Part shown: piece after piece, positions 1-64,000 of the stretch
How positions within the stretch are numbered: the first letter of the stretch is position 1
Layout of the letters: the number at the start of each line of letters is the position of its first letter
Source of the DNA: Amphiscolops sp. MND2022
Lineage: Eukaryota
Direction of reading: 5' to 3'
Assembly: GCA_964187785.1 (NCBI GenBank)
Contig: OZ076409.1
Coordinates: 69,070,001 to 69,134,000 of the forward strand
DNA: 64,000 nt
Position numbers and translations under genes: made by a program
Notes under the pieces: model-generated
Databases searched by the model: none
What the model saw: the letters and a program-made list of their open reading frames with translations, nothing else
Told to the model about the DNA's origin: nothing

Positions 1-872
1 TGTTCGAGTTTTTCGTTTATTTCGGAGGCCGCTGATACTGTGTCAGGACCGGGTACCATTTCGCAAACAAATGCGTCATCTTCCGGCGGGGGAACATGAC
101 CGCTTAGGACTTGCATGGGTACTTTGATAATGAAACCATCATCTTTGGGGATCGTTAGTTTTTGTTCGACTAAGTCAGTCGAGCATTGATTTTCCATCAT
201 GAATTTTAAGCCAATCATGATCTCAGGGTAGAGATCTTCCACAACCACGAATTCATCGGAAGCGACGCACGTTCCGATTTTAACTTCTGCTTTTACGATA
301 CCTTTGGTAGGCATCTCGTTGGCTATTGGGCCTGTTAAACGACTGGGATTGGGGGCTATTGGGTTACCAATAGTCTTAGCCAATTCCAAACTCATCAAAC
401 TTCTACTCGCACCAGTGTCTATCATGGTCCAACAGCGTAGGCTTTCGACTTCATAGAGGATTAAAAGCGTGGCCCCTGGAATGTATTGACTATGGGTAAA
501 TTTTCTCGATTTTACCTCATCAGACCGGGCCTGAGTTGGAAATTCTGGTTCCTTCTTGGAAAAAATTTTCACAGAGCCAGGCTCTGCTTGTTTATCCTCA
601 AAAAGATTTTGGATGGAGGGACTATTTACAACAAGGGTATGGGATTCTTTTGGGAAAAAGCCTCCCGGGCAAAACTCCTCACACATTTGTTTCCAAGCTT
701 CGGGGTCGATCCGCCTACTGCGATTGCCCGGTCGCAATCGGCTATCGTTACTCCTAGATCTAGAACGAACACGCTGACTTGTTTGTGGAAAATGTGTAGC
801 AGCTGGGAAAGGAATGGAATCCCAAGCGCGAGTAGAGCCTGCTACTGCATACTCGGCTGTCGGTAGTTTAAA
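1..872 (-). CDS. pol: Gypsy element A: N-terminal part of pol (aspartic protease), continues off the left edge of the window
   Basis: Minus-strand frame, read by hand, is open from the slippery site at 872-866 to the window edge. It contains the retropepsin motifs CWTMIDTGASRSLM (~400-435) and IMIGLKF. Not in the ORF track because no stop lies in the window. Confidence 0.85.
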
Positions 873-1984
873 GAATTAGACTGCGGAAGACTTGGACATT
901 GTTTAGCGTAGTGACCTATCGCCTTACAATTAAAACATTCCGCTTCTTCGGGGGGAGGGTGCGAAACATTCAGCTGACCCGACGATCCTGCCCTATTTAG
1001 AGGCGCGCGATAGTTAGTATTGAAAGGGGTTTGAAAACGGGGAGCTTGCCAACTCTGAGGCTGCCCACCAACCGGCCTTTGCGAACTTCCTAACGCTCCT
1101 ACGATCGCAGATGACATGTCTTTCATACCCTGCATTAGGATTTCGTTTTGTCTGGTCATCATTTCGATTTGTTTCGAGGAACTTTGTTCTAAGTTTTTCG
1201 TTATTTGATCGGTTTGCTTGGATATCTGCTGGCAGATGAAATTTTCGAATCGATCAAAGCGACTTGCCACATTGGTTAAAGATGTTTGAAGGGCGGCAAA
1301 TTTTTCTTCGATTTGGTTGTTACTCGAATAGCCAGCTCTCACTAGATCGGGATCCTCATATTCGTCATACGAATAGCGCAATTTATCAAGTTTACGCTCT
1401 CTTTTTGATTCATGAGTCTTGTGGATTATTTCGAGTTCCTGTGGTTTCAAATTTTCAAGTAGTTCATCAAACCGTGGGGGATAAGAACCTGGTTCTTTTT
1501 CAATATATCTTTGGGGGACAGTTTCAAATTCTTCAATAGCCCACGATGTTAAACAAGTAGGCATTGCTGCAATTTTCTGACTATCATTCCACCCATTGGC
1601 TTTAGCAACTGCTTTGAAGTGTTTTACCCAATTTTCCCAGCGGTTGTAATCTTTGTTGGGGAACTTTTCAGGTTTTATTGGCGACTTTTCATATAAGGGT
1701 TTTTGTCTTTTCTTAGATTCATTTTCAAGAGCCAAGGAGTCGTCAGAATCTAGGTCTGCTTCAATTTTGAATCTTTTAATTTCTCTTTCCATTTCTTTCA
1801 ATCGCCGATAAGAATCTCTTTTACACTCCTTTTCCGTTTCGGCCAATCCTACGAAGGAAAATTTAGTGGACTTACTGAGGAGTGGTTTACTACCACCTGT
1901 GACGGGAGCGTGGGTGCCGTTGGGATCTTCTTGGGTGACGGGGGAAATCTGCTGATCGTTGTGGTCGTCTTCAGACATCGTCAA
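842..1984 (-). CDS. gag: Gypsy element A gag (capsid-like region plus CCHC zinc knuckle)
   Basis: 380-aa ORF with capsid-like WENWVKHFKAVAKANGW and knuckle CFNCKAIGHYAKQC. Lies downstream of an LTR/PBS and overlaps the start of pol. Confidence 0.85.
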   Translation of the reverse strand: MTMSEDDHNDQQISPVTQEDPNGTHAPVTGGSKPLLSKSTKFSFVGLAETEKECKRDSYRRLKEMEREIKRFKIEADLDSDDSLALENESKKRQKPLYEKSPIKPEKFPNKDYNRWENWVKHFKAVAKANGWNDSQKIAAMPTCLTSWAIEEFETVPQRYIEKEPGSYPPRFDELLENLKPQELEIIHKTHESKRERKLDKLRYSYDEYEDPDLVRAGYSSNNQIEEKFAALQTSLTNVASRFDRFENFICQQISKQTDQITKNLEQSSSKQIEMMTRQNEILMQGMKDMSSAIVGALGSSQRPVGGQPQSWQAPRFQTPFNTNYRAPLNRAGSSGQLNVSHPPPEEAECFNCKAIGHYAKQCPSLPQSNSLNYRQPSMQ

Positions 1985-2090
1985 GAAGGGTTCAGCAACT
2001 CACAAGGGGTGAAGGGAAGGTATGGGAAAGAAGTAAGCAAAGAAAGAGGAAATAACAAAGACGCAAAGAAAGCCCACCCAGGAGCGCCAA

Positions 2091-2852
2091 TGTAAGATTT
2101 TTAATTTTCCAGTAGCTTCAACTATTTGTTGAGAATAGCTCCACTACAACTCAATTAAACCCGTAGGTACCATGCACGAGACAAGGACTGGCTGAGTATC
2201 TACATAAATTTTTATTAACTCCGAAGAAGAGACGAATCAACTTAATCGAAGGCGGTGGGGGTAAGTGTGACAAGGAAATCACGATCTTTACCACTTTGCT
2301 ATTTTTCCCTCTTTCAGGGGTTTGTCTCGCTACTCTTGGACTGTTTGAAGTTATCTTTTCGCTGATGAAAAGAAGCAGGTTGAACTTTAATTACTATACA
2401 TCAAATAAATAAGTCGAGTAATAGACACAAATACAATTTCACATCCACGAATAATAGAATGAATAATACGATAACATCGATAATAGCGGAGAATTATACT
2501 GAGTATATTAGGAGGCATATTAGGAGGCATATAACACAAGAGAACAGTATACAAGAATTTCAGCAAGGTTAAGTTTTTTTGTATCCGTAAGGATGGGAGA
2601 GATATCGAAGATATCGGAAGAATCAACTCGCCGCAAAATCTCTATCGGTCTTGGAGTGAAAAAAACAACAATCCGTGTATTATCAGCCCACTTAGGCTCA
2701 ACCGTGTATTATCAGCCCACTTAGGCTCAACCGTGTATTATCAGCCCACTTACGCTAAACCGTGTATTATCAGCCCACTTAGGCTCAACCGTGTATTGTC
2801 AGCCCACTTAGGCTTAAACCGTTTATTGTCAGCCCACTCAGGCTCTTTTACA
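2091..2852 (-). mobile_element. 5' LTR of Gypsy element A (~762 bp) with PBS at 2081-2090
   Basis: TGTAAGA...TTTTACA termini. On the minus strand it is followed directly by TTGGCGCTCC (PBS-like) and then gag. Confidence 0.75.
2672..2845 (+). repeat. Minisatellite, ~6 x 29-bp unit CCGTGTATTATCAGCCCACTTAGGCTCAA, inside the LTR (second copy 5868..6041)
   Basis: Head-to-tail units with few substitutions and no spacers. Confidence 0.95.
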
Positions 2853-4631
2853 TGTAATACGATAGACCAGCAGTCCACCCTACTCCTGGGTCGAAATCCG
2901 TACTATCGAAAAGCGGGGTAGCAACAATTCAGGCAACTTCAGGTTGTTAGGCTGAAGGCACGGGCTAAACGGCCAGACGAAGTAAATCTGCAATTTCGAT
3001 AGTCCGGTGTCTGATGCGGGATGCTATCGGACGCAAAGCAGCAAACCGTTCTCTAGATTTCAACTCACTTTGTGTCTCGCTAAAATGGCGCACACTTCGG
3101 CGAAAGTTACTTTTTCGGCAGTTTAGTCATATCATTATTCATAGTTTATCATCTTTCCTTTTTCGGGTTCTGACTAAGTGTTGAGCAATACAGTTTTTTC
3201 CTACTTCGGTACTGAAAGTTCATTAGAAGTACATTTTCTCAGCACGACTTAGTCCTAGTTCCGCCTTCTTGTCAATCATGACTAGTAGTTTTACTTCGTT
3301 TTCAATACGATTTAGGGGGAGGTGTTACTGACTCAATTTTTCCGACTTTTGTTAGCACGACTTGAACTTCGGCTTACTGATTGACATTTGCACTTTTTGC
3401 CAGGTCTCTTTTTCTCACGCGGTTCCTGACAACTCTCTTCAGCTAAAAATGGCTGAAGGAAACAATTTCCGACAATTTACAATGCCCTAAAAGGCGATTT
3501 TAATTCATATCTAAAAAAGTCGATTTTCGTGTTACAACTTCTAAGGACAAAAACTAGATATTCCGATCACGGGGGGCTAAAACCGACTACATCATTCAAA
3601 AGTACATTCAAAGGGCTACAAAAACGTTACAAATCATTATCTTTCTATTTCAACTCCTTCACGGTGAAAACGCCTTTGAAATAAAGTAGTCAAAAATCAC
3701 ATATTGACATTTGCAAATTTCTCAACTTTGGAGGGCTCGTACTCATTCAATTTGAAAGGTACAGCGTGGGGGCTTATATACATCGCTAGCCCAAGCCATT
3801 AGAAGTATTTTCCATTTTAGATGAGGTCTCTATCTTTTCTCAACAAAGTTTGATAGTACTTTTTCTGAAAGTAGTCATTTTCCCGATTTTTATGTCTGGA
3901 CTTTCAACTTTGGAGGCCAATATCTCAAAACCAGGTCATTTTTCGGAAAAACGCTCCCTCTAAACGCTGTGCGCCTGGGTCTTGTGCGTCTACCCTGAAA
4001 GTTGCAGCTCGATATCGCCCAAAACGTGCGGGGGGGGAGTTAGCATTTTGGTAGGTCGACATCCCTATCGGCAGAAAGAAATCACAATTTTATATTCTTG
4101 GGGGTTCTTCGCTAGCGCGCCGCAGCACTCTATTTATTATTCTATTCACTCCTCCACTTCAATTCTCAAGTACGCTGTGAAGGGGGCGGCTATTGTGCGC
4201 TTACTCGTTGAGTACTAAGCGATAACATGCGAAAATCGGCTTTTTAGGCCATTTTAGGGCTGTTTTTAACGTTTGATGGCTCAGTTCTCCAAAACTACTG
4301 AGTATTAATTATTTTCCAATTAACACAAGTTAGGGCATTCATTTATCTTTAATTTAGGCCATATTTGAACATTTTCTGACAACTGTAGCGATCACACGAA
4401 ATTTTTAAAGGAAACTCAATTTTGGAAAATCGTCAAAATTTTATATGCACTTATTTTCAAAGCTTCCCCCCGATATGTTCCCGTGGTCGCACAACGCTCA
4501 TATTCTAAACTTAGTCTTTCCTTTGGACGGGCTGTTGAATGCTGAAAACAGTTTGTTCCTTTCTCTCATCTTTGAGAAATCTGGTTTTGATTTTTAATTT
4601 CTATTAAGAGGGGGATTAATTCAAAGTGTGG

Positions 4632-5180
4632 TTCCTGTGGTTTCAAAATTTCAAGTAGTTCATCAAACCGTGGGGGATAAGAACCTGGTTCTTTTTCAAT
4701 ATATCTTTGGGGGACAGTTTCAAATTCTTCAATAGCCCACGATGTTAAACAAGTAGGCATTGCTGCGATTTTCTGACTATCATTCCACCCATTGGCTTTA
4801 GCAACTGCTTTGAAGTGTTTTACCCAATTTTCCCAGCGGTTGTAATCTTTGTTGGGGAACTTTTCTGGTTTTATTGGCGACTTTTCATATAAGGGTTTTT
4901 GTCTTTTCTTAGATTCATTTTCAAGAGCCAAGGAGTCGTCAGAATCTAGGTCTGCTTCAATTTTGAATCTTTTAATTTCTCTTTCCATTTCTTTCAATCG
5001 CCGATAAGAATCTCTTTTACACTCCTTTTCCGTTTGGGCCAATCCTACGAAGGAAAATTTAGTGGACTTACTGAGGAGTGGTTTACTACCACCTGTGACG
5101 GGAGTGTGGGTGCCGTTGGGATCTTCTTGGGTGACGGGGGAAATCTGCTGATCGTTGTGGTCGTCTCCAGACATCGTCAA
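4632..5180 (-). pseudogene. gag: Truncated duplicate of element A gag
   Basis: Near-identical to the N-terminal ~183 aa of 842..1984, then diverges at the duplication junction (KPQE|PHFE). Confidence 0.85.
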
Positions 5181-5286
5181 GAAGGGTTCAGCAACTCACA
5201 AGGGGTGAAGGGAAGGTATGGGAAAGAAGTAAGCAAAGAAAGAGGAAATAACAAAGACGCAAAGAAAGCCCACCCAGGAGCGCCAA

Positions 5287-6048
5287 TGTAAGATTTTTAA
5301 TTTTCCAGTAGCTTCAACTATTTGTTGAGGATAGCTCCACTACAACTCAATTAAACCCGTAGGTACCATGCACGAGACAAGGACTGGCTGAGTATCTACA
5401 TAAATTTTTATTAACTCCGAAGAAGAGACGAATCAACTTAATCGAAGGCGGTGGGGGTAAGTGTGACAAGGAAATCACGATCTTTACCACTTTGCTATTT
5501 TTCCCTCTTTCAGGGGTTTGTCTCGCTACTCTTGGACTGTTTGAAGTTATCTTTTCGCTGATGAAAAGAAGCAGGTTGAACTTTAATTACTATACATCAA
5601 ATAAATAAGTCGAGTAATAGACACAAATACAATTTCACATCCACGAATAATAGAATGAATAATTCGATAACATCGATAATAGCGGAGAATTATACTGAGT
5701 ATATTAGGAGGCATATTAGGAGGCATATAACACAAGAGAACAGTATACAAGAATTTCAGCAAGGTTAAGTTTTTTTGTATCCGTAAGGATGGGGGAGATA
5801 TCGAAGATATCGGAAGAATCAACTCGCCGCAAAATCTCTATCGGTCTTGGAGTGAAAAAAACAACAATCCGTGTATTATCAGCCCACTTAGGCTCAACCG
5901 TGTATTATCAGCCCACTTAGGCTCAACCGTGTATTATCAGCCCACTTAGGCTAAACCGTGTACTATCAGCCCACTTAGGCTCAACCGTGTATTGTCAGCC
6001 CACTTAGGCTTAAACCGTTTATTGTCAGCCCACTCAGGCTCTTTTACA
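5287..6048 (-). mobile_element. Second copy of the element A LTR
   Basis: Near-identical to 2091..2852 at offset 3196, with the same PBS. Confidence 0.75.
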
Positions 6049-9000
6049 TGTAATACGATAGACCAGCAGTCCACCCTACTCCCGGGTCGAAATCCGTACT
6101 ATCGAAAAGCGGGGTAGCAACAATTCAGGCAACTTCAGGTTGTTAGGCTGAAGGCACGGGCTAAACGGCCAGACGAAGTAAATCTGCAATTTCGATAGTC
6201 CGGTGTCTGATGCGGGATGCTATCGGACGCAAAGCAGCAAACCGTTCTCTAGATTTCAACTCACTTTGTGTCTCGCTAAAATGGCGCACACTTCGGCGAA
6301 AGTTACTTTTTCGGCAGTTTAGTCATATCATTATTCATAGTTTATCATCTTTCCTTTTTCGGGTTCTGACTAAGTGTTGAGCAATACAGTTTTTTCCTAC
6401 TTCGGTACTGAAAGTTCATTAGAAGTACATTTTCTCAGCACAACTTAGTCCTAGTTCCGCCTTCTTGTCAATCATGACTAGTAGTTTTACTTCGTTTTCA
6501 ATATGATTTAGGGGGAGGTGTTACTGACTCAATTTTTCCGACTTTTGTAAGCACGACTTGAACTTCGGCTTACTGATTGACATTTGCACTTTTTGCCAGG
6601 TCTCTTTTTCTCACGCGGTTCCTGACAACTCTCTTCAGCTAAAAATGGCTGAAGGAAACAATTTCCGACAATTTACAATGCCCTAAAAGGCGATTTTAAT
6701 TCATATCTAAAAAAGTCGATTTTCGTGTTACAACTTCTAAGGACAAAAACTAGATATTCCGATCACGGGGGGCTAAAACCGACTACATAATTTAAAAGTA
6801 CATTTGAAGGGCTACAAAAACGTTACCTATCATTATCTTTCTATTTCAACTCCTTTACGGTGAAAACGCCTTTGAAATAAAGTAGTCAAAAATCACATAT
6901 TGACATTTGCAAATTTCTCAACTTTGGAGGGCTCGTACTCATTCAATTTGAAAGGTACAGCGTGGGGGCTTATATACATCGCTAGCCCAAGCCATTGGAA
7001 GTATTTTCCATTTTAGATGAGGTCTCTATCTTTTCTCAACAAAGTTTGATAGTACTTTTTCTGAAAGTAGTCATTTTCCCGATTTTTATGTCTGGACTTT
7101 CAACTTTGGTGGCCAATATCTCAAAACCAGGTCATTTTTCGGAAAAACGCTCCCTCTAAACGCTGTGCGCCTGGGTCTTGTGCGTCTACCCTGAAAGTTG
7201 CAGCTCGATATCGCCCAAAACGTGCGGGGGGGGAGTTAGCATTTTGGTAGGTCGACATCCCTATCGGCAGAAAGAAATCACAATTTTATATTCTTGGGGG
7301 TTCTTCGCTAGGGCGCCGCAGCACTCTATTTATTATTCTATTCACTCCTCCACTTCAATTCTCAAGTACGCTGTGAAGGGGGCGGCTATTGTGCGCATAC
7401 TCGTTGAATACTAAGCGATAACATGCGAAAAACGGCTTTTTAGGCCATTTTAGGGCTGTTTTTAACGTTTGATGGCTCAGTTCTCCAAAACTACTGAGTA
7501 TTAATTATGTTCCAATTAACACAAGTTAGGGCATTCATTTATCTTTAATTTAGGCCATATTTGAACATTTTCTGACAACTGTAGTGATCACACGAAATTT
7601 TTAAAGGAAACTCAATTTTGGAAAATCGTCAAAATTTTATATGCACTTATTTTCAAAGCTTCCCCCCGATATGTTCCCGTGGTCGCACAACGCTCATATT
7701 TTCAACTTAAGTTCTCCTTTGGATGGGCTTTCGAATGCTGAAAACCGTTTGTTGATATCTTTTTCCATCTTCGAGAAATCGCGTTTTGATTTTTAGTTTG
7801 CATAAAGAGAGGGGATAATTCCAAAGTGTGCGGCGGCCGTTTTCTTATTAGCTATGTGTACAGCCACTCACAGCGCGTTCCAAATTTCATTCCTTTCGCT
7901 TTTTGACACGCTTAGCTAAGTTGCATTCTATGCTGTTCACGCACACGGCGGAGTTTTCACTCTCGCTTACCCTCAAACACATGTATTAACATAGTAATTT
8001 GACTAAATTTCTATTCACAGTATTTTATGACCTCTAATGCTTTTTCTGTGGAAATTCGTTACTGAAAAGTTCTTAAATGTTTACTCAACACGTAGTCAGG
8101 TCAGAAAGGAACATTTTGATGGTTTAATTTTTCTTATATTCGCAATAGGTATTGAGAAATTCAATGTTAAAGTTTCGTTCCGAATAGAATTTTGTTACAT
8201 AGGTCTGAGTGGTGGCGGCCGTCTCACTGCATTAGTACGTTGCGCGGTCGCTTCATAGCAGCTAAGAATGGTTCTTTTAGTAGTCCGCGAGACTAAAGAC
8301 AATATTATTGACATTGAACAATAGTGTGAGGTACTTGAGGTACTTATTGTAATCTTTACTTTTATACGATATCACCCCGTAAAATCTACCTTGCTGATGA
8401 ACTAAACTTTAATAAACACCAAATCATGAGCGAAAAGTCAAAAATCCTACACACTATAATAGTTGCGTTTTATTTCATAAAGCGCCGACTAAAATGAACT
8501 TAAATGCAATATACAGACTTTGAATTCATCTTCTCTATTTAAAGACTCATCGCTCCTACAGCTCTACATACCAGTTTAATAATTCAAAGATGTCAATGAA
8601 ATGATGGAACCGAATTGCCGTAGGGATAAATTTATCTCACTAATTGGATTGTTGTAATGAAATCCCGGTTTAATCAAAGCGCACAATCCATGATAACACG
8701 CAATGTATACATTGATTTTTTTTCTGAATTTCCCGAAGTTCTTCAAATTGCAGCTGAAAATTTTTATTGTTGTATCGACTAGGAAGTGTTTGTCTTAAAA
8801 ATCATTCTAATTTGTTCTAATAATTTCTGCAAGTAGTGTTAAAAAAATTCCAACTTCTGCAGTGTTAAAATGAGCAAAATTTGGTTGTACAAGTATGAAT
8901 TTTCCCATGTTCCTTTGATACCAAAGACGGAACAAGAAGACGTTGCAAAATACTGCATTTGTGAAAAATCTGAAAAAATTCCCAAAAAATATTACCAAGG

Positions 9001-9666
9001 GCGACCCTTAGAACGCTAAAAAATCTATTCAGCTTAAATTGGAAAAGGGTCGAACAAAGCAGAAAAATATATAGTTGGGTTCCTTGCATTATTTTTGATG
9101 ACTTGGTTAATTGTGCACGGCTTGTCACCACGTTCGAATCACGAGTAATCCTCCATCATCCTGGCTATGAAGAGAACCCATGATTCAGCCATGAAGACAC
9201 ATGACGGAAAATGAAATAGAATGTTTCGTTAATAACGAAAATTTTCAGGAGAAAAAAAACACGATAAATTGTGTTTTCACCGAAACACAAGAGCGTTCGA
9301 ATGGATTGAATTATTTTGATGATACTTCTCCTGTGAACGAATAAAAACAGTTATAAACGTTTTGAAAAGTGATTGAAAATAACTTGTTAAATCATAGGGT
9401 TGGTTATATGTTATCAGAACAAGTTTCAATTGATCATACCGTTTTTTGTTCAACACGCTAATTTATTAGTCTGATAGAATACAATACTTCGAAGATTGAG
9501 ATATCAATGGATCCTAGGCAGATAAACTTGGCCTATATATGAATGAACTAATTAATTAACTATAGTTTTATAGTTCATAGTTTTTGAATGAACTAATTAA
9601 CTAAGTTTTATAAAACTAAATTTATAAATAAATTAATCCTTAATGCAACCAAGAAAGTATATCTTT

Positions 9667-9742
9667 TGTAAAGCATATAGACAGGTGTTATCGAACCATA
9701 CTATATAGTATGGTTCGATAACACCTGTCTGTATGCTTTACA
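9667..9742. repeat. 76-bp palindrome with no loop and one mismatch
   Basis: TGTAAAGCATATAGACAGGTGTTATCGAACCATACTAT|ATAGTATGGTTCGATAACACCTGTCTGTATGCTTTACA. The only mismatch is T9678/G9731. Confidence 0.95.
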
Positions 9743-10574
9743 TGGCATTGCTCCGTATTTGAACAAGTTCTAGCGTTTCCTGTACTTTCATCAAGTCTGT
9801 GGATGGGGTAATTAATGAGCAATAATGTTCATACAAGTTCGTTATTGTTTTCTGTTGCAAAGCGTATCACGGAAACGTTTCGCAGTTGAACAACCGGAAA
9901 CAGGTCGATAGCTTTAGGTTTAGTTAATTTGGACCTGGCCTAATTCCGGTCAGAGTTCATTTTCTGAATTCAACTCATACTTAGTGTATGTTCTACTTGT
10001 TATATTATGTCTTTTCTAAGAGAAAGTTTTCGGATTAAGTTTGCTATAAGTTCAAGTAAACATCAACTGATATACTTCCGGTTTTCGGCTCAATGACAAC
10101 ATATTTGATTTTTTCCGGCTCAATGAAGTTTAGGTATAGATGCCACATGTTCACTGGCACATTTGTAGTTTCAAGTGACCGCTCTGTTTGAAGAAAACTG
10201 AGTTGAAATCCACATCTGAAATCAACGAAACTTTCATGTAACCGTCAAGGTTGTGAAAACAGGCGCAATTAATTAGGCAGTATATCCTGTGCCGCTTCCT
10301 CATGTTCTTTTGAAAGTCAGGAACTGAAATTTGAGTGGGTTTTATTTGAATGAATGTTTTATTTGCTCATCAGCTTCTTCAATTACCTATCGATATCGCC
10401 CCCTTTTTTGAGATTATCAATGAGAGTTGGAATATTCGGTCAGTGGAAAGTTCAAATCAGGGAGCAAATTCTCAGAGCATTCGTGGTCCATCTAACTTCA
10501 TATTTGCATCACTTAATCCGAAAATCGTGCAGTTACTAGTTTTCATTCGACCGTAATTTCCCCAAAAATAGTTT

Positions 10575-11623
10575 CCCGGGTTGACCCTCTTACTAGCATC
10601 TTGGCTGTCTTGGCAAGATCTTGCCAAATTCTTAGTACATCTTGGCAGCCATGGATCCCATGGCAAGATTCTTATTAAGATCTTACTAAGATAATACTTA
10701 TTCCAAGATCGTATCTTATCACGATGGACAAAATTTTAAGATTATTAAAAAACACTATACCTTCGGTACAAGCAGCCGAGACTCAATCTAAAGGCTCATT
10801 TCACCCAACAACGACTATTTCTACTCGTTTTCATAATCAAAATGCTTAAACCTGCTGAAAAAATTTTGCATGCAAAAATGCGTGAAAAATTACGATAACG
10901 TAGTCTGGCTTCAGAAATTCTGACGAGAATCCTAATAATTCCTCACCTGTTTAAGACTGAAAAATGCCGAATGTACCAAATGAAAGGTAATTTCAAGGGC
11001 TTTTCAAAACTTATAATTTATCATTCCTGTCGATTCCAAAGACGGAGAAATATGCTCTCAAACGTCCAGATCCACTATCGGAAAGTTACAAAGGAAAGAC
11101 CTTAATATCCTGAAATTTTTCTAAAAATCATATTTCCAGCTTTCTTTGAGCCTGTTTAGCAGCCTTATTACTGCTAGAAACGGCGGTCATTGCTCTAACT
11201 TGGGTAATGATTCAGCTCAAGGCTTATCTGACGCCGTTGTTGGCGACAGTTTTGCAATTGAAAGAAAAATATCGATATTGAAATGGTTGTAAAAATCATT
11301 CAGTAATTTTGTTTTGAGTGATGTATAGATTATTTTTCCATAACTCCTAATTTAATGGTTTTCTGATTCTACTTTTTCTCGATATCGAGCAGTTCGTAGC
11401 AATTTTTTTCTTGCCATATTCGGCTTCTTAGTTAGATTTTTCTTGCTATATTGGGCTTCTTAGTAAGATTTTTCTTGGAAACATGGCTCTCTTGATAAGA
11501 TCTTACCATGGCATCTTGCAATTCTTGGCAATATCTTGTCACGATCTTAGCTAAGAATTTTCCAAGATCTTGGCAAGATCTTGCCAAGATCTTACTAAGA
11601 TATCCATGGAGGGTCGACCCGGG
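10575..11623. mobile_element. Non-autonomous TIR DNA transposon (CCC termini, 2-bp TSD; CMC/EnSpm-like)
   Basis: CCCGGGTTGACCCTC ... GAGGGTCGACCCGGG (14/15 inverted match), TT on both flanks, and many subterminal (C)AAGATCTT(G) palindromes at both ends. Confidence 0.75.
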
Positions 11624-11634
11624 TTCTCATAAAA

Positions 11635-12141
11635 ATGTCTCAGAGAGAAAAATACAGAAGTATATCTGTTGGCTACCACAACGACGCTTATTCAATAACA
11701 ACAAGTGTCAGTAAAGACGAAAGTGTACACGTCAGTCGAGTCGCGCCCCGAAGTTTTGCTGTTCGGATCATTATCCTCATCATCTGTTCGGCTTCCTTAT
11801 TCTTCGAGGGTCTCAATGCAAGCATTCACGCACCGTTTTTCCCGGAAAATGCCCGGGCCAAAGGAGCTTCCTATTGGGACATCGGGTTCATAACAGGAGT
11901 TGTGTTTGCTGCTTTGGCAGGAGGCTCTTTAATCGTTGGTGCACTCAATACCCCAGAGAGTACCAAATTTTTCTTTGTAATGGGCATGTTTTTATCAGGT
12001 GTTAACATGGTTCTGTTTGGGATACTTGGGTTCTCAAAAGGAGGTATGTTATATGTCTTCACCTGCTCTGTGTGTAGATTACTAATGGGCTTGGGCTGCG
12101 CCGCTGTTTATGCTTGTGCATTCCCAGTTATTGGAAATCAG
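11635..12141 (+). CDS. MFS transporter (SLC18B1-like), exon 1
   Basis: Hydrophobic TM helices with family-like motifs APFFP, IGFITG and RLLMGLG. The 3' boundary is inferred from spacing to exon 2 and implies a non-canonical donor. Confidence 0.85.
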
Positions 12142-12846
12142 GGATGATCATTATTACTTCTGAAAATTGGAGTCTCCCAAAAACTTTTTTAAAATATACA
12201 AGATACATACAATGTTTTAGAAGCTATTACTGTTATAATAAATATCCGGCTGGTGTGAATATGCTATCTGAAAACATCCGGAATTTATGCAAGAACCAGC
12301 TGATTCTCAGGAGTAACCTGTTAACAAGAGTGTTGATTCCCAATAAGAGGAAAGAACTAAAACTGTGAAAAATTTTAGACAGGAAGACTATTTTCGTGGT
12401 CATCTAGGAGTGACTGGGGTTTATCCTCACAGCAGAGTGGATGTTCTGCTCAATGCAGTAAAACTGATTCCAGTTGGCCAGAAAATGAAACAAATTACAA
12501 CTATTTCTACAAAACAACCACGTAGATTTAAAGTGTAAACCCACCGAGTGACCTGTTTTGTGAAAAAAGCGGAAGAGGCAAAGAATTGTCCGGTGTTTTG
12601 AAATCACTTTAAGTATTCACATATGCTAAGCTTCATGTGTCTGATCACTTGTTTCAAAACAAGCGCTGATTAGCATAATATGTCCACGAAGTTATCTAGT
12701 TCAATAATTTTTTATTTGGGGAGGAGAAAGTCACTGAGAGACCCGAAAATTGTGTCCTCAAAGAGGAGAAACAACAAAATGTTTTTTTTGGGAAAAAAGA
12801 TCCCTTGATTTCTTAACTGAAAGTTCACGCCCCTCAATCATCCCTG
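12139..12846. mobile_element. TIR element forming almost all of intron 1 (hAT-like CAGGG termini; introner-like)
   Basis: CAGGGATGAT (12139-12148) and ATCATCCCTG (12837-12846) form a perfect inverted repeat, followed by 8 nt and then the CAG acceptor. Confidence 0.6.
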
Positions 12847-12857
12847 ACATTGAGCAG

Positions 12858-13055
12858 TTTCCAAATATGGTAGGACGGACAACTTCTCTGCTACAAGTTT
12901 CAAGTGGAATTGGACTCATGTTCGGACCCTCCATAGGTTCACTGCTCTACATGTGGAAAGGGTATCTAGCCCCATTTTTAATGGCTGGCGTCATGGAGAC
13001 CCTACTGGGAGTTGCTTCCATTGTATTTTTGCCGCAACTGGGAGAAAAAACAGAG
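12858..13055 (+). CDS. MFS transporter exon 2
   Basis: cag|TTT acceptor. Encodes FPNMVG...GIGLMFGPSIGSLLY...GYLAPF (MFS motif C region). Phase-0 donor GAG|gtcagt. Confidence 0.85.
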
Positions 13056-13299
13056 GTCAGTTTTTTTGAAGTTTATAACATTTACTAAATCATAAAAACT
13101 AATCCACAACAAGCACTTTGCAATGAAAACTATAGAAAAATACACTCTTCAGATAATGGAATAACAGCTAATAAATTCTGCTTTATCTGTAATTGATGTA
13201 CGAGTTTGTTTTGGGTACCATATATGTTACATTAAAAGTTATATTGGGTACCTATTTGGTACCTTCATGACGGAAACTTTTGTGACGATTACAAACCCG

Positions 13300-16130
13300 T
13301 GTTGAAAGATCTTGAAAAAATTCTTGAGGCGGAAAAAACTAGGGCTCAAAGTCAAACCCTCGAAGTCCGTTTTTTTCTTGGGTGACGTCACTGAAAAGCC
13401 ACAATCAACTATTTTATCTGCATTTCAGAAAGTTTGCCCGATGATCAAAACTCCGACGAGAAACGAACTAGTTGTTCTCAGATCACCGCTAGGAGTAAAA
13501 TCAAAGGTAGATATATTGGAAAAAATTGTTTAACTGGAAAAAATTAGACGCGCATTACAGATTTACATGTTATAAATAGTTTCAGATTACCAAAGCTTCT
13601 GTATTTCTGCGAACCAGCACATTGAGAGATATGATAAAAACGTGACAGACGGGCTTTCCAGAGTGTACAACTTGAATTTTGACGATATTTTGAATGTTCA
13701 GCTAGACTTTGACGGCTGAATTGGGTGGTTAAGGGGCATCATCTGCATCATTGTTAGCACTTCCGGCCTTTTTGGCTTCATCTTTCGGTGCTCATGACTT
13801 GCTGACAACCATTTTTTCACGAACTGTTGACAATGTTTCGTTCTTTAAAGCGCTTGGTTGGTTGTTAAGAGCAAACCGGGGGTTCCTATTGATTGGACCC
13901 AAAGAAACAGAACCCAACCCGGTTTGTTACGACTACCTAATGTAGTGTTATTTTGGGTAGTCGTTTTAGTTTTAATAGCAGCTGATGTAGGTGCAATGAA
14001 TTTATTTCAGGCTTTTTTTACTTCGAGTTCATTTTTCAGTTGAGACAAGGAGTTTGAAAGATTTTGAATTTCCAAGAGAAAATCGTTTTAACAACGGGGT
14101 AAAAGAGTGCAACAATGATCACTATTAACTAACTGATTCAATTTACAAAACCAACATACTTATACTTTCCTAGCTGTTCCTCACCTAAAAATTCCTAGGT
14201 ATCACAAAAATCGGGTTTGTTTAGACAACAACCCAGTGGATTCATAGTATTTCAGTCCGGAGTCTACAATTTAGGTATCGAAATTCCTAATTACGTCAAC
14301 TCTGCGTCACGATTGTTGAAATCATTTTGGTTCTGTTTGAAATGGCGGTAAAATCTGCGTTAGTCTACCACGCCAGGCGTGATCAAATATAATATTTTGG
14401 TAGAATATGTCCGATCTTTGACGCGGAGCTGACTAATGAAACTAAAATTTCGCGGGAGAATTGAACAAGGATGCTGGATGAAAGCAGCAGAAAAAAAAGG
14501 AAGTGTAACATCTGGTTGAACTGACATTTCAAACTATATCACAGTGTACAGTTGAAAATGTTCAGTATTAACTGAAACTAGCTTTTAAAATTGTCAAACG
14601 AAATGCGGACGTGATAACTGCGTCAAGGCATCATATCATTCAATTATAGCACAAGTTATCCCAAGTACCTCTTGAAAATTTAAAATCAAACTAATAATCA
14701 GCAAAACATAAATTCAGTAGTGTTTCGTTCTATATAAACAGAACTGAAATTTTCTTATAACTTCAAAACAACAACAAGAAACGTCACTTGTGAAAATTGA
14801 CCAACGACGTCAATATTCCGTCTCAATATAATTACGTTAACACATCTTTGTTTGAAACTAACACGTAAACGGGGGGTTTCTGTAACATCAATTTGATACT
14901 AATCATGCATAATTAAATAACTTGTGACGTTTCGTAATCGTTTTACACTGGGAGTGAAGTAAAAACTAACGTTTAAAATTAGGTCAGCGGTTGGTTGAGG
15001 TAAAATTTCAAACAACTCTTATGTATAGTAGTAACATGCTGACGTAAGGCCAACCCTTGTTTTTGCTTGAAAAACATTGTTGAAAGGTTCCTTGTCACGG
15101 AAAAAAGTCTTGTTATAGTCCCAATTCGTTTCGCTAAAAATATTGACGCAAGTTCGACATATTAGTACAATCTTTCTTGACTTAATAACATGGTGGACGT
15201 AGTGTTGATGTAGATTCAAAATCAGTCTCCTTTGCTCTATTTGGGACGTCGTGTTGACGTGTGTATTAAGATTAGCTATGGTTGATTAAGGCGTGACGGA
15301 AACGTTACGACGAGCTTTAGAAAATCATTCCAAGTCTCTATTTAGTGATGTTACAAAGTTACAAACTCAATCCAAATAATGAAGTACTGTTAGCATAGTT
15401 GTCTTGATGACATCATCAAAATCATTCCAATAGTTCACCACAAAAAATTTAGTTGAACTAATCGCGTTCAAAGCAATAACAGCCGGGAGCGGACCATTAT
15501 ACAGCTGAGAATTTGATTTCTAAAATGACGGATAACAATTGAAAATTTTCAACGCCCACCCAACTAATTTCGGGTCGCAGTGGTTGCAAGTCGCTCCCTG
15601 TAACAACTTGAGCTTGAGCCTGAAGCCAAGGTTGCCACTGTGGTAAAAATGTTCAAAGGGACAATTTACACGGTCTTTGTTGCACCAAACGTGCGGGCCG
15701 CTTCTCGTGTCATGCTAATCATAACTGACTCCTTAAGCAGACGTTGGGATCTCTCGACTTGCCTTCAGTGCTGGAAACCCTTGGACTGAACCGAACCGAC
15801 GGCAAACAACCAAACGGTGTTAATATGATTCCTTGGGAAAATGTAAACAGTTGGTATAGGATGTCACCGTTGTCGATCCCTTGCACCCAGTCGCTTGAAT
15901 CAAGGCTACTTGGGCGATCCTGGAACCACCGCCATCTTTCAGCCAGTGGCACTGGAAGATGCAGGGTTTTTTAGGTAAAAGTAGTGAAATTTTCAAAACG
16001 CGCCTCTGGAAAATGCTCTGTAGTTCCCACAATGATCAGCAAGTTGGTAGCTTTTTAGAGCAACGTTTCTCAATGGCTCATCAAATTGGCAATGCGGTGT
16101 GTGTCTTAGGAACTGTGAGTGACAGATAAA
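13300..16130 (+). mobile_element. Decayed CRE-like (restriction-like endonuclease) non-LTR retrotransposon in intron 2, interrupted at ~13930-15500
   Basis: Broken peptides GLKVKPSK...LRSPLG and LLALPAFLASSFGA, Cys/His finger remnants at ~15630-15715, GLNRTDGKQPNGVNMIPW (DGKRPDG-type motif) and terminal QRFSMAHQIGNAVCVLGT at ~16060-16115. Confidence 0.6.
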
Positions 16131-18249
16131 TTCAATGAAATTTATTACATATAGTTTTGTTTGTTGGGACTGGTTTTTTATTTGCAACTCGACGATCTGC
16201 TTAGGTTTATGATTGTTTTCTTGTTGTTTTGGTTCTGTCGGTCTACTGGGATAGTGGCTGGCATGAGTAGTAGCAGTGCTTTGTGGTTTCTTTCGTTTCT
16301 TTTTGGTTGTAGACCACGGGTGTGTGCCATCTCCTCGCCTACATGACGACCTACAGGGCACTAGACTAATGACGACGATCTATGTTATCTGAGAGAGGTT
16401 TAAAACATGGACCAGTTTTCCGCGCAACTAGTTGTTCTTGACGAGCTGCACCCGGTGGGTTTATTTCTACAAAATTCCTGCCCACCAAAATTCACGTGAC
16501 CTACTTGAGAACACTCAAGGGGTTGCTTTAATTGTCAGGAAGCGAAACGTCCAATGACGTTGATGATCACTTCATACTTTCCAGAGTTTGTTATCCAGAG
16601 AAAATTCTGGATCAATTGTGAACATCAGAGCATCAAAGATATCATTAGATTGCGCGTGACTTCATTTTACGCACTACACCTTTTGATGTGTTTTTTTGAA
16701 AGGTGACGTAAGTGAAGCATGATTTACAAAAAAGGCAACATCAAATGCAACAGTTTGGTTACTATGAATCTGGCTGTTCGATTTTCAGTACTGGACTTAG
16801 TCGCGTTTCTCGAAAAATCAAAAGTGTAACTAAGAAATTCTGTATGAAGTTTTTCATTTGAATGTTTCCTAAATTTTTATGTTGTGGTCTTAATGCGTTT
16901 TTGGATTAAGTTTATTGGATGATGATCTTTATGTCATCAAATACTCGTCACTGATCAGGATTACCAGTACGTCAATTCGCAAACAACAGTGTGTCAATTC
17001 ACACAGAACAGTTGACTATGATTACGCAACATTCAATGAACTTCCAAACTCCATAAAACTGAAACATCACTGTCAAAGCAATTCTTTCTATCTTCGCACG
17101 AATTGATTTGCATTATTATCACCAAAATTTTTATCAAACAATATTAACATTATCGGCAGTTCAGGCGCTCTCCAATACTGTTCCCTATCAACTCTACACT
17201 GAAGTAAACAAAAAATGGAAATAATAGATGAAATTATCAAAAAATTTGTGAGAGCATCCAACGAGTTTTCATCCAAGGCAGTACAAAAAAGACCATGGAG
17301 CCTACAGGTATCACCGTAATTTCTAAAATGGTTAGATCGTTCCAAGCGTGCATATCAAAGAAGAACAAGGAAACTTAGTCATTGGAATCATTCTTTTAAA
17401 ACACTTGGTGAAAGATCAAAAACAATACCTTGCGATATAGGGATTCATTCGTATAGGGGGTCGACAACTGTTGAGATTATTGAGATCTTGAAACAATACC
17501 CTTAAAAAAAGATGAGAACTGTTGTACTGCAAGATGGTACAGTTATGATGCTTTCAGGTATTTGAATTGATTTAAAACATCATGGAAGCTGACTCAATCA
17601 AAAACACTAACATTTTTCCTTCTTGCTTCATTTCTTATAGTATCTGGGAGTTTTCAGTTTCGACAGTTGTCTGCTACCAAGTTTCACCTTATTGCTGTAT
17701 ATTATAATATAAATCGCTGAATATAAAATGACAAGAAAACAAAGAAAGAAAAGACTATTTAAGAACCTACGCCTGTGATAATCAACGCCTGTTTCTTCAA
17801 GTTTTTGACGCCTTTATAATAATTTGAAGTTTTTAACTGACAATTCAGAAACAAGAAGCAACTCAAATTCTTCCATGTAAACCGTCAAAGCATGATGCAC
17901 AAAAAACCTAGCTTGAATCCATTATTAGCGATCTTTGCGAAAACTGTATTTCTGGCTTCACCGAAACGTGACTCAAAAAATGTGACGATGATACGTTTTG
18001 GCAATTGAAAAAAGATCACTTCCAAAGTTTCCGAGCCGATATCAAACATACCAAAAACCGTAATCATAAGTTGAGAAAAGATTTAGTTCCTACTAATGCT
18101 CATGAGTTTGTGAGATTTTGGATAGAGTAAAATTTCAACGAAGATCAATCCAATAAGAAAAAACTGATAAAGCTGAGTTATATCCCAACAAAGCTCTTCT
18201 CAAAACGTTTCTAGAAGAACGTTTTCTATAATCATCAACAAGCATAGAT

Positions 18250-20160
18250 TTTGTTGTGACTGAAAATAAACCCATAACACAATTGAGAGACTACAACTTG
18301 GATAACCTAAATATCAAAGAACAACCAAGCTTAGACACAATTATTTTATCTTCTGGAATGAACATCACAAAAATAACGTACTTACAAAAATATCAGGCAA
18401 ATGCAAATTTCTTCTAGACTATTCAATTAAAAGTGTACCGAAATTTAAACGAACCAATATATCCTACACCCCACTCAGAACAATCCGGGAAAAAATGAGC
18501 GATCATCTTCCGACATCAAAAATTGAGGAAAAAAATAAAATGCATAAACCTCCAAACATTACACTCAGAGAAATTTTAGTTAAAACAGACTAGAGTCGAA
18601 GAACTGAGAAATTTGATCAGTTTTAGCAACTGGTGTTTGCTTCATAATCAAACTTGTGCTGAAGGACTGTTTACAGTTTTCACGGATATTCTAGAAAAAG
18701 CACTGCGGCGATGTGCGTTGAAAAAACATCTTTCATTAGAAACGATAAAAACATGCTAACAATGCAACAAAAATGGATAAAGGAGATACCAAAAAAATGT
18801 TCCGCAAAATTGAGTTTAGCGTAGAACCACAATCCTTAACTTACCAACAAATTCGAATTGACCTTTTTGGAAAAATTAACTCTAATCGTTTGGATTTTCC
18901 ACTTGAATTTTTCAATATTCTGAAAACTGAACGTGACAGATAGAATTTCATCAACGAGGCCAGGAACAGCAAACCATTGAAGTCAGAAACATTCAGTCTG
19001 AAAAACAGTTTCGGCGACACAGTCACTGACGCAAAAGGAAATCCAAACTTACTGAACTACCGGTTTTCAAATTACCGAGAGTACTTCGGGCAGGACAGAC
19101 AACATATGAACACTACTAAAAAATTTGAATATCTCGAAAGAAATACAGAACAAAACTGAAAGCTTCAGTTTTCAGCTCAAAAGCTGAATGCAAAAAAAAC
19201 ATTTGAAACGTTTAAAGAAGAACAAACCTTTTGCCCATCTGATATCCAAGCTTGGGCGCTGGAAGATTGTTTGAATTTAATAGCTTAACCGTTTTGCTTG
19301 ATGTGATAATGCCTTTATTGAGTAAGGTAAACTTCCAGGAAACCTAAAACAAGCCCATGTTAGACCGATCCATAAGAACGGTGACAATGAAGATCCTGAT
19401 GAGTACAGACCAATACCAATACCATCTTCCCTAGCAAAAGTTTTTGAACGAATCTAAGAGAACAAATGAACGAATACTTTGTAAGGAACAAGTTACTTGG
19501 CCCTTTACAAGTTGGGCCAATGAGCGAAACATTCAACAACGTATGCTTTACTATACGCTGCGGAAAATATGATAAAGGATTTAGATGACAATCGAAGAAC
19601 ATCGGCAGCATTTCCGGACGTTTCCAAAGCATTCAATTTGATATTTCATGAAATCCTATTACGGAAAATGCATAATCTCAATTTCAATGGAAAGGCCATG
19701 AAAATGATAAAGAGTATTTTGACTGAGAGATACCAAATGATTAAACTTTCCACATGTAACTAAGATTGGATTCAACATTAGAGTGCACAGAGTGTATGAC
19801 CATTCAACATACATAAACTCCTTCCTTTTCGATTTTTTTTACATTACAAATGCCTTTCATACCTTTGGAAATATAAAAGTACTCTAATTCCAGCTTTCAA
19901 TAGAAAACTACACTTACCGACTGCTAAGACAAAGATACATGAAAGAACACAAATTCAATACTCTTATGACAATAAGGTCTGAATTTCTACGCAAAGGTTT
20001 CTTCAATAGAACATTTCCCTTGTGGAAGACGCTACCGAGAAAAATAATAAAGGAAAAAGTTTCATACGAAATCATGAAAGAAAGAATCAAATCTTTCCTT
20101 TTCAAAAAATACGAATATGAAATAGACTGACCTCGATATGGAATAAAATGTTTAAGTGTT
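18250..20160 (+). mobile_element. Decayed CR1/L2/Jockey-group LINE (RT remnants) in intron 2
   Basis: Fragments PIHKNGDNEDPDEYRPIPIPSSLAKVFERI (~19365-19455), DVSKAFNLIFHEILLRKM (~19617) and C-terminal FFNRTFPLWKTLP. Many stops and frameshifts. Confidence 0.7.
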
Positions 20161-20363
20161 TACCGTTTTACTTAATTCGTCTTCATAATTACCCCCTTTC
20201 AACCCTTCAATTACGTTTTTTATTGCTCATGTTGTATACACTGCCTCTTAAAATAGACAATGTCTTTTTCATATTACTTTAAGTAGGAAAAACAGTGTTT
20301 TTCATATAATAACCTCCTCAGTGCAATGAATTCAATCGTGCCTTCATTAAACTTGTTTCACAG

Positions 20364-20607
20364 GAAGTCGACCCCTTGATCGATTCAGAAAGGGTCAACT
20401 CTTTGCAAGACGAGCAGAAAAAGGTGACGTTTCTTGAGTTCCTCAAGTGCGTCGATCTGTGGAAGGTGACCCTCCCCTGTCTCGCCTTGGCGTCCACTAT
20501 GGGTTTCAGGGATGCGGCTTTTACAAACATCATGGTAGAGCAGCTGGGCGAGAAGAGCCCAGCAGTTCTCGGACTCATGTATACACTCAGCTCTCTTGCA
20601 TATACAG
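20364..20607 (+). CDS. MFS transporter exon 3
   Basis: ttgtttcacag| acceptor in phase with exon 2. Encodes the central loop and TM7-8 (...LGLMYTLSSLAYT). Donor is either non-canonical GA at 20608 or GT at 20614. Confidence 0.8.
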
Positions 20608-20997
20608 GAATGAGTGATTCAATCACAAATTTGTATATAAATTTGAAATTATCAGCAATGCTTTTTTCGGAGGAGCATGAACAACTTTTTTAAAGGCATA
20701 AAGAAAACGATAATATTCTGAAAGTTGTTGTTCTCAGTCCTCTACTCTACGATTTTTTGCCTCGAAAAAGATTATTAACATTTTTTTTGTTTTTCAGCAT
20801 TCAGTTCAGAATCATATTTTTGAGGTATTGTGAATAAATATTATTTTTGAATTCTAAAATAGTTGATATTTTGTTGCCTCGTAAACGGTGATGACAGTTT
20901 TTGGGTTAAGCATTCAGTAAAGAATTACAGCCCAAACATCGAAGGTTTTTCGACAAAACCATAAATATGTCGAATAATATTTTTTCAATCATTACTG
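20605..20997. mobile_element. TIR remnant forming intron 3, same family as the intron 1 element
   Basis: CAGGAATGAGTGA / TCAATCATTACTG is an 11/13 inverted match. The right end is 11/13 identical to TCAATCATCCCTG in intron 1. Followed by 7 nt and then the CAG acceptor. Confidence 0.5.
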
Positions 20998-21007
20998 GAT
21001 TTGACAG

Positions 21008-21346
21008 TCTCGGCAATGTTAACGGGAATTTTCGTTGACAAAGGTTTCGCCGGTCATGTTTTAACTCTGGGTCTGTTCATAGTGCCTACAGTGCCAACTA
21101 TGTTGTATTTGACGAAATATTTTGAAGTTCCCGTTGCAATATATTGCGCAATTCCGTTCATGGGAGTGGGTGCAACTTACGGGACCTTCTGTGCACCTTC
21201 TATGCTGTTACTGGAGAAGGCTACCATCACCAGATTCGTCCACGAACACGACGAGATGTTTCTGGCCCAGATCAGGTTGATGGTCAGTGCGTGGTATAGT
21301 GTCACCAGGGCACTGGGAAGATGTGTAGGCAGCTTCATTTTCGGAG
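21008..21346 (+). CDS. MFS transporter exon 4
   Basis: ttgacag| acceptor. Encodes SAMLTGIFVDKG...VSAWYSVTRALGRCVGSFIFG. Phase-1 donor G|gtcagc. Confidence 0.85.
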
Positions 21347-24300
21347 GTCAGCAAAATTTACAACAGAAATCTTTTTTTTTAACAGTCAAATATAGATCCA
21401 TGGTAGACTTGGGAAAAACCATCGCGTAAAAATACGTCTCATTATTTTACTCAAAGCAGATAAACATAATAGAGCTCTGAAACAAACACGTATATCAAGT
21501 AAACATCATAATATGTATAAGAAGACTATCGCATACATACAAACACCATACTCCTCCCTTGTTAAGTTTGCTTCCATCTGAGTTTTCATCGGAATCGGAT
21601 TGGCCTTCGAATAGTTCTATTAGACCGTCTTGGTGATCCGGTACAGTATCATGGGTGTCGCCGGGCACCACTGCTGAGGTTGGTTCTGGATGGTCGGAAT
21701 TCTTACCCGGAGTGCTTGCGTCATCAGTACTGGTGCTTGATGATAAACCATCGGCAAGACCATTGGGCTCATCAATAACTGCAGGCGTGCTAGTAATTTG
21801 ATCATCAATAACTGACGAAGACGGTGAAGATTTCGTAGGCTTGATTTGATCAAGATGACGTGTAATCGACCTCTCAGAGTCTGGATTGTAAATATTAATG
21901 ATGAAGGTGATTTTCCATTGTGTACCGCTGCTTGTCGATATTGCAGAAGGAAACTGCTATCTAAATCACCTTTTCCTTCCGTCATTTTCAAATGCATTTT
22001 GAAATTTCCAACAAAACAGTTTACTAACCCATTACTTTTAGGGTGCGCAACAGGGGAATTCCATAACTCGAATCCTCGGTTCAGGAAGTACTGTCGAAGC
22101 TCTTCAGATCGGAAAGCAGGACCATTATCTGATACAAGACATTTTGGCAGTCCTACCAAACCAAACAGTTCTTCAAGTTTTTTTAGTGTTTCGGATGTTG
22201 TTTCCGACTGGGTGCGAAAAACAAACGGAAAAATAGAGTAGGAATCAACTACGAGCAAAATATAATTTACTTCAACAGGACCAGCATAATCGATATGAAC
22301 CCGTTCAAATGGTTTAGAGTTAGATTTCCAGCCGATCTCTTGCCCAGTTATAGCAGCTTTCTTAGTTTTCTAGCATTGAACGCAATTTTTGCAGGTGGAC
22401 TCAGTATCATCATCGATGTTTGGCCACCAATAACGAGAACCAGCAAGTGACTTCGTCTTTACGACTCCTAGATGAGACGAGTGTAAGTTTTCGAGAACAG
22501 CGTCTCGAAGTGGTTTCGGAACAACCACGCGAGCATTCCTATACAGCAAATTCTCATGGAACGTTAATTCGTTCTGCACTCTGTGATACGGTCGTAACAC
22601 CCTTGAGATGTTCTTTAGTACTTCTGGCCATCCGAATTGGACATAGTACTTCAGCAGTGCAAATTGCTTTGATTATCAAAGTAACTAAGTATCTCCTTCC
22701 GAAGATTGTCATCCGGTTCTAAGAGTTATCCTTTGCACCAATGTCGAAAGTTGTTTCATCAGTGTTAACGTTTACGCGGGACAATAAATCAGCTACTGGA
22801 ATTTCATCTGTTCTTTTCCCCACAAGTTTAAATTTATAGTTCGATAAGAAAACAGACCTGCGGGTTACGCGTTGATTAGCGTGAGCAGACTTACATCCGT
22901 TCTGTTTCAGAAAACATTCAAGAGGCTTATGATCACTTACTGAACGGAATTTGCGACCGTAAACATACTTGTGTAGTCGCTTAACAGCACAGACGATTGC
23001 CAGTGCTTCTCGATCTAACTGCGAAAAGTTTTCTCAGCTTTTGACAGAGTTTTACTAATAAATAAAACGGGTTGGCCAGCTCGGCTTAGCACGGCACCCA
23101 CTGCAACGGATGATGCATCGCAGGATATTTCTACATGTTGATCTGGATCAAATGCTTTCAACACCTTATTACAAAGGTCATCCTTCAGTTTCGCGGATGC
23201 CTAAGTATGAACGTTTTTCCAATGGAATACGTCAGCTTTCATTAAATCTCGCAATGGTTGAGGAACAAGGTCGGAAAATCGTGAAACGAATTTTGAATAG
23301 AAGCCAACACCACACACAAATTTCATTAGCTGCATAGCATTCACAGGTTTCGGAATATTTCGAAAACGTGTCACCTTGCGGCAATCAGGCGAAATTTCAT
23401 TTGCGCGACTTTTATAGCCAAGATGATATAGTTCAGTTTTGTTATTCAAAGACTTTTTTCATTGATGGGTAACCCAGCTTCTTGCAGTCGTTTCTTTACT
23501 TCTGCTAATATTGCATCATTCTGCTCCTTTGTCTTGTCAGCGACCAATATATCATCCAGATGGCAGAAGACTGTCTATAAGCTATGGAGTAGTTTACGAA
23601 TCTTTGTCTGAAAGATTTGAGTCTTTAACTTTACTCCAAACGGCAGAAATTTATACTTGTCCAACCCAAATGGTGTAGAAATTACAGTAAGAAGTTGGGA
23701 TGAGTCATCTAGGCACTTGTAAGTAAGCGTCTTTAACATCTAGTTTTGAGAAAAATTGGTTTCCCGCCAGCTTTGCGAGGGTATCTTCTACATTAGGACC
23801 TTGTGTGACTGATGATGCAATAAACGGATTTACTGTAATTGGTGTAACGCAGTCGTTACTTACTAGAGGTTCAATAATTCCTGCGCCTTGTAACTGCTTC
23901 AATTACATTAGCACAGGGCCTTCCAAAGCATATGGTAATTTACGCGGTTCCATAAAAAATAGGCTTTGCATCAGGACGAAAATGACGAAAATCAATTGAA
24001 GATACAGCTTTCTCAGCAACGCGAATGGCATTTACATTCAATGTCACCAGTCCCAACTTTGAAACTGCTTCCATTCCAAGGATCGGCTCACTCTCTCCGT
24101 GATTCTATAAGTAACTTCAGCTTTCTTACTTTCAGCAGAATGTTGAGCATCGACAAGCTTCCGCTTTATTTCTATTTCGCCCCTGAGTAAGAGTAAAGCG
24201 TTCCATTCGAATCAATACATTTTACCTTGAGGTCAGGAAAACGTTCGATTAAGCTTGGCGGAATTACAGGTGCAGCGCCTGTATCAAGCATGGGCTTTTA

Positions 24301-24730
24301 TTTTGTGTCCTTCAAGTGTTCACTCTATAAATCATCTCTTGGTCACCTTCTCCCCACCAGATATAGCTAAATGGCATGTGTCGTTAGATCCAACACTGTT
24401 TCCATCATTGAGTATGATCACTGAGCTTTTGCACACCGCTGAAAAATGATTCTTCTTTCCGCATTTATTGCAGATCTTCCCATAAGCAGTGCATTGTCGT
24501 TTGGCATGTTTCTTACCGCAGTATTTACATGAAGTAACTTCCTTGTGCCCGTCGCTTTGTGCCGGATATCTTTGCTTCGACGTTTGACGTCGATTACGAA
24601 TAACACTGATGTCTGTAGACCCATACATCATTGCTATTTGGCAATTATTTACCTCCTCCGATACTGACGCACTTTGAATCGCCTTATCAAATGTCATTGC
24701 TTGCTCCAATAACAACAGTTTTCTAATGAC

Positions 24731-25154
24731 TAGGGCAACCGCGATTTGCCCTTTATTTTTTAAAATTTTGCCCTTTATTTGCCGCCCTTTATTTTGAAAT
24801 TTGCCCCTTATTTGCCCTTTATCGGCAGGCGTTTGAAAGCGAGGATTTAACAAAAAAGTCAAATTCGTTCGTTAAGTGAAATGTTACAATAAATGCAAAT
24901 GTAATTCTTGATATTTGTAACATCAAAATTACGGTCCTTGGCTAGCATCTTGAGTTGCTAAATGGTTATTTCTGAGAAACTCCTGTACACAAACTCGCAC
25001 GGCTCGTATTTCTCAGAAAAGGGGTGAATATATACGAAAAAGTACAAGATTCGATGTATTTTGCCTTTTTTGCCTTTTATTAAACTTTTTGCCCCTAACC
25101 CGTATTTCTGCCCTTTTTGCCCCTATTGCCCTTTTGCCCTTTTTGGTTGCCCTA
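24731..25154. mobile_element. hAT-type MITE (424 bp) inserted in gag of element B
   Basis: TIR TAGGGCAACC/GGTTGCCCTA, exact 8-bp TSD CTAATGAC (24723-24730, 25155-25162), and subterminal TTGCCCTTT repeats. Removal rejoins DKEKVI|RKLLLLEQ. Confidence 0.92.
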
Positions 25155-26168
25155 CTAATGACTTTCTCTTTATCTGAACCAACTAAAAAACGATCTCGAA
25201 GGGAGGTGTCAAGATTACCACCAAAATTGCTCGTTTCTGCAGCTTTGCGCAGTTTACTGACAAATGCAGCAACAGACATTTTCCATCTTGCTTCACCTGG
25301 TGAAATTTGTTGCGTTCTGCAATTTCAATTGTTTTTGGTTCTAGGTGAGCTTTAATCCTGGCTTTCAGATCAGCGAAAGTCATTTTCGAACGCATTTTCT
25401 GGAGCAACGAGCGATTTGATATGAGAATATGCGTTCTCCCCGATAAGTGTAAAGTAAAAATCAGTGATCGCAGAGGTTGGAGAATCTGCAGCAATCGTGT
25501 TATCTTTGATACCTTTAGCTCTTGTTAGAGCTTCGAATCGTTCTTCCCAATCAGCAGTTTCCTCACTTTGCCATGGCATCTCTTCCATCCGGTAATCCAT
25601 GCTGATAATTCTTCAACGATATTGGAATAAGAATAATAAATTAGCCCTGTCGCCAAATGTGGTGTATGATTGACTTGGGAAAAATCATCGCGTAAAAATA
25701 CGTCCTAGTAGTTTGCTCAAAGCAGACAAACATTATAGAGCTTTGAAAAAAACACATATATCATGTTAACATCATAACATGCATAAGAAGACCACCAGAT
25801 ATAGCTAAATGGCATGTGTCGTTAGATCCAACACTGTTTCCATCATTGAGTATGATCACTGAGCTTTTGCACACCGCTGAAAAATGATTCTTCTTTCCGC
25901 ATTTATTGCAGATCTTCCCATAAGCAGTGCATTGTCGTTTGGCATGTTTCTTACCGCAGTATTTACATGAAGTAACTTCCTTGTGCCCGTCGCTTTGTGC
26001 CGGATATCTTTGCTTCGACGTTTGACGTCGATTACGAATAACACTGATGTCTGTAGACCCATACATCATTGCTATTTGGCAATTATTTACCTCCTCCGAT
26101 ACTGACGCACTTTGAATCGCCTTATCAAATGTCATTGCTTGCTCCAATAACAACAGTTTTCTAATGAC

Positions 26169-26592
26169 TAAGGCAACCGCGATTTGCCCTTTATTTTTTA
26201 AAATTTTGCCCTTTATTTGCCGCCCTTTATTTTGAAATTTGCCCCTTATTTGCCCTTTATCGGCAGGCGTTTGAAAGCGAGGATTTAACAAAAAAGTCAA
26301 ATTCGTTTGTTAAGTGAAATGTTACAATAAATGCAAATGTAATTCTTGATATTTGTAACATCAAAATTACGGTCCTTGGCTAGCATCTTGAGTTGCTAAA
26401 TGGTTATTTCTGAGAAACTCCTGTACACAAACTCGCACGGCTCGTATTTCTCAGAAAAGGGGTGAATATATACGAAAAAGTACAAGATTCGATGTATTTT
26501 GCCTTTTTTGCCTTTTATTAAACTTTTTGCCCCTAACCCGTATTTCTGCCCTTTTTGCCCCTATTGCCCTTTTGCCCTTTTTGGTTGCCCTA
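26169..26592. mobile_element. Duplicated copy of the hAT-type MITE
   Basis: Same TSD CTAATGAC. The left TIR carries one substitution (TAAGGCAACC). Confidence 0.9.
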
Positions 26593-28448
26593 CTAATGAC
26601 TTTCTCTTTATCTGAACCAACTAAAAAACGATCTCGAAGGGAGGTGTCAAGATTACCACCAAAATTGCTCGTTTCTGCAGCTTTGCGCAGTTTACTGACA
26701 AATGCAGCAACAGACATTTTCCATCTTGCTTCACCTGGTGAAATTTGTTGCGTTCTGCAATTTCAATTGTTTTTGGTTCTAGGTGAGCTTTAATCCTGGC
26801 TTTCAGATCAGCGAAAGTCATTTTCGAACGCATTTTCTGGAGCAACGAGCGATTTGATATGAGAATATGCGTTCTCCCCGATAAGTGTAAAGTAAAAATC
26901 AGTGATCGCAGAGGTTGGAGAATCTGCAGCAATCGTGTTATCTTTGATACCTTTAGCTCTTGTTAGAGCTTCGAATCGTTCTTCCCAATCAGCAGTTTCC
27001 TCACTTTGCCATGGCATCTCTTCCATCCGGTAATCCATGCTGATAATTCTTCAACGATATTGGAATAAGAATAATAAATTAGCCCTGTCGCCAAATGTGG
27101 TGTATGATTGACTTGGGAAAAATCATCGCGTAAAAATACGTCCTAGTAGTTTGCTCAAAGCAGACAAACATTATAGAGCTTTGAAAAAAACACATATATC
27201 ATGTTAACATCATAACATGCATAAGAAGACTATCGCATACTTACACAGCATATCTATGAATTGGCAAAAATTACTAGTTTACTTGGAAAACACATGAACA
27301 ATGTCAAAAGTATGAAAAGTGCCCGGTCTTACCGGAATCTAGGTGCTTGTCGCCATCTACGTACTGACTACGAGTTTCTTATTAAGCTAACGGTTTCCAC
27401 AAATCTCGAGTCTCTTGTACAATCATTGTACTTTAATACTGATATAAATTACATATAATTCTGATACAACAAACAAATGAAAGATTTAGTGAACCTAAGC
27501 ATCAGAATACTTCGACTAGGAAACAAAAAGTTTTCCTGTTGAAAAACATTTAAAAAAATTAGAAAGAAGCACATTCGGCTTTTTCTGGGTCCGTGTTGCT
27601 ACCCGTACTGACAAAAACTTGAAATTCATGACAGCCAAGAATTTCCAAGGACTGGTAAAGACTTGTCAAAATCTGGACTAGTCCTTACCACTCCTTGCCA
27701 AACCTGGTGAAACCTGGAAATACGCTGCCAAGGACTGAAACCATTTCAGGAGCTATAAGGGCCAAATCGGTGCTAGATTATGTCGAAGTAATTATTATTG
27801 GTTGCAGGAAAACACTTTCAAAAATGGTGAGAATAGTCTCTCGTCAAAAACTCATATGAGGACCTCGTAAATATCCGTTTTTATAGTCTTGGCAGGCCAA
27901 CTGGAAAACAGTCGACACTGGCAGAGCTACCAACGTCTAGGAGCATAAAAAGCCCCATTCACAATATCAAATCTAATAAATGAGCACAAAAACAATGTTG
28001 GATGTCTCTCGAAGTCCATCAAACTAACAAATCAGGACCTCGAATATATCCGTTTTAATAGCCTTAGCTGGTCAGTTGGGAAATAGCCGACACTGTCAGT
28101 GCTGATATGACAAAATTGACACAAAATACATTTGAAGGTGATAGGAAGTACAGGCAAGTGGCTTTTCATACTCAAATCCAATATGGCCGCGCCCTATATG
28201 TAACTTCGAATCTTCCATGGAAATTTCTCAAGGACTGCTAAGGACTGGACCAAGACTGGTGATGTCTTGTGTTGTTTAGTCGGCGCTTCATGAAATGAAA
28301 CGCGACTATTATAGTGACTCTTTTCTCAATCCACACGAACTGATCAAAATAGTTCAACAAAAAGTTCTCTGCAGTGTCAGTATGGGTAATTCTAAGATCT
28401 TCCCCTTTTAATAATCGAGTTTCTACTTGAGCACTGTTTTTTTTTCAG

Positions 28449-28533
28449 GTCTTTTGCTAGATCTTTGTGGCACATACAACACTTTGCTAGCTTTCGCAAT
28501 CTACCTCGTAGTGACGTCATTCTTATCAACTTT
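28449..28533 (+). CDS. MFS transporter exon 5, 5' part (interrupted by LTR element C)
   Basis: Polypyrimidine ttttttttcag| acceptor, phase 1 matching exon 4. Encodes GLLLDLCGTYNTLLAFAIYLVVTSFLSTF (last TM helix). Confidence 0.85.
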
Positions 28534-30459
28534 TGTCATGAACGTTATGGTTAGATATTCCACCTTTTTGGCGTACATCATGTCGTTCATTCCTACAGTT
28601 AGTCCTAGCGTTCGAGTTGCGCTGTTCTTCGGCATCCGTTTCCGGTCTCTCAGCCGGGACTTCCCATCCTCTTCTAGTCCCATGGACCGATCCGGCCATC
28701 ATGGCATTTTGAATTTGAGGCAACACTTGACTATTTATAGCCTCATTGATGGCCCTTTGGATCTGTGAACTAACATTATTAAGCATATCGTCCATTTCTC
28801 TCGAGATCCTAGAATTTAATTCGCTTGACAACCTGTTTATCTCTGCAAGTGAGTTTGCTTCAGCTGAGTTTTGGCCCAAGTCGGCACTTGTCCTGGGTTC
28901 ATTGTTCCTACAATTAGAATATAGGCTTTCGTCCTCATTCTCTTGATTGTCGCTTGCAACACTATTCCTCCTCCTAGCTGAATTACTATCTAAACTCCTT
29001 TCTCTTTCAATCCCGTTAAAGTGATTGTTTCCTAGCATTATATCTAGGTTTTCAATATCCGAAAGGATCTCTAATCCTCTAGACTTTCTAGTCTTCTTCT
29101 GCTTTCTCGTTGTAGGCATTGAGACTAAACCGGGTTGAAGAATTAAATTAATCAGGTCCGGAAAACAGTAATTGTTAACAGATTGTTATCAAGTTGATTG
29201 TGAGGAGCTTTTCGAAAATTGTGTCTACTCAAAGGAAGTAGCTCCTATATATACTCCCTTGGGTGGGAAAAGCATGGTAGTAACTTTAAAAAATGTCATA
29301 ACTACATTCCTAAAGCACCTGATCAGATCATATACATTCAAACATCAAAGTGCCGCTGAATTGTAGTAGCAAGGTCACGCGGCCGTTTAAATTCCTGCTT
29401 TGATGGGATTGAGAGGCATTCAAATAGCACGCGTTACTTCAAACAACATCTACTATAATATTTGCACTGCTGGTATTTGGGGAATGTCAGCTATCCCGTG
29501 CCGGCACGTGCCCCAGTAGTAAGCTAAACAAACTTACATCAAATAACGTTACATGCATAATACATCTACAAATTGCATGTGTTAATTGACAAATGAGACC
29601 GGACTGGTCTTTCGGGCAAGTATTTGAAGCACCAACACACAACTGGTGTTAATCATATCAACCGATCTGGGGGACTACATAACTGTTTGCAACACACTCA
29701 TTACTGTACATGTCATTTAGAATGCACAAAACAATCATATTGACCATCTGAGTAATAAATTGAATGGGTGGCCTAAATCGGCCATTATCCGGATAGGTAT
29801 AGCATCAGGGGAGGGAAATTAGGCAAATGGCCTTATTCGGCTAAGCATCAGGGGAAATGAAACAAAACACTAATTATCCAACGTGATCATTTAACAAACA
29901 CAGAAACGTAATTAAGCTACTTATTAATACAGTATAGCAGCGTCCACATCATTATCTTTTCATTAGCAACTTATGGCCGAAACCGGCCGTTTGACTCAAG
30001 TCCCGTTTAACAAAGGCGGAATTCAGTCATGTGGCCTTAACTGGCCATTAATTAAATACAGCACAAGTATTGTTCAAATGGATGAATGTGATTGGTTAGC
30101 ACGACTGCAGTAAGTTATATCGCCGAGAAGGGACGTTTTCGCACTTGAACACGTTTCCTTCTCGCGATTAACTTGCTCTCTTATTGTTTGCTATAGCATC
30201 AATACAACTTCGCAATTTAATTCAGCTATTACAACAACGAACTGATTTGGCTAATCCCAAATCGTAATATTAACAGACTAATTTGAACATCCAATATAAG
30301 TGATCAAATAAAATAAATACAAACAAAATACATGATGTAAACGGTTTCTAAAGTTTTAGCAGTTTTATTCTTAAAAAGTTGGCAGTGTTCCGGGTATGAC
30401 TTCTTGGTTGTTGCTTGTTGTTGTAATCATAGTGCCGTCACAGGCGGCAGCCTGCGACA
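28534..30459 (-). repeat. 3' LTR of element C (1926 bp)
   Basis: Matches 43029..44954. No differences seen in the segments compared by eye. Confidence 0.95.
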
Positions 30460-31156
30460 CTGCGGGTGTAAGGAAAAGAAACGAACCTGCATTCAACCCG
30501 TTTTCGTAGGCTTCCCTTCTCAGCTTTGTTATGAATTCTGGCTCATCTCTCGGTGTAGATCTGTCCATGTACCAATCCACTCGCTGTTTCTTGATCGCAT
30601 CTACTGAGCGGCCACAGACCATACATCCGGTATAACGTGTTTCGCTCACATTCTCGTATGGCTTCGTGTTTTGAATGTGATATGACGCCCTGAATGCAGA
30701 GTCAGCTACTACTAGCGGGGTATCCATAGACGGTCCTCTCTCGTGAGGGGGCGGTGATAGAGGTGACTCCACGACAGGAAGTAGAGTTTTGCAGAGCTCT
30801 ATCCGAGATTTCCCTATCTTCTTCGGGGGAGCATAACACATTTCTCTATCAAAATATTTGTGATCCAACTTCGGGGTCACGTCCACCTGCGTCTGCCTGG
30901 AACTTGGGCCAGCTTCTGTATCTTCTTCTTCTTCTTCGGGTAATTCTACAGTCATAATGCGGCCCCCTATTAGCATGGGGCTGGATATTACCTCTTTCTC
31001 GATCCTGGCCACTAGTTGTTCCGTATCAGTGGAATAGTCGGTTTCCCAATCCGAGGCTTCGCTCTCACTACTAGATATGTAGATGACAGATTCGTTAGAT
31101 TCGTCAGAATCATAATCCATGTCGAATAATTTCCTTGCCAGGTTGTACTTGCTCAT
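30371..31156 (-). CDS. Accessory ORF3 of element C, 261 aa, unknown function (acidic N-terminus, CxxC)
   Basis: Intact ATG-started ORF. Its last 89 nt lie in the 3' LTR. AATAAA follows the stop directly (30369-30364), with a U/GU-rich tract downstream. Confidence 0.65.
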   Translation of the reverse strand: MSKYNLARKLFDMDYDSDESNESVIYISSSESEASDWETDYSTDTEQLVARIEKEVISSPMLIGGRIMTVELPEEEEEDTEAGPSSRQTQVDVTPKLDHKYFDREMCYAPPKKIGKSRIELCKTLLPVVESPLSPPPHERGPSMDTPLVVADSAFRASYHIQNTKPYENVSETRYTGCMVCGRSVDAIKKQRVDWYMDRSTPRDEPEFITKLRREAYENGLNAGSFLFLTPAVSQAAACDGTMITTTSNNQEVIPGTLPTF

Positions 31157-32232
31157 AATGAGTTTTTTAGCTATTTTGAAGCTTGGGGAGGCAACTAGTC
31201 AGAATCAAAGTTTGAGAAAGAATGAATTCAACAAATTTGAGAATTTAGCCGACTCGGGCCTTTTCCCGACAATTCGTTTTTGGCGGTTGAATCTTCGGTA
31301 AATTACCCTAATCCGACATAAACATTCCTGAATGGAATTTCATAATTAGTCGGCCACCTTTGATATACCGATGTTTACCCGTCATCAACACCATCAGCTT
31401 AAGAGGTGTGAACGACGCTTGAGCTGCTAGCCTCAATTCTCTCCATCTCAAGTGGGTAATTAACGGGTCGCTTGAAGGCTATTAACGACACGCGCCGTTA
31501 AATTCTTTCAACATGGCTTCAGCCAATCAGAGTTAAGCTCTGATAAAATGAAAAATTAAATAATAAAATGGCGAAAATAATAAATCAAAATAATTCAAAA
31601 TGGCGGAAATAACAATTTGAGTAACTATAATAACGGAAGTCCTAATTAGGCTAACAAACAAAACGGAACGAGGTAATACAATGAAATGGGGTAAACGGCC
31701 GTAATTGGCCAATAGTTCCATGAGTTGTAAATAATGAAATAATCTTAGTACATTTCGCTGGCAGACTCCATGTACAGAATAAATATGTAAATAATCCCAT
31801 AATATTAGTCTGGTAATAATCTTCAGCCACGAACTCCAATCCTTCAATTCTTTATTTTGAATTCCAATTCAATTCCTTTTATTTTAATTGCACTTTCTCT
31901 TCCATATTCATTTGATCGGTCTCCATCTACGAACTACCCTTTCTGTCTCTAATCTCTCCCGTTAGTCATCTCTTCCGAGTATCCCTGTTTCTCCCTTTAA
32001 GCCGGGTCCGGCCAATTTCCTTCGCGGCAGCAACCCGATTGGAACACTTCCCTTTTAGACTCAGCTCAGAATGTCTTCAACTGAAGGTTGGTTTGTTTCT
32101 TTTTGAACTCAAATTTAACTTGATCAGGGCTAAATTCGTTCACAAAATGCTTCCTGTTTTCATCAATAAACGTGTGATAGCACGTTTCGTTCAAATTTTC
32201 AAACACTTCCGGAAGTTTTCTAATGCGGTAAA

Positions 32233-34299
32233 ATGGATTTTTTCCAAGGAAGCTCACCGCCAAATTTCATCTCATTCTGTTTAGAAAACCAGAATAATGA
32301 CGAATCACAGATTCGAAACACCACTTCTTCAAACAATCTTGCCGAGGTTCCTCAACGCCCGCTCCCGATTACCATGCCAAGGCCTAGATCCGATCTAATT
32401 GCTCCGTCTTCTCTATCTTCATCCAACATCCTTGCTATGCCAACAGCAGCGGTAACAGGAGGAGCCCAAGATACAGCCACTCCCTCTCCTTTCAGTGTCG
32501 ACAGTGATTTTGATGTCACGGCGTACGCTGATGAGAAAGTTTTGCTTCTCGAACGGGCCCAGGAACAGGAAGAGAGACAAATTGCCAAGAGTTCTGAACT
32601 CGGGGAACAGGAGGTTGAAGAGAGTGTCCCAGAGGGTTCACTTACGGTTGGGAACGAAATCCGATCTTCTACCTTGCCCTTCCAAACAAGCACTCCAACC
32701 AAGGATTTGCCCAGTGAGTCTGCAAGGCTGAATTTATCGCAACTAGAAGCCGGTCTCACAGTTGCTCCATCTACCCAGACGGAATTGCCAGAATTGTTGA
32801 CAACTCGCGGAAATACTACCAACATGTCAGCAGCATCATTCCTCCACCATGAGACTGACGAAAGTTCGTCTATATGTGATGCCCCCAAATTGCCGACTGG
32901 AGTCGCGGACATAGTATATTTAGACGACATAACAGGGACTGAGGAAGCTGGTGACACATCCAGTCAGGCAAGTGGACCAGCTCTATACAGTTTCCAACCA
33001 GTGGGAGGCGCAGCAGAAACTGCAGGGGAGTCATCCGTTGACACTCCTATTCCTCATCCGGATAACTTGCGTCCGTCAACATCAACGTCTGCAGAGCAAG
33101 GTTCTGGCATCAGGGAGCTCTCTGGTCGCAGCCGGGCTATTTTAAAACAATACTTCGATCAGGATGCTACTACCATCAACTTCCCCCTCGGCCATAGAAC
33201 GGTGGCTTTCACTGAGCCACAAGTGTACCATCTTTTGAGGGTCCTTACAGATGAAACCTTGAAGATGTCTTTCACTGCCATGGAACAGATGGTGATCGGG
33301 GCAGTTCGTGGAGCGCCGGTTACTTCCAGTTCTCGAACTGGTCATTTCCGAAACAGGCCAAGAGCCCAAACTCCCGGACCTGGACTTCATAGTGATTCCG
33401 AGGGCAGTTCGCATTCTGAAAATTTCCCTGAGTCAGGAACTGATACGTCTGCCGGGTCAAGTTCGGAACAAGAAGATAGAGGACTGGACTCTTCCAACAA
33501 CACTGATAGCTCTGGGGAGATGGCTCTAATTTCACAGGCTTTTAAGGAGCCTTTCAGACCTGCTTCAACTTCCTGTGGGACTACTCAAGATGATCCCCCT
33601 CAAGCAGGTTTCGAATCAGCAGATCAGTCTAGTCTTGATGCTACCCTTTCCGAGTTACGAACTCAAACTTCTCCTGCTCCGCCCTTAGCTTCAAGTTCGG
33701 GTAAAGTGCCAAAACGTAAGCAACGGAAACAGACTCGAGGTATCCCTATGAAAGAGGAGTTCTTCTCTAAAATCGGATGGACGCGCTCGTTCATTTCTGG
33801 ACCAGCAGACCCGCTCCATAATCCTTATATGGTATGGTGCCATATATGCAAAAAGAATCTTTCTGTGAAGACGAAGGGCACTTTGGAAATTCTGCGGCAC
33901 CACAGGACGGAGAAGCACCTCCGAAAAGATCAAAGATGGCGTTACGAGCACCTCAAGAGTGTTCACCCCGTGTCCGGAAAGGTGCAACATCGAGTGAGAG
34001 GCCGCAATGGGAAGATTCTCTCAGAGATTGAGTTGGCCAAGGAGATGCGCCACTTTATGCACGTTGAGTTGGTGGACATCGGAGAACGTTTCCCTTTCTA
34101 TGACGATTTCATAAAAGGAACAACCACCACACTCGTCACCCCTGAATCAAGAGCTAAGACACAGATCCAACTTATTGGGAACTTCATACAGCAGCACGGG
34201 GATATTGGAATGCTCCGCAAATTGTGGTCCCAAATAGGCTCTTTGACTAACTATCAGTCCAGCTACTGTGACTTCGATTGGGGTGAAGAAAGAATTTCG
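32233..34299 (+). CDS. Antisense accessory gene of element C, exon 1 (S/T/E-rich disordered region, basic NLS-like patch, BED-like zinc finger)
   Basis: Long ORF with KRKQRKQ and WCHIC-x15-HH-x4-H. Donor TCG|gtaagt at 34300. Start codon uncertain (32233 or a downstream ATG). Confidence 0.8.
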
Positions 34300-34382
34300 G
34301 TAAGTTCTCTATTGGGTTTGTACACTGCTTGTGGTAGGCCAAAACCTTCCAAACATTTCGTAATTCTCCTTTTCCTTTTCAG

Positions 34383-34868
34383 GCCATCTTCCAGCACATC
34401 TTCAATTGTGCAATGAACGATTTAGCAAACCAGATTGCTACCACACAGCACTTTGCCATTGAATTTGAGGATCAGGGTGTGAACAGACTCATGTCTGTCA
34501 AATTCTGGAAAGACAACACCCTCTGCCGAGTCTACGTGTGTCGAAGTGGGCTTCCTTCCTCTGACCTTACTGGAGAGTTGGGGTCCCTCTCTCGACTCCT
34601 CTCAGTAGTATCCACTAAAGCCGATATAGTCGCCTGTTCCGGATGTCCTGTCGAGCTGATTCAGACTATCGACAACAATGTTTTCTTCCCCCGGGCTGTC
34701 CAGAGTTGCTTTCGCTTCGAGCATCTGCAGCTCCAGAAGATGATGCACAAGCCCACTTTCAGTGTGTTTGGCAGAATAGACTTCTTCTCTGTTCTGAAGT
34801 GTCTCGTAGTTTCACTTGGAGCAGCTTCCAGTGAAGATTGGGCCCTGCAATCCCCTGAACTAGCACGA
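34383..34868 (+). CDS. Antisense accessory gene, exon 2 (degenerate hAT-like RNase H core)
   Basis: cttttccttttcag| acceptor, phase 0. Encodes AIFQHIFNCAMNDL...FAIEFED...CSGCP...CFRFEHLQL. Donor CGA|gttagt. Confidence 0.75.
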
Positions 34869-34947
34869 GTTAGTATATTAAGTTCAAACATGAAGCGTAA
34901 AGGGTTAGGGGGTAGGTTCGGACAAAAGACAATTCGGGTTCGTTTAG

Positions 34948-35164
34948 GCTATCGATACCTGCAAACTGGACTTGCCGAGTTTACCCAACCTCTGTCGGGA
35001 ACTTGTAAAACATTGGAAGGCGATCCGGCAGTACCTGACGTCCCATACTCCACACCAGGGAATGCAGGGGGTCCACAATCAAGTGCAGAGCTTCGAGTGG
35101 TCTCTCATCTGCGACTCCTTCTTCACCGTCAAGTTGGAGTTCTTCCAACGCATAATCAGTGATT
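34948..35164 (+). CDS. Antisense accessory gene, exon 3
   Basis: tttag| acceptor, phase 0, in the frame of ORF 34972. Encodes ELVKHWKAIRQYL. Donor T|gtgagt (phase 1). Confidence 0.75.
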
Positions 35165-35320
35165 GTGAGTATACCGCTACATATCCATATTGGTACTATA
35201 AGACATTATCAGAATGATCCTTGATCCTTGATTCCTCGGGCCACTAGCGCAGTAGGCATATCGGTATGGGTTTATGTAGACGTTTTGTTCTTTTCATGGT
35301 CTTGTCCTTTGTATTTCCAG

Positions 35321-36477
35321 ATGTCGCCAGTTTCGTTGTCAATCTGTTGGGCCGACGAGATGCAACATTTTTCCTCTGTGGAGAAGTCTGCCGATTCATC
35401 TCCAAGTTATGTGCCAGATGTTACTTGCCGGAAACCATCCCTCTCGAGAATTCGTGGTTCCTTCTCCTCAACTTCAACGTGAGCGACGGGAAGTTCATCA
35501 GCGAGGAGGAGTTCCTTGTCCGACACCGGTTGACAAATCGGATAGCTACTGCCAGCAAACAGTGTGCCGATGTTGTCCATTTGAACAAGAAATCGGAGAA
35601 AGCCGCCATTGAGAAGACAGCTGCAGAGACAACCAGCAGTTTCGTCAAAGAAGGACTGCAGTTTATTCAGTACTTGGTCAAGCAGGTCCTCAACCAAGCC
35701 GGTCTGAGCTCCGAGGTGATCAAGGGGTTGGCCGCCTTTGATCCTTTCGTCCTCTTCAAGAGGCCGAGTGAGGTCGGACTTCGTCATTTCGAGGTATTGT
35801 ACTCGACCTTCCAGCTTCGCTCCTGGGTCTCCGGTGAGAATGAGAACATCTGTCGAGATGAGTATTTGGCTTTGTTAGATCACCTGCGAGTCAATTATCC
35901 TCCAGATTTCGATTTCAATGGAAATTCCCCCGACCTGATAGACTTTCTGATGCAACTCGAGTTTTTTCAAACTCATGAGCACATTTTCCATCTTTTCAAG
36001 CTGTGCTGCTTGTGTTTGACAGAACGAAGTCTCCAATATCCCCCAGTATCTTTCGGGAGTGTTAACACTTCTGGACACCGAGGCCGTTTTGCTGACCTTA
36101 TAGAGCCCTGTCAGAGTTACCTTTCTTGCGTGCCTGACTCCATTCTACATTGTTGTTCTGACGCTAATTTAGAAAAGCTTTCAGCCCTCAGTTCTTCCTT
36201 CGAGCGTTCCGCTTTCTCCCCCGACTATGATCCATGGACCTTTGTGGATGAGTTCGGGAGGTCCAAAATTTACAAGAGCCTTCTTGCCTCCTATAAGGTC
36301 GTCACTGCTGTTTCTCCCCCTCGGGCTGTTCATCTGGCGACAGGAATTGCCTCCTCCGTGCCGGACGATTCTGCCGTAAAGGTGCCCTCCAAGAAGCAAA
36401 GGAAGCGAGCAGGTAGCAGCAGTTCTACAATTTCGTCCACTTCCAAGAAGGCTGTTCAAGGGTCCTCTAAAGACTAA
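35321..36477 (+). CDS. Antisense accessory gene, exon 4
   Basis: Long pyrimidine tract gtatttccag| acceptor, phase 1, in the frame of ORF 35266. Ends with a basic/Ser tail and TAA. Spliced total is 3927 nt = 1308 aa. Confidence 0.8.
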
Positions 36478-36709
36478 ATGTACATATGTATTTATGTACT
36501 TTCAGACTGTAAACTTTGTTCATTTCTCTGTTTCATATTTATTTTCATTTTGTTCTCTGTTGTCTTGATTTTCTGATCCCGTATTTATTTCCTTGTAAGG
36601 GATCATTCAAATGTCCCATTATTTATTCAAGAAATACTGCTGCATGGGACCGAAAAGATAAAAAGAATGAAAAGAAGAGAATTCCCATTTTCGGGAAGAA
36701 ATTCAATTC

Positions 36710-39700
36710 TTAGTATCTGAAGTCTTCTGAGTAGTTTGGATTTGGATTAGGCCTGAGATTATATTTCCCTCCTCTAGGGCTCAGATTTTCATTTCTAGCA
36801 TCTTTTTCAGATATTTCGGGCACGATAATATCATCCCCTCTTTTCGGAGAATTTTGTGCATCGTTGTCATTCGATGAATTTCTTTTTGGAGAATTTTCAT
36901 TCCCGTTTGGTCCATTTGCCATATCCGGCAGAGATTTTTCTTGGGTTTTTGGGGAAACGGCCGGATTCGGCCAATCAAATTCTTCATTTCTAATAGCTCC
37001 AGTAGCTTCATTTCTTTTAGTGACGTCATCATTTAAGCGGTCATTCCGGCTGTGTGCCGTATTGTCATTATTCGTTTCTCGCGTGATTATATAATCCGCG
37101 TCACTCTCGTTTGCGTCATTGTTGATTTGTTCCGTACTCGGCTGTTCGCCGTTCGGTGAGCTGGCCGGAATAGGCTCGCTGCCTCGTGTGTCTAGCTGTT
37201 CGCCAAAGTTTGTTTCCCACGTTATTACATACAAGTCGTCTTGCGGAATGATTATTTCGTCATCCGGCTGTAGACGCTGTTCTCGGAAATTGTCCTCAAG
37301 TGGCTGATTTGGAACAAACTTTTTGAGACGAATTCGATGCAATATCTGCGTTTTATTTGTATTAAGCCTGCGGACAATGTAATTCTCGTTAGGTAAGGTC
37401 TTCTGGACTATAAATGGTCCAACCCAACGATAATCTTTGAATGGAATTTTTGATCCTTGATGATCCGCTTTCGGCTGTAATACAAAACAGTAATCACCCT
37501 CTTTGAGTGGGGCGGCTTTTGCTTTTCGGTCATAATACTCCTTATATTTGATATATGACTGCATGATGTTCTGCTTAGTTTTGTCAATAAGGAGTTTTGT
37601 CCGGTTTTGGATTTCTTCTGCGAATTCAGTAGTCGGATGGATTTGCTCGTTTGGATTTGTTCCAAGCTTGTGATCCAAGATGTTGTATGGGATTCTTCCA
37701 TGGAACACTCTTGTCGGTTCACATCCGATACTGGCATGGTAACTAGTATTGTGATTCAGAACTGCTAATGGCAAATATTTGTGCCATTGTCGGCGATATT
37801 CTCCACATGCCATTTTCAAGTTTGTTTTCAATGAGGCATGTGTGCGCTCCAATTTCCCGATAGTTTGCGGGTGCTTTGTCGTTGCACATTTTAGGGTGAT
37901 TCCTAAAATTTGGGTAATTTCTGCAATAATCGTGGAAGTGAAGGCAGTTCCTTTGTCTGTAATGAGCGTTGTCGGTAAGTAGGAATGTTTGGTCATAATG
38001 TCAACGAGTGCTTTGGCTACATTGATCGCTGATGCGTCCGTGAGAGGGTAAGCGAATAAATATCTGGAGAAAACATCAATTGCCGTTAGGACATTTTCAT
38101 ACCCTCCGCTTGGGGGAAGATTCGGCAATAGGTCAATTTGCATGGCGTCTTCAGGTCCAAGGTCCCATTCGGGCAAATTTAGTAGTTCAGGCGTGATCGT
38201 TGCATTAGGGACTCTTTTGTCTCTGGCGCATTGTTCACACCCTTCTACCCACTTTTTGACATGTTTTGCCATGTTGGGATAATAATACCTTTGTCTGATT
38301 TCCTGCAACATTTTTGAAATCCCGGGATGTTTATGCGCTGTCCCGTGAAGGGAGTGGAGCAGTTCCCGAAGTAGGTGTTGCGGGAGCAAGATTTGATGGT
38401 ATTTAACATTCCCTGTTTCATCAAAATATTGCCGTGTTAGGATTTCGTCCTTTAGTACAATTCGTTCCAGATTATTTGCATAGTGTCTATATCGAGCGTC
38501 CTGTTGCAGTATGTTTTCTGAGTAGTCTTCGTGAAGGAGTTTTGCCTTCAATTGTTGTAATACTGCATCCTTGGATTGCTCGATAATTATCTGGTTTGTT
38601 TTCCTCAATCGGTCTTGTATTTCAGGTTGTTGTTTGGTTAAGTTGGTGGAAAGAGTTTGTATTGTAACTGTAGGGTCTTCGATTACAGGATTGTTCCTGA
38701 TTGCTTCTTTCCTCGCCCAATATTGTTCTTCGGTCTCGTCGTCGTCATTGGTGTAGAAGATTTGTTCTTCCTGTGAGACTCCTGCTGATTGGACGTTTAT
38801 TTCTATTGGTAGCGTTTGTACATCTTCTCGGATTTTCATTACTAATTTGTCCTTTGGGTCTGCTTCCAGTCGGGACAAGTAATCCGCTGCCGTATTCTGT
38901 GCTCCTGGGATGTGTGCAATGACAAAATTGAACTGAATTACATAGTCGCATGCGTTCCACAGAGCTGGGGGTACGATTTTCGTCTGAAAGAATCTCGTTA
39001 CGGCTTTGTTGTCGGTTAGAATTATGACCGGTTTCGGTGCTCCCCAAAAAATATGCCCAAATTCTCTGAATGCGAAATAAATCGCAAGAAATTCTTTTGC
39101 ATAAATTGACATTTTTATCTGGGCTGGGGTGAAGGTTTTTGAACCATAAGCGACCGGTGCATATGATTTGCGGATTGACGTGAATTTCTGACTCGGATCA
39201 TCTTCAATGAGTACTGCGTATCCTGCAGCTCCAAAACTTGCATCTGTCATGAGTGCAATCTGCTTGTTGGGAATGGGTTGTTGTAAGGCTAAGTCGCAAC
39301 ATTTGTCCAGAGCTCGGTTGATTTCCTCAAATTGCTGTACCAATTCTTTTGATACTAGGACTTTTTCGTCACTTTTCAGCATCTTGTAGAATGGGGCAAG
39401 GCGTTCGGACAGTCTTGGAACGTAGTTTCGGTAGTAGTTCAGGAAGCCCAAATATCTTTGCAATGCCTTTTTCGACTTTGGAAATTTGGTTTTTTCTAGA
39501 AAATTCTGAACGTTCTGTCGTTGAGGTTTGACGCCTTGTGGAGTAATCGTTCGTCCAAGGAAATCAATTTCACGGGCACCAAAATGACACTTGTGCATCG
39601 TCAATTTAAGGCCTGCTTCCTGAATGCATTTGAAAGTTGCTCTTAGGTTAGCAATGAGATGGTCGGCGTCGTTGGCGGCGATGCCGATATCGTCCACATA

Positions 39701-41914
39701 CTGGGCGCACTGATCCGCTTTGATGACTTTGTCGAGGTATTCCCTCATGAAACTCGAGAATGCGGATAGTGACCGGCTAAGGCCTTGTGCCAAGCGTCTG
39801 TAGGCGAATGTGCGACTGGCAAAATTGAAAGCCAACATTTCGATTGAGCGTTGGTCGGCCATTGGTAGGCAGTGGTATGCCTGCGAACAGTCTAATTTGC
39901 AGAACAGTTTTTTGCCTGCCAGGTGTTGGGCAGCATCAACTAGTGTGCTGACAGGATGATTATTGTTTATATAATCATCAGAAATCAGGTTGTTGATTTT
40001 TCTCAGGTCGACTAAAAGTCGCAGTTTCCCATTTGGTTTCTTTTGGGCGAATATTGGGCTTGCATACTTTGAGAACGGTAGAGTGGTGATGATGCCATAT
40101 TTGTGTAACATGGCTAATTCGACGAGGATGTCCTCCTTTAGATTGATAGGAGCTGGGAGACTTTGACTATAGGCTGGGGAATCGTCCTTAGGCGTCAGTT
40201 TCACCTTAAATTCCTCATTCATGCCTATATCGAATCGGTGTCTTGCGAAGATATCGTGGAATTCCACTAACAGTTCCTCTATTTTCTCCTTCTCTTCAGG
40301 AGTAAGGGTGGAATCTTTCCAATCGAAGTTTTCCAAGAATTTTGCACGTGATTCTTCATCTTTGGTGGGGTCGAGTGTCTCCAGTTCCTGTAAGGCCTGT
40401 AATTCTCGGAGGATTCGTTTCTGTATCGGTGTGTGTTCCTCAGGGTTTCCAGGATTTTCTGGAGTTGGGAACCAATAGTTTTCAGAATCTTGTAGATTTT
40501 TGTTGGTCTTGATGAGACTGCTGACATAATGGGCCGCCTGCTCTTGGTCGTTTTGCAAAAGATGCCAGGTTGATGCCGGGTCTACCGGTTTAACATGTTT
40601 CATTTGTTCTGGCGTCATGACTGAGAAATTGGCAATATGGAGTCCCTTTTTGAGTTTGTAAGGGTGGTCTGTGAAATTGTTCACTGGTATCAATATATTG
40701 CCCTCATTCAGAGTGACCAAAGCTGGGCAAAATGTGATGTCGCCTTCTTCGTGTAGGAGGTCGCTCGGTTGCAAGATTCCGGTGACAGCATTCTCAGGGT
40801 ACAACAGGGAATTGGTCCTAATTAGGACTTTATCATTTGGCGGAATGGTTATTTCAGTAGGGTTGAGAATTGGTTCTAGCACGTTTGAGTATTTATGGTC
40901 AGCTGTTTTTAGCTGCATTGAAAAGAACGGGAAGTTCAGGATTCCTTGCCTCATGTCCAGAACTGTATGATTTCGCTGGAGGAACATTAGTCCGATAATC
41001 GGACCTGTCAGGTGTTCCATGACTATAAAAATCTCATGAAACTCAATGTCGCCAACTTCAAATTTAAGTTCTATTGTGCTTTTGGGCGTTTCCAGTTGCC
41101 CATTAGCGACCATGATTTGGAAATTCGGAGGCGGACCTTCCCGGATAACAGATTGTGGAGATAAGAGTCGAATTTTCCGGAGGTCCATTTCTGGAATTGC
41201 ACTGGACAATGCTCCAGTGTCAATGAGTCCATCTATGGTCAGCTCCCCAAAGTCCATGGGGAAGTACAACATGCGCTTCTTGCATTTGAGATTGATGTTG
41301 GTCGACAAGGGTATACAGTCTGGTTCACCGTCTCTGGTGATTAGGACGTTCTGGAATTGCTTCTCGTCTAATAGTGATTGTGGTGTAGGTTCGGAGTTGT
41401 CCTCATGGGCCTCGGTCCCCAATGGGTTCGGGAACACTGGGTGGTTCGTACCATCATTCATCTGCCAGTTTTCAACTAGTGCTCTGGTCTTTTTATTGTG
41501 GGTAATTGGAGGGTTCTCATGGACTGTTCTATTGTAGTGCTCGATGTCATCTAGGACATATTGGAATTGTAGTAGTTCCTGGTTGTAGATCTCTGTGTCC
41601 CAATAGGGATCTCTGCCGTAATCTGGATCTATGTAGGTAGGATTGTAATTGTCAACCAGGGGAATGGGCCTGAATCGGCTATTGAAAGCAGATGTATAGT
41701 CAGGGTCCCATACAGGAATTGGTTTTTGGAACAAATGAGTGTTATTGTATGTAATGATGGTAGCTTTTTCCATTTGTTGCTGCCAGACAACAGAGGGATA
41801 GCCCATCAATTGTTGATTGTATTGGTGGAAAGTTTGCGTTGGAGGGTCCGATCTGATGTATTGTCGGACAGATATCAGTTCGTTGTATTGGAGTCGTGGC
41901 GAAGTTAGTTTTTT
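36710..41914 (-). CDS. pol: Element C pol: protease, dUTPase-like spacer, RT, RNase H, integrase (via -1 frameshift)
   Basis: LIDTGA; YVDD; TDAS...KEFLA...TDNK; H-H-C-C zinc domain; IDLL...TDKG...KLER; WVGPF. The frame is open up to the slippery site at 41914-41908. Confidence 0.97.
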   Translation of the reverse strand, partial: KKLTSPRLQYNELISVRQYIRSDPPTQTFHQYNQQLMGYPSVVWQQQMEKATIITYNNTHLFQKPIPVWDPDYTSAFNSRFRPIPLVDNYNPTYIDPDYGRDPYWDTEIYNQELLQFQYVLDDIEHYNRTVHENPPITHNKKTRALVENWQMNDGTNHPVFPNPLGTEAHEDNSEPTPQSLLDEKQFQNVLITRDGEPDCIPLSTNINLKCKKRMLYFPMDFGELTIDGLIDTGALSSAIPEMDLRKIRLLSPQSVIREGPPPNFQIMVANGQLETPKSTIELKFEVGDIEFHEIFIVMEHLTGPIIGLMFLQRNHTVLDMRQGILNFPFFSMQLKTADHKYSNVLEPILNPTEITIPPNDKVLIRTNSLLYPENAVTGILQPSDLLHEEGDITFCPALVTLNEGNILIPVNNFTDHPYKLKKGLHIANFSVMTPEQMKHVKPVDPASTWHLLQNDQEQAAHYVSSLIKTNKNLQDSENYWFPTPENPGNPEEHTPIQKRILRELQALQELETLDPTKDEESRAKFLENFDWKDSTLTPEEKEKIEELLVEFHDIFARHRFDIGMNEEFKVKLTPKDDSPAYSQSLPAPINLKEDILVELAMLHKYGIITTLPFSKYASPIFAQKKPNGKLRLLVDLRKINNLISDDYINNNHPVSTLVDAAQHLAGKKLFCKLDCSQAYHCLPMADQRSIEMLAFNFASRTFAYRRLAQGLSRSLSAFSSFMREYLDKVIKADQCAQYVDDIGIAANDADHLIANLRATFKCIQEAGLKLTMHKCHFGAREIDFLGRTITPQGVKPQRQNVQNFLEKTKFPKSKKALQRYLGFLNYYRNYVPRLSERLAPFYKMLKSDEKVLVSKELVQQFEEINRALDKCCDLALQQPIPNKQIALMTDASFGAAGYAVLIEDDPSQKFTSIRKSYAPVAYGSKTFTPAQIKMSIYAKEFLAIYFAFREFGHIFWGAPKPVIILTDNKAVTRFFQTKIVPPALWNACDYVIQFNFVIAHIPGAQNTAADYLSRLEADPKDKLVMKIREDVQTLPIEINVQSAGVSQEEQIFYTNDDDETEEQYWARKEAIRNNPVIEDPTVTIQTLSTNLTKQQPEIQDRLRKTNQIIIEQSKDAVLQQLKAKLLHEDYSENILQQDARYRHYANNLERIVLKDEILTRQYFDETGNVKYHQILLPQHLLRELLHSLHGTAHKHPGISKMLQEIRQRYYYPNMAKHVKKWVEGCEQCARDKRVPNATITPELLNLPEWDLGPEDAMQIDLLPNLPPSGGYENVLTAIDVFSRYLFAYPLTDASAINVAKALVDIMTKHSYLPTTLITDKGTAFTSTIIAEITQILGITLKCATTKHPQTIGKLERTHASLKTNLKMACGEYRRQWHKYLPLAVLNHNTSYHASIGCEPTRVFHGRIPYNILDHKLGTNPNEQIHPTTEFAEEIQNRTKLLIDKTKQNIMQSYIKYKEYYDRKAKAAPLKEGDYCFVLQPKADHQGSKIPFKDYRWVGPFIVQKTLPNENYIVRRLNTNKTQILHRIRLKKFVPNQPLEDNFREQRLQPDDEIIIPQDDLYVITWETNFGEQLDTRGSEPIPASSPNGEQPSTEQINNDANESDADYIITRETNNDNTAHSRNDRLNDDVTKRNEATGAIRNEEFDWPNPAVSPKTQEKSLPDMANGPNGNENSPKRNSSNDNDAQNSPKRGDDIIVPEISEKDARNENLSPRGGKYNLRPNPNPNYSEDFRY

Positions 41915-43614
41915 GACTCATCGTTGGAAGATGAGGCCTGTGAGTTGGAAGATGTTGACTTATGTTGTGGTTTCTGCGCTTTTGAATTGGGTTTTCCGTC
42001 ATTAGCGTCGTCTGGTCTGGTGCGTTTGGGTTTGAGATGCGCACCAGCGCCTTGCCAGCATCTTTCTTCCGGGTGGTTCTTTTTACCACAAGTGCCACAC
42101 TCCGGATACGTCTTTTTCTGAGTCTGTTTGCCTTGTTGGGCATCTTTTTCCTTTTTCTTCTTCAACTTTTCGCAGTCCTTGACCATATGGCCCTTTTCCT
42201 TGCAATAGTTGCAGGTTATATCTGACATTTGCCCAGTAGTTAGAGGAGTCTTGGATTTTGTCGAGGAGGTCATTGTGGCCATTGGTAGGTCGTCTGATTC
42301 CTCTAGTGCATTGAGTTCTAATTCTCTCTCCAAATGAGCAACTATTTCGTCATAAGAGCCATTTTCGAGTCTAGCCATGTTGACAGACCGCTTCAATTTT
42401 GGTGGCAGCTTTGCGTAGAGCAAGCTGTCAATCATTTTCTGGGCGTGATCCCCAAATGCTTTTTCTGCCCCTTGATTTAGTTCTTCAAGGAAATCTGGTA
42501 ATTTCATCGTATTGGGATCAAAGACCAGGCGGTGCCATTTATGCTTGGCAGTCGCCTGTGATTCGGGCTTGACGTATTTTCGTCTGAAGATGATTAATAC
42601 GTCTTCTAAAGTTTGTCTGTTGCTGGAGCTGATGTTTCTGAAGGTTTGAAGAGCATTCTTTCTCAATAAAGAGTGGAAGTGATTGATCTTCATTTGCTCA
42701 GTCATCTCTGGCTGCATCTTGATCATCGTATGGAACAGGTCCTCAAACAGCTCGAATTTTTCACTCTTGCCATCAAAAGTCATTGTGTTTGAGTTGACCG
42801 GGCGTATAGTGAGTTGTTGGGCTGTCGGCCTATTCTGCATCGTTGTCAAGACGTCTGCCAATCGAGTAATAGGGTCGGTTTGGGCAGCCGGAGCATTTCT
42901 CTCTTGCGCTGGGATCGTCGTGTCAAGGTTGATGTCCTCATAGGACCTGTCGAGATGGTTTCTGGATGAGACTCGTCCCATGAGAAACTCGGGAACTTGA
43001 GGTGGAGATTCGTTGTCTCCTGTCACCATGTCATGAACGTTATGGTTAGATATTCCACCTTTTTGGCGTACATCATGTCGTTCATTCCTACAGTTAGTCC
43101 TAGCGTTCGAGTTGCGCTGTTCTTCGGCATCCGTTTCCGGTCTCTCAGCCGGGACTTCCCATCCTCTTCTAGTCCCATGGACCGATCCGGCCATCATGGC
43201 ATTTTGAATTTGAGGCAACACTTGACTATTTATAGCCTCATTGATGGCCCTTTGGATCTGTGAACTAACATTATTAAGCATATCGTCCATTTCTCTCGAG
43301 ATCCTAGAATTTAATTCGCTTGACAACCTGTTTATCTCTGCAAGTGAGTTTGCTTCAGCTGAGTTTTGGCCCAAGTCGGCACTTGTCCTGGGTTCATTGT
43401 TCCTACAATTAGAATATAGGCTTTCGTCCTCATTCTCTTGATTGTCGCTTGCAACACTATTCCTCCTCCTAGCTGAATTACTATCTAAACTCCTTTCTCT
43501 TTCAATCCCGTTAAAGTGATTGTTTCCTAGCATTATATCTAGGTTTTCAATATCCGAAAGGATCTCTAATCCTCTAGACTTTCTAGTCTTCTTCTGCTTT
43601 CTCGTTGTAGGCAT
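41905..43614 (-). CDS. gag: Element C gag, 569 aa, two CCHC knuckles; starts inside the 5' LTR
   Basis: FDGKSEKFELFEDLF capsid-like region, CNYCKEKGHMVKDC and CGTCGKKNHPEERC. Confidence 0.95.
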   Translation of the reverse strand: MPTTRKQKKTRKSRGLEILSDIENLDIMLGNNHFNGIERERSLDSNSARRRNSVASDNQENEDESLYSNCRNNEPRTSADLGQNSAEANSLAEINRLSSELNSRISREMDDMLNNVSSQIQRAINEAINSQVLPQIQNAMMAGSVHGTRRGWEVPAERPETDAEEQRNSNARTNCRNERHDVRQKGGISNHNVHDMVTGDNESPPQVPEFLMGRVSSRNHLDRSYEDINLDTTIPAQERNAPAAQTDPITRLADVLTTMQNRPTAQQLTIRPVNSNTMTFDGKSEKFELFEDLFHTMIKMQPEMTEQMKINHFHSLLRKNALQTFRNISSSNRQTLEDVLIIFRRKYVKPESQATAKHKWHRLVFDPNTMKLPDFLEELNQGAEKAFGDHAQKMIDSLLYAKLPPKLKRSVNMARLENGSYDEIVAHLERELELNALEESDDLPMATMTSSTKSKTPLTTGQMSDITCNYCKEKGHMVKDCEKLKKKKEKDAQQGKQTQKKTYPECGTCGKKNHPEERCWQGAGAHLKPKRTRPDDANDGKPNSKAQKPQHKSTSSNSQASSSNDESKN

Positions 43615-44954
43615 TGAGACTAAACCGGGTTGAAGAATTAAATTAATCAGGTCCGGAAAACAGTAATTGTTAACAGATTGTTATCAAGTTGATTGTGAGG
43701 AGCTTTTCGAAAATTGTGTCTACTCAAAGGAAGTAGCTCCTATATATACTCCCTTGGGTGGGAAAAGCATGGTAGTAACTTTAAAAAATGTCATAACTAC
43801 ATTCCTAAAGCACCTGATCAGATCATATACATTCAAACATCAAAGTGCCGCTGAATTGTAGTAGCAAGGTCACGCGGCCGTTTAAATTCCTGCTTTGATG
43901 GGATTGAGAGGCATTCAAATAGCACGCGTTACTTCAAACAACATCTACTATAATATTTGCACTGCTGGTATTTGGGGAATGTCAGCTATCCCGTGCCGGC
44001 ACGTGCCCCAGTAGTAAGCTAAACAAACTTACATCAAATAACGTTACATGCATAATACATCTACAAATTGCATGTGTTAATTGACAAATGAGACCGGACT
44101 GGTCTTTCGGGCAAGTATTTGAAGCACCAACACACAACTGGTGTTAATCATATCAACCGATCTGGGGGACTACATAACTGTTTGCAACACACTCATTACT
44201 GTACATGTCATTTAGAATGCACAAAACAATCATATTGACCATCTGAGTAATAAATTGAATGGGTGGCCTAAATCGGCCATTATCCGGATAGGTATAGCAT
44301 CAGGGGAGGGAAATTAGGCAAATGGCCTTATTCGGCTAAGCATCAGGGGAAATGAAACAAAACACTAATTATCCAACGTGATCATTTAACAAACACAGAA
44401 ACGTAATTAAGCTACTTATTAATACAGTATAGCAGCGTCCACATCATTATCTTTTCATTAGCAACTTATGGCCGAAACCGGCCGTTTGACTCAAGTCCCG
44501 TTTAACAAAGGCGGAATTCAGTCATGTGGCCTTAACTGGCCATTAATTAAATACAGCACAAGTATTGTTCAAATGGATGAATGTGATTGGTTAGCACGAC
44601 TGCAGTAAGTTATATCGCCGAGAAGGGACGTTTTCGCACTTGAACACGTTTCCTTCTCGCGATTAACTTGCTCTCTTATTGTTTGCTATAGCATCAATAC
44701 AACTTCGCAATTTAATTCAGCTATTACAACAACGAACTGATTTGGCTAATCCCAAATCGTAATATTAACAGACTAATTTGAACATCCAATATAAGTGATC
44801 AAATAAAATAAATACAAACAAAATACATGATGTAAACGGTTTCTAAAGTTTTAGCAGTTTTATTCTTAAAAAGTTGGCAGTGTTCCGGGTATGACTTCTT
44901 GGTTGTTGCTTGTTGTTGTAATCATAGTGCCGTCACAGGCGGCAGCCTGCGACA
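43029..44954 (-). repeat. 5' LTR of element C (1926 bp)
   Basis: Direct repeat of 28534..30459, adjacent to the PBS. Confidence 0.95.
43740..43750 (-). promoter_or_regulatory. Putative TATA box of the element C LTR
   Basis: AGTATATATAG on the minus strand, ~130 nt upstream of the gag ATG. Confidence 0.45.
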
Positions 44955-44959
44955 ACTTT

Positions 44960-45017
44960 CTTTGTCGCAAAATTGGGATTCTGGAAGAAGACGCGTTTCA
45001 CTCGGGTTGACGACTAA
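44960..45017 (+). CDS. MFS transporter exon 5, 3' part (stranded C-terminus)
   Basis: After removing element C and one TSD copy, the frame continues (T)FFVAKLGFWKKTRFTRVDD-TAA. The reconstructed protein is ~476 aa. Confidence 0.8.
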
Positions 45018-46661
45018 CTCCCAATTCCAAATTTCAATTAGAAGAAAAAATCGATGTATTTGAAAATTTAATAATACAATTTTGGAGATGTTGAGAGGCA
45101 CTGTAGGTGCTCAGTAATATTGTTCTAGCATTTAGTACTAGTTGAGTCATCCATACGAAATAAATCTATACGACGAGCAATTTATTTTTCATCCAATGGC
45201 TTTTCCTCTTTTAAACAATGCACCACTTCTTAAAGTTTAGCCCAAGGTCTAAAGAGTACACCCAAAGAAAACCCAAAAGAGTCACCATCTAATTATTTTA
45301 CGTTTTACTTGAATTATCTCCGGGTTTTTCGGCACTCACCGATTTCTGCAGTTTTCAGTCGCGTATTTTATGAATAAATTTGCACGACCATTACTGCGAT
45401 TCATTTCCATCTTGTTTTGCTTCTGTACGGTCTGTAAAAGTTTCCATCCTTTGGGCACTTGAGACTCTCAACTTTCTACAGAACTGAAGGAAAACCTCTT
45501 TGATATTTTGGCGTTGTGAAATACTTTTTGTGTCACAAGAGGCTCCCTCTTATGAAAAGTTTTTTTTGGAATTAAGGGAAAGCAAAAATAGCCCAAATTG
45601 TCCCCTTTTTAATTTTTTGGCAGCTGTTCCTGGTTAGTTCATGAAAATCCATGCTGATCGTCACAAAACGTCTTTAGAGCAAAAATTGTGGTAGGATCTA
45701 GAAAAATGAAGTTAAGCTGACACCTGTGCTTTGGAAATAACGTGAATTAAAAATATAGCGTTCTTATTGAACAGAATCCTGACCTTATAAACAGTTTTGC
45801 GATTGCTTCTCCGGTATATCTGGATCTACTCTTCTTTATCCATTTCTCAAACTAACAACTTGAAATTAACACCAAAATATGCATGATGAAATAGTTGCTC
45901 TTGTTTTGTCTCATCAGAAAACTAATTCTGCGAGATGTTTGCACTTTCGTTTTCCTATTAAAATTGAATGACTCTGCTAGCCTCCAAGGGGGTGATTTGT
46001 GTCTTTGAGGACTACCTTGGGAAAATCGTCAGTCTGACGATAGCGGGCAAGTGTTCAAAAACCGTGACCGCCGTGGTCAAAATTGCTGGAACGTTTTGCA
46101 ACTTGCATGCACAATATTGGCACAATATTATAACAATGCCATTTCGACCTTTGCCACGCATCTGCTTCTCAAGGTTTGCAGTTCAGTTTTATACGAAATT
46201 ATTTTGCTTGAAAATGATGGTAAAATTGATGAGATATCTGCTGCATGTATTGACAAGCGGGGATCGGTCAAAGTCGGCGCTATACCTAAGGCTCAAAAAG
46301 CCCAAAACTTTGAAAACATTTTCAGGAAATTTTCAACAAAAAACTCACAAAAATGTTTGAAACACCCTAAGGGTGCCTTTAGTTCTCGGAAAACGCTTCA
46401 GAAGTTCGAATATAGCGTGCTGAGACGAGTGCGAACGAGATTTTTGATCATACGGCTCCTCCTCAATAAAACGCAAATTATTTCGAATATAACGTCCAAA
46501 GTTCGTATATAGCGTGCTGCGACAAATGGGAGTGCTTGTTTTCGACCTTCTGCTTCCTCCTTGGTAAAACACAATATAGTTCGGATATAACGTTAAAAAT
46601 TCGGATAAACCGCAAAATTTTTGAACCTCCACTTCCAGATTTCAGATTGTTTTGAAATAAA

Positions 46662-49600
46662 TTGTAACGGCAAGCTGTTATCGGTCGCTTAACACGTTAA
46701 CAGAGGTGGAGGAACCTGCAGGAATGGGTGATTCGCTCGTGACAGGCGCCCATCGCCACAGATCCATTTTGCCTCCAGGGGTGAAATACGTCCCGGGGCC
46801 GCGGGTGCTTCGACGAATACTGTCCAACCGGTCCTAGTCTTTGATTGCTAATAGTAACGGGCATCTTTCTGGCTCTCTAAAGACCACCGCTTAACTAGCA
46901 TATAAAAACAATGCCAAGAATAAGGTAAATTTCCAATTCCGGGGTGACATGTGAATAAGATCTAAAAGGGGACTAAGATCTAAACTAGCGCTAGCGCTAC
47001 TGAATACAGTCAAAATCACTGAAAATACATGAAATTAGGCACAAATATGGCAAACCACACACTTAAAAAGCTGGGGCGCAGGGGCTCCAAGCACCAAACA
47101 AGGATCTTTAGGCGAAAAGGCTCATTTTTACGGTTTCCGCTACATAGGGTAGCATAATGCTGAAAATCGATAAAACCGGTGTTAGTACCTCAAAAAGAGT
47201 CTATTTTCGGATATTCTTGCCGTGTCTGGCTTCTGTCATGGCGGCGCGCCCGTGTTTTTGCTCGTTCTTGCTCTTTGTTGTCGAAGTTTCTGCCAATTTC
47301 AATTGCCTGCAACATGTCAAAATTGCAAAATCGGTTGATATTGCTGTACCAGAGCTTGCCGTTACATCACTCCCCGGGCTTTATGCATGACGTCCCTGTC
47401 ATGCGGAGAGGCTGGCATTGAATACATCGCCACATCATGAGTGCAATCAAAGGGGATCTCAAACTGGTGATGTTGCAAGGGTCCAGTGGCACTGTCATCT
47501 TTTGCTGATAGGACAACTGCTTGGGTCTTGCGTCTTGCCATCCAGAGAACCTGCATCGTCCATAAACGGTTGAAACAGTCTAGCTCGAGAGCTAGAAAAC
47601 CAGTACTCAAAAATGCACCTTGAAATTGATCAAATCCAAGATTCCATACATCAATCAAAAAAGCACCACTTTTTTAGCACGAGTTTTCTGCAAAAATCTG
47701 AATAGGATACTGCTAGCACTTTGGTTTTTGGACTTCTAAAATTTCTTTTACGGAGCGCTCACGCTCCAAAGCGCACGTGGTTTTCAGCAAAAACATCTTT
47801 TTCACGGCAATAAAACTTCAGTTTGCAGCACAGTTAAAAGTTTTTTTTGCTAAAACTTCTTTTCAGTAGAAAAACCACTGTTTAAAAGGAAGACAAGCTG
47901 TTTCTTTGATACTTTTTTTTACAGTTCGGCTTGGTTTGGGCAACACGCACTGATGTGCAGCTCCATACCTGTATAGTAGCATCTGTCAAGGAGCGCACCA
48001 GAAGCAAACTACGAACTGCTCGTAAAAGTAAGCACTGGAGTAAAGCAGACAAAGGTAGATCAAATCTTGCCATTTGCAGATCAGGAGCGCGCGCGCTCCT
48101 TATTTTTCCGGATATCACGTTGGAATCTGGAGGAAACTTCTGGAAATCTTGAAAAAACAAAAATAGCACCTTTCGGGCGTAGCAATACATGTAGAGTTTT
48201 TGGGTTATTTATTGCACTGGGGCTCCCCGGGCTTTAATCGTTGAGCACTTTCACTAAAATAAAGATAGCAATGACTAACAAAAAATGCGAGAGAATGGAT
48301 TGGGCGTTGAAGACACCCCTTCCCCCCGCGAAAAGAAGTGGAGTGTGGTTTGGACTGGGTAGACATCACCATCCAATAGCAGCAGGACATGCAACAAGCA
48401 TGAAGCATCAGGAAGTCCGATAAAGAAAATTCTGGAGACTGGGTCTATCTCAAGACTGGAATAGTTGTTCGGAGGACGGCCACGCCTATGTCCCTTCGGT
48501 CGAAGCGACCATGGTAGAACTTGGCGTGGTGGACGGCCACGGCGACGTCCATCATAAAGGGACAACAGAACTTTTTGCCATGAGTGCTCAAAGTCTGTGC
48601 GCGGTGGTCGACCACGTCTATGACCAGTTGGTCGAGTTTTAGCTAAACCACCAGGTAACCAATTGATAAAGACTGGCGGGTCCACCTGAATAAAATCCCG
48701 TAGCCCACCTTTAGCAGAATGTGGCTCAAAGGAGTCTTTCAGCAAACTCAGTAGCAACTTCGTAGTTGATATTAGGGACTTTGTTCCAGGGAAGTGAGAG
48801 TTGCTTAAAGAACCCTGCGATAAGGAAATGGAGGATGAGATAGATATTCGTTCATTCTTCGTATCACTTGAGTAGAGGTTGCGCTCGCGCAACCCTTTAT
48901 CACCGGCGTGATATTCAGGCAAAGTGTCAGCAATACCCATGGTTGTAGTGTCCAAAGATATTGGGTCCACCCCCATGTCTTTTGTTGGCGGTGTCAATGG
49001 TTCTGATTCGACGGCGTCTGAAATATTGATCCGCATTTGTGCTAGCAGTTTCTCCCTGCAAAGCGTGCTTTGTTCCAAAAAGTCTGATATCTCATCCATC
49101 CAGAGTCCCGTAGTCCAGAGTGCGTCGAAGGCACGCAACACTGCTGACTTGAACTGTTCAGGATCAAATTTCGATGTCCTAGAGGAGTCCATACTTTATG
49201 ACCCCTGCCGGCAATTTTTTCGAACCGTGGGATTTGCCTCGTTTGCACCCAGGAAGGTCTATTGGGTCCCTTCTGGTGGAAAATGGAGGCTTTTTGGGTC
49301 TGCCTCCTGTACAGCGGAAGTATTGAGGATTTACAATGATAGATTTTCCGGTGTTCTTTGGAATTTTGTTCGAAACGTGTGTCTGAGCAGAGCCAAATTC
49401 AGTTCTATGAATCGTACTGGGTAAAAAATCACACAGCACATTTTGTCAGTCACACAAGTTTGAAAAATAACCTACAGCAGCTGATAATTGCCTCCAGCTC
49501 CAAGCTAGAGCCTTTTTCAACGATTTTTGGATTTTTCAACTTTACTCAAAAATTGCTCAAGTGGCTTGTACAAGTGCTGGAAACGTGGTATCGGGCTCAA

Positions 49601-52600
49601 AGTTGGTCACGGGATCACACGTATGGCCAGCTACACTACAGTAACAACCAATGAGAATTCAGACCACTGGGCAAGATTTAGATCTGATACTGACGTTCCG
49701 TATCACCGTGTCTCGATTGACACTATTTTTCACATGCAATCAAAGACTCTCGTCCACAGTGCTGAGCTCTCGAGCTCACTTTTTTCAGCAACGGTGCACC
49801 AACTGTTACTAATAGGAATAGTCCAGGGCAATGTTATCCCAACTTTCCAATAAGGTGCGCCGACAATTCCAAAAAAAATGATCCAATTCGTTACAATACA
49901 CAGGATATCACAACTTCAAGTAACAAAATGCTATGATCCAGCAAGGCAGCCCACTCGATACTGATCAAATAGTGCACGCACAGCAATGAACGAACTACTG
50001 GGAGAACAAACTAGGGGTTTCCACAGGTTTCCAACACGTAGAGATGACTTTTTTCTCACTTTCCCAGTTTTCGTCTCGGTGAGACCTCTAACTGACACAA
50101 TGAATATGCACGTCCGAGAAGCGTCCAAATAAGTTCCAAGGGTTGCAGTGTGCTGAAACGTATACAGCACTTCAGGATTGATGTACTGACCTAGAAAATG
50201 AGTCCAGAATCGGGGTATTAGGATCCAGTCACAGGTCAGAGGTTTTCCAGGTGTTTTTTGGGTTTTTCAGCTTCACTTGAAAAAAAACTCCAGAGGCTAG
50301 CGCTAACGGTAGAAACGCAGGATCGGCTTCAAAATCAACCACACAATCCCACGTAAGTTGAGATACATGGGAATAATAGCTGATTTGTGCTGAGATTACT
50401 AGGTGAAGTTTCAACACAGTACAGACGTTCGATATCACTGTGTTCCAATATGCACTGTTCTTCACGTGTCAACTCAGATTCCGGCAAACTGCAAAGAGCT
50501 CTCAAGCTCTTTTTTTCAGCATCAAATTGATGAATTTGCAGTGGTTACGATAGTGGGCAGCAATTTGGCCCCACTCTTTGAATAAGGTGTTCAGGCAATC
50601 CCACAAGAATTCGCCTTCTTGCGCACCTTTTTGTGCAGTTTGTTTTAGTCAATTTCTCAACAGATACAGTACCAATTGACCCCAAACTTGGCAGGCGCTG
50701 CCAGTGGGCACCAACCACGCTGTTAGAATAGTAAAACAGACGCTGGTAGGCTTGCAGGGGGTCTCCTCAAGGATTTGGCTCTCTGCTCGTCTCGGTGAGG
50801 ACTTAAGAAAATTGATGTTTTTCAACGTCCAAGATTTTTCAAAACACGTTCTAAGGCTCGTAGGCTGTTCAAAGTTGCACCACGCTTTCCCACAAGCACA
50901 CTGGGCCAGAAAATCAACCTGGTTTGGGGAAAGAAGTCTCCAGTCACCCACAGGAAGAATTTCACAGAATTTTTGGATTTTCCAAAAATCGCACAACATT
51001 TCTCCAGAGGCTCGTGTGTGCACTGGAAGCGCCGTATCCAGCCCAAAATTGACCAGCAGATCTTAGGTACACGTAGGTCGTAGGTTTACGAAAGTGAACA
51101 CAGTTTTGAGCTGCGCCCCTTCTACACAGTTCCATCTAGGTTTAGACGTGCGGTACCACTATGTACCGAAATACACTGTTTTTTACGTCTTTTTCAAGGT
51201 TGCGGTCGACTGGAAGGAGCTAGCAAGCTCAAATTCTCTGCAGCAACGTAAAAACTAGCACAGGTTACGATGGTGGGCTGCAATAACGCCCCACCCGTCG
51301 GCTAAGGTGCCCGGGTTACTCGGAAAAATTAAGAAAAAACTGCCTTTTTGCGCATCTTTTTGGGTGCCACGTTTTTCCTATTTTCTCAACAAGTATCACA
51401 CAGATCAGCACCAAACTTGGTAGTCGATGCCAGTGGGCACCTATAATGCCACTGATATGGTCGAATTGAAGCGCGAGCGCTTATTTGAGGTTTCGACCCA
51501 CTATGTACGTTGTACACGAAAAAACACTGTTTTTGACGACTTTTTTCACAAATTGACCAAGAGGATCACCTCAGAAAGTGATACGGCGGGCAAAATGGGA
51601 CCAACGTGTTGCCCCACTATCCGTAGCACTGGGATAAACCCACAATTGGTTGTGCCCGTTGGGTATAAGGCACTGACAGTCCTGCAGTTTTGGATTTTTT
51701 CGGTCCTCTTACGCTTCTCTGAAGAGAGCTTTTCTCGACTTTGGTGACCGATACGCGCACAAAATTTTCGGCACTAACGTTAATTTGGGTGGTAGTTACG
51801 AAAATGCAACCAATTTTTGGCTAGGGTTCAGGAATCGATGACCCGATCCTAACTCAGAGACAGTCCGGTTTTGTGGAAAATTGATCAAATTCAATGCGTT
51901 TTTCCACTTTTCTCAGCACTGAATGGGAGTTTTTACACGCGGTTTTCACCACCACGCGTTATTTTTACTACAAAAACAGAAAATGAGAGCGCGCAGGCTC
52001 CCAGGTCACAAAAACACTGAGTGCCCCAGAGGTTTTAATGATGCACTCTGGCACTCCTGAAACTGGCCAAAAATCAAGGTTTTTCGACCTGTTCTCACCA
52101 AGAAAACGTTACAAACTCTCTTGGATCCTATTTTTGGTACTGTGGAGTGTGCTTCAAACTAATAGCAGCACGGAAGAGGCAATTACATCACAATCCAGCA
52201 CTCTCCCAGTGGCATTTCACAGTGGTTTTTTTTGCCAATTTCGCCAAAAACCGGTTCTTTTTCATGCAAAATGTGTCTCAAAAGGTCTCCAACGGCCTTT
52301 CTGGTTGTCGTTACATTATGTAGCATAACCCTCAAGGTTTTGGGCTTCTTCTTTTTCATTTTTGCAACTGCTGTGGCTAATACTTCGAGCGCTCGCGCTC
52401 GTACCAAGAAAAGTACTCAAAAATGCCAAAAATCACGTTTTTGCGACTTTTGCACTAAAAATCGCACTTTTTTCACTGAAAACAGGTGCAAAAGCACACA
52501 CTGAGTTGCAACAAGGAAAAACAAGCCTTACCAAACAATTCCCCGTCGAAAAATGTGTATTTTGAAAATTTTGGCCAACCATGAGCCATTTGAACGACAC

Positions 52601-53972
52601 TTCTGGTCACAGGGGTACATCTTCACCACGTTTTTTCTCCACATCTAGACCAGATAGAGACACGCGGTTTGGACCATTAGCATCGTCTACTCTTGCACTT
52701 GCTGTCCACCAAAAACTATGCCTCTAAGACGTCTCCACGAGAAATGGGAGTAGGAAGTAGGTAACACACGTATTGACCCCTCTGCCGCCTCGCTGGCTCG
52801 TGGCTAACCATCCACCAGCCACCTTCTTGCATGGCATAACATGGCTGAAAATAGCTCAAAAAACCTGTTAGACACCCGTAGCCACGTGCTACGGTCCTCT
52901 ACACCTGCAAAAAAGATACCCGCTGATGGGAACTTTGCAATTTTAGACGAAATCTGTCAACAAGTACCTGTTATCAAAACATACCAAAGGCACTCGGAAA
53001 AATCCCCTGAAAGACTGGAAAAACACCAAAATACAACGTCATAACATCTAAAAAATTTGGAAAAACTCTGGGTAAACGTCTCCTTCCAGAGTCCAATCGT
53101 TCTTGGCGTCCAATACCAGGGGGTCGGAAATTTCAAAACCATATAATAGGGCAGTAATCGGAAGCGATCCCTCTGTGGTCGCCAAAAAATGAGGTCTCAT
53201 GTAACGGCAAGCTGTTATCGGTCGCTTAACACGTTAACAGAGGTGGAGGAACCTGCAGGAATGGGTGATTCGCTCGGGACAGGCGCCCATCGCCACAGAT
53301 CCATTTTGCCTCCAGGGGTGAAATACGTCCCGGGGCCGCGGGTGCTTCGACGAATACTGTCCAACCGGTCCTAGTCTTTGATTGCTAATAGTAACGGGCA
53401 TCTTTCTGGCTCTCTAAAGACCACCGCTTAACTAGCATATAAAAACAATGCCAAGAATAAGGTAAATTTCCAGTTCCGGGTTGACATGTGAATAAGATCT
53501 AAAATTGGGGACTAAGATCTAAACTAGCGCTAGCGCTACTGAATACAGCCAAAATCACTGAAAATACATGAAAACAGGCACGAATATGGCAAACCACACA
53601 CATAAAAAGCTGGGGCGCAGGGGCTCCAAGCACCAAACAAGGATCTTTAGGCGAAAAGGCTCATTTTTACGGTTTCCGCTACATAGGGTAGCATAATGCT
53701 GAAAATCGATAAAACCGGTGTTAGCACCTCAAAAAGAGTCTATTTTCGGATGTTCTTGCCGTCTCTGGCTTCTGTCATGGCGGCGCGCCCGTGTTTTTGC
53801 TCGTTCTTGCTCTTTGTTGTTGAAGTACCTGCCAATTTCGTGGAAACAGCGAAAAGAGCAATCACATGCTCAGTGCCACGTCACACATCGGATTAGAATT
53901 TTTGACAAAATTTCTGAACATGTCAAAGTTGCAAAATTGGATGATATTGCTGTACCAGAGCTTGCCGTTACA
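46662..53972 (-). mobile_element. Non-autonomous or decayed LTR element D (LTRs 46662..47366 and 53200..53972)
   Basis: Highly similar direct repeats, each bounded by the 14-bp inverted repeat TGTAACGGCAAGCT/AGCTTGCCGTTACA. PBS-like TGGCGACCAC at ~53184-53175 and PPT-like GGGGAGTGA next to 47367. No recognisable intact pol. TSD unclear. Confidence 0.85.
48275..49192 (-). CDS. 305-aa ORF with three AT-hook-like RRGRPP motifs inside element D
   Basis: HRRGRPPR, RRRGRPPR and HRRGRPPN in the C-terminal third. It is the longest ORF within the element. Confidence 0.5.
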   Translation of the reverse strand: MDSSRTSKFDPEQFKSAVLRAFDALWTTGLWMDEISDFLEQSTLCREKLLAQMRINISDAVESEPLTPPTKDMGVDPISLDTTTMGIADTLPEYHAGDKGLRERNLYSSDTKNERISISSSISLSQGSLSNSHFPGTKSLISTTKLLLSLLKDSFEPHSAKGGLRDFIQVDPPVFINWLPGGLAKTRPTGHRRGRPPRTDFEHSWQKVLLSLYDGRRRGRPPRQVLPWSLRPKGHRRGRPPNNYSSLEIDPVSRIFFIGLPDASCLLHVLLLLDGDVYPVQTTLHFFSRGEGVSSTPNPFSRIFC

Positions 53973-55235
53973 AATTATCGGTGGATATTTATTGAGAAAT
54001 CTAATATCAGACAAAAAAGAGAACTTGAACAGTGTCACAGTGCCAAAAAATGTAAAAAAAGGACCCTTTGAGATTTTTTGACATTAAAGTGTGTTTTTGA
54101 CGTTTGTAGTTCAGGTTGATTAAATGAACAAAAAAGTGGACTGTTTGTGGCTAAAGAAACCACCCACTGTAAGATACGGGCACTTTTCTTTAAAAGCGCC
54201 GACCAATAAGAAGTGAGGCATATAAGAGTTAAATCACTGCAGTTGTGTCAAGTGTCGGTGAAACGATGGAAACGAGTGGATCTGAAAGCTCACCTCGATT
54301 TTCCGATATAAAGAGCTAGTTTTTGATACATTTGTTGGAAATCTTTATTTTTTATTTCCGTCAGGTACCAAATTACGGGTAAAAACTCTAAGCAGTGTTC
54401 ATCTGAAGTATTTTAACGTCCTTCAAATTTCTCCTCGAAAACACGACGTCCTTGAATCATACTATAACCAAAATTAAATTCCAAAAGCCTTACGCTGTTA
54501 TACATATTTTACAGTTTGAGAAAACTTTTGATTCATTTCACCCAGGTTTTCGATCTTTGCGAATCTGTGCAGATCTGCAGAATTTTTGCAGATCTTTGCA
54601 GATATGTTCAGATTCGAAAAAAAACTGACAGTTCTTCTCAGAAACACAATAAAAACCCTACAGCGATGTCAAACGAATAATAAAAATGTTTAAAACTTAA
54701 AAGAAGTCTCATTTGAGTCAAAATGATGGAACATTTTTCTGTAGCAATCTGTACAGATCTGTAGAGATTACAGATCTTCACAGAGCCAAACAGTGACCAA
54801 TAAATTACTATAACGTATTCCGAGTTACCAGCAATTACTAAAATTATTCCAAGAAACAATGTTCCCGAACAATTACCACAATAACGCTTTATCAACACAT
54901 CTACCAACCCAGAAGGTTGTCACAGTTCAAATTTCATCCGTCAAAACGAAGTCAATATGGCAGACGAGCCTCTCAAAGTTGAACAACCACTTCTAAAAAG
55001 TTCTAGTGAAATAGATCAATAAGTGTATGACCGATACCAATTCTTCCCCAGAAACCAATATTGCAGTGATGGGGAAAAAGTTTCATTCTCGAAAATTTAG
55101 AGTGATGTGATGAAGAGTTTCAACTGACTTACCCTCGGTCAGCTAAAATACTCAATAGAGTAGTTGAAGAATTCCAAAAACGCAGTATATTGGTTCCTTA
55201 GAAGCTACAGAAAAACATATTTCTGCAAAATCCTT

Positions 55236-58200
55236 TGTGGCATGAAATGGCTAAACGAACCATACTGCTGAAATGGACAGTGAACTACCTGCCACTTTTA
55301 TGATGTCATGTAACACTGATGCGTATATAGAAAAACTGAGATGACAGATACAATTTGGATTTGCTTAGATAAATACGCACTTGCTTTTTAATACATTGTA
55401 TTTATCCTCCTGTTTCTCCAAGTTACTTCATGGCGCAGTCAGCATCTTGAACAAAAAGAAAAACAATGGATAATAACAACACTGACCTCAATTCCACGGA
55501 GGACAGACCGATGTCTTCGGAACAGACAACACGGACAACCAACAATCAAACGATGTCAGAAAGAGCGGAAAAAAGCAAATACAAGATTCCCATTTTGTCT
55601 GATAGAGAAACCGATCTTACCAAAGCCAACCCAAAGATGTGGTGGGAACAAATTTCAGAATACATTCTTTTGACCTACAACCGAAACTTGGACGAAATTA
55701 CCGATGAAGGAGTAGAATACATGGACCCCCACACGGTATACCATATAAAAGGTGACGTTATCTGGGCTTTAGGCCCAAAAGCCAAACATGAGATCATGAG
55801 AGGACAATGGGGCCGAGAAATAAAAGATGTCAAATTGCCCGAACTATTGACACTATTCAAAAAAACATTTCTCCCGGTAAGAAACGTCTTCCACAGCAGG
55901 GCCCAATTTTTCAACATGAAGCAAGACGATAACGAAACTTTAGATGAATATTGGAAGAGGCTAGTGGACATCGAGAGAAAGTGTGAATTTGGGAACATAA
56001 CGGCAGAAGAAATCATCACGTACAAATTTGCAGCCACAATTAAAGACAAACGAGCCCGGGACAAATTCATAAAGGGCCCTCTGAAAATACAACTGGTATT
56101 GGAGACCATAGAGCTCGACAATTACAACAGAAAGTACGGTGATAAAAAATCCAAAACCAAAAAAGCCAAGAAAGATTCCACAAGTAGCTCAACAAGCACC
56201 GAACTAATCGGACATACGAACCAATCACGGAAGCGGAGGACACAACTCAACGAAAAAAAGAAATCAACGAACAAAAACTGTCGCTTTTGCGGAAAGCCAA
56301 ACTGGTCCATGGAACATATTTGTCCGGCACGGAGAGCACAATGCAATATTTGTAAAAAGATGGGACACTTTGCCAAGGTATGCAAATCCAAGACCGTAAG
56401 CCGGATAGCCGAAACGGTTTCATCGGACAGTAACACCGAATCTTGGCCGGAAGTGGACCACATTCAATCCGTGAACGGTATCAACCGAGTCGATTTCTAC
56501 AAAACCGTCCTATTGGTCCACGGCCAGCCAATAGAATTCATTATCGATACCGGCTCTCCAGTCACAATTATTCCGCCAATTATTGATTTGACCGAAGTGA
56601 AGAAAACGACAAAAACATTTGTGGATGTAAACAAGAACCCAATAAAATTCAAGGGGGAAGCCATGGTTGAAGTGAAAACAGAAAAAAGCAGAGAGATATT
56701 ACCTATCTTAATAACAGAAAATAAAAATACTCAACCATTATTGGGCTTGGACTGGCTTGATAAATTGGAAATTGGATTACAAGGCAGCAAGAAAACAAAT
56801 GTTATTCGTCATGTAACAGAAGACGAAAGAAGAAAAAGAATCCTCAACGAATACGAAGACCTATTCAAAAACAACCACACTATCAAAGACCTTACCATCG
56901 ACATTCAGTTGAAGAAAGACGCCAAGCCAATCCAGCAAAAGGGACGGCCAGTCCCTATCCATTTCCAGAAAATCGTCCGTGAAGAGTTAGAAAAACTAAT
57001 AGACAAAGGACATCTGGAAAAGGCCGACAGAACAACTGAAAATTGCTTTGTATCACCCGCAGTCATCACCATCAAAAAGGACAAATCTGTCAAAATAGCT
57101 TTGGATTCACGAAAACTGAACGACGCATGCATAAAAAGAAAAGCTGCAATGCCGAACATGGAAGAATTGATCAGCAAAATTTCCGCAAAAATTACCAAAG
57201 GAAATGGGGATATTTGGATGTCCAAAATTGATCTGGATTATGCATACGGACAAGCAAAATTGTCGAAAGAAGCCGCAAGACATTGCGTATTTTCCATCAT
57301 TGGGGGAGAATTCACCGGACACTACCGGTTCAAGAAAGGTTTCTACGGCCTATCCGACATCCCTACGGTATTCCAAGAACACATCGACTCCGTGTTGGAA
57401 TTCAAAACACCGGTCTGGCTAGACGACATCATATGCGTGACTAACGGTGATATCGAAGATCACGAAAAAGAACTGCGAGAAGTTTTGTCAAAACTGCAAG
57501 ACGCCGGCTACCGGGCAAGTGAAAAGAAAACAGAATTATTCAAAAGAGAATTAACCTGGCTTGGCTACTATATCAACCAAAACGGTGTCAAACCAATCAA
57601 GGACAAAACGGAAGCAATAACTAAATTAGAAGCCCCGAAGAACGTGAAAGAACTGAAATCATTCCTGGGATCAATACAGCATTTATCAAAGTTTATCAAC
57701 AATCTATCGAAGAAAACCGATGAAATGAGGAAACTCTTGAGAAAGGATACCAAATGGGAGTGGACACCCGAGATAGATGAAGACTTTGAAAAGCTGAAGA
57801 AAGAGATTACAGAGGCTCCATGCCTAGCACATTTCGATCCACAGAAGGAAAACTATATCACCACAGACGCATGCAACACCGGACTGGGCGCAACACTATG
57901 GCAGAAAGAAGGTGAAATTTTTAGACCCGTAGCATTCGCAAGTAGATTTTTAACTGATTGTGAAAAGAAATACGCAATTAATGAATTAGAATTACTAGGG
58001 GCTCTGTGGGGTTTAGAATACTTCAGGTATTTTGTGTACGGAAAAAGAGTAAATTTGTTAACAGATCACCAGGCGTTACAACCGCTGTTAAAAAAGAACC
58101 GAGCTCATAAACAATACAGCGCACGATTAACACGCTGGCTGGATAGGTTGAGCCATTTCGATGTTAATGTCCAATACACGGCCGGTAAAAACATTCCGCT

Positions 58201-61153
58201 GACGGACTATTTGAGCCGTCATCCGATTATACCATCCGAGACCACTGAACTAGAAAACAAAGCGGACGGATTAATCGAAGCGGAAGCCGAAGAAGAGTTC
58301 GTCATTAATCAAATATACGGCTTATTAGAATTCAACCAAAAACGCGGCAGCATAAAACGATTCACTGAACAAAACGACACGACAGAAAAATTCAACCAAT
58401 CACAACGCGGCTTTAACACACGCGAACGGAACCAAAATACTCATTTGCTTAAAGCCTCACCGTTACCAAACAGCAGCATTCTAAACTCATTCAAAACTTT
58501 ACCGCCGCCAAGCAATAAAATGGACAAAGTCAACGGAATTGATATGGATTTTATATTTAAAAAGAGGGGCCACTCACCAGAAACGAAACGTTTATGGATT
58601 GAAAGAAACCATATCCTAAAACCGGACAAAACACGAATAGTGGGCAAGGGCAAAGAAAGCGAGAGAATTCAAGAATATAGGCCCAATCAAGCGGGGCGAA
58701 AACGAATTGCGGAATTAAACATTGAAATTTATAACCGTTTCTTCCACTATTGCGAAACATTAAACACGACCCCTCTACAAGAATTCCAACAGAACAACAA
58801 TGAATCCTGGATCAACAGCAATCAGTCCGATGGAGAAAGCCAGACGAGCCGAACAAAGCAAGACAAATGCCCCACCAACGCATTGAGACGGTTCAAGAAG
58901 CACGAAACGGTCAATCTCATTAGACTGAAACAGACGGCCAAACTGAACACGCTAGAGCCACAGCAAAACGAAAATACCGCTGACGTACTGAAGAAAGCTG
59001 AGAAGGATTTTGCACTGGACTTGCCTCTATTAGTGGAGGAGACAGCACGCGATATCAAAATTCTAAACACAATTGCCGCAATTGAACAGCAACAATTGGA
59101 GAGTATATTCTATCCATACCGCCCCCACCGCCTACATCTATCAACCAGATTCAGACTGCTATTCTATAACGACAGAATAGTCATACCGGAAAACATGCGG
59201 TCGACAAGCATTGCTATGCTGCATCACGGCCATGTCTCCAAAAACAAAATGGAACAACTTGCAGAAGCCTTCTGGTGGCCCGGCCTGAACCGAGACGTGC
59301 ACGAAAAAGCGGAAACATGCCCGAGTTGTAGAGCCGCAGGTAAGAACATCATTACACAAATTCCGTCAACGGAGAAAAATAATTTAGAAATTCTAACCGA
59401 GCCGAATCAAGAGATTCAATTGGATTTCGCCGGTCCAATCAAATCAAAATCACGCGGTGACGTTTACATTTTAGTAGCAGTAGACCGTTTTAGTAAGTGG
59501 CCCACCGCACAAGTATGCAAAAGTGCGGATACTCGGACCGTTTTGAAATTTTTAACCGAATATTTCACGAACAACGGGACACCACAGTGCATTAGAACCG
59601 ATAACGGCAGCTGCTTCAAAAGCAGCGAATTTAAAAAATTTTGCGCGGATGAAAACATAAAACGAATAAGATGCACTCCGAACTTACATACCGGCACTGG
59701 TCTAGTCGAGCGTACGATACGGACAATTAAGTCATTAACTAGAGCGAATATGGCCGATGGATTAAAATTTGAAGACAGCATCCAATTAGCAATCAAAACA
59801 ATCAGACAAACTCCACACAGTAGATTAAATATGACGCCATTTCAAATGCACTTAGGCAGAAAGCCAAGAACTGCACTTATCAACATAATCGGTAAACCTG
59901 AATGTCTGTTATCCAATTGGAAGAATACACTAACTAATTACATTTCAGCACAACCAACAGAGTTACAAGTAGTCACCATCAACGATGCTGAAGGGGAAAT
60001 GGCTGACTACCTGGTGCTCAACGATACTCGAAAAAGAAGTCGTACGGTAAGCCGGAAATTCAAAAACTATCAATTTTTAGAAAAAGAAAGCAGACCCAAT
60101 TCAATGAAATGTGGTTTCAAAACGGATAAAATTTTAACGGCAACAAAAGAAACCGACCATACTGTCACTACCTCTGACGGCAGAATAATACACAAAAAAC
60201 TTGCCTCTAAACCTTTAAAATTTCAGACCCAAAGGAAACCAGACGAACCGAAGAAGGCCATCACCCGATGCAAAAGATGTGGAAAATTCAGCAGCGACAG
60301 ATACTGCGAAACACACCGACAATTAGACAACAATAACAACGATGCCGAGGAAGGACCGAGCACCAGCCGCAATTTCCCGACAATGCCCGCAAAGAAAAAA
60401 TACAAACGGGTAATCGTTTACGATTCGTCCAACACCGCCGACCACAGCTCAGGAGAAGATAACCCAAACTCCGATAGAGAAGAAGAAGATCCGGAAGAGA
60501 CAGACCTCAGAGCCGAGATCGGACGTGAAATTGAAAGACTGCGGGAACAGACACCGGCACCCACAACACAAGTCGGATGTAGCACCGGACGGGCCAATAC
60601 TCCACCACAACCGGATGTTCAGGGCACACCGATACACCGCCAAACAACGCTCGACACTGGAATCGAAATCGCCGAACCAGGAGACGGGATAACAGGTAAA
60701 ATTAGGGCGGATCAAAACTCTTACTTTGAAAAAAAATCAAATAAAATCAGAACCCGAACCGCGTAGATCCGAAAGGATAAAATCAGCACGAAGAGTAGTG
60801 AAACTAGGTGGGGTAGAATATTTTTAAAACCTTTACGTTTAGGAGACACCTACACTTTCACCACTCCAGCTCGATTCCCGTTCACTCCATTTCCACGAAT
60901 CAAGAAAGACACTACACGACAACAGTGGTTCCCTTAGAAGGTCCCGGAAGAAGGGGAATGTGGCATGAAATGGCTAAACGAACCATACTGCTGAAATGGA
61001 CAGTGAACTACCTGCCACTTTTATGATGTCATGTAACACTGATGCGTATATAGAAAAACTGAGATGACAGATACAATTTGGATTTGCTTAGATAAATACG
61101 CACTTGCTTTTTAATACATTGTATTTATCCTCCTGTTTCTCCAAGTTACTTCA
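55236..61153 (+). mobile_element. Full-length Gypsy element E (5.9 kb, 195-bp LTRs 55236..55430 and 60959..61153)
   Basis: Apparently identical TG..CA LTRs, TSD TCCTT, PBS TGGCGCAGTC at 55431, PPT GAAGAAGGGGAA at 60947-60958. Confidence 0.97.
55466..60766 (+). CDS. gag-pol: Single-ORF gag-pol polyprotein of element E (1766 aa)
   Basis: CRFC..H..C and CNICKKMGHFAKVC; IIDTGS; RT with WLDD; TTDAC RNase H; LHHGH...CPSC; LDFAGP...TDNG...LVER integrase. Confidence 0.97.
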   Translation: MDNNNTDLNSTEDRPMSSEQTTRTTNNQTMSERAEKSKYKIPILSDRETDLTKANPKMWWEQISEYILLTYNRNLDEITDEGVEYMDPHTVYHIKGDVIWALGPKAKHEIMRGQWGREIKDVKLPELLTLFKKTFLPVRNVFHSRAQFFNMKQDDNETLDEYWKRLVDIERKCEFGNITAEEIITYKFAATIKDKRARDKFIKGPLKIQLVLETIELDNYNRKYGDKKSKTKKAKKDSTSSSTSTELIGHTNQSRKRRTQLNEKKKSTNKNCRFCGKPNWSMEHICPARRAQCNICKKMGHFAKVCKSKTVSRIAETVSSDSNTESWPEVDHIQSVNGINRVDFYKTVLLVHGQPIEFIIDTGSPVTIIPPIIDLTEVKKTTKTFVDVNKNPIKFKGEAMVEVKTEKSREILPILITENKNTQPLLGLDWLDKLEIGLQGSKKTNVIRHVTEDERRKRILNEYEDLFKNNHTIKDLTIDIQLKKDAKPIQQKGRPVPIHFQKIVREELEKLIDKGHLEKADRTTENCFVSPAVITIKKDKSVKIALDSRKLNDACIKRKAAMPNMEELISKISAKITKGNGDIWMSKIDLDYAYGQAKLSKEAARHCVFSIIGGEFTGHYRFKKGFYGLSDIPTVFQEHIDSVLEFKTPVWLDDIICVTNGDIEDHEKELREVLSKLQDAGYRASEKKTELFKRELTWLGYYINQNGVKPIKDKTEAITKLEAPKNVKELKSFLGSIQHLSKFINNLSKKTDEMRKLLRKDTKWEWTPEIDEDFEKLKKEITEAPCLAHFDPQKENYITTDACNTGLGATLWQKEGEIFRPVAFASRFLTDCEKKYAINELELLGALWGLEYFRYFVYGKRVNLLTDHQALQPLLKKNRAHKQYSARLTRWLDRLSHFDVNVQYTAGKNIPLTDYLSRHPIIPSETTELENKADGLIEAEAEEEFVINQIYGLLEFNQKRGSIKRFTEQNDTTEKFNQSQRGFNTRERNQNTHLLKASPLPNSSILNSFKTLPPPSNKMDKVNGIDMDFIFKKRGHSPETKRLWIERNHILKPDKTRIVGKGKESERIQEYRPNQAGRKRIAELNIEIYNRFFHYCETLNTTPLQEFQQNNNESWINSNQSDGESQTSRTKQDKCPTNALRRFKKHETVNLIRLKQTAKLNTLEPQQNENTADVLKKAEKDFALDLPLLVEETARDIKILNTIAAIEQQQLESIFYPYRPHRLHLSTRFRLLFYNDRIVIPENMRSTSIAMLHHGHVSKNKMEQLAEAFWWPGLNRDVHEKAETCPSCRAAGKNIITQIPSTEKNNLEILTEPNQEIQLDFAGPIKSKSRGDVYILVAVDRFSKWPTAQVCKSADTRTVLKFLTEYFTNNGTPQCIRTDNGSCFKSSEFKKFCADENIKRIRCTPNLHTGTGLVERTIRTIKSLTRANMADGLKFEDSIQLAIKTIRQTPHSRLNMTPFQMHLGRKPRTALINIIGKPECLLSNWKNTLTNYISAQPTELQVVTINDAEGEMADYLVLNDTRKRSRTVSRKFKNYQFLEKESRPNSMKCGFKTDKILTATKETDHTVTTSDGRIIHKKLASKPLKFQTQRKPDEPKKAITRCKRCGKFSSDRYCETHRQLDNNNNDAEEGPSTSRNFPTMPAKKKYKRVIVYDSSNTADHSSGEDNPNSDREEEDPEETDLRAEIGREIERLREQTPAPTTQVGCSTGRANTPPQPDVQGTPIHRQTTLDTGIEIAEPGDGITGKIRADQNSYFEKKSNKIRTRTA

Positions 61154-61844
61154 TCCTTTAAAGAAAATCTGCACACTTCTGTAAAGATCTTGCAGATCTG
61201 TATGGATCTTCAAGATTCAGTGCAACGATCTTTGCAGAACCCTGCAGAGAAAATCCTGCAGATCTGCACAGATTCGCAAAGATCGAAAACCTGGGCAATG
61301 CTTTCTTTACAATTTTTTTCATACAAGAGTATAATTTGTTGGATGGTCATAACCTGTGAAGCATCCGAGCATTGTTAGTTAATAGCAGACGGTCCAAAAT
61401 TGAGAAGAGAGATGGAAAACAATTCTTTTTCGTTCCACGGAGGGGATGTAGAACAAGCAGAACTTTTTCCCGATACTCTCTCCTTGCTTCTTTCATTTTT
61501 GCTTCTTCCGTCATATGTGTTTTTTCCTTGACCATACCACTAAGCTCAGGGATGAAGAATTTGCTTACCGCCTAACAAAATTTAAAAATTTGACAACTTT
61601 TAGTTCATTTGACGCATTTTCTGATTACTATCCCATTTGTCTCCAAAAAGTATGCTAAGTAAACGATTCGTCTGTTGTTCAGCCCTTTTGTTGTTGATAA
61701 ACAAAGAGACATCAACAAAAATTGCAAAAACGTAAATAAATGTAAATAATGTGTAAGGGAGGAAAATCACCATCTGTGTAGCGTTTTTCTCAAATTCTGC
61801 CAAATCTCCACTTTATTACTCCATTGAGTATGCGGATATTTCAG

Positions 61845-61902
61845 TCACCGTGGCCCAGTTGGTGGTGCGCCTGCTTAGCAGACAGGAGGTTGTGGGTTCG
61901 AA
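61845..61902 (+). repeat. tRNA-derived SINE head or tRNA pseudogene fragment
   Basis: A-box TGGCCCAGTTGG and B-box start GGTTCGAA at tRNA-like spacing. The 3' T-stem and acceptor half are missing. Confidence 0.5.
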
Positions 61903-62920
61903 AAGAATATTGATGTTGTTTTGTAGAAAATGTGTGACAGCATTTCAAAAAATGTTATTACTTTGATTTTTTGATATTTTTGCATAGTAAAACCGTTTTC
62001 AAACCCAAAGGGTGCGAAAGCGATTTTTGCTTTTTTGTTTCTTCGGCACTGGGCGACAGTCTTATGAGAAACTTTTTTTTCACAAAAATGTTCTCACGCT
62101 GGTTTTTTCATGGGTTTGGGAGAAAAACCTTCAGGGCCCAAAGGGGTCTCCCTTTCAATTTTTTTTCAGCTGTATGAGGTGGGAATTCTTTGAAAAGTAT
62201 TCTTTGACGCTTTGTAGTACTTTGCTTTTTTTAGCCTTAAGCGGGGTGACGACTTTTGCCCGATTCGTTATGAGAATTCTGGAAATACTCACGGTGACGA
62301 AAGTTGCCCCTCTGGCTGAAAAATCTTTTTCTGACCAAAATGTCAACGCAGCAAAATTGGCACCCTTTGAGAAAATTTGAAAATTTTCGGGAAATAGTCG
62401 CAAAGTGCCGAAAAACTTCAAAAGTTGGGCTCTTTGCAACTTTTTATTCTTGTAATATGGCACACTTCAGACTTGCCTCATTTCTTGTGCAATAAATGAC
62501 AAAAATGAACAAATTGAACAAAAATATGGACCATTCAGTATTAGCACAGACAACAAGACGGGAACATCTAAAGTCGGCGGTATATCCAAGACTCAAAAAG
62601 TACAGTTTTTAACAGTCTCATAGTGCCGAAAAATGTAAAAGGGATCCATCTACTTTGTAATGGTTTTGTATTTCATATTAGAGTCTCTGGATGCGTTCAA
62701 AATGAAGTACTAAGTACTAGTGGTAAAAGTGCATAATGAACAAAAAGTGGTACATTTAGGGTGAACTCTTTGGCCTGACGAAAAAAACTAGCCACTGTAA
62801 TAGTCGGCAACTTTTCACTAGAAAAGCGCCGACTATAAAAACTTGCCTCTGAAAGAGTCGGGCATTTTTGTCACGAAAAAGAGCCGACTAATAAAACAGC
62901 TATTTTGGTAATCTAAATTC

Positions 62921-64000
62921 TGTCATATTGGGTTCAAACCGGTTCAGACTACCATTTAACCTCTACCGAGATTCGGTCTACAAACTATCTAGTCTAGATA
63001 CTAGAGTTGTTTACTAACAAACTCAATCTACATTAAATTGCATTTGATACATATGTACAATTGGATTTGATAGAGAACAGTCGAAACTAGAGATATATCT
63101 TTTATTCTTTTCCATCTTAACCTAGATCTAGAGAATACAACATGGCGCAGTCAGCCAATTTTTAAACCGAAACAAATTTCTTAACATAGAAAACGAAATG
63201 GCAGAGGAAAATACAGTCCCAAATCTCGAAGCAAAAACCACAGACGGGAATCCGGTATTTACAGCGAGACAGTGGCTAGAAAGATTCCGGCAGTTTTGCA
63301 AACGGGAACACAAGATGGATATCACACCACTAGTGAAAGGAGAAAACATGACTGATTCCGGATGGTCCGCAAAAGAACAAGCAATTCAAGAAGATTTCTT
63401 GTGGGGGAGTGGGACCGGAAGCATTATATCAGATAACCAGGGCCGAATATAAAACGGAACCCGACAGCATAAAAGTGAAAGATTTAATCCGATTATTCAC
63501 CGAATTCTACATGCCAAAAAGAAATACATACCATAATCGCGGAGATTTCTTCTGGGCGAAACAAACAAGAGGAAACACCGGAAGACTTCTGGAGACGACT
63601 AATCGAAATCGAAAAAGAATGTAACATTAACACTATTTCAGCAGAAGAATTGTTGATATCAAAATATATGACAGTAATCACCGACAAAAAATTATGGGAC
63701 AAAATAATGAAAGAAAAAACATTAGAACTGAAGAAGATAATTGAACTGATCAAGCAAAACACATATGAGAAGAAAAACAAAAAGAACACAATACCGGAAG
63801 CTTTGATATCAACAAAAGAGAAGCAAATAATAAAGGAAGAACCAATCCAGAGAATGGAAAAAGTCGGCACAAGACCGAAAAACAGAAATTTCGGAAACCG
63901 AACATGCAGATTCTGTAATGCGCCTATTTGGACTCCTTTACATAAATGTCCCGCACTACACGCCAACTGTAACAAATGCGGTAAGAAAGGACATTACGCA
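62921..64000 (+). mobile_element. gag: Gypsy element F: 5' LTR (~62921..63142), PBS and frameshifted gag; continues off the window
   Basis: TG..CA followed by TGGCGCAGTCAGC (same PBS as element E). Gag fragments similar to element E (GPEALYQI, RNTYHNRGDFFW, CRFC..H.C, CNKCGKKGHYA), broken by frameshifts near 63410 and 63565. Confidence 0.85.

Follow-up and report, generated by a model that had tools for sequence, protein, structure and literature searches.

A probable hAT-derived intron with a likely GA donor in an SLC18B1-like transporter gene of Amphiscolops sp. MND2022

The window analyzed here is a stretch of 64,000 nucleotides of the Amphiscolops sp. MND2022 assembly (GCA_964187785.1, contig OZ076409.1, positions 69,070,001 to 69,134,000, forward strand), and coordinates given without a locus or contig name refer to it. 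On its forward strand lies a gene encoding an SLC18B1-like major-facilitator transporter, the five exons of which (11635..12141, 12858..13055, 20364..20607, 21008..21346, and 28449..28768) join into an open frame of 535 amino acids. Exon 1 matches positions 3-111 and exon 2 positions 118-174 of the MFS_1 profile; exon 3 used alone as a query retrieved none of 61 candidate homologues at E<=0.001. Among the ten best matches, the closest ones with a name come from the acoel Convolutriloba macropyga; they are SLC18B1-like and 32-35% identical. Introns 2 and 4 have GT donors, intron 1 begins with GG, and intron 3, the subject of this analysis, with GA.

Upstream of the gene is a ~3.2-kb tandem duplication (about 1450-4600 and 4640-7800) that includes a short 32-bp repeat array. 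Within intron 2, a degenerate stretch at ~17850-20130 resembles a LINE reverse transcriptase remnant. Intron 4 holds a retrotransposon remnant with an integrase match at 21623-22369, as well as a young 424-bp hAT-type element with a perfect 8-bp duplication (24731-25154) that was copied, to 26592, in a ~1.44-kb tandem duplication of the remnant. LTR-retrotransposon pol frames of 1,735 and 1,771 aa are found at 36710-43680 (-) and 55451-60766 (+); the frames at 32224-36477 (+) gave no Pfam match.

Intron 3 (20608..21007, +, GA...AG, 400 nt, phase 1) had its boundaries placed by homology. The first three bases of its left arm (20605..20617, +), a putative hAT-type terminal repeat, are exonic, and the GA donor falls within the arm. 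The right arm (20985..20997, +) is complementary to the left at 11 of 13 positions and contains a branch-like TCAT word, with an A near -17 or nearby. It is followed by a 10-nt spacer (20998..21007, +) ending in the acceptor AG, in which the expected second copy of the target site agrees with 20597-20604 at one of eight positions. The ends are thus as first described, with CAG at 20605-20607, GAATGAGTGA from 20608, TCAATCATTACTG at 20985-20997, 7 nt, and CAG at 21005-21007. Intron 1 (12142..12857, +, GG...AG, 716 nt, phase 0) is built in a similar way, with a left arm at 12139..12151 (+) and a right arm at 12834..12846 (+), the first 10 nt of which are complementary at all ten positions; its acceptor ends 11 nt past the right arm, a distance that is frame-neutral for an 8-bp duplication. 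Both introns have an AG|G(A/G)A donor (CAG|GAA in intron 3 and CAG|GGA in intron 1) and an ordinary AG acceptor. Minor (U12) introns carry the long fixed 5' consensus RTATCCTT, and we rejected this class for intron 3 as its sequence lacks it.

The original prediction assigned the two introns one terminal-inverted-repeat architecture and a common origin in a wave of transposon-driven gain. The architecture proved similar but not identical, as the spacer before CAG is one base longer in intron 1 (8 nt) than in intron 3 (7 nt). The right ends do agree at 11 of 13 positions, and this exceeds chance, a match of 11/13 occurring in only 102 of 18,145 pairwise comparisons among the ends of GT introns. 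A single wave of one element found no support, given the unrelated bodies of the two introns (18 and 20 of 200 shuffles score equally well), the single copy of intron 3, the rarity of the class (~2% of dynein introns, see below), and the performance of the shared 3' pattern as a family marker, which gave three matches against two in the control, the third match (L024) having no evident exon after it. A young family with the exact 13-mer end was likewise rejected (34 matches against 12 in the control, with no facing pairs). The end common to introns 1 and 3 would mostly be a generic hAT terminus.

hAT transposase domains are abundant in this genome, with 150 scored out of 2,215 candidates. In the 1.92 Mb examined, we found 47 young elements with YAG ends and perfect 8-bp target duplications, many of them 380-490 bp long. 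Position 5 of their ends is G in 89 of 94 cases, whereas positions 4 and 6 are frequently not the same on the left and the right. At three loci (L209, L212, and L217), TAG(G/A)GATG ends with a duplication of 8/8 lie around a hAT dimerisation match, and the arms of the introns carry the same YAG.G..TG core as the ends of such transposase-bearing elements. The arms of intron 3 are likely hAT (Ac/Ds-type) ends, judging from these terminal sequences. The proposal that the introns derive from transposons was supported, as their arms match the hAT ends of the genome, genes with no relation to one another show this architecture, and the introns are missing from many paralogues. Two motifs were discarded as search tools. 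One derived from L026 gave 392 matches against 235 in the control, with a partner arm in none of the 30 loci read, and many of its matches belong to one repeat that resembles retrotransposon pol. The other, TCATCCCTG-N7-13-CAG, gave 425 matches against 523 in the control; in a sample made up of 30 loci plus 60 longer stretches (19 of the latter overlapping the former), only L273 and L286 looked like host introns (open frames, no Pfam support) and one case (L241) fell in a transposase-like frame, the remainder being chance or unassigned. In this last case, at L241 7416-8719, a 617-nt hAT-ended insert splits a long transposase-like frame (no Pfam match) and is possibly an intron in another element; the distance from its right end to the acceptor, hereafter k, is 11.

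A search of the genome for intron 3 returned one match only and no second copy elsewhere, and its body matched no hAT family in 1.9 Mb. Near-identical introns at unrelated sites, the mark of an introner family, were not found for it, it has no 8-bp target-site duplication, and its k of 10 is one base off frame. Intron 3 would behave much as an introner does, but we kept it out of the introner family because the multi-copy test failed and no duplication is kept, and consider it probably an old hAT-derived intron, as far as its sequence can tell. Its site is spanned by relatives without this intron, namely the paralogue L026, in a gapless alignment, and five single-frame paralogues.

SLC18B1-like genes are strongly expanded in this genome, with 98 matches to one relative used as the query and clusters on C7, C3, and C2. 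Many of the matches are single frames of 440-510 codons and others have introns at scattered sites; the expansion is good material for dating intron gains. We tabulated 23 junctions of this family, which are the best G..AG calls, chosen by us with weak ones left out; 14 have GT, five GG, two GA, and two GC donors. None of the 22 junctions other than that of intron 3 maps to its position. In all, hAT arms were seen on about a dozen introns, a few of which still show a faded 8-bp duplication. One duplicated pair is formed by the L318 intron (573-927, TAG|GG, arms 12/13, k=11) and that of its duplicate L342 (480-890, TAG|GA), each with a duplication of 6/8. Their right arms are identical, as are the 35 nt that end there, compared with 234 of 297 positions in the body (longest other run 20) and 141 of 150 in the exons. 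In L304 and L312, plain GT-AG introns owe both splice sites to duplication of the target (7/8) and have the first base of the hAT end at +3, and in L314 the target supplied the G of the donor and the element the C. The L316 intron (1570-2263) interrupts an AGY serine codon, split by the junction, where the intronless copy L315 has a TCN serine. Introns in L305 (1034-1301, GG), L306 (964-1389, GG, and 299-492, GA), and L308 (977-1265, GC) have inverted arms that begin at +1 and flanks with a ~7-8-base repeat ending in CAG; they probably represent a second transposon family making introns, on the evidence of these ends.

A trace of the target duplication could still be read in this material. In seven of the 12 tabulated armed introns, k is 11 or 14, and within this set the match between exonic and intronic flanks peaks at 8 bp (25/56, permutation p=0.024); a later k=11/14 set gave 29/56 compared with 2.04/8 in GT controls. 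Four of the 12 do not fit the frame (intron 3, L316, and two dynein introns), and the L026 intron is a fifth misfit, fitting only with a GC donor four bases upstream. The arms of the 12 introns are retained at 84 of 96 core and 43 of 60 outer positions (349/376 and 188/235 in young elements), values inflated by the fact that several of the 12 were chosen by their arms, while the duplication has faded to 37/96.

The reading that we favor, and hold to be probably correct, is that intron 3 is the worn remnant of a small non-autonomous hAT element that would have inserted in an exon and been removed since by the major spliceosome from GA to a host AG. The genome is rich in hAT-type elements that end in YAG.G..TG and are flanked by 8-bp target duplications. 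Insertion of one would leave its first three bases in the exon and create a donor YAG|G(G/A/C)ATG, and the acceptor would be an AG of the host sequence at a distance of 10-16 nt beyond the right end. The number of bases added to the message would be 3 + 8 - k, so that the frame would be preserved with k equal to 11 or 14; intron 3, with k=10, would require a later loss of 1 nt in the spacer or a 7-bp duplication. As the L318/L342 pair shows, the +2 base can differ (GG or GA) with the right arm constant. The body would decay with both arms retained, and the right arm probably supplies the branch point as well as a short pyrimidine tract and possibly pairs with the donor. A further proposal, which we offer tentatively and think rather less than even, is that in this animal lineage a hAT terminus is a ready-made intron kit, by which many hAT families would repeatedly convert exonic insertions into introns with GG, GA, or GC donors, and that the paired repeats would be held by selection, since pairing would bring a weak donor to the acceptor and be required for splicing. 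If true, this would be a structure-assisted route for the animal major spliceosome, and drift from GG through GA or GC to GT would hide the origin of many ordinary introns.

To see whether the arms exceed chance, we turned to 15 regions with dynein heavy-chain genes (800 kb), located their introns with the help of 70 homologous proteins and the paralogues, and scored arms when at least 10 of 13 positions were complementary at an offset of 3-30 nt from the acceptor. Across all 228 junctions, 207 were GT and none of these had arms. At identity of at least 0.5 there were 205 junctions (191 GT, seven GC, four GA, and three GG); three of the seven GA/GG calls are doubtful, with no AG exon end and weak margins, or a 47-kb span. 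Arms were present in three of these seven, that is, three of the four with an AG exon end (C11 1707664-1708291 and C11 6170901-6171212, both GG, and C11 6165237-6167176, GA), as well as on one GC intron and one low-confidence GG intron. The genes that carry them are conserved, with junction identities of 0.84-0.97. More than 90% of introns are GT-AG, and the armed non-GT class is real, amounting to ~2% of introns in the dynein sample (3-4 of 205 junctions). The notion that GT dynein introns are hidden hAT relics was rejected, with 2/191 flagged (3/205 junctions overall) against 10/1017 in the control, hence no excess.

For three of the four armed dynein introns, a paralogue that is 44-61% identical has a GT intron at exactly the same place and in the same phase; for these three, the relatives do not lack an intron at the site. 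Intronless CAG sites share a position with an intron of a paralogue in 125 of 1,197 cases (10.4%) and CAG|GT introns in 27 of 55, and the sharing seen departs from the new-gain expectation (p=0.004). Either CAG sites gain introns repeatedly, a case in point being position 179 of the host family with at least two different element types, or hAT ends sometimes replace an old intron. The second option, applied to intron 3, would make it an older intron near whose 3' end a hAT element landed, a deletion then fusing the left end of the element to the exon and replacing the GT donor. The host family provides comparable cases, as the L318/L342 introns share position 148 with the GT intron of L336, and position 179 holds an intron in five paralogues with different ends. 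Replacement needs neither a duplication nor a fixed k and would suit intron 3, where k is 10 and the flank match 1/8. We nonetheless find it unlikely, as the intron-3 position is empty in every paralogue examined, including L026, the 8-bp signal is retained in the k=11/14 set, a change from GT to GG brings no clear advantage, and repeated gain at one CAG|G site would explain the shared positions as well.

A second alternative concerns the donor. An in-frame GT at 20614..20615 (+) could be the true splice site, or both sites could be used to give proteins differing by two residues, leaving GA incidental. This GT is canonical, and in a pairwise test limited to three references the sites nearly tied (31.7 for GT and 31.3 for GA); the GA donors of vertebrate FGFR genes, in the available text of PMC7072748, need a GT six bases away, upstream in that case. 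Larger comparisons favored GA. Against a profile of 80 full-length homologues, the GA junction scored 286.4 bits and the GT at 20614 278.7 bits, the GA junction being the top score among all in-frame G..AG pairs for intron 3 (for intron 1, the same profile gave 286.4 bits for GG and 271.8 for the nearest GT). In pairwise alignments, GA was better for 66 of 70 homologues and GT for three, with one tie, although the rows are related and do not make 70 independent tests; 85 homologues had been tried and 15 dropped at a score <25. The GA site stands at the 67th percentile of a donor profile built from 191 GT introns with +1/+2 ignored, and the GT site, at the 1st percentile, is very weak. As originally claimed, the GA junction joins without a gap to the homologues and the GT adds two residues; this insertion was seen in none of the 25 homologue rows printed and would fall inside a predicted membrane helix. 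In the other armed introns, an in-frame GT or GC is not nearby or scores 12-36 units worse. The right arm independently reads A at the place equivalent to +2, which speaks against a base-call error. Splicing of intron 3 likely starts at the GA within the element's own end, going by these alignments, and a role for the GT at 20614 seems improbable.

That the intron ends reflect chance or convergence on splice signals, with no transposon involved, is very improbable and largely refuted already. CAG|GRATG is near a strong donor anyway, pairing between the two ends of intron 3 in the RNA is of unremarkable, modest stability (-10.5 kcal/mol, with 17 of 191 GT introns equally low), and a confident CAG|GA dynein donor (G000:C11:6178378-6178764, -) has no clear right arm, a 6-base repeat being common to both of its junctions. 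Splice signals, however, give no reason to expect a reverse-complement copy close to the acceptor, found in none of the 207 GT introns, and convergence predicts neither the 8-bp duplication peak nor the complementarity at arm positions 9-13 (43/60 compared with 247/955 in GT controls). A dead or mis-assembled host gene whose insertions are never spliced would accommodate two non-canonical donors within one gene, but can be dismissed almost entirely as the reading frame runs unbroken through all five exons for 535 codons, the inserted bodies are too degenerate to be recognized, and the same architecture occurs in the conserved dynein genes.

Returning to intron 3 as a hAT remnant spliced from GA, a hAT terminus read as a donor YAG|G(G/A/C)ATG fits the donor profile of this genome at all positions but +2, and the UG at donor +4/+5 serves U6 pairing. 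Read in reverse, the terminus provides a short pyrimidine run and the word TCAT, the A of which lies ~17-23 nt before the acceptor, and the acceptors of armed introns are without the usual T-rich tract (T 0.32 compared with 0.54). A base other than G is found at +2 in the left arms of five of 12 introns, against five of 94 young ends (p=0.0015), and in one of 12 right arms. These counts suggest that +2 drifts, or is selected, away from GG after insertion; the GA of intron 3 may be original, both of its arms reading A there. The retention of arms next to a faded duplication points to selection on the right arm, a signal inflated by arm-picked cases. The +2 changes are not compensated on the opposite arm, and a stem of paired arms might possibly be needed for splicing.

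Several parts of this picture have precedents, which we compare here with the available portions of each source. Introners derived from TIR transposons, including families classed as hAT, are described in plants, fungi, and the tunicate Styela clava (Gozashti 2022, PMC9860276; Gozashti 2025, PMC12130899). The introns studied here resemble them in exonic insertion with one splice site carried and the other taken from target or flank, in 8-bp duplications, and in occasional codon loss or gain (PMC9860276, PMC12130899). Those introners are young and multi-copy, whereas the bodies here are unrelated and many hAT families apparently contributed (PMC9860276, PMC12130899); the donor here also lies three bases inside the terminal repeat, unlike in the available text of PMC12130899. 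In the hAT rows of that source, donors are mostly GT or GC with few GA and none listed as GG, non-canonical ones being pooled as NC, and four acoel genus names and "Xenacoelomorpha" gave no match in the 12 of its 14 supplementary files that were searched. The end type and 8-bp duplication are also those of maize Ac/Ds, with ends C/TAGGGATGAAA, of which Ds1 measures ~400 bp (PMC3260210).

In this survey, L304 and L312, with their 7/8 duplication, display an AG|GT geometry like that reported for maize Ds, and the introns differ from maize Ac/Ds in that they are decayed, are fixed in conserved animal genes, and draw donors other than GT from the terminus. Ds is reported to be removable by splicing and to be able to give rise to an intron when an AG|GT site is duplicated, in work attributed to Wessler and to Giroux in 1994.

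GA and GG donors are known from the copepod Eurytemora affinis and GA-AG introns from the tunicate Oikopleura dioica (PMC5714493; PMC7072748). Shared with these are an AG that always precedes the donor, an A at +3, the restriction of the introns to a lineage, and an unchanged main U1; such introns make up 12% there and ~2% here, and no origin is given in the available text (PMC5714493, PMC7072748). The same hAT origin was not supported for the Eurytemora donors, as the core TG at +4/+5 occurs in one of the 36 listed (PMC5714493 File S1) and in 11 of 12 here. Dinoflagellate introner-like elements (bioRxiv 10.1101/2020.10.14.339549), as far as the accessible text goes, are similar in that one element class serves several frames and GA donors of new introns drift; they are massive and young with a donor mostly from the target, while here the donor would come from the element with GG as the starting state. 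Terminal repeats at intron ends are also reported for the MITE introns of Fritillaria borealis (PMC11282704) and for euglenid nonconventional introns, which are closed by a CAG/CTG stem (bioRxiv 10.1101/2025.08.15.670264). From what is available of both sources, Fritillaria has >90% non-GT/AG introns, the reverse of the >90% GT-AG found here, and the euglenid introns lack G..AG ends, whereas +1 G and an AG acceptor are kept here.

hAT introners and animal GA/GG donors are thus known separately; what is new here is a donor inside a hAT end, GG as a start state, the contribution of many families, the GG/GA duplicate pair, and the apparent retention of the right end. We found no report of hAT-derived or GA/GG-donor introns in acoels in the mainly open-access literature searched. 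Well-documented intron birth is rare in animals, and animal GA/GG donors have been without a known origin. The present cases would give a countable mechanism, a donor within a hAT end combined with the 3 + 8 - k frame rule, with fossil stages side by side, from young elements through an intron that keeps 6/8 of its duplication to the GG/GA duplicate pair, the last suited to testing how the spliceosome accepts a non-U at +2. Old cases of this kind would escape searches that require multi-copy intron families, and gene predictors that demand GT or GC would mis-model such genes.

The original prediction had also invoked a spliceosome tolerant of GA/GG donors and pointed to 5' variants of U1. Reading frames support the use of such donors; a change of snRNA sequence as the cause found no backing. 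Among the 20 U1 copies read of 23 matches, none fits GA or GG and all keep the AC that pairs with GU, and the ACAGAGA box of U6 was intact in all 15 read of 19 matches. The U1 genes themselves (L002-L021, on C3, C7, C8, C12, and C13) are diversified, with six different 5' ends in 20 copies. Copies L008 and L015 read ATATTTAAACCTG, and in copies L014, L020, and L021 the sequence is ATACTAACCTG, predicted to pair with the most frequent donor here, GTTAGT (16/191). One of the U1 genes, L007 (G000:C12:22482914-22483074), is flanked on both sides by matches to exons of a dynein heavy-chain gene and is probably intronic.

What the first reader, a model, noticed from the sequence alone, without database searches (positions are those of the whole stretch)
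32233..36477. Gypsy retrotransposon carrying an intact, three-intron antisense gene for a zinc-finger/hAT-transposase-like protein
Seen: four + strand ORF pieces between pol and the 3' LTR join through three GT-AG introns (34300-34382, 34869-34947, 35165-35320) with compatible phases into one stop-free 1308-aa frame. It lies tail-to-tail with pol, only ~230 bp away, and I found no TIRs or TSD around it. Known: introns antisense to the genomic RNA escape splicing and survive reverse transcription, and Gypsy extra ORFs are usually env-like or intronless. Inference: the layout (BED-like finger; FAIEFED, CSGCP and CFRFEH resembling hAT D/DG/CxxH positions; a C-terminal helix lacking the S..ER.FS glutamate) suggests a catalytically dead hAT/ZNF862-type transposase. 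It may have been captured as stable cargo and act as a DNA-binding regulator, anti-silencing factor or targeting factor.
Basis: partly seen in the sequence, partly recalled or inferred. Interest (0 to 1): 0.92.

Follow-up and report, generated by a model that had tools for sequence, protein, structure and literature searches.

The report
Retrotransposon carries spliced dead-transposase gene
A very abundant family of copy-and-paste jumping genes carries, written backwards and split by introns, a large extra gene that selection keeps intact and that looks like a disarmed enzyme taken from a cut-and-paste transposon, probably reused to control the element's own activity.

The parts
43029..44954 (-). 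5' LTR, 1926 bp, TG..CA; holds a TATATA at LTR position 1207 and the gag ATG at position 1341 (window 43614)
28534..30459 (-). 3' LTR, 100% identical to the 5' LTR; TSD ACTTT at 28529-28533 and 44955-44959; no polypurine tract in front of it
43011..43028 (-). candidate primer-binding site starting TGGT, directly after the 5' LTR (priming tRNA not identified)
41905..43614 (-). gag (weak DUF1759 and zf-CCHC matches, below cut-off); starts inside the LTR; ends at an A-AAA-AAC heptamer (41914-41908) where pol opens in the -1 frame (frameshift inferred)
36710..41917 (-). pol, 1735 aa open: protease, RT, RNase H, integrase (Gypsy order)
36478..36709 (.). 232-bp spacer between the two stop codons; three AATAAA on the pol strand (36538, 36584, 36622), none on the gene strand in the window copy
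   Evidence: 1-3 per copy in 27 of 27 rows against 0.5-0.8 in shuffles
32071..32086 (+). probable first coding exon (16 nt, MSSTE), in frame with 32285 onward; gives a 1296-aa product
   Evidence: ATG and following GT in 27 of 27 rows; inferred, no RNA
   Evidence: no Rfam match, no stable fold
33838..33918 (+). C-x2-C..H-x5-H zinc finger (C536, C539, H556/H557, H562; 94-99% conserved), BED-like
34300..34382 (+). intron 1 (83 bp, phase 0)
34383..34868 (+). exon 2: predicted helix, three strands, helix, strand, helix, strand (RNase-H-like core); best structural match Hermes
34869..34947 (+). intron 2 (79 bp, phase 0)
34948..35164 (+). exon 3 (217 bp, no length change in 26 of 26 copies)
35165..35320 (+). 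intron 3 (156 bp, phase 1)
35321..36477 (+). exon 4: all-helical domain aligned to Hermes 368-574, then a basic tail (KKQRKR, aa 1281)
30371..31156 (-). second accessory ORF, 261 aa, same sense as gag-pol, acidic N-terminus, CxxC, no membrane segment, last 30 codons inside the 3' LTR; under purifying selection

Best explanation
An ancestor of this Gypsy clade took up a spliced hAT-type transposase gene in reverse orientation between pol and the 3' LTR. SHOWN: the gene is now a fixed part of the element, copied with it, kept under strong purifying selection and swapped between sub-lineages as a module. ESTABLISHED LOGIC: introns that are antisense in the genomic RNA are not spliced from it, so they survive reverse transcription. 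INFERRED (about 0.75): the protein descends from a hAT transposase and has lost its catalytic residues and the transposon ends. INFERRED (about 0.4): it is made from its own internal antisense promoter and enters the nucleus (two basic runs). It binds DNA of its own element through the zinc finger and transposase scaffold, and uses the long acidic N-terminal region to switch on or de-silence the element's transcription. The ultraconserved 200-bp block at the gene's 5' end is the best candidate promoter or binding site.
Confidence: 0.45

Rival explanations
1. Same origin, but the protein works at integration: it binds the cDNA ends or target DNA and helps nuclear import or targeting of the integrase complex, reusing the transposase's end-binding scaffold.
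For: The whole transposase-like scaffold, not just the finger, is under dN/dS of about 0.05-0.1. Such a role is proposed for antisense ORFs in PMC7264820 (parts 1-2 read). The element lacks a polypurine tract, so its cDNA handling may be unusual.
Against: Gene and pol are exchanged independently: copies with 92-93% pol DNA identity have only 50-57% protein identity in exon 4, while copies with 85-88% pol identity have 91-92%. Tight co-evolution with integrase is therefore not evident. The 5-bp TSD is Gypsy-like, not the 8 bp of hAT (family values recalled).
Confidence: 0.2
2. The protein is not of hAT descent; it is a host zinc-finger gene or an unrelated fold with a chance likeness to Hermes.
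Against: Two independent exon models and two Atlas queries point to the same superfamily, in the right domain order. The Foldseek list for exon 2 is rich in DDE cores, with Hermes at the highest query TM-score shown, 0.28.
Confidence: 0.17
3. The protein or its antisense RNA controls RNA processing: read-through of the poly(A) signals after pol, export of unspliced RNA, or dsRNA-based self-limitation.
For: Conserved AATAAA signals on the pol strand sit right after pol, and one follows the ORF3 stop in the LTR, so full-length RNA must bypass them. Introns diverge more slowly than synonymous sites.
Against: Selection is on the amino-acid sequence of a 1300-aa protein with a DNA-transposase-like build. 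The conserved block shows no stable RNA fold (z -1.2 and -0.3).
Confidence: 0.1
4. The protein is still an active nuclease with an altered active site (conserved glutamates on strand 1).
For: E716 and E718 are 95-97% conserved; active-site mapping is by eye.
Against: No conserved acid at the second and third expected positions; CxxH and RW absent; no TIRs to act on.
Confidence: 0.06
5. A simple nested DNA-transposon insertion in one or a few Gypsy copies.
For: The genome holds ordinary hAT transposases.
Against: Present in 29 of 29 pol-picked copies and in deeply diverged families at the same site; purifying selection; no TIR pair; not similar to the genome's own hATs.
Confidence: 0.02

Closest known systems
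aORF-3R class: antisense additional ORFs between pol and 3' LTR (maize Grande gene23, rice RIRE2, PvRetro13; review PMC7264820, parts 1-2 of 3 read plus passages)
   Same: Position, orientation, presence in most copies, conservation like gag-pol, suspected nuclear regulatory role; Grande gene23 has its own promoter and a nuclear product.
   Different: The review says these ORFs lack similarity to other TEs and that their origin is unknown. Here the product is about 1300 aa, has 3-4 spliceosomal introns and probably descends from a whole hAT transposase.
Retand TRP28 / Transposase_28 (PF04195) antisense ORFs (PMC11963269, passages read)
   Same: Antisense, nearly universal in the lineage (97% of clusters), predicted DNA binding, 'transposase' in the name.
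   Different: Plant-only short domain with no similarity to other known TEs according to that paper; the word 'intron' does not occur in its main text; no PF04195 match here.
brtn of Botrytis Boty/BcGypsy1 (Zhao 2011, PMID 21802103: not held; seen only as a citation and in passages of PMC7264820 and PMC8365987)
   Same: Antisense accessory gene in a non-plant Gypsy element. Unchecked notes of this scan describe small intron-containing antisense genes in fungal elements.
   Different: By those notes, small Cys-rich or Zn2Cys6-like products; not a transposase scaffold. Whether brtn itself is spliced I could not read.
Plant mobile domain (PMD) shared by Gypsy and MULE elements (PMC5418596, passages read)
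   Same: A domain moving between an LTR retrotransposon, a DNA transposon and host genes, linked to silencing control.
   Different: PMD is cargo of both element types; here the cargo appears to be the DNA transposon's own core enzyme, disarmed.
Hermes / hAT transposases and dead domesticated hATs (FAM200, GTF2IRD2, ZBED; their inactive status recalled)
   Same: Order: finger, RNase-H-like core, helical insertion, C-terminal helical part; best structural match.
   Different: No DDE, CxxH or RW; no TIR or 8-bp TSD; lives inside a retrotransposon; about 490-aa acidic N-terminal extension; undetectable by Pfam.
Extra ORFs of animal Gypsy elements: bdelloid ORF3s (PMC5408684) and planarian Burro (PMC6431247), passages read
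   Same: Animal LTR elements with captured non-env genes.
   Different: The passages describe ORF3s expressed from spliced element messages or domains within a polyprotein; neither main text mentions an intron-bearing antisense transposase gene (term counts).

Membership tests
Ty3/Gypsy LTR retrotransposon | Two LTRs with TG..CA ends and a short TSD | tested here: met
   1926 bp, 100% identical, TSD ACTTT
Ty3/Gypsy LTR retrotransposon | gag then pol in the order PR-RT-RH-IN | tested here: met
Ty3/Gypsy LTR retrotransposon | PBS after the 5' LTR | tested here: inconclusive
   TGGT start present; matching tRNA not identified (no tRNA gene in the window)
Ty3/Gypsy LTR retrotransposon | Polypurine tract before the 3' LTR | tested here: not met
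   pyrimidine-rich coding sequence in 21 of 21 rows; the neighbouring Gypsy has a normal PPT
aORF-3R antisense accessory genes | [quoted passage not shown] | tested here: met
aORF-3R antisense accessory genes | Transcribed from an internal antisense promoter | not testable with these tools
   no RNA holder listed
hAT transposase | N-terminal BED-type zinc finger | tested here: inconclusive
   C2H2 ligands 94-99% conserved; zf-BED only E 0.014 in 3 of 54 sequences; Atlas 0.84-0.86
hAT transposase | RNase-H core interrupted by a large helical insertion | tested here: inconclusive
hAT transposase | DDE catalytic triad | tested here: not met
   E/S/P at the positions mapped by eye against the motifs of alignment A3
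hAT transposase | CxxH and RW motifs | tested here: not met
   CFRF and no RW in the family columns; both motifs present in the in-genome hATs
hAT transposase | C-terminal hAT dimerisation domain PF05699 | tested here: inconclusive
   0 of 60 exon-4 family members hit it; Atlas clusters ranked 2 and 3 carry it in 53-60% of members
hAT transposon (element) | Own TIRs and 8-bp TSD | tested here: not met
   gene borders are shared with the retroelement across copies
ZNF862 / FAM200 / GTF2IRD2 subgroup | Sequence kinship with this hAT subgroup | not tested
   only Atlas leads; no such reference found in the genome (DUF4371 and zf-C2H2_12 searches empty and without a positive control)
env-like ORF | Sense orientation with a transmembrane segment | tested here: not met
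   antisense gene max hydropathy 1.54; sense ORF3 max 1.17

The most novel reading that the evidence does not exclude
A whole, highly successful clade of LTR retrotransposons has domesticated the core enzyme of a class II (hAT) transposon as an obligatory, spliced, catalytically dead accessory gene. This is TE-to-TE domestication across classes. The gene behaves like a normal eukaryotic gene inside a retroelement (it gains or loses introns and is traded between pol lineages). With a second accessory ORF it forms a complex, foamy-virus-like regulatory cassette that may explain the clade's expansion to thousands of sites.
Probability: 0.5. Interest if true: 0.86.

Novelty: new variant of a known kind. 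Interest (0 to 1): 0.74.

Why it matters
The origin and job of antisense accessory genes in LTR retrotransposons are open questions. The review PMC7264820 says that nested-TE origin lacks support because no similarity to other TEs is seen. This family offers a traceable case: a probable transposase ancestry, thousands of candidate sites, clear selection, and splice junctions that mark its transcript apart from genomic RNA. It also poses a sharp evolutionary puzzle. A product made from a separate mRNA should act in trans and invite gene-less cheaters, yet every pol-picked copy examined keeps the gene.

Tried and rejected
RNA runs: no RNA holder listed, so no reads were laid; this is no evidence either way. 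A 12.6-kb whole-element query was not scored. A search for longer, full-length homologues found none, which is weak evidence. Pfam on exons and family members gave no hAT family. PDB sequence searches with the exon profiles found nothing meaningful; as a control, the in-genome hAT profile found Hermes at 6e-74. Foldseek against PDB and viral models: no hit at E<=0.001. VIA second look at Foldseek's list: only generic helical matches, Hermes not among the rows shown. hhalign against 8 in-genome hAT frames: probability at most 3.2%; the hAT profile was shallow. DUF4371 and zf-C2H2_12 searches of the genome were empty and had no positive control. Rfam over the element: 0 matches at E<=1. Folding the conserved block: not better than shuffles. 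A homodimer prediction for the finger region never ran, so oligomer state is untested. Whether 14 further distant loci also abut pol was left unchecked, so 'never outside Gypsy' rests on 3 distant loci plus 12 mid-distance ones. Read-through of intron 2 was rejected (off-frame lengths in 14 of 26 copies; selection on the spliced exon-3 frame). An env role was rejected (no membrane segment). The organism was not determined. Literature: 10 searches found no report of a hAT-derived antisense gene in an LTR element; subscription papers (e.g. Zhao 2011, Steinbauerova 2011) and Repbase/Dfam entries were not visible, and no supplements were read.

Full report
Setting. The window is G000:C1:69070001-69134000 of a 1.067-Gb eukaryotic assembly in 1929 contigs. 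The organism was not determined. The finding lies in an LTR element spanning 28534-44954 on the minus strand. Its LTRs are 1926 bp, 100% identical, end TG..CA and are flanked by ACTTT. Gag begins inside the 5' LTR at 43614 and ends at an A-AAA-AAC heptamer where pol opens in the -1 frame (frameshifting is inferred from the recalled motif). Pol is a 1735-aa open frame with protease, RT, RNase H and integrase in Gypsy order. There is no polypurine tract before the 3' LTR, whereas a second Gypsy in the window has one.

The observation. I aligned 26 other copies, chosen from the 107 scored exon-4 hits of 7813 candidates; this choice favours intact copies. All three donor and acceptor pairs are present in 27 of 27 rows. 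Length changes that are not multiples of three affect 7, 14 and 16 of 26 copies in introns 1-3, but 2, 0 and 0 of 26 in exons 2-4. For 10 of the 26 copies I computed dN/dS. The other two + frames give 0.8 or more, and the complementary minus frame shadows the low value, as expected. Among 150 database relatives of exon 4 (424 clusters at E<=0.001), three run across the exon 3/4 junction without a gap and three carry a 22-24-residue insert exactly there. No RNA run was listed, so splicing is inferred from sequence evolution only.

A correction to the 5' end. A 16-nt exon at 32071-32086 (ATG..GAAG, then GTTGGT) is present in 27 of 27 rows and splices in frame to an acceptor at 32284. Conservation changes from DNA-level to codon-level right at that acceptor. 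The intervening 198-203 bp vary off-frame in 16 of 26 copies. I put the extra intron at about 60%. The block has no Rfam match and no stable fold.

Cargo, not nested insertion. Searching with pol DNA alone gave 17 copies at 99% or more, and all 17 have the gene 3200 bp away. Of the 23 further pol hits (92-93%), I fetched 12; all 12 have an exon-4 homologue in place at 50-57% protein identity. Three loci found with a distant protein (31-36% identity in exon 4) all lie tail-to-tail with a related pol. Two of them, read at DNA level, keep introns at the same three positions and add one near aa 897. No TIR pair brackets the gene. Protein P0147 has no match above 32% in the main rows of this genome's search, so the family probably extends to other genomes; all named sources are ENA, without organism. 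Candidate counts (7813 for exon 4, 8202 for ORF3, 4210 for pol DNA) suggest thousands of sites but are not copy numbers. Pol and gene have different nearest relatives, which shows module exchange, most simply by template switching during reverse transcription (inferred).

A second accessory gene. A 261-aa ORF (31156-30371, minus strand) lies head-to-head with the antisense gene and ends inside the 3' LTR, followed by AATAAA. Its dN/dS is 0.07-0.11 in 12 mid-distance copies and it is strongly diverged in two others. It has no Pfam family and no membrane segment.

How it most likely works. Genomic RNA runs from the 5' LTR through gag-pol and carries the gene's antisense strand, so the introns persist through reverse transcription (established logic). 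After integration an internal promoter drives the + strand transcript, which is spliced (inferred). The product has two basic runs, a finger, a dead transposase body and an acidic tail. The simplest job that selection on element replication would keep is binding the element's own DNA and promoting or protecting its transcription (confidence about 0.45). An integration or import role (0.2), a non-hAT origin (0.17), control of RNA processing (0.1), residual nuclease activity (0.06) and nested insertion (0.02) are the rivals. None of the functional options was tested directly.

Comparison with what is known. Antisense ORFs between pol and the 3' LTR are a described class: PMC7264820 (parts 1-2 read), PMC11963269 (passages), and Boty brtn (citation and passages in PMC8365987 only). 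Unchecked notes of this scan list intron-containing antisense genes in fungal elements. They lowered my estimate of how novel the layout is; I did not test them beyond confirming that brtn is cited. PMD shows domain traffic between Gypsy and MULE (PMC5418596, passages). What I did not find in 10 paper searches is an LTR element whose fixed accessory gene is a full-length, multi-intron, catalytically dead DNA transposase. Subscription papers, repeat databases and supplements were not visible.

Verdict. A real, selected feature and a new variant of a known kind. The anatomy and heritability are well supported, the hAT ancestry is probable, and the function is inferred. Interest 0.74.

Noticed in passing
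window 30371-31156 (-): Second accessory ORF, 261 aa, dN/dS 0.07-0.11 in the 12 mid-distance copies where dS is not saturated; 8202 candidates, 146 scored. A TAG/CAG acceptor-like site lies about 40 nt upstream, as for an env-position spliced message. No Pfam family.
   Followed up: partly
window 32087-32284: Block about 91% identical in copies whose neighbouring synonymous sites are saturated; candidate promoter, binding site or recombination boundary.
   Followed up: partly
window 43029-43614 and 28534-29119: The first 195 gag codons lie inside the LTR, so the 3' LTR repeats the start of gag.
   Followed up: no
window 30460-30500: No polypurine tract before the 3' LTR in any of 21 rows; plus-strand priming is unexplained.
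   Followed up: partly
L043-L054 versus L007-L020; L009, L012: Pol and the accessory module have discordant nearest relatives, so the young 17-copy burst looks recombinant; L009 and L012 have a swapped ORF3/LTR end.
   Followed up: partly
L027:880-1000, L028:2730-2850: Distant families have an additional GT-AG intron near aa 897, and proteins P0007, P0062, P0147 lack an insert at intron 3: intron gain or loss inside a retroelement gene (the proteins could also come from cDNA).
   Followed up: partly
window 55236-61154 (+): A second, ordinary young Gypsy: identical 196-bp LTRs, TSD TCCTT, single 1771-aa gag-pol frame, canonical PPT.
   Followed up: partly
window 46663-47300 and 53200-53839: 97.5% identical 640-bp direct repeats around 5.9 kb with a 306-aa frame (48275-49195, -) that has no Pfam match; possibly another LTR element.
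   Followed up: no
window 1435-7830 and 24354-27230: Tandem duplications of 3.2 kb (98%) and 1.44 kb (99.9%); the first follows a 385-aa CCHC gag-like frame (842-1999, -) and holds 29-bp repeats.
   Followed up: no
L036-L041: The genome holds long open hAT transposase frames of Hermes/Ac type with full motifs; none resembles the cargo gene by sequence.
   Followed up: partly
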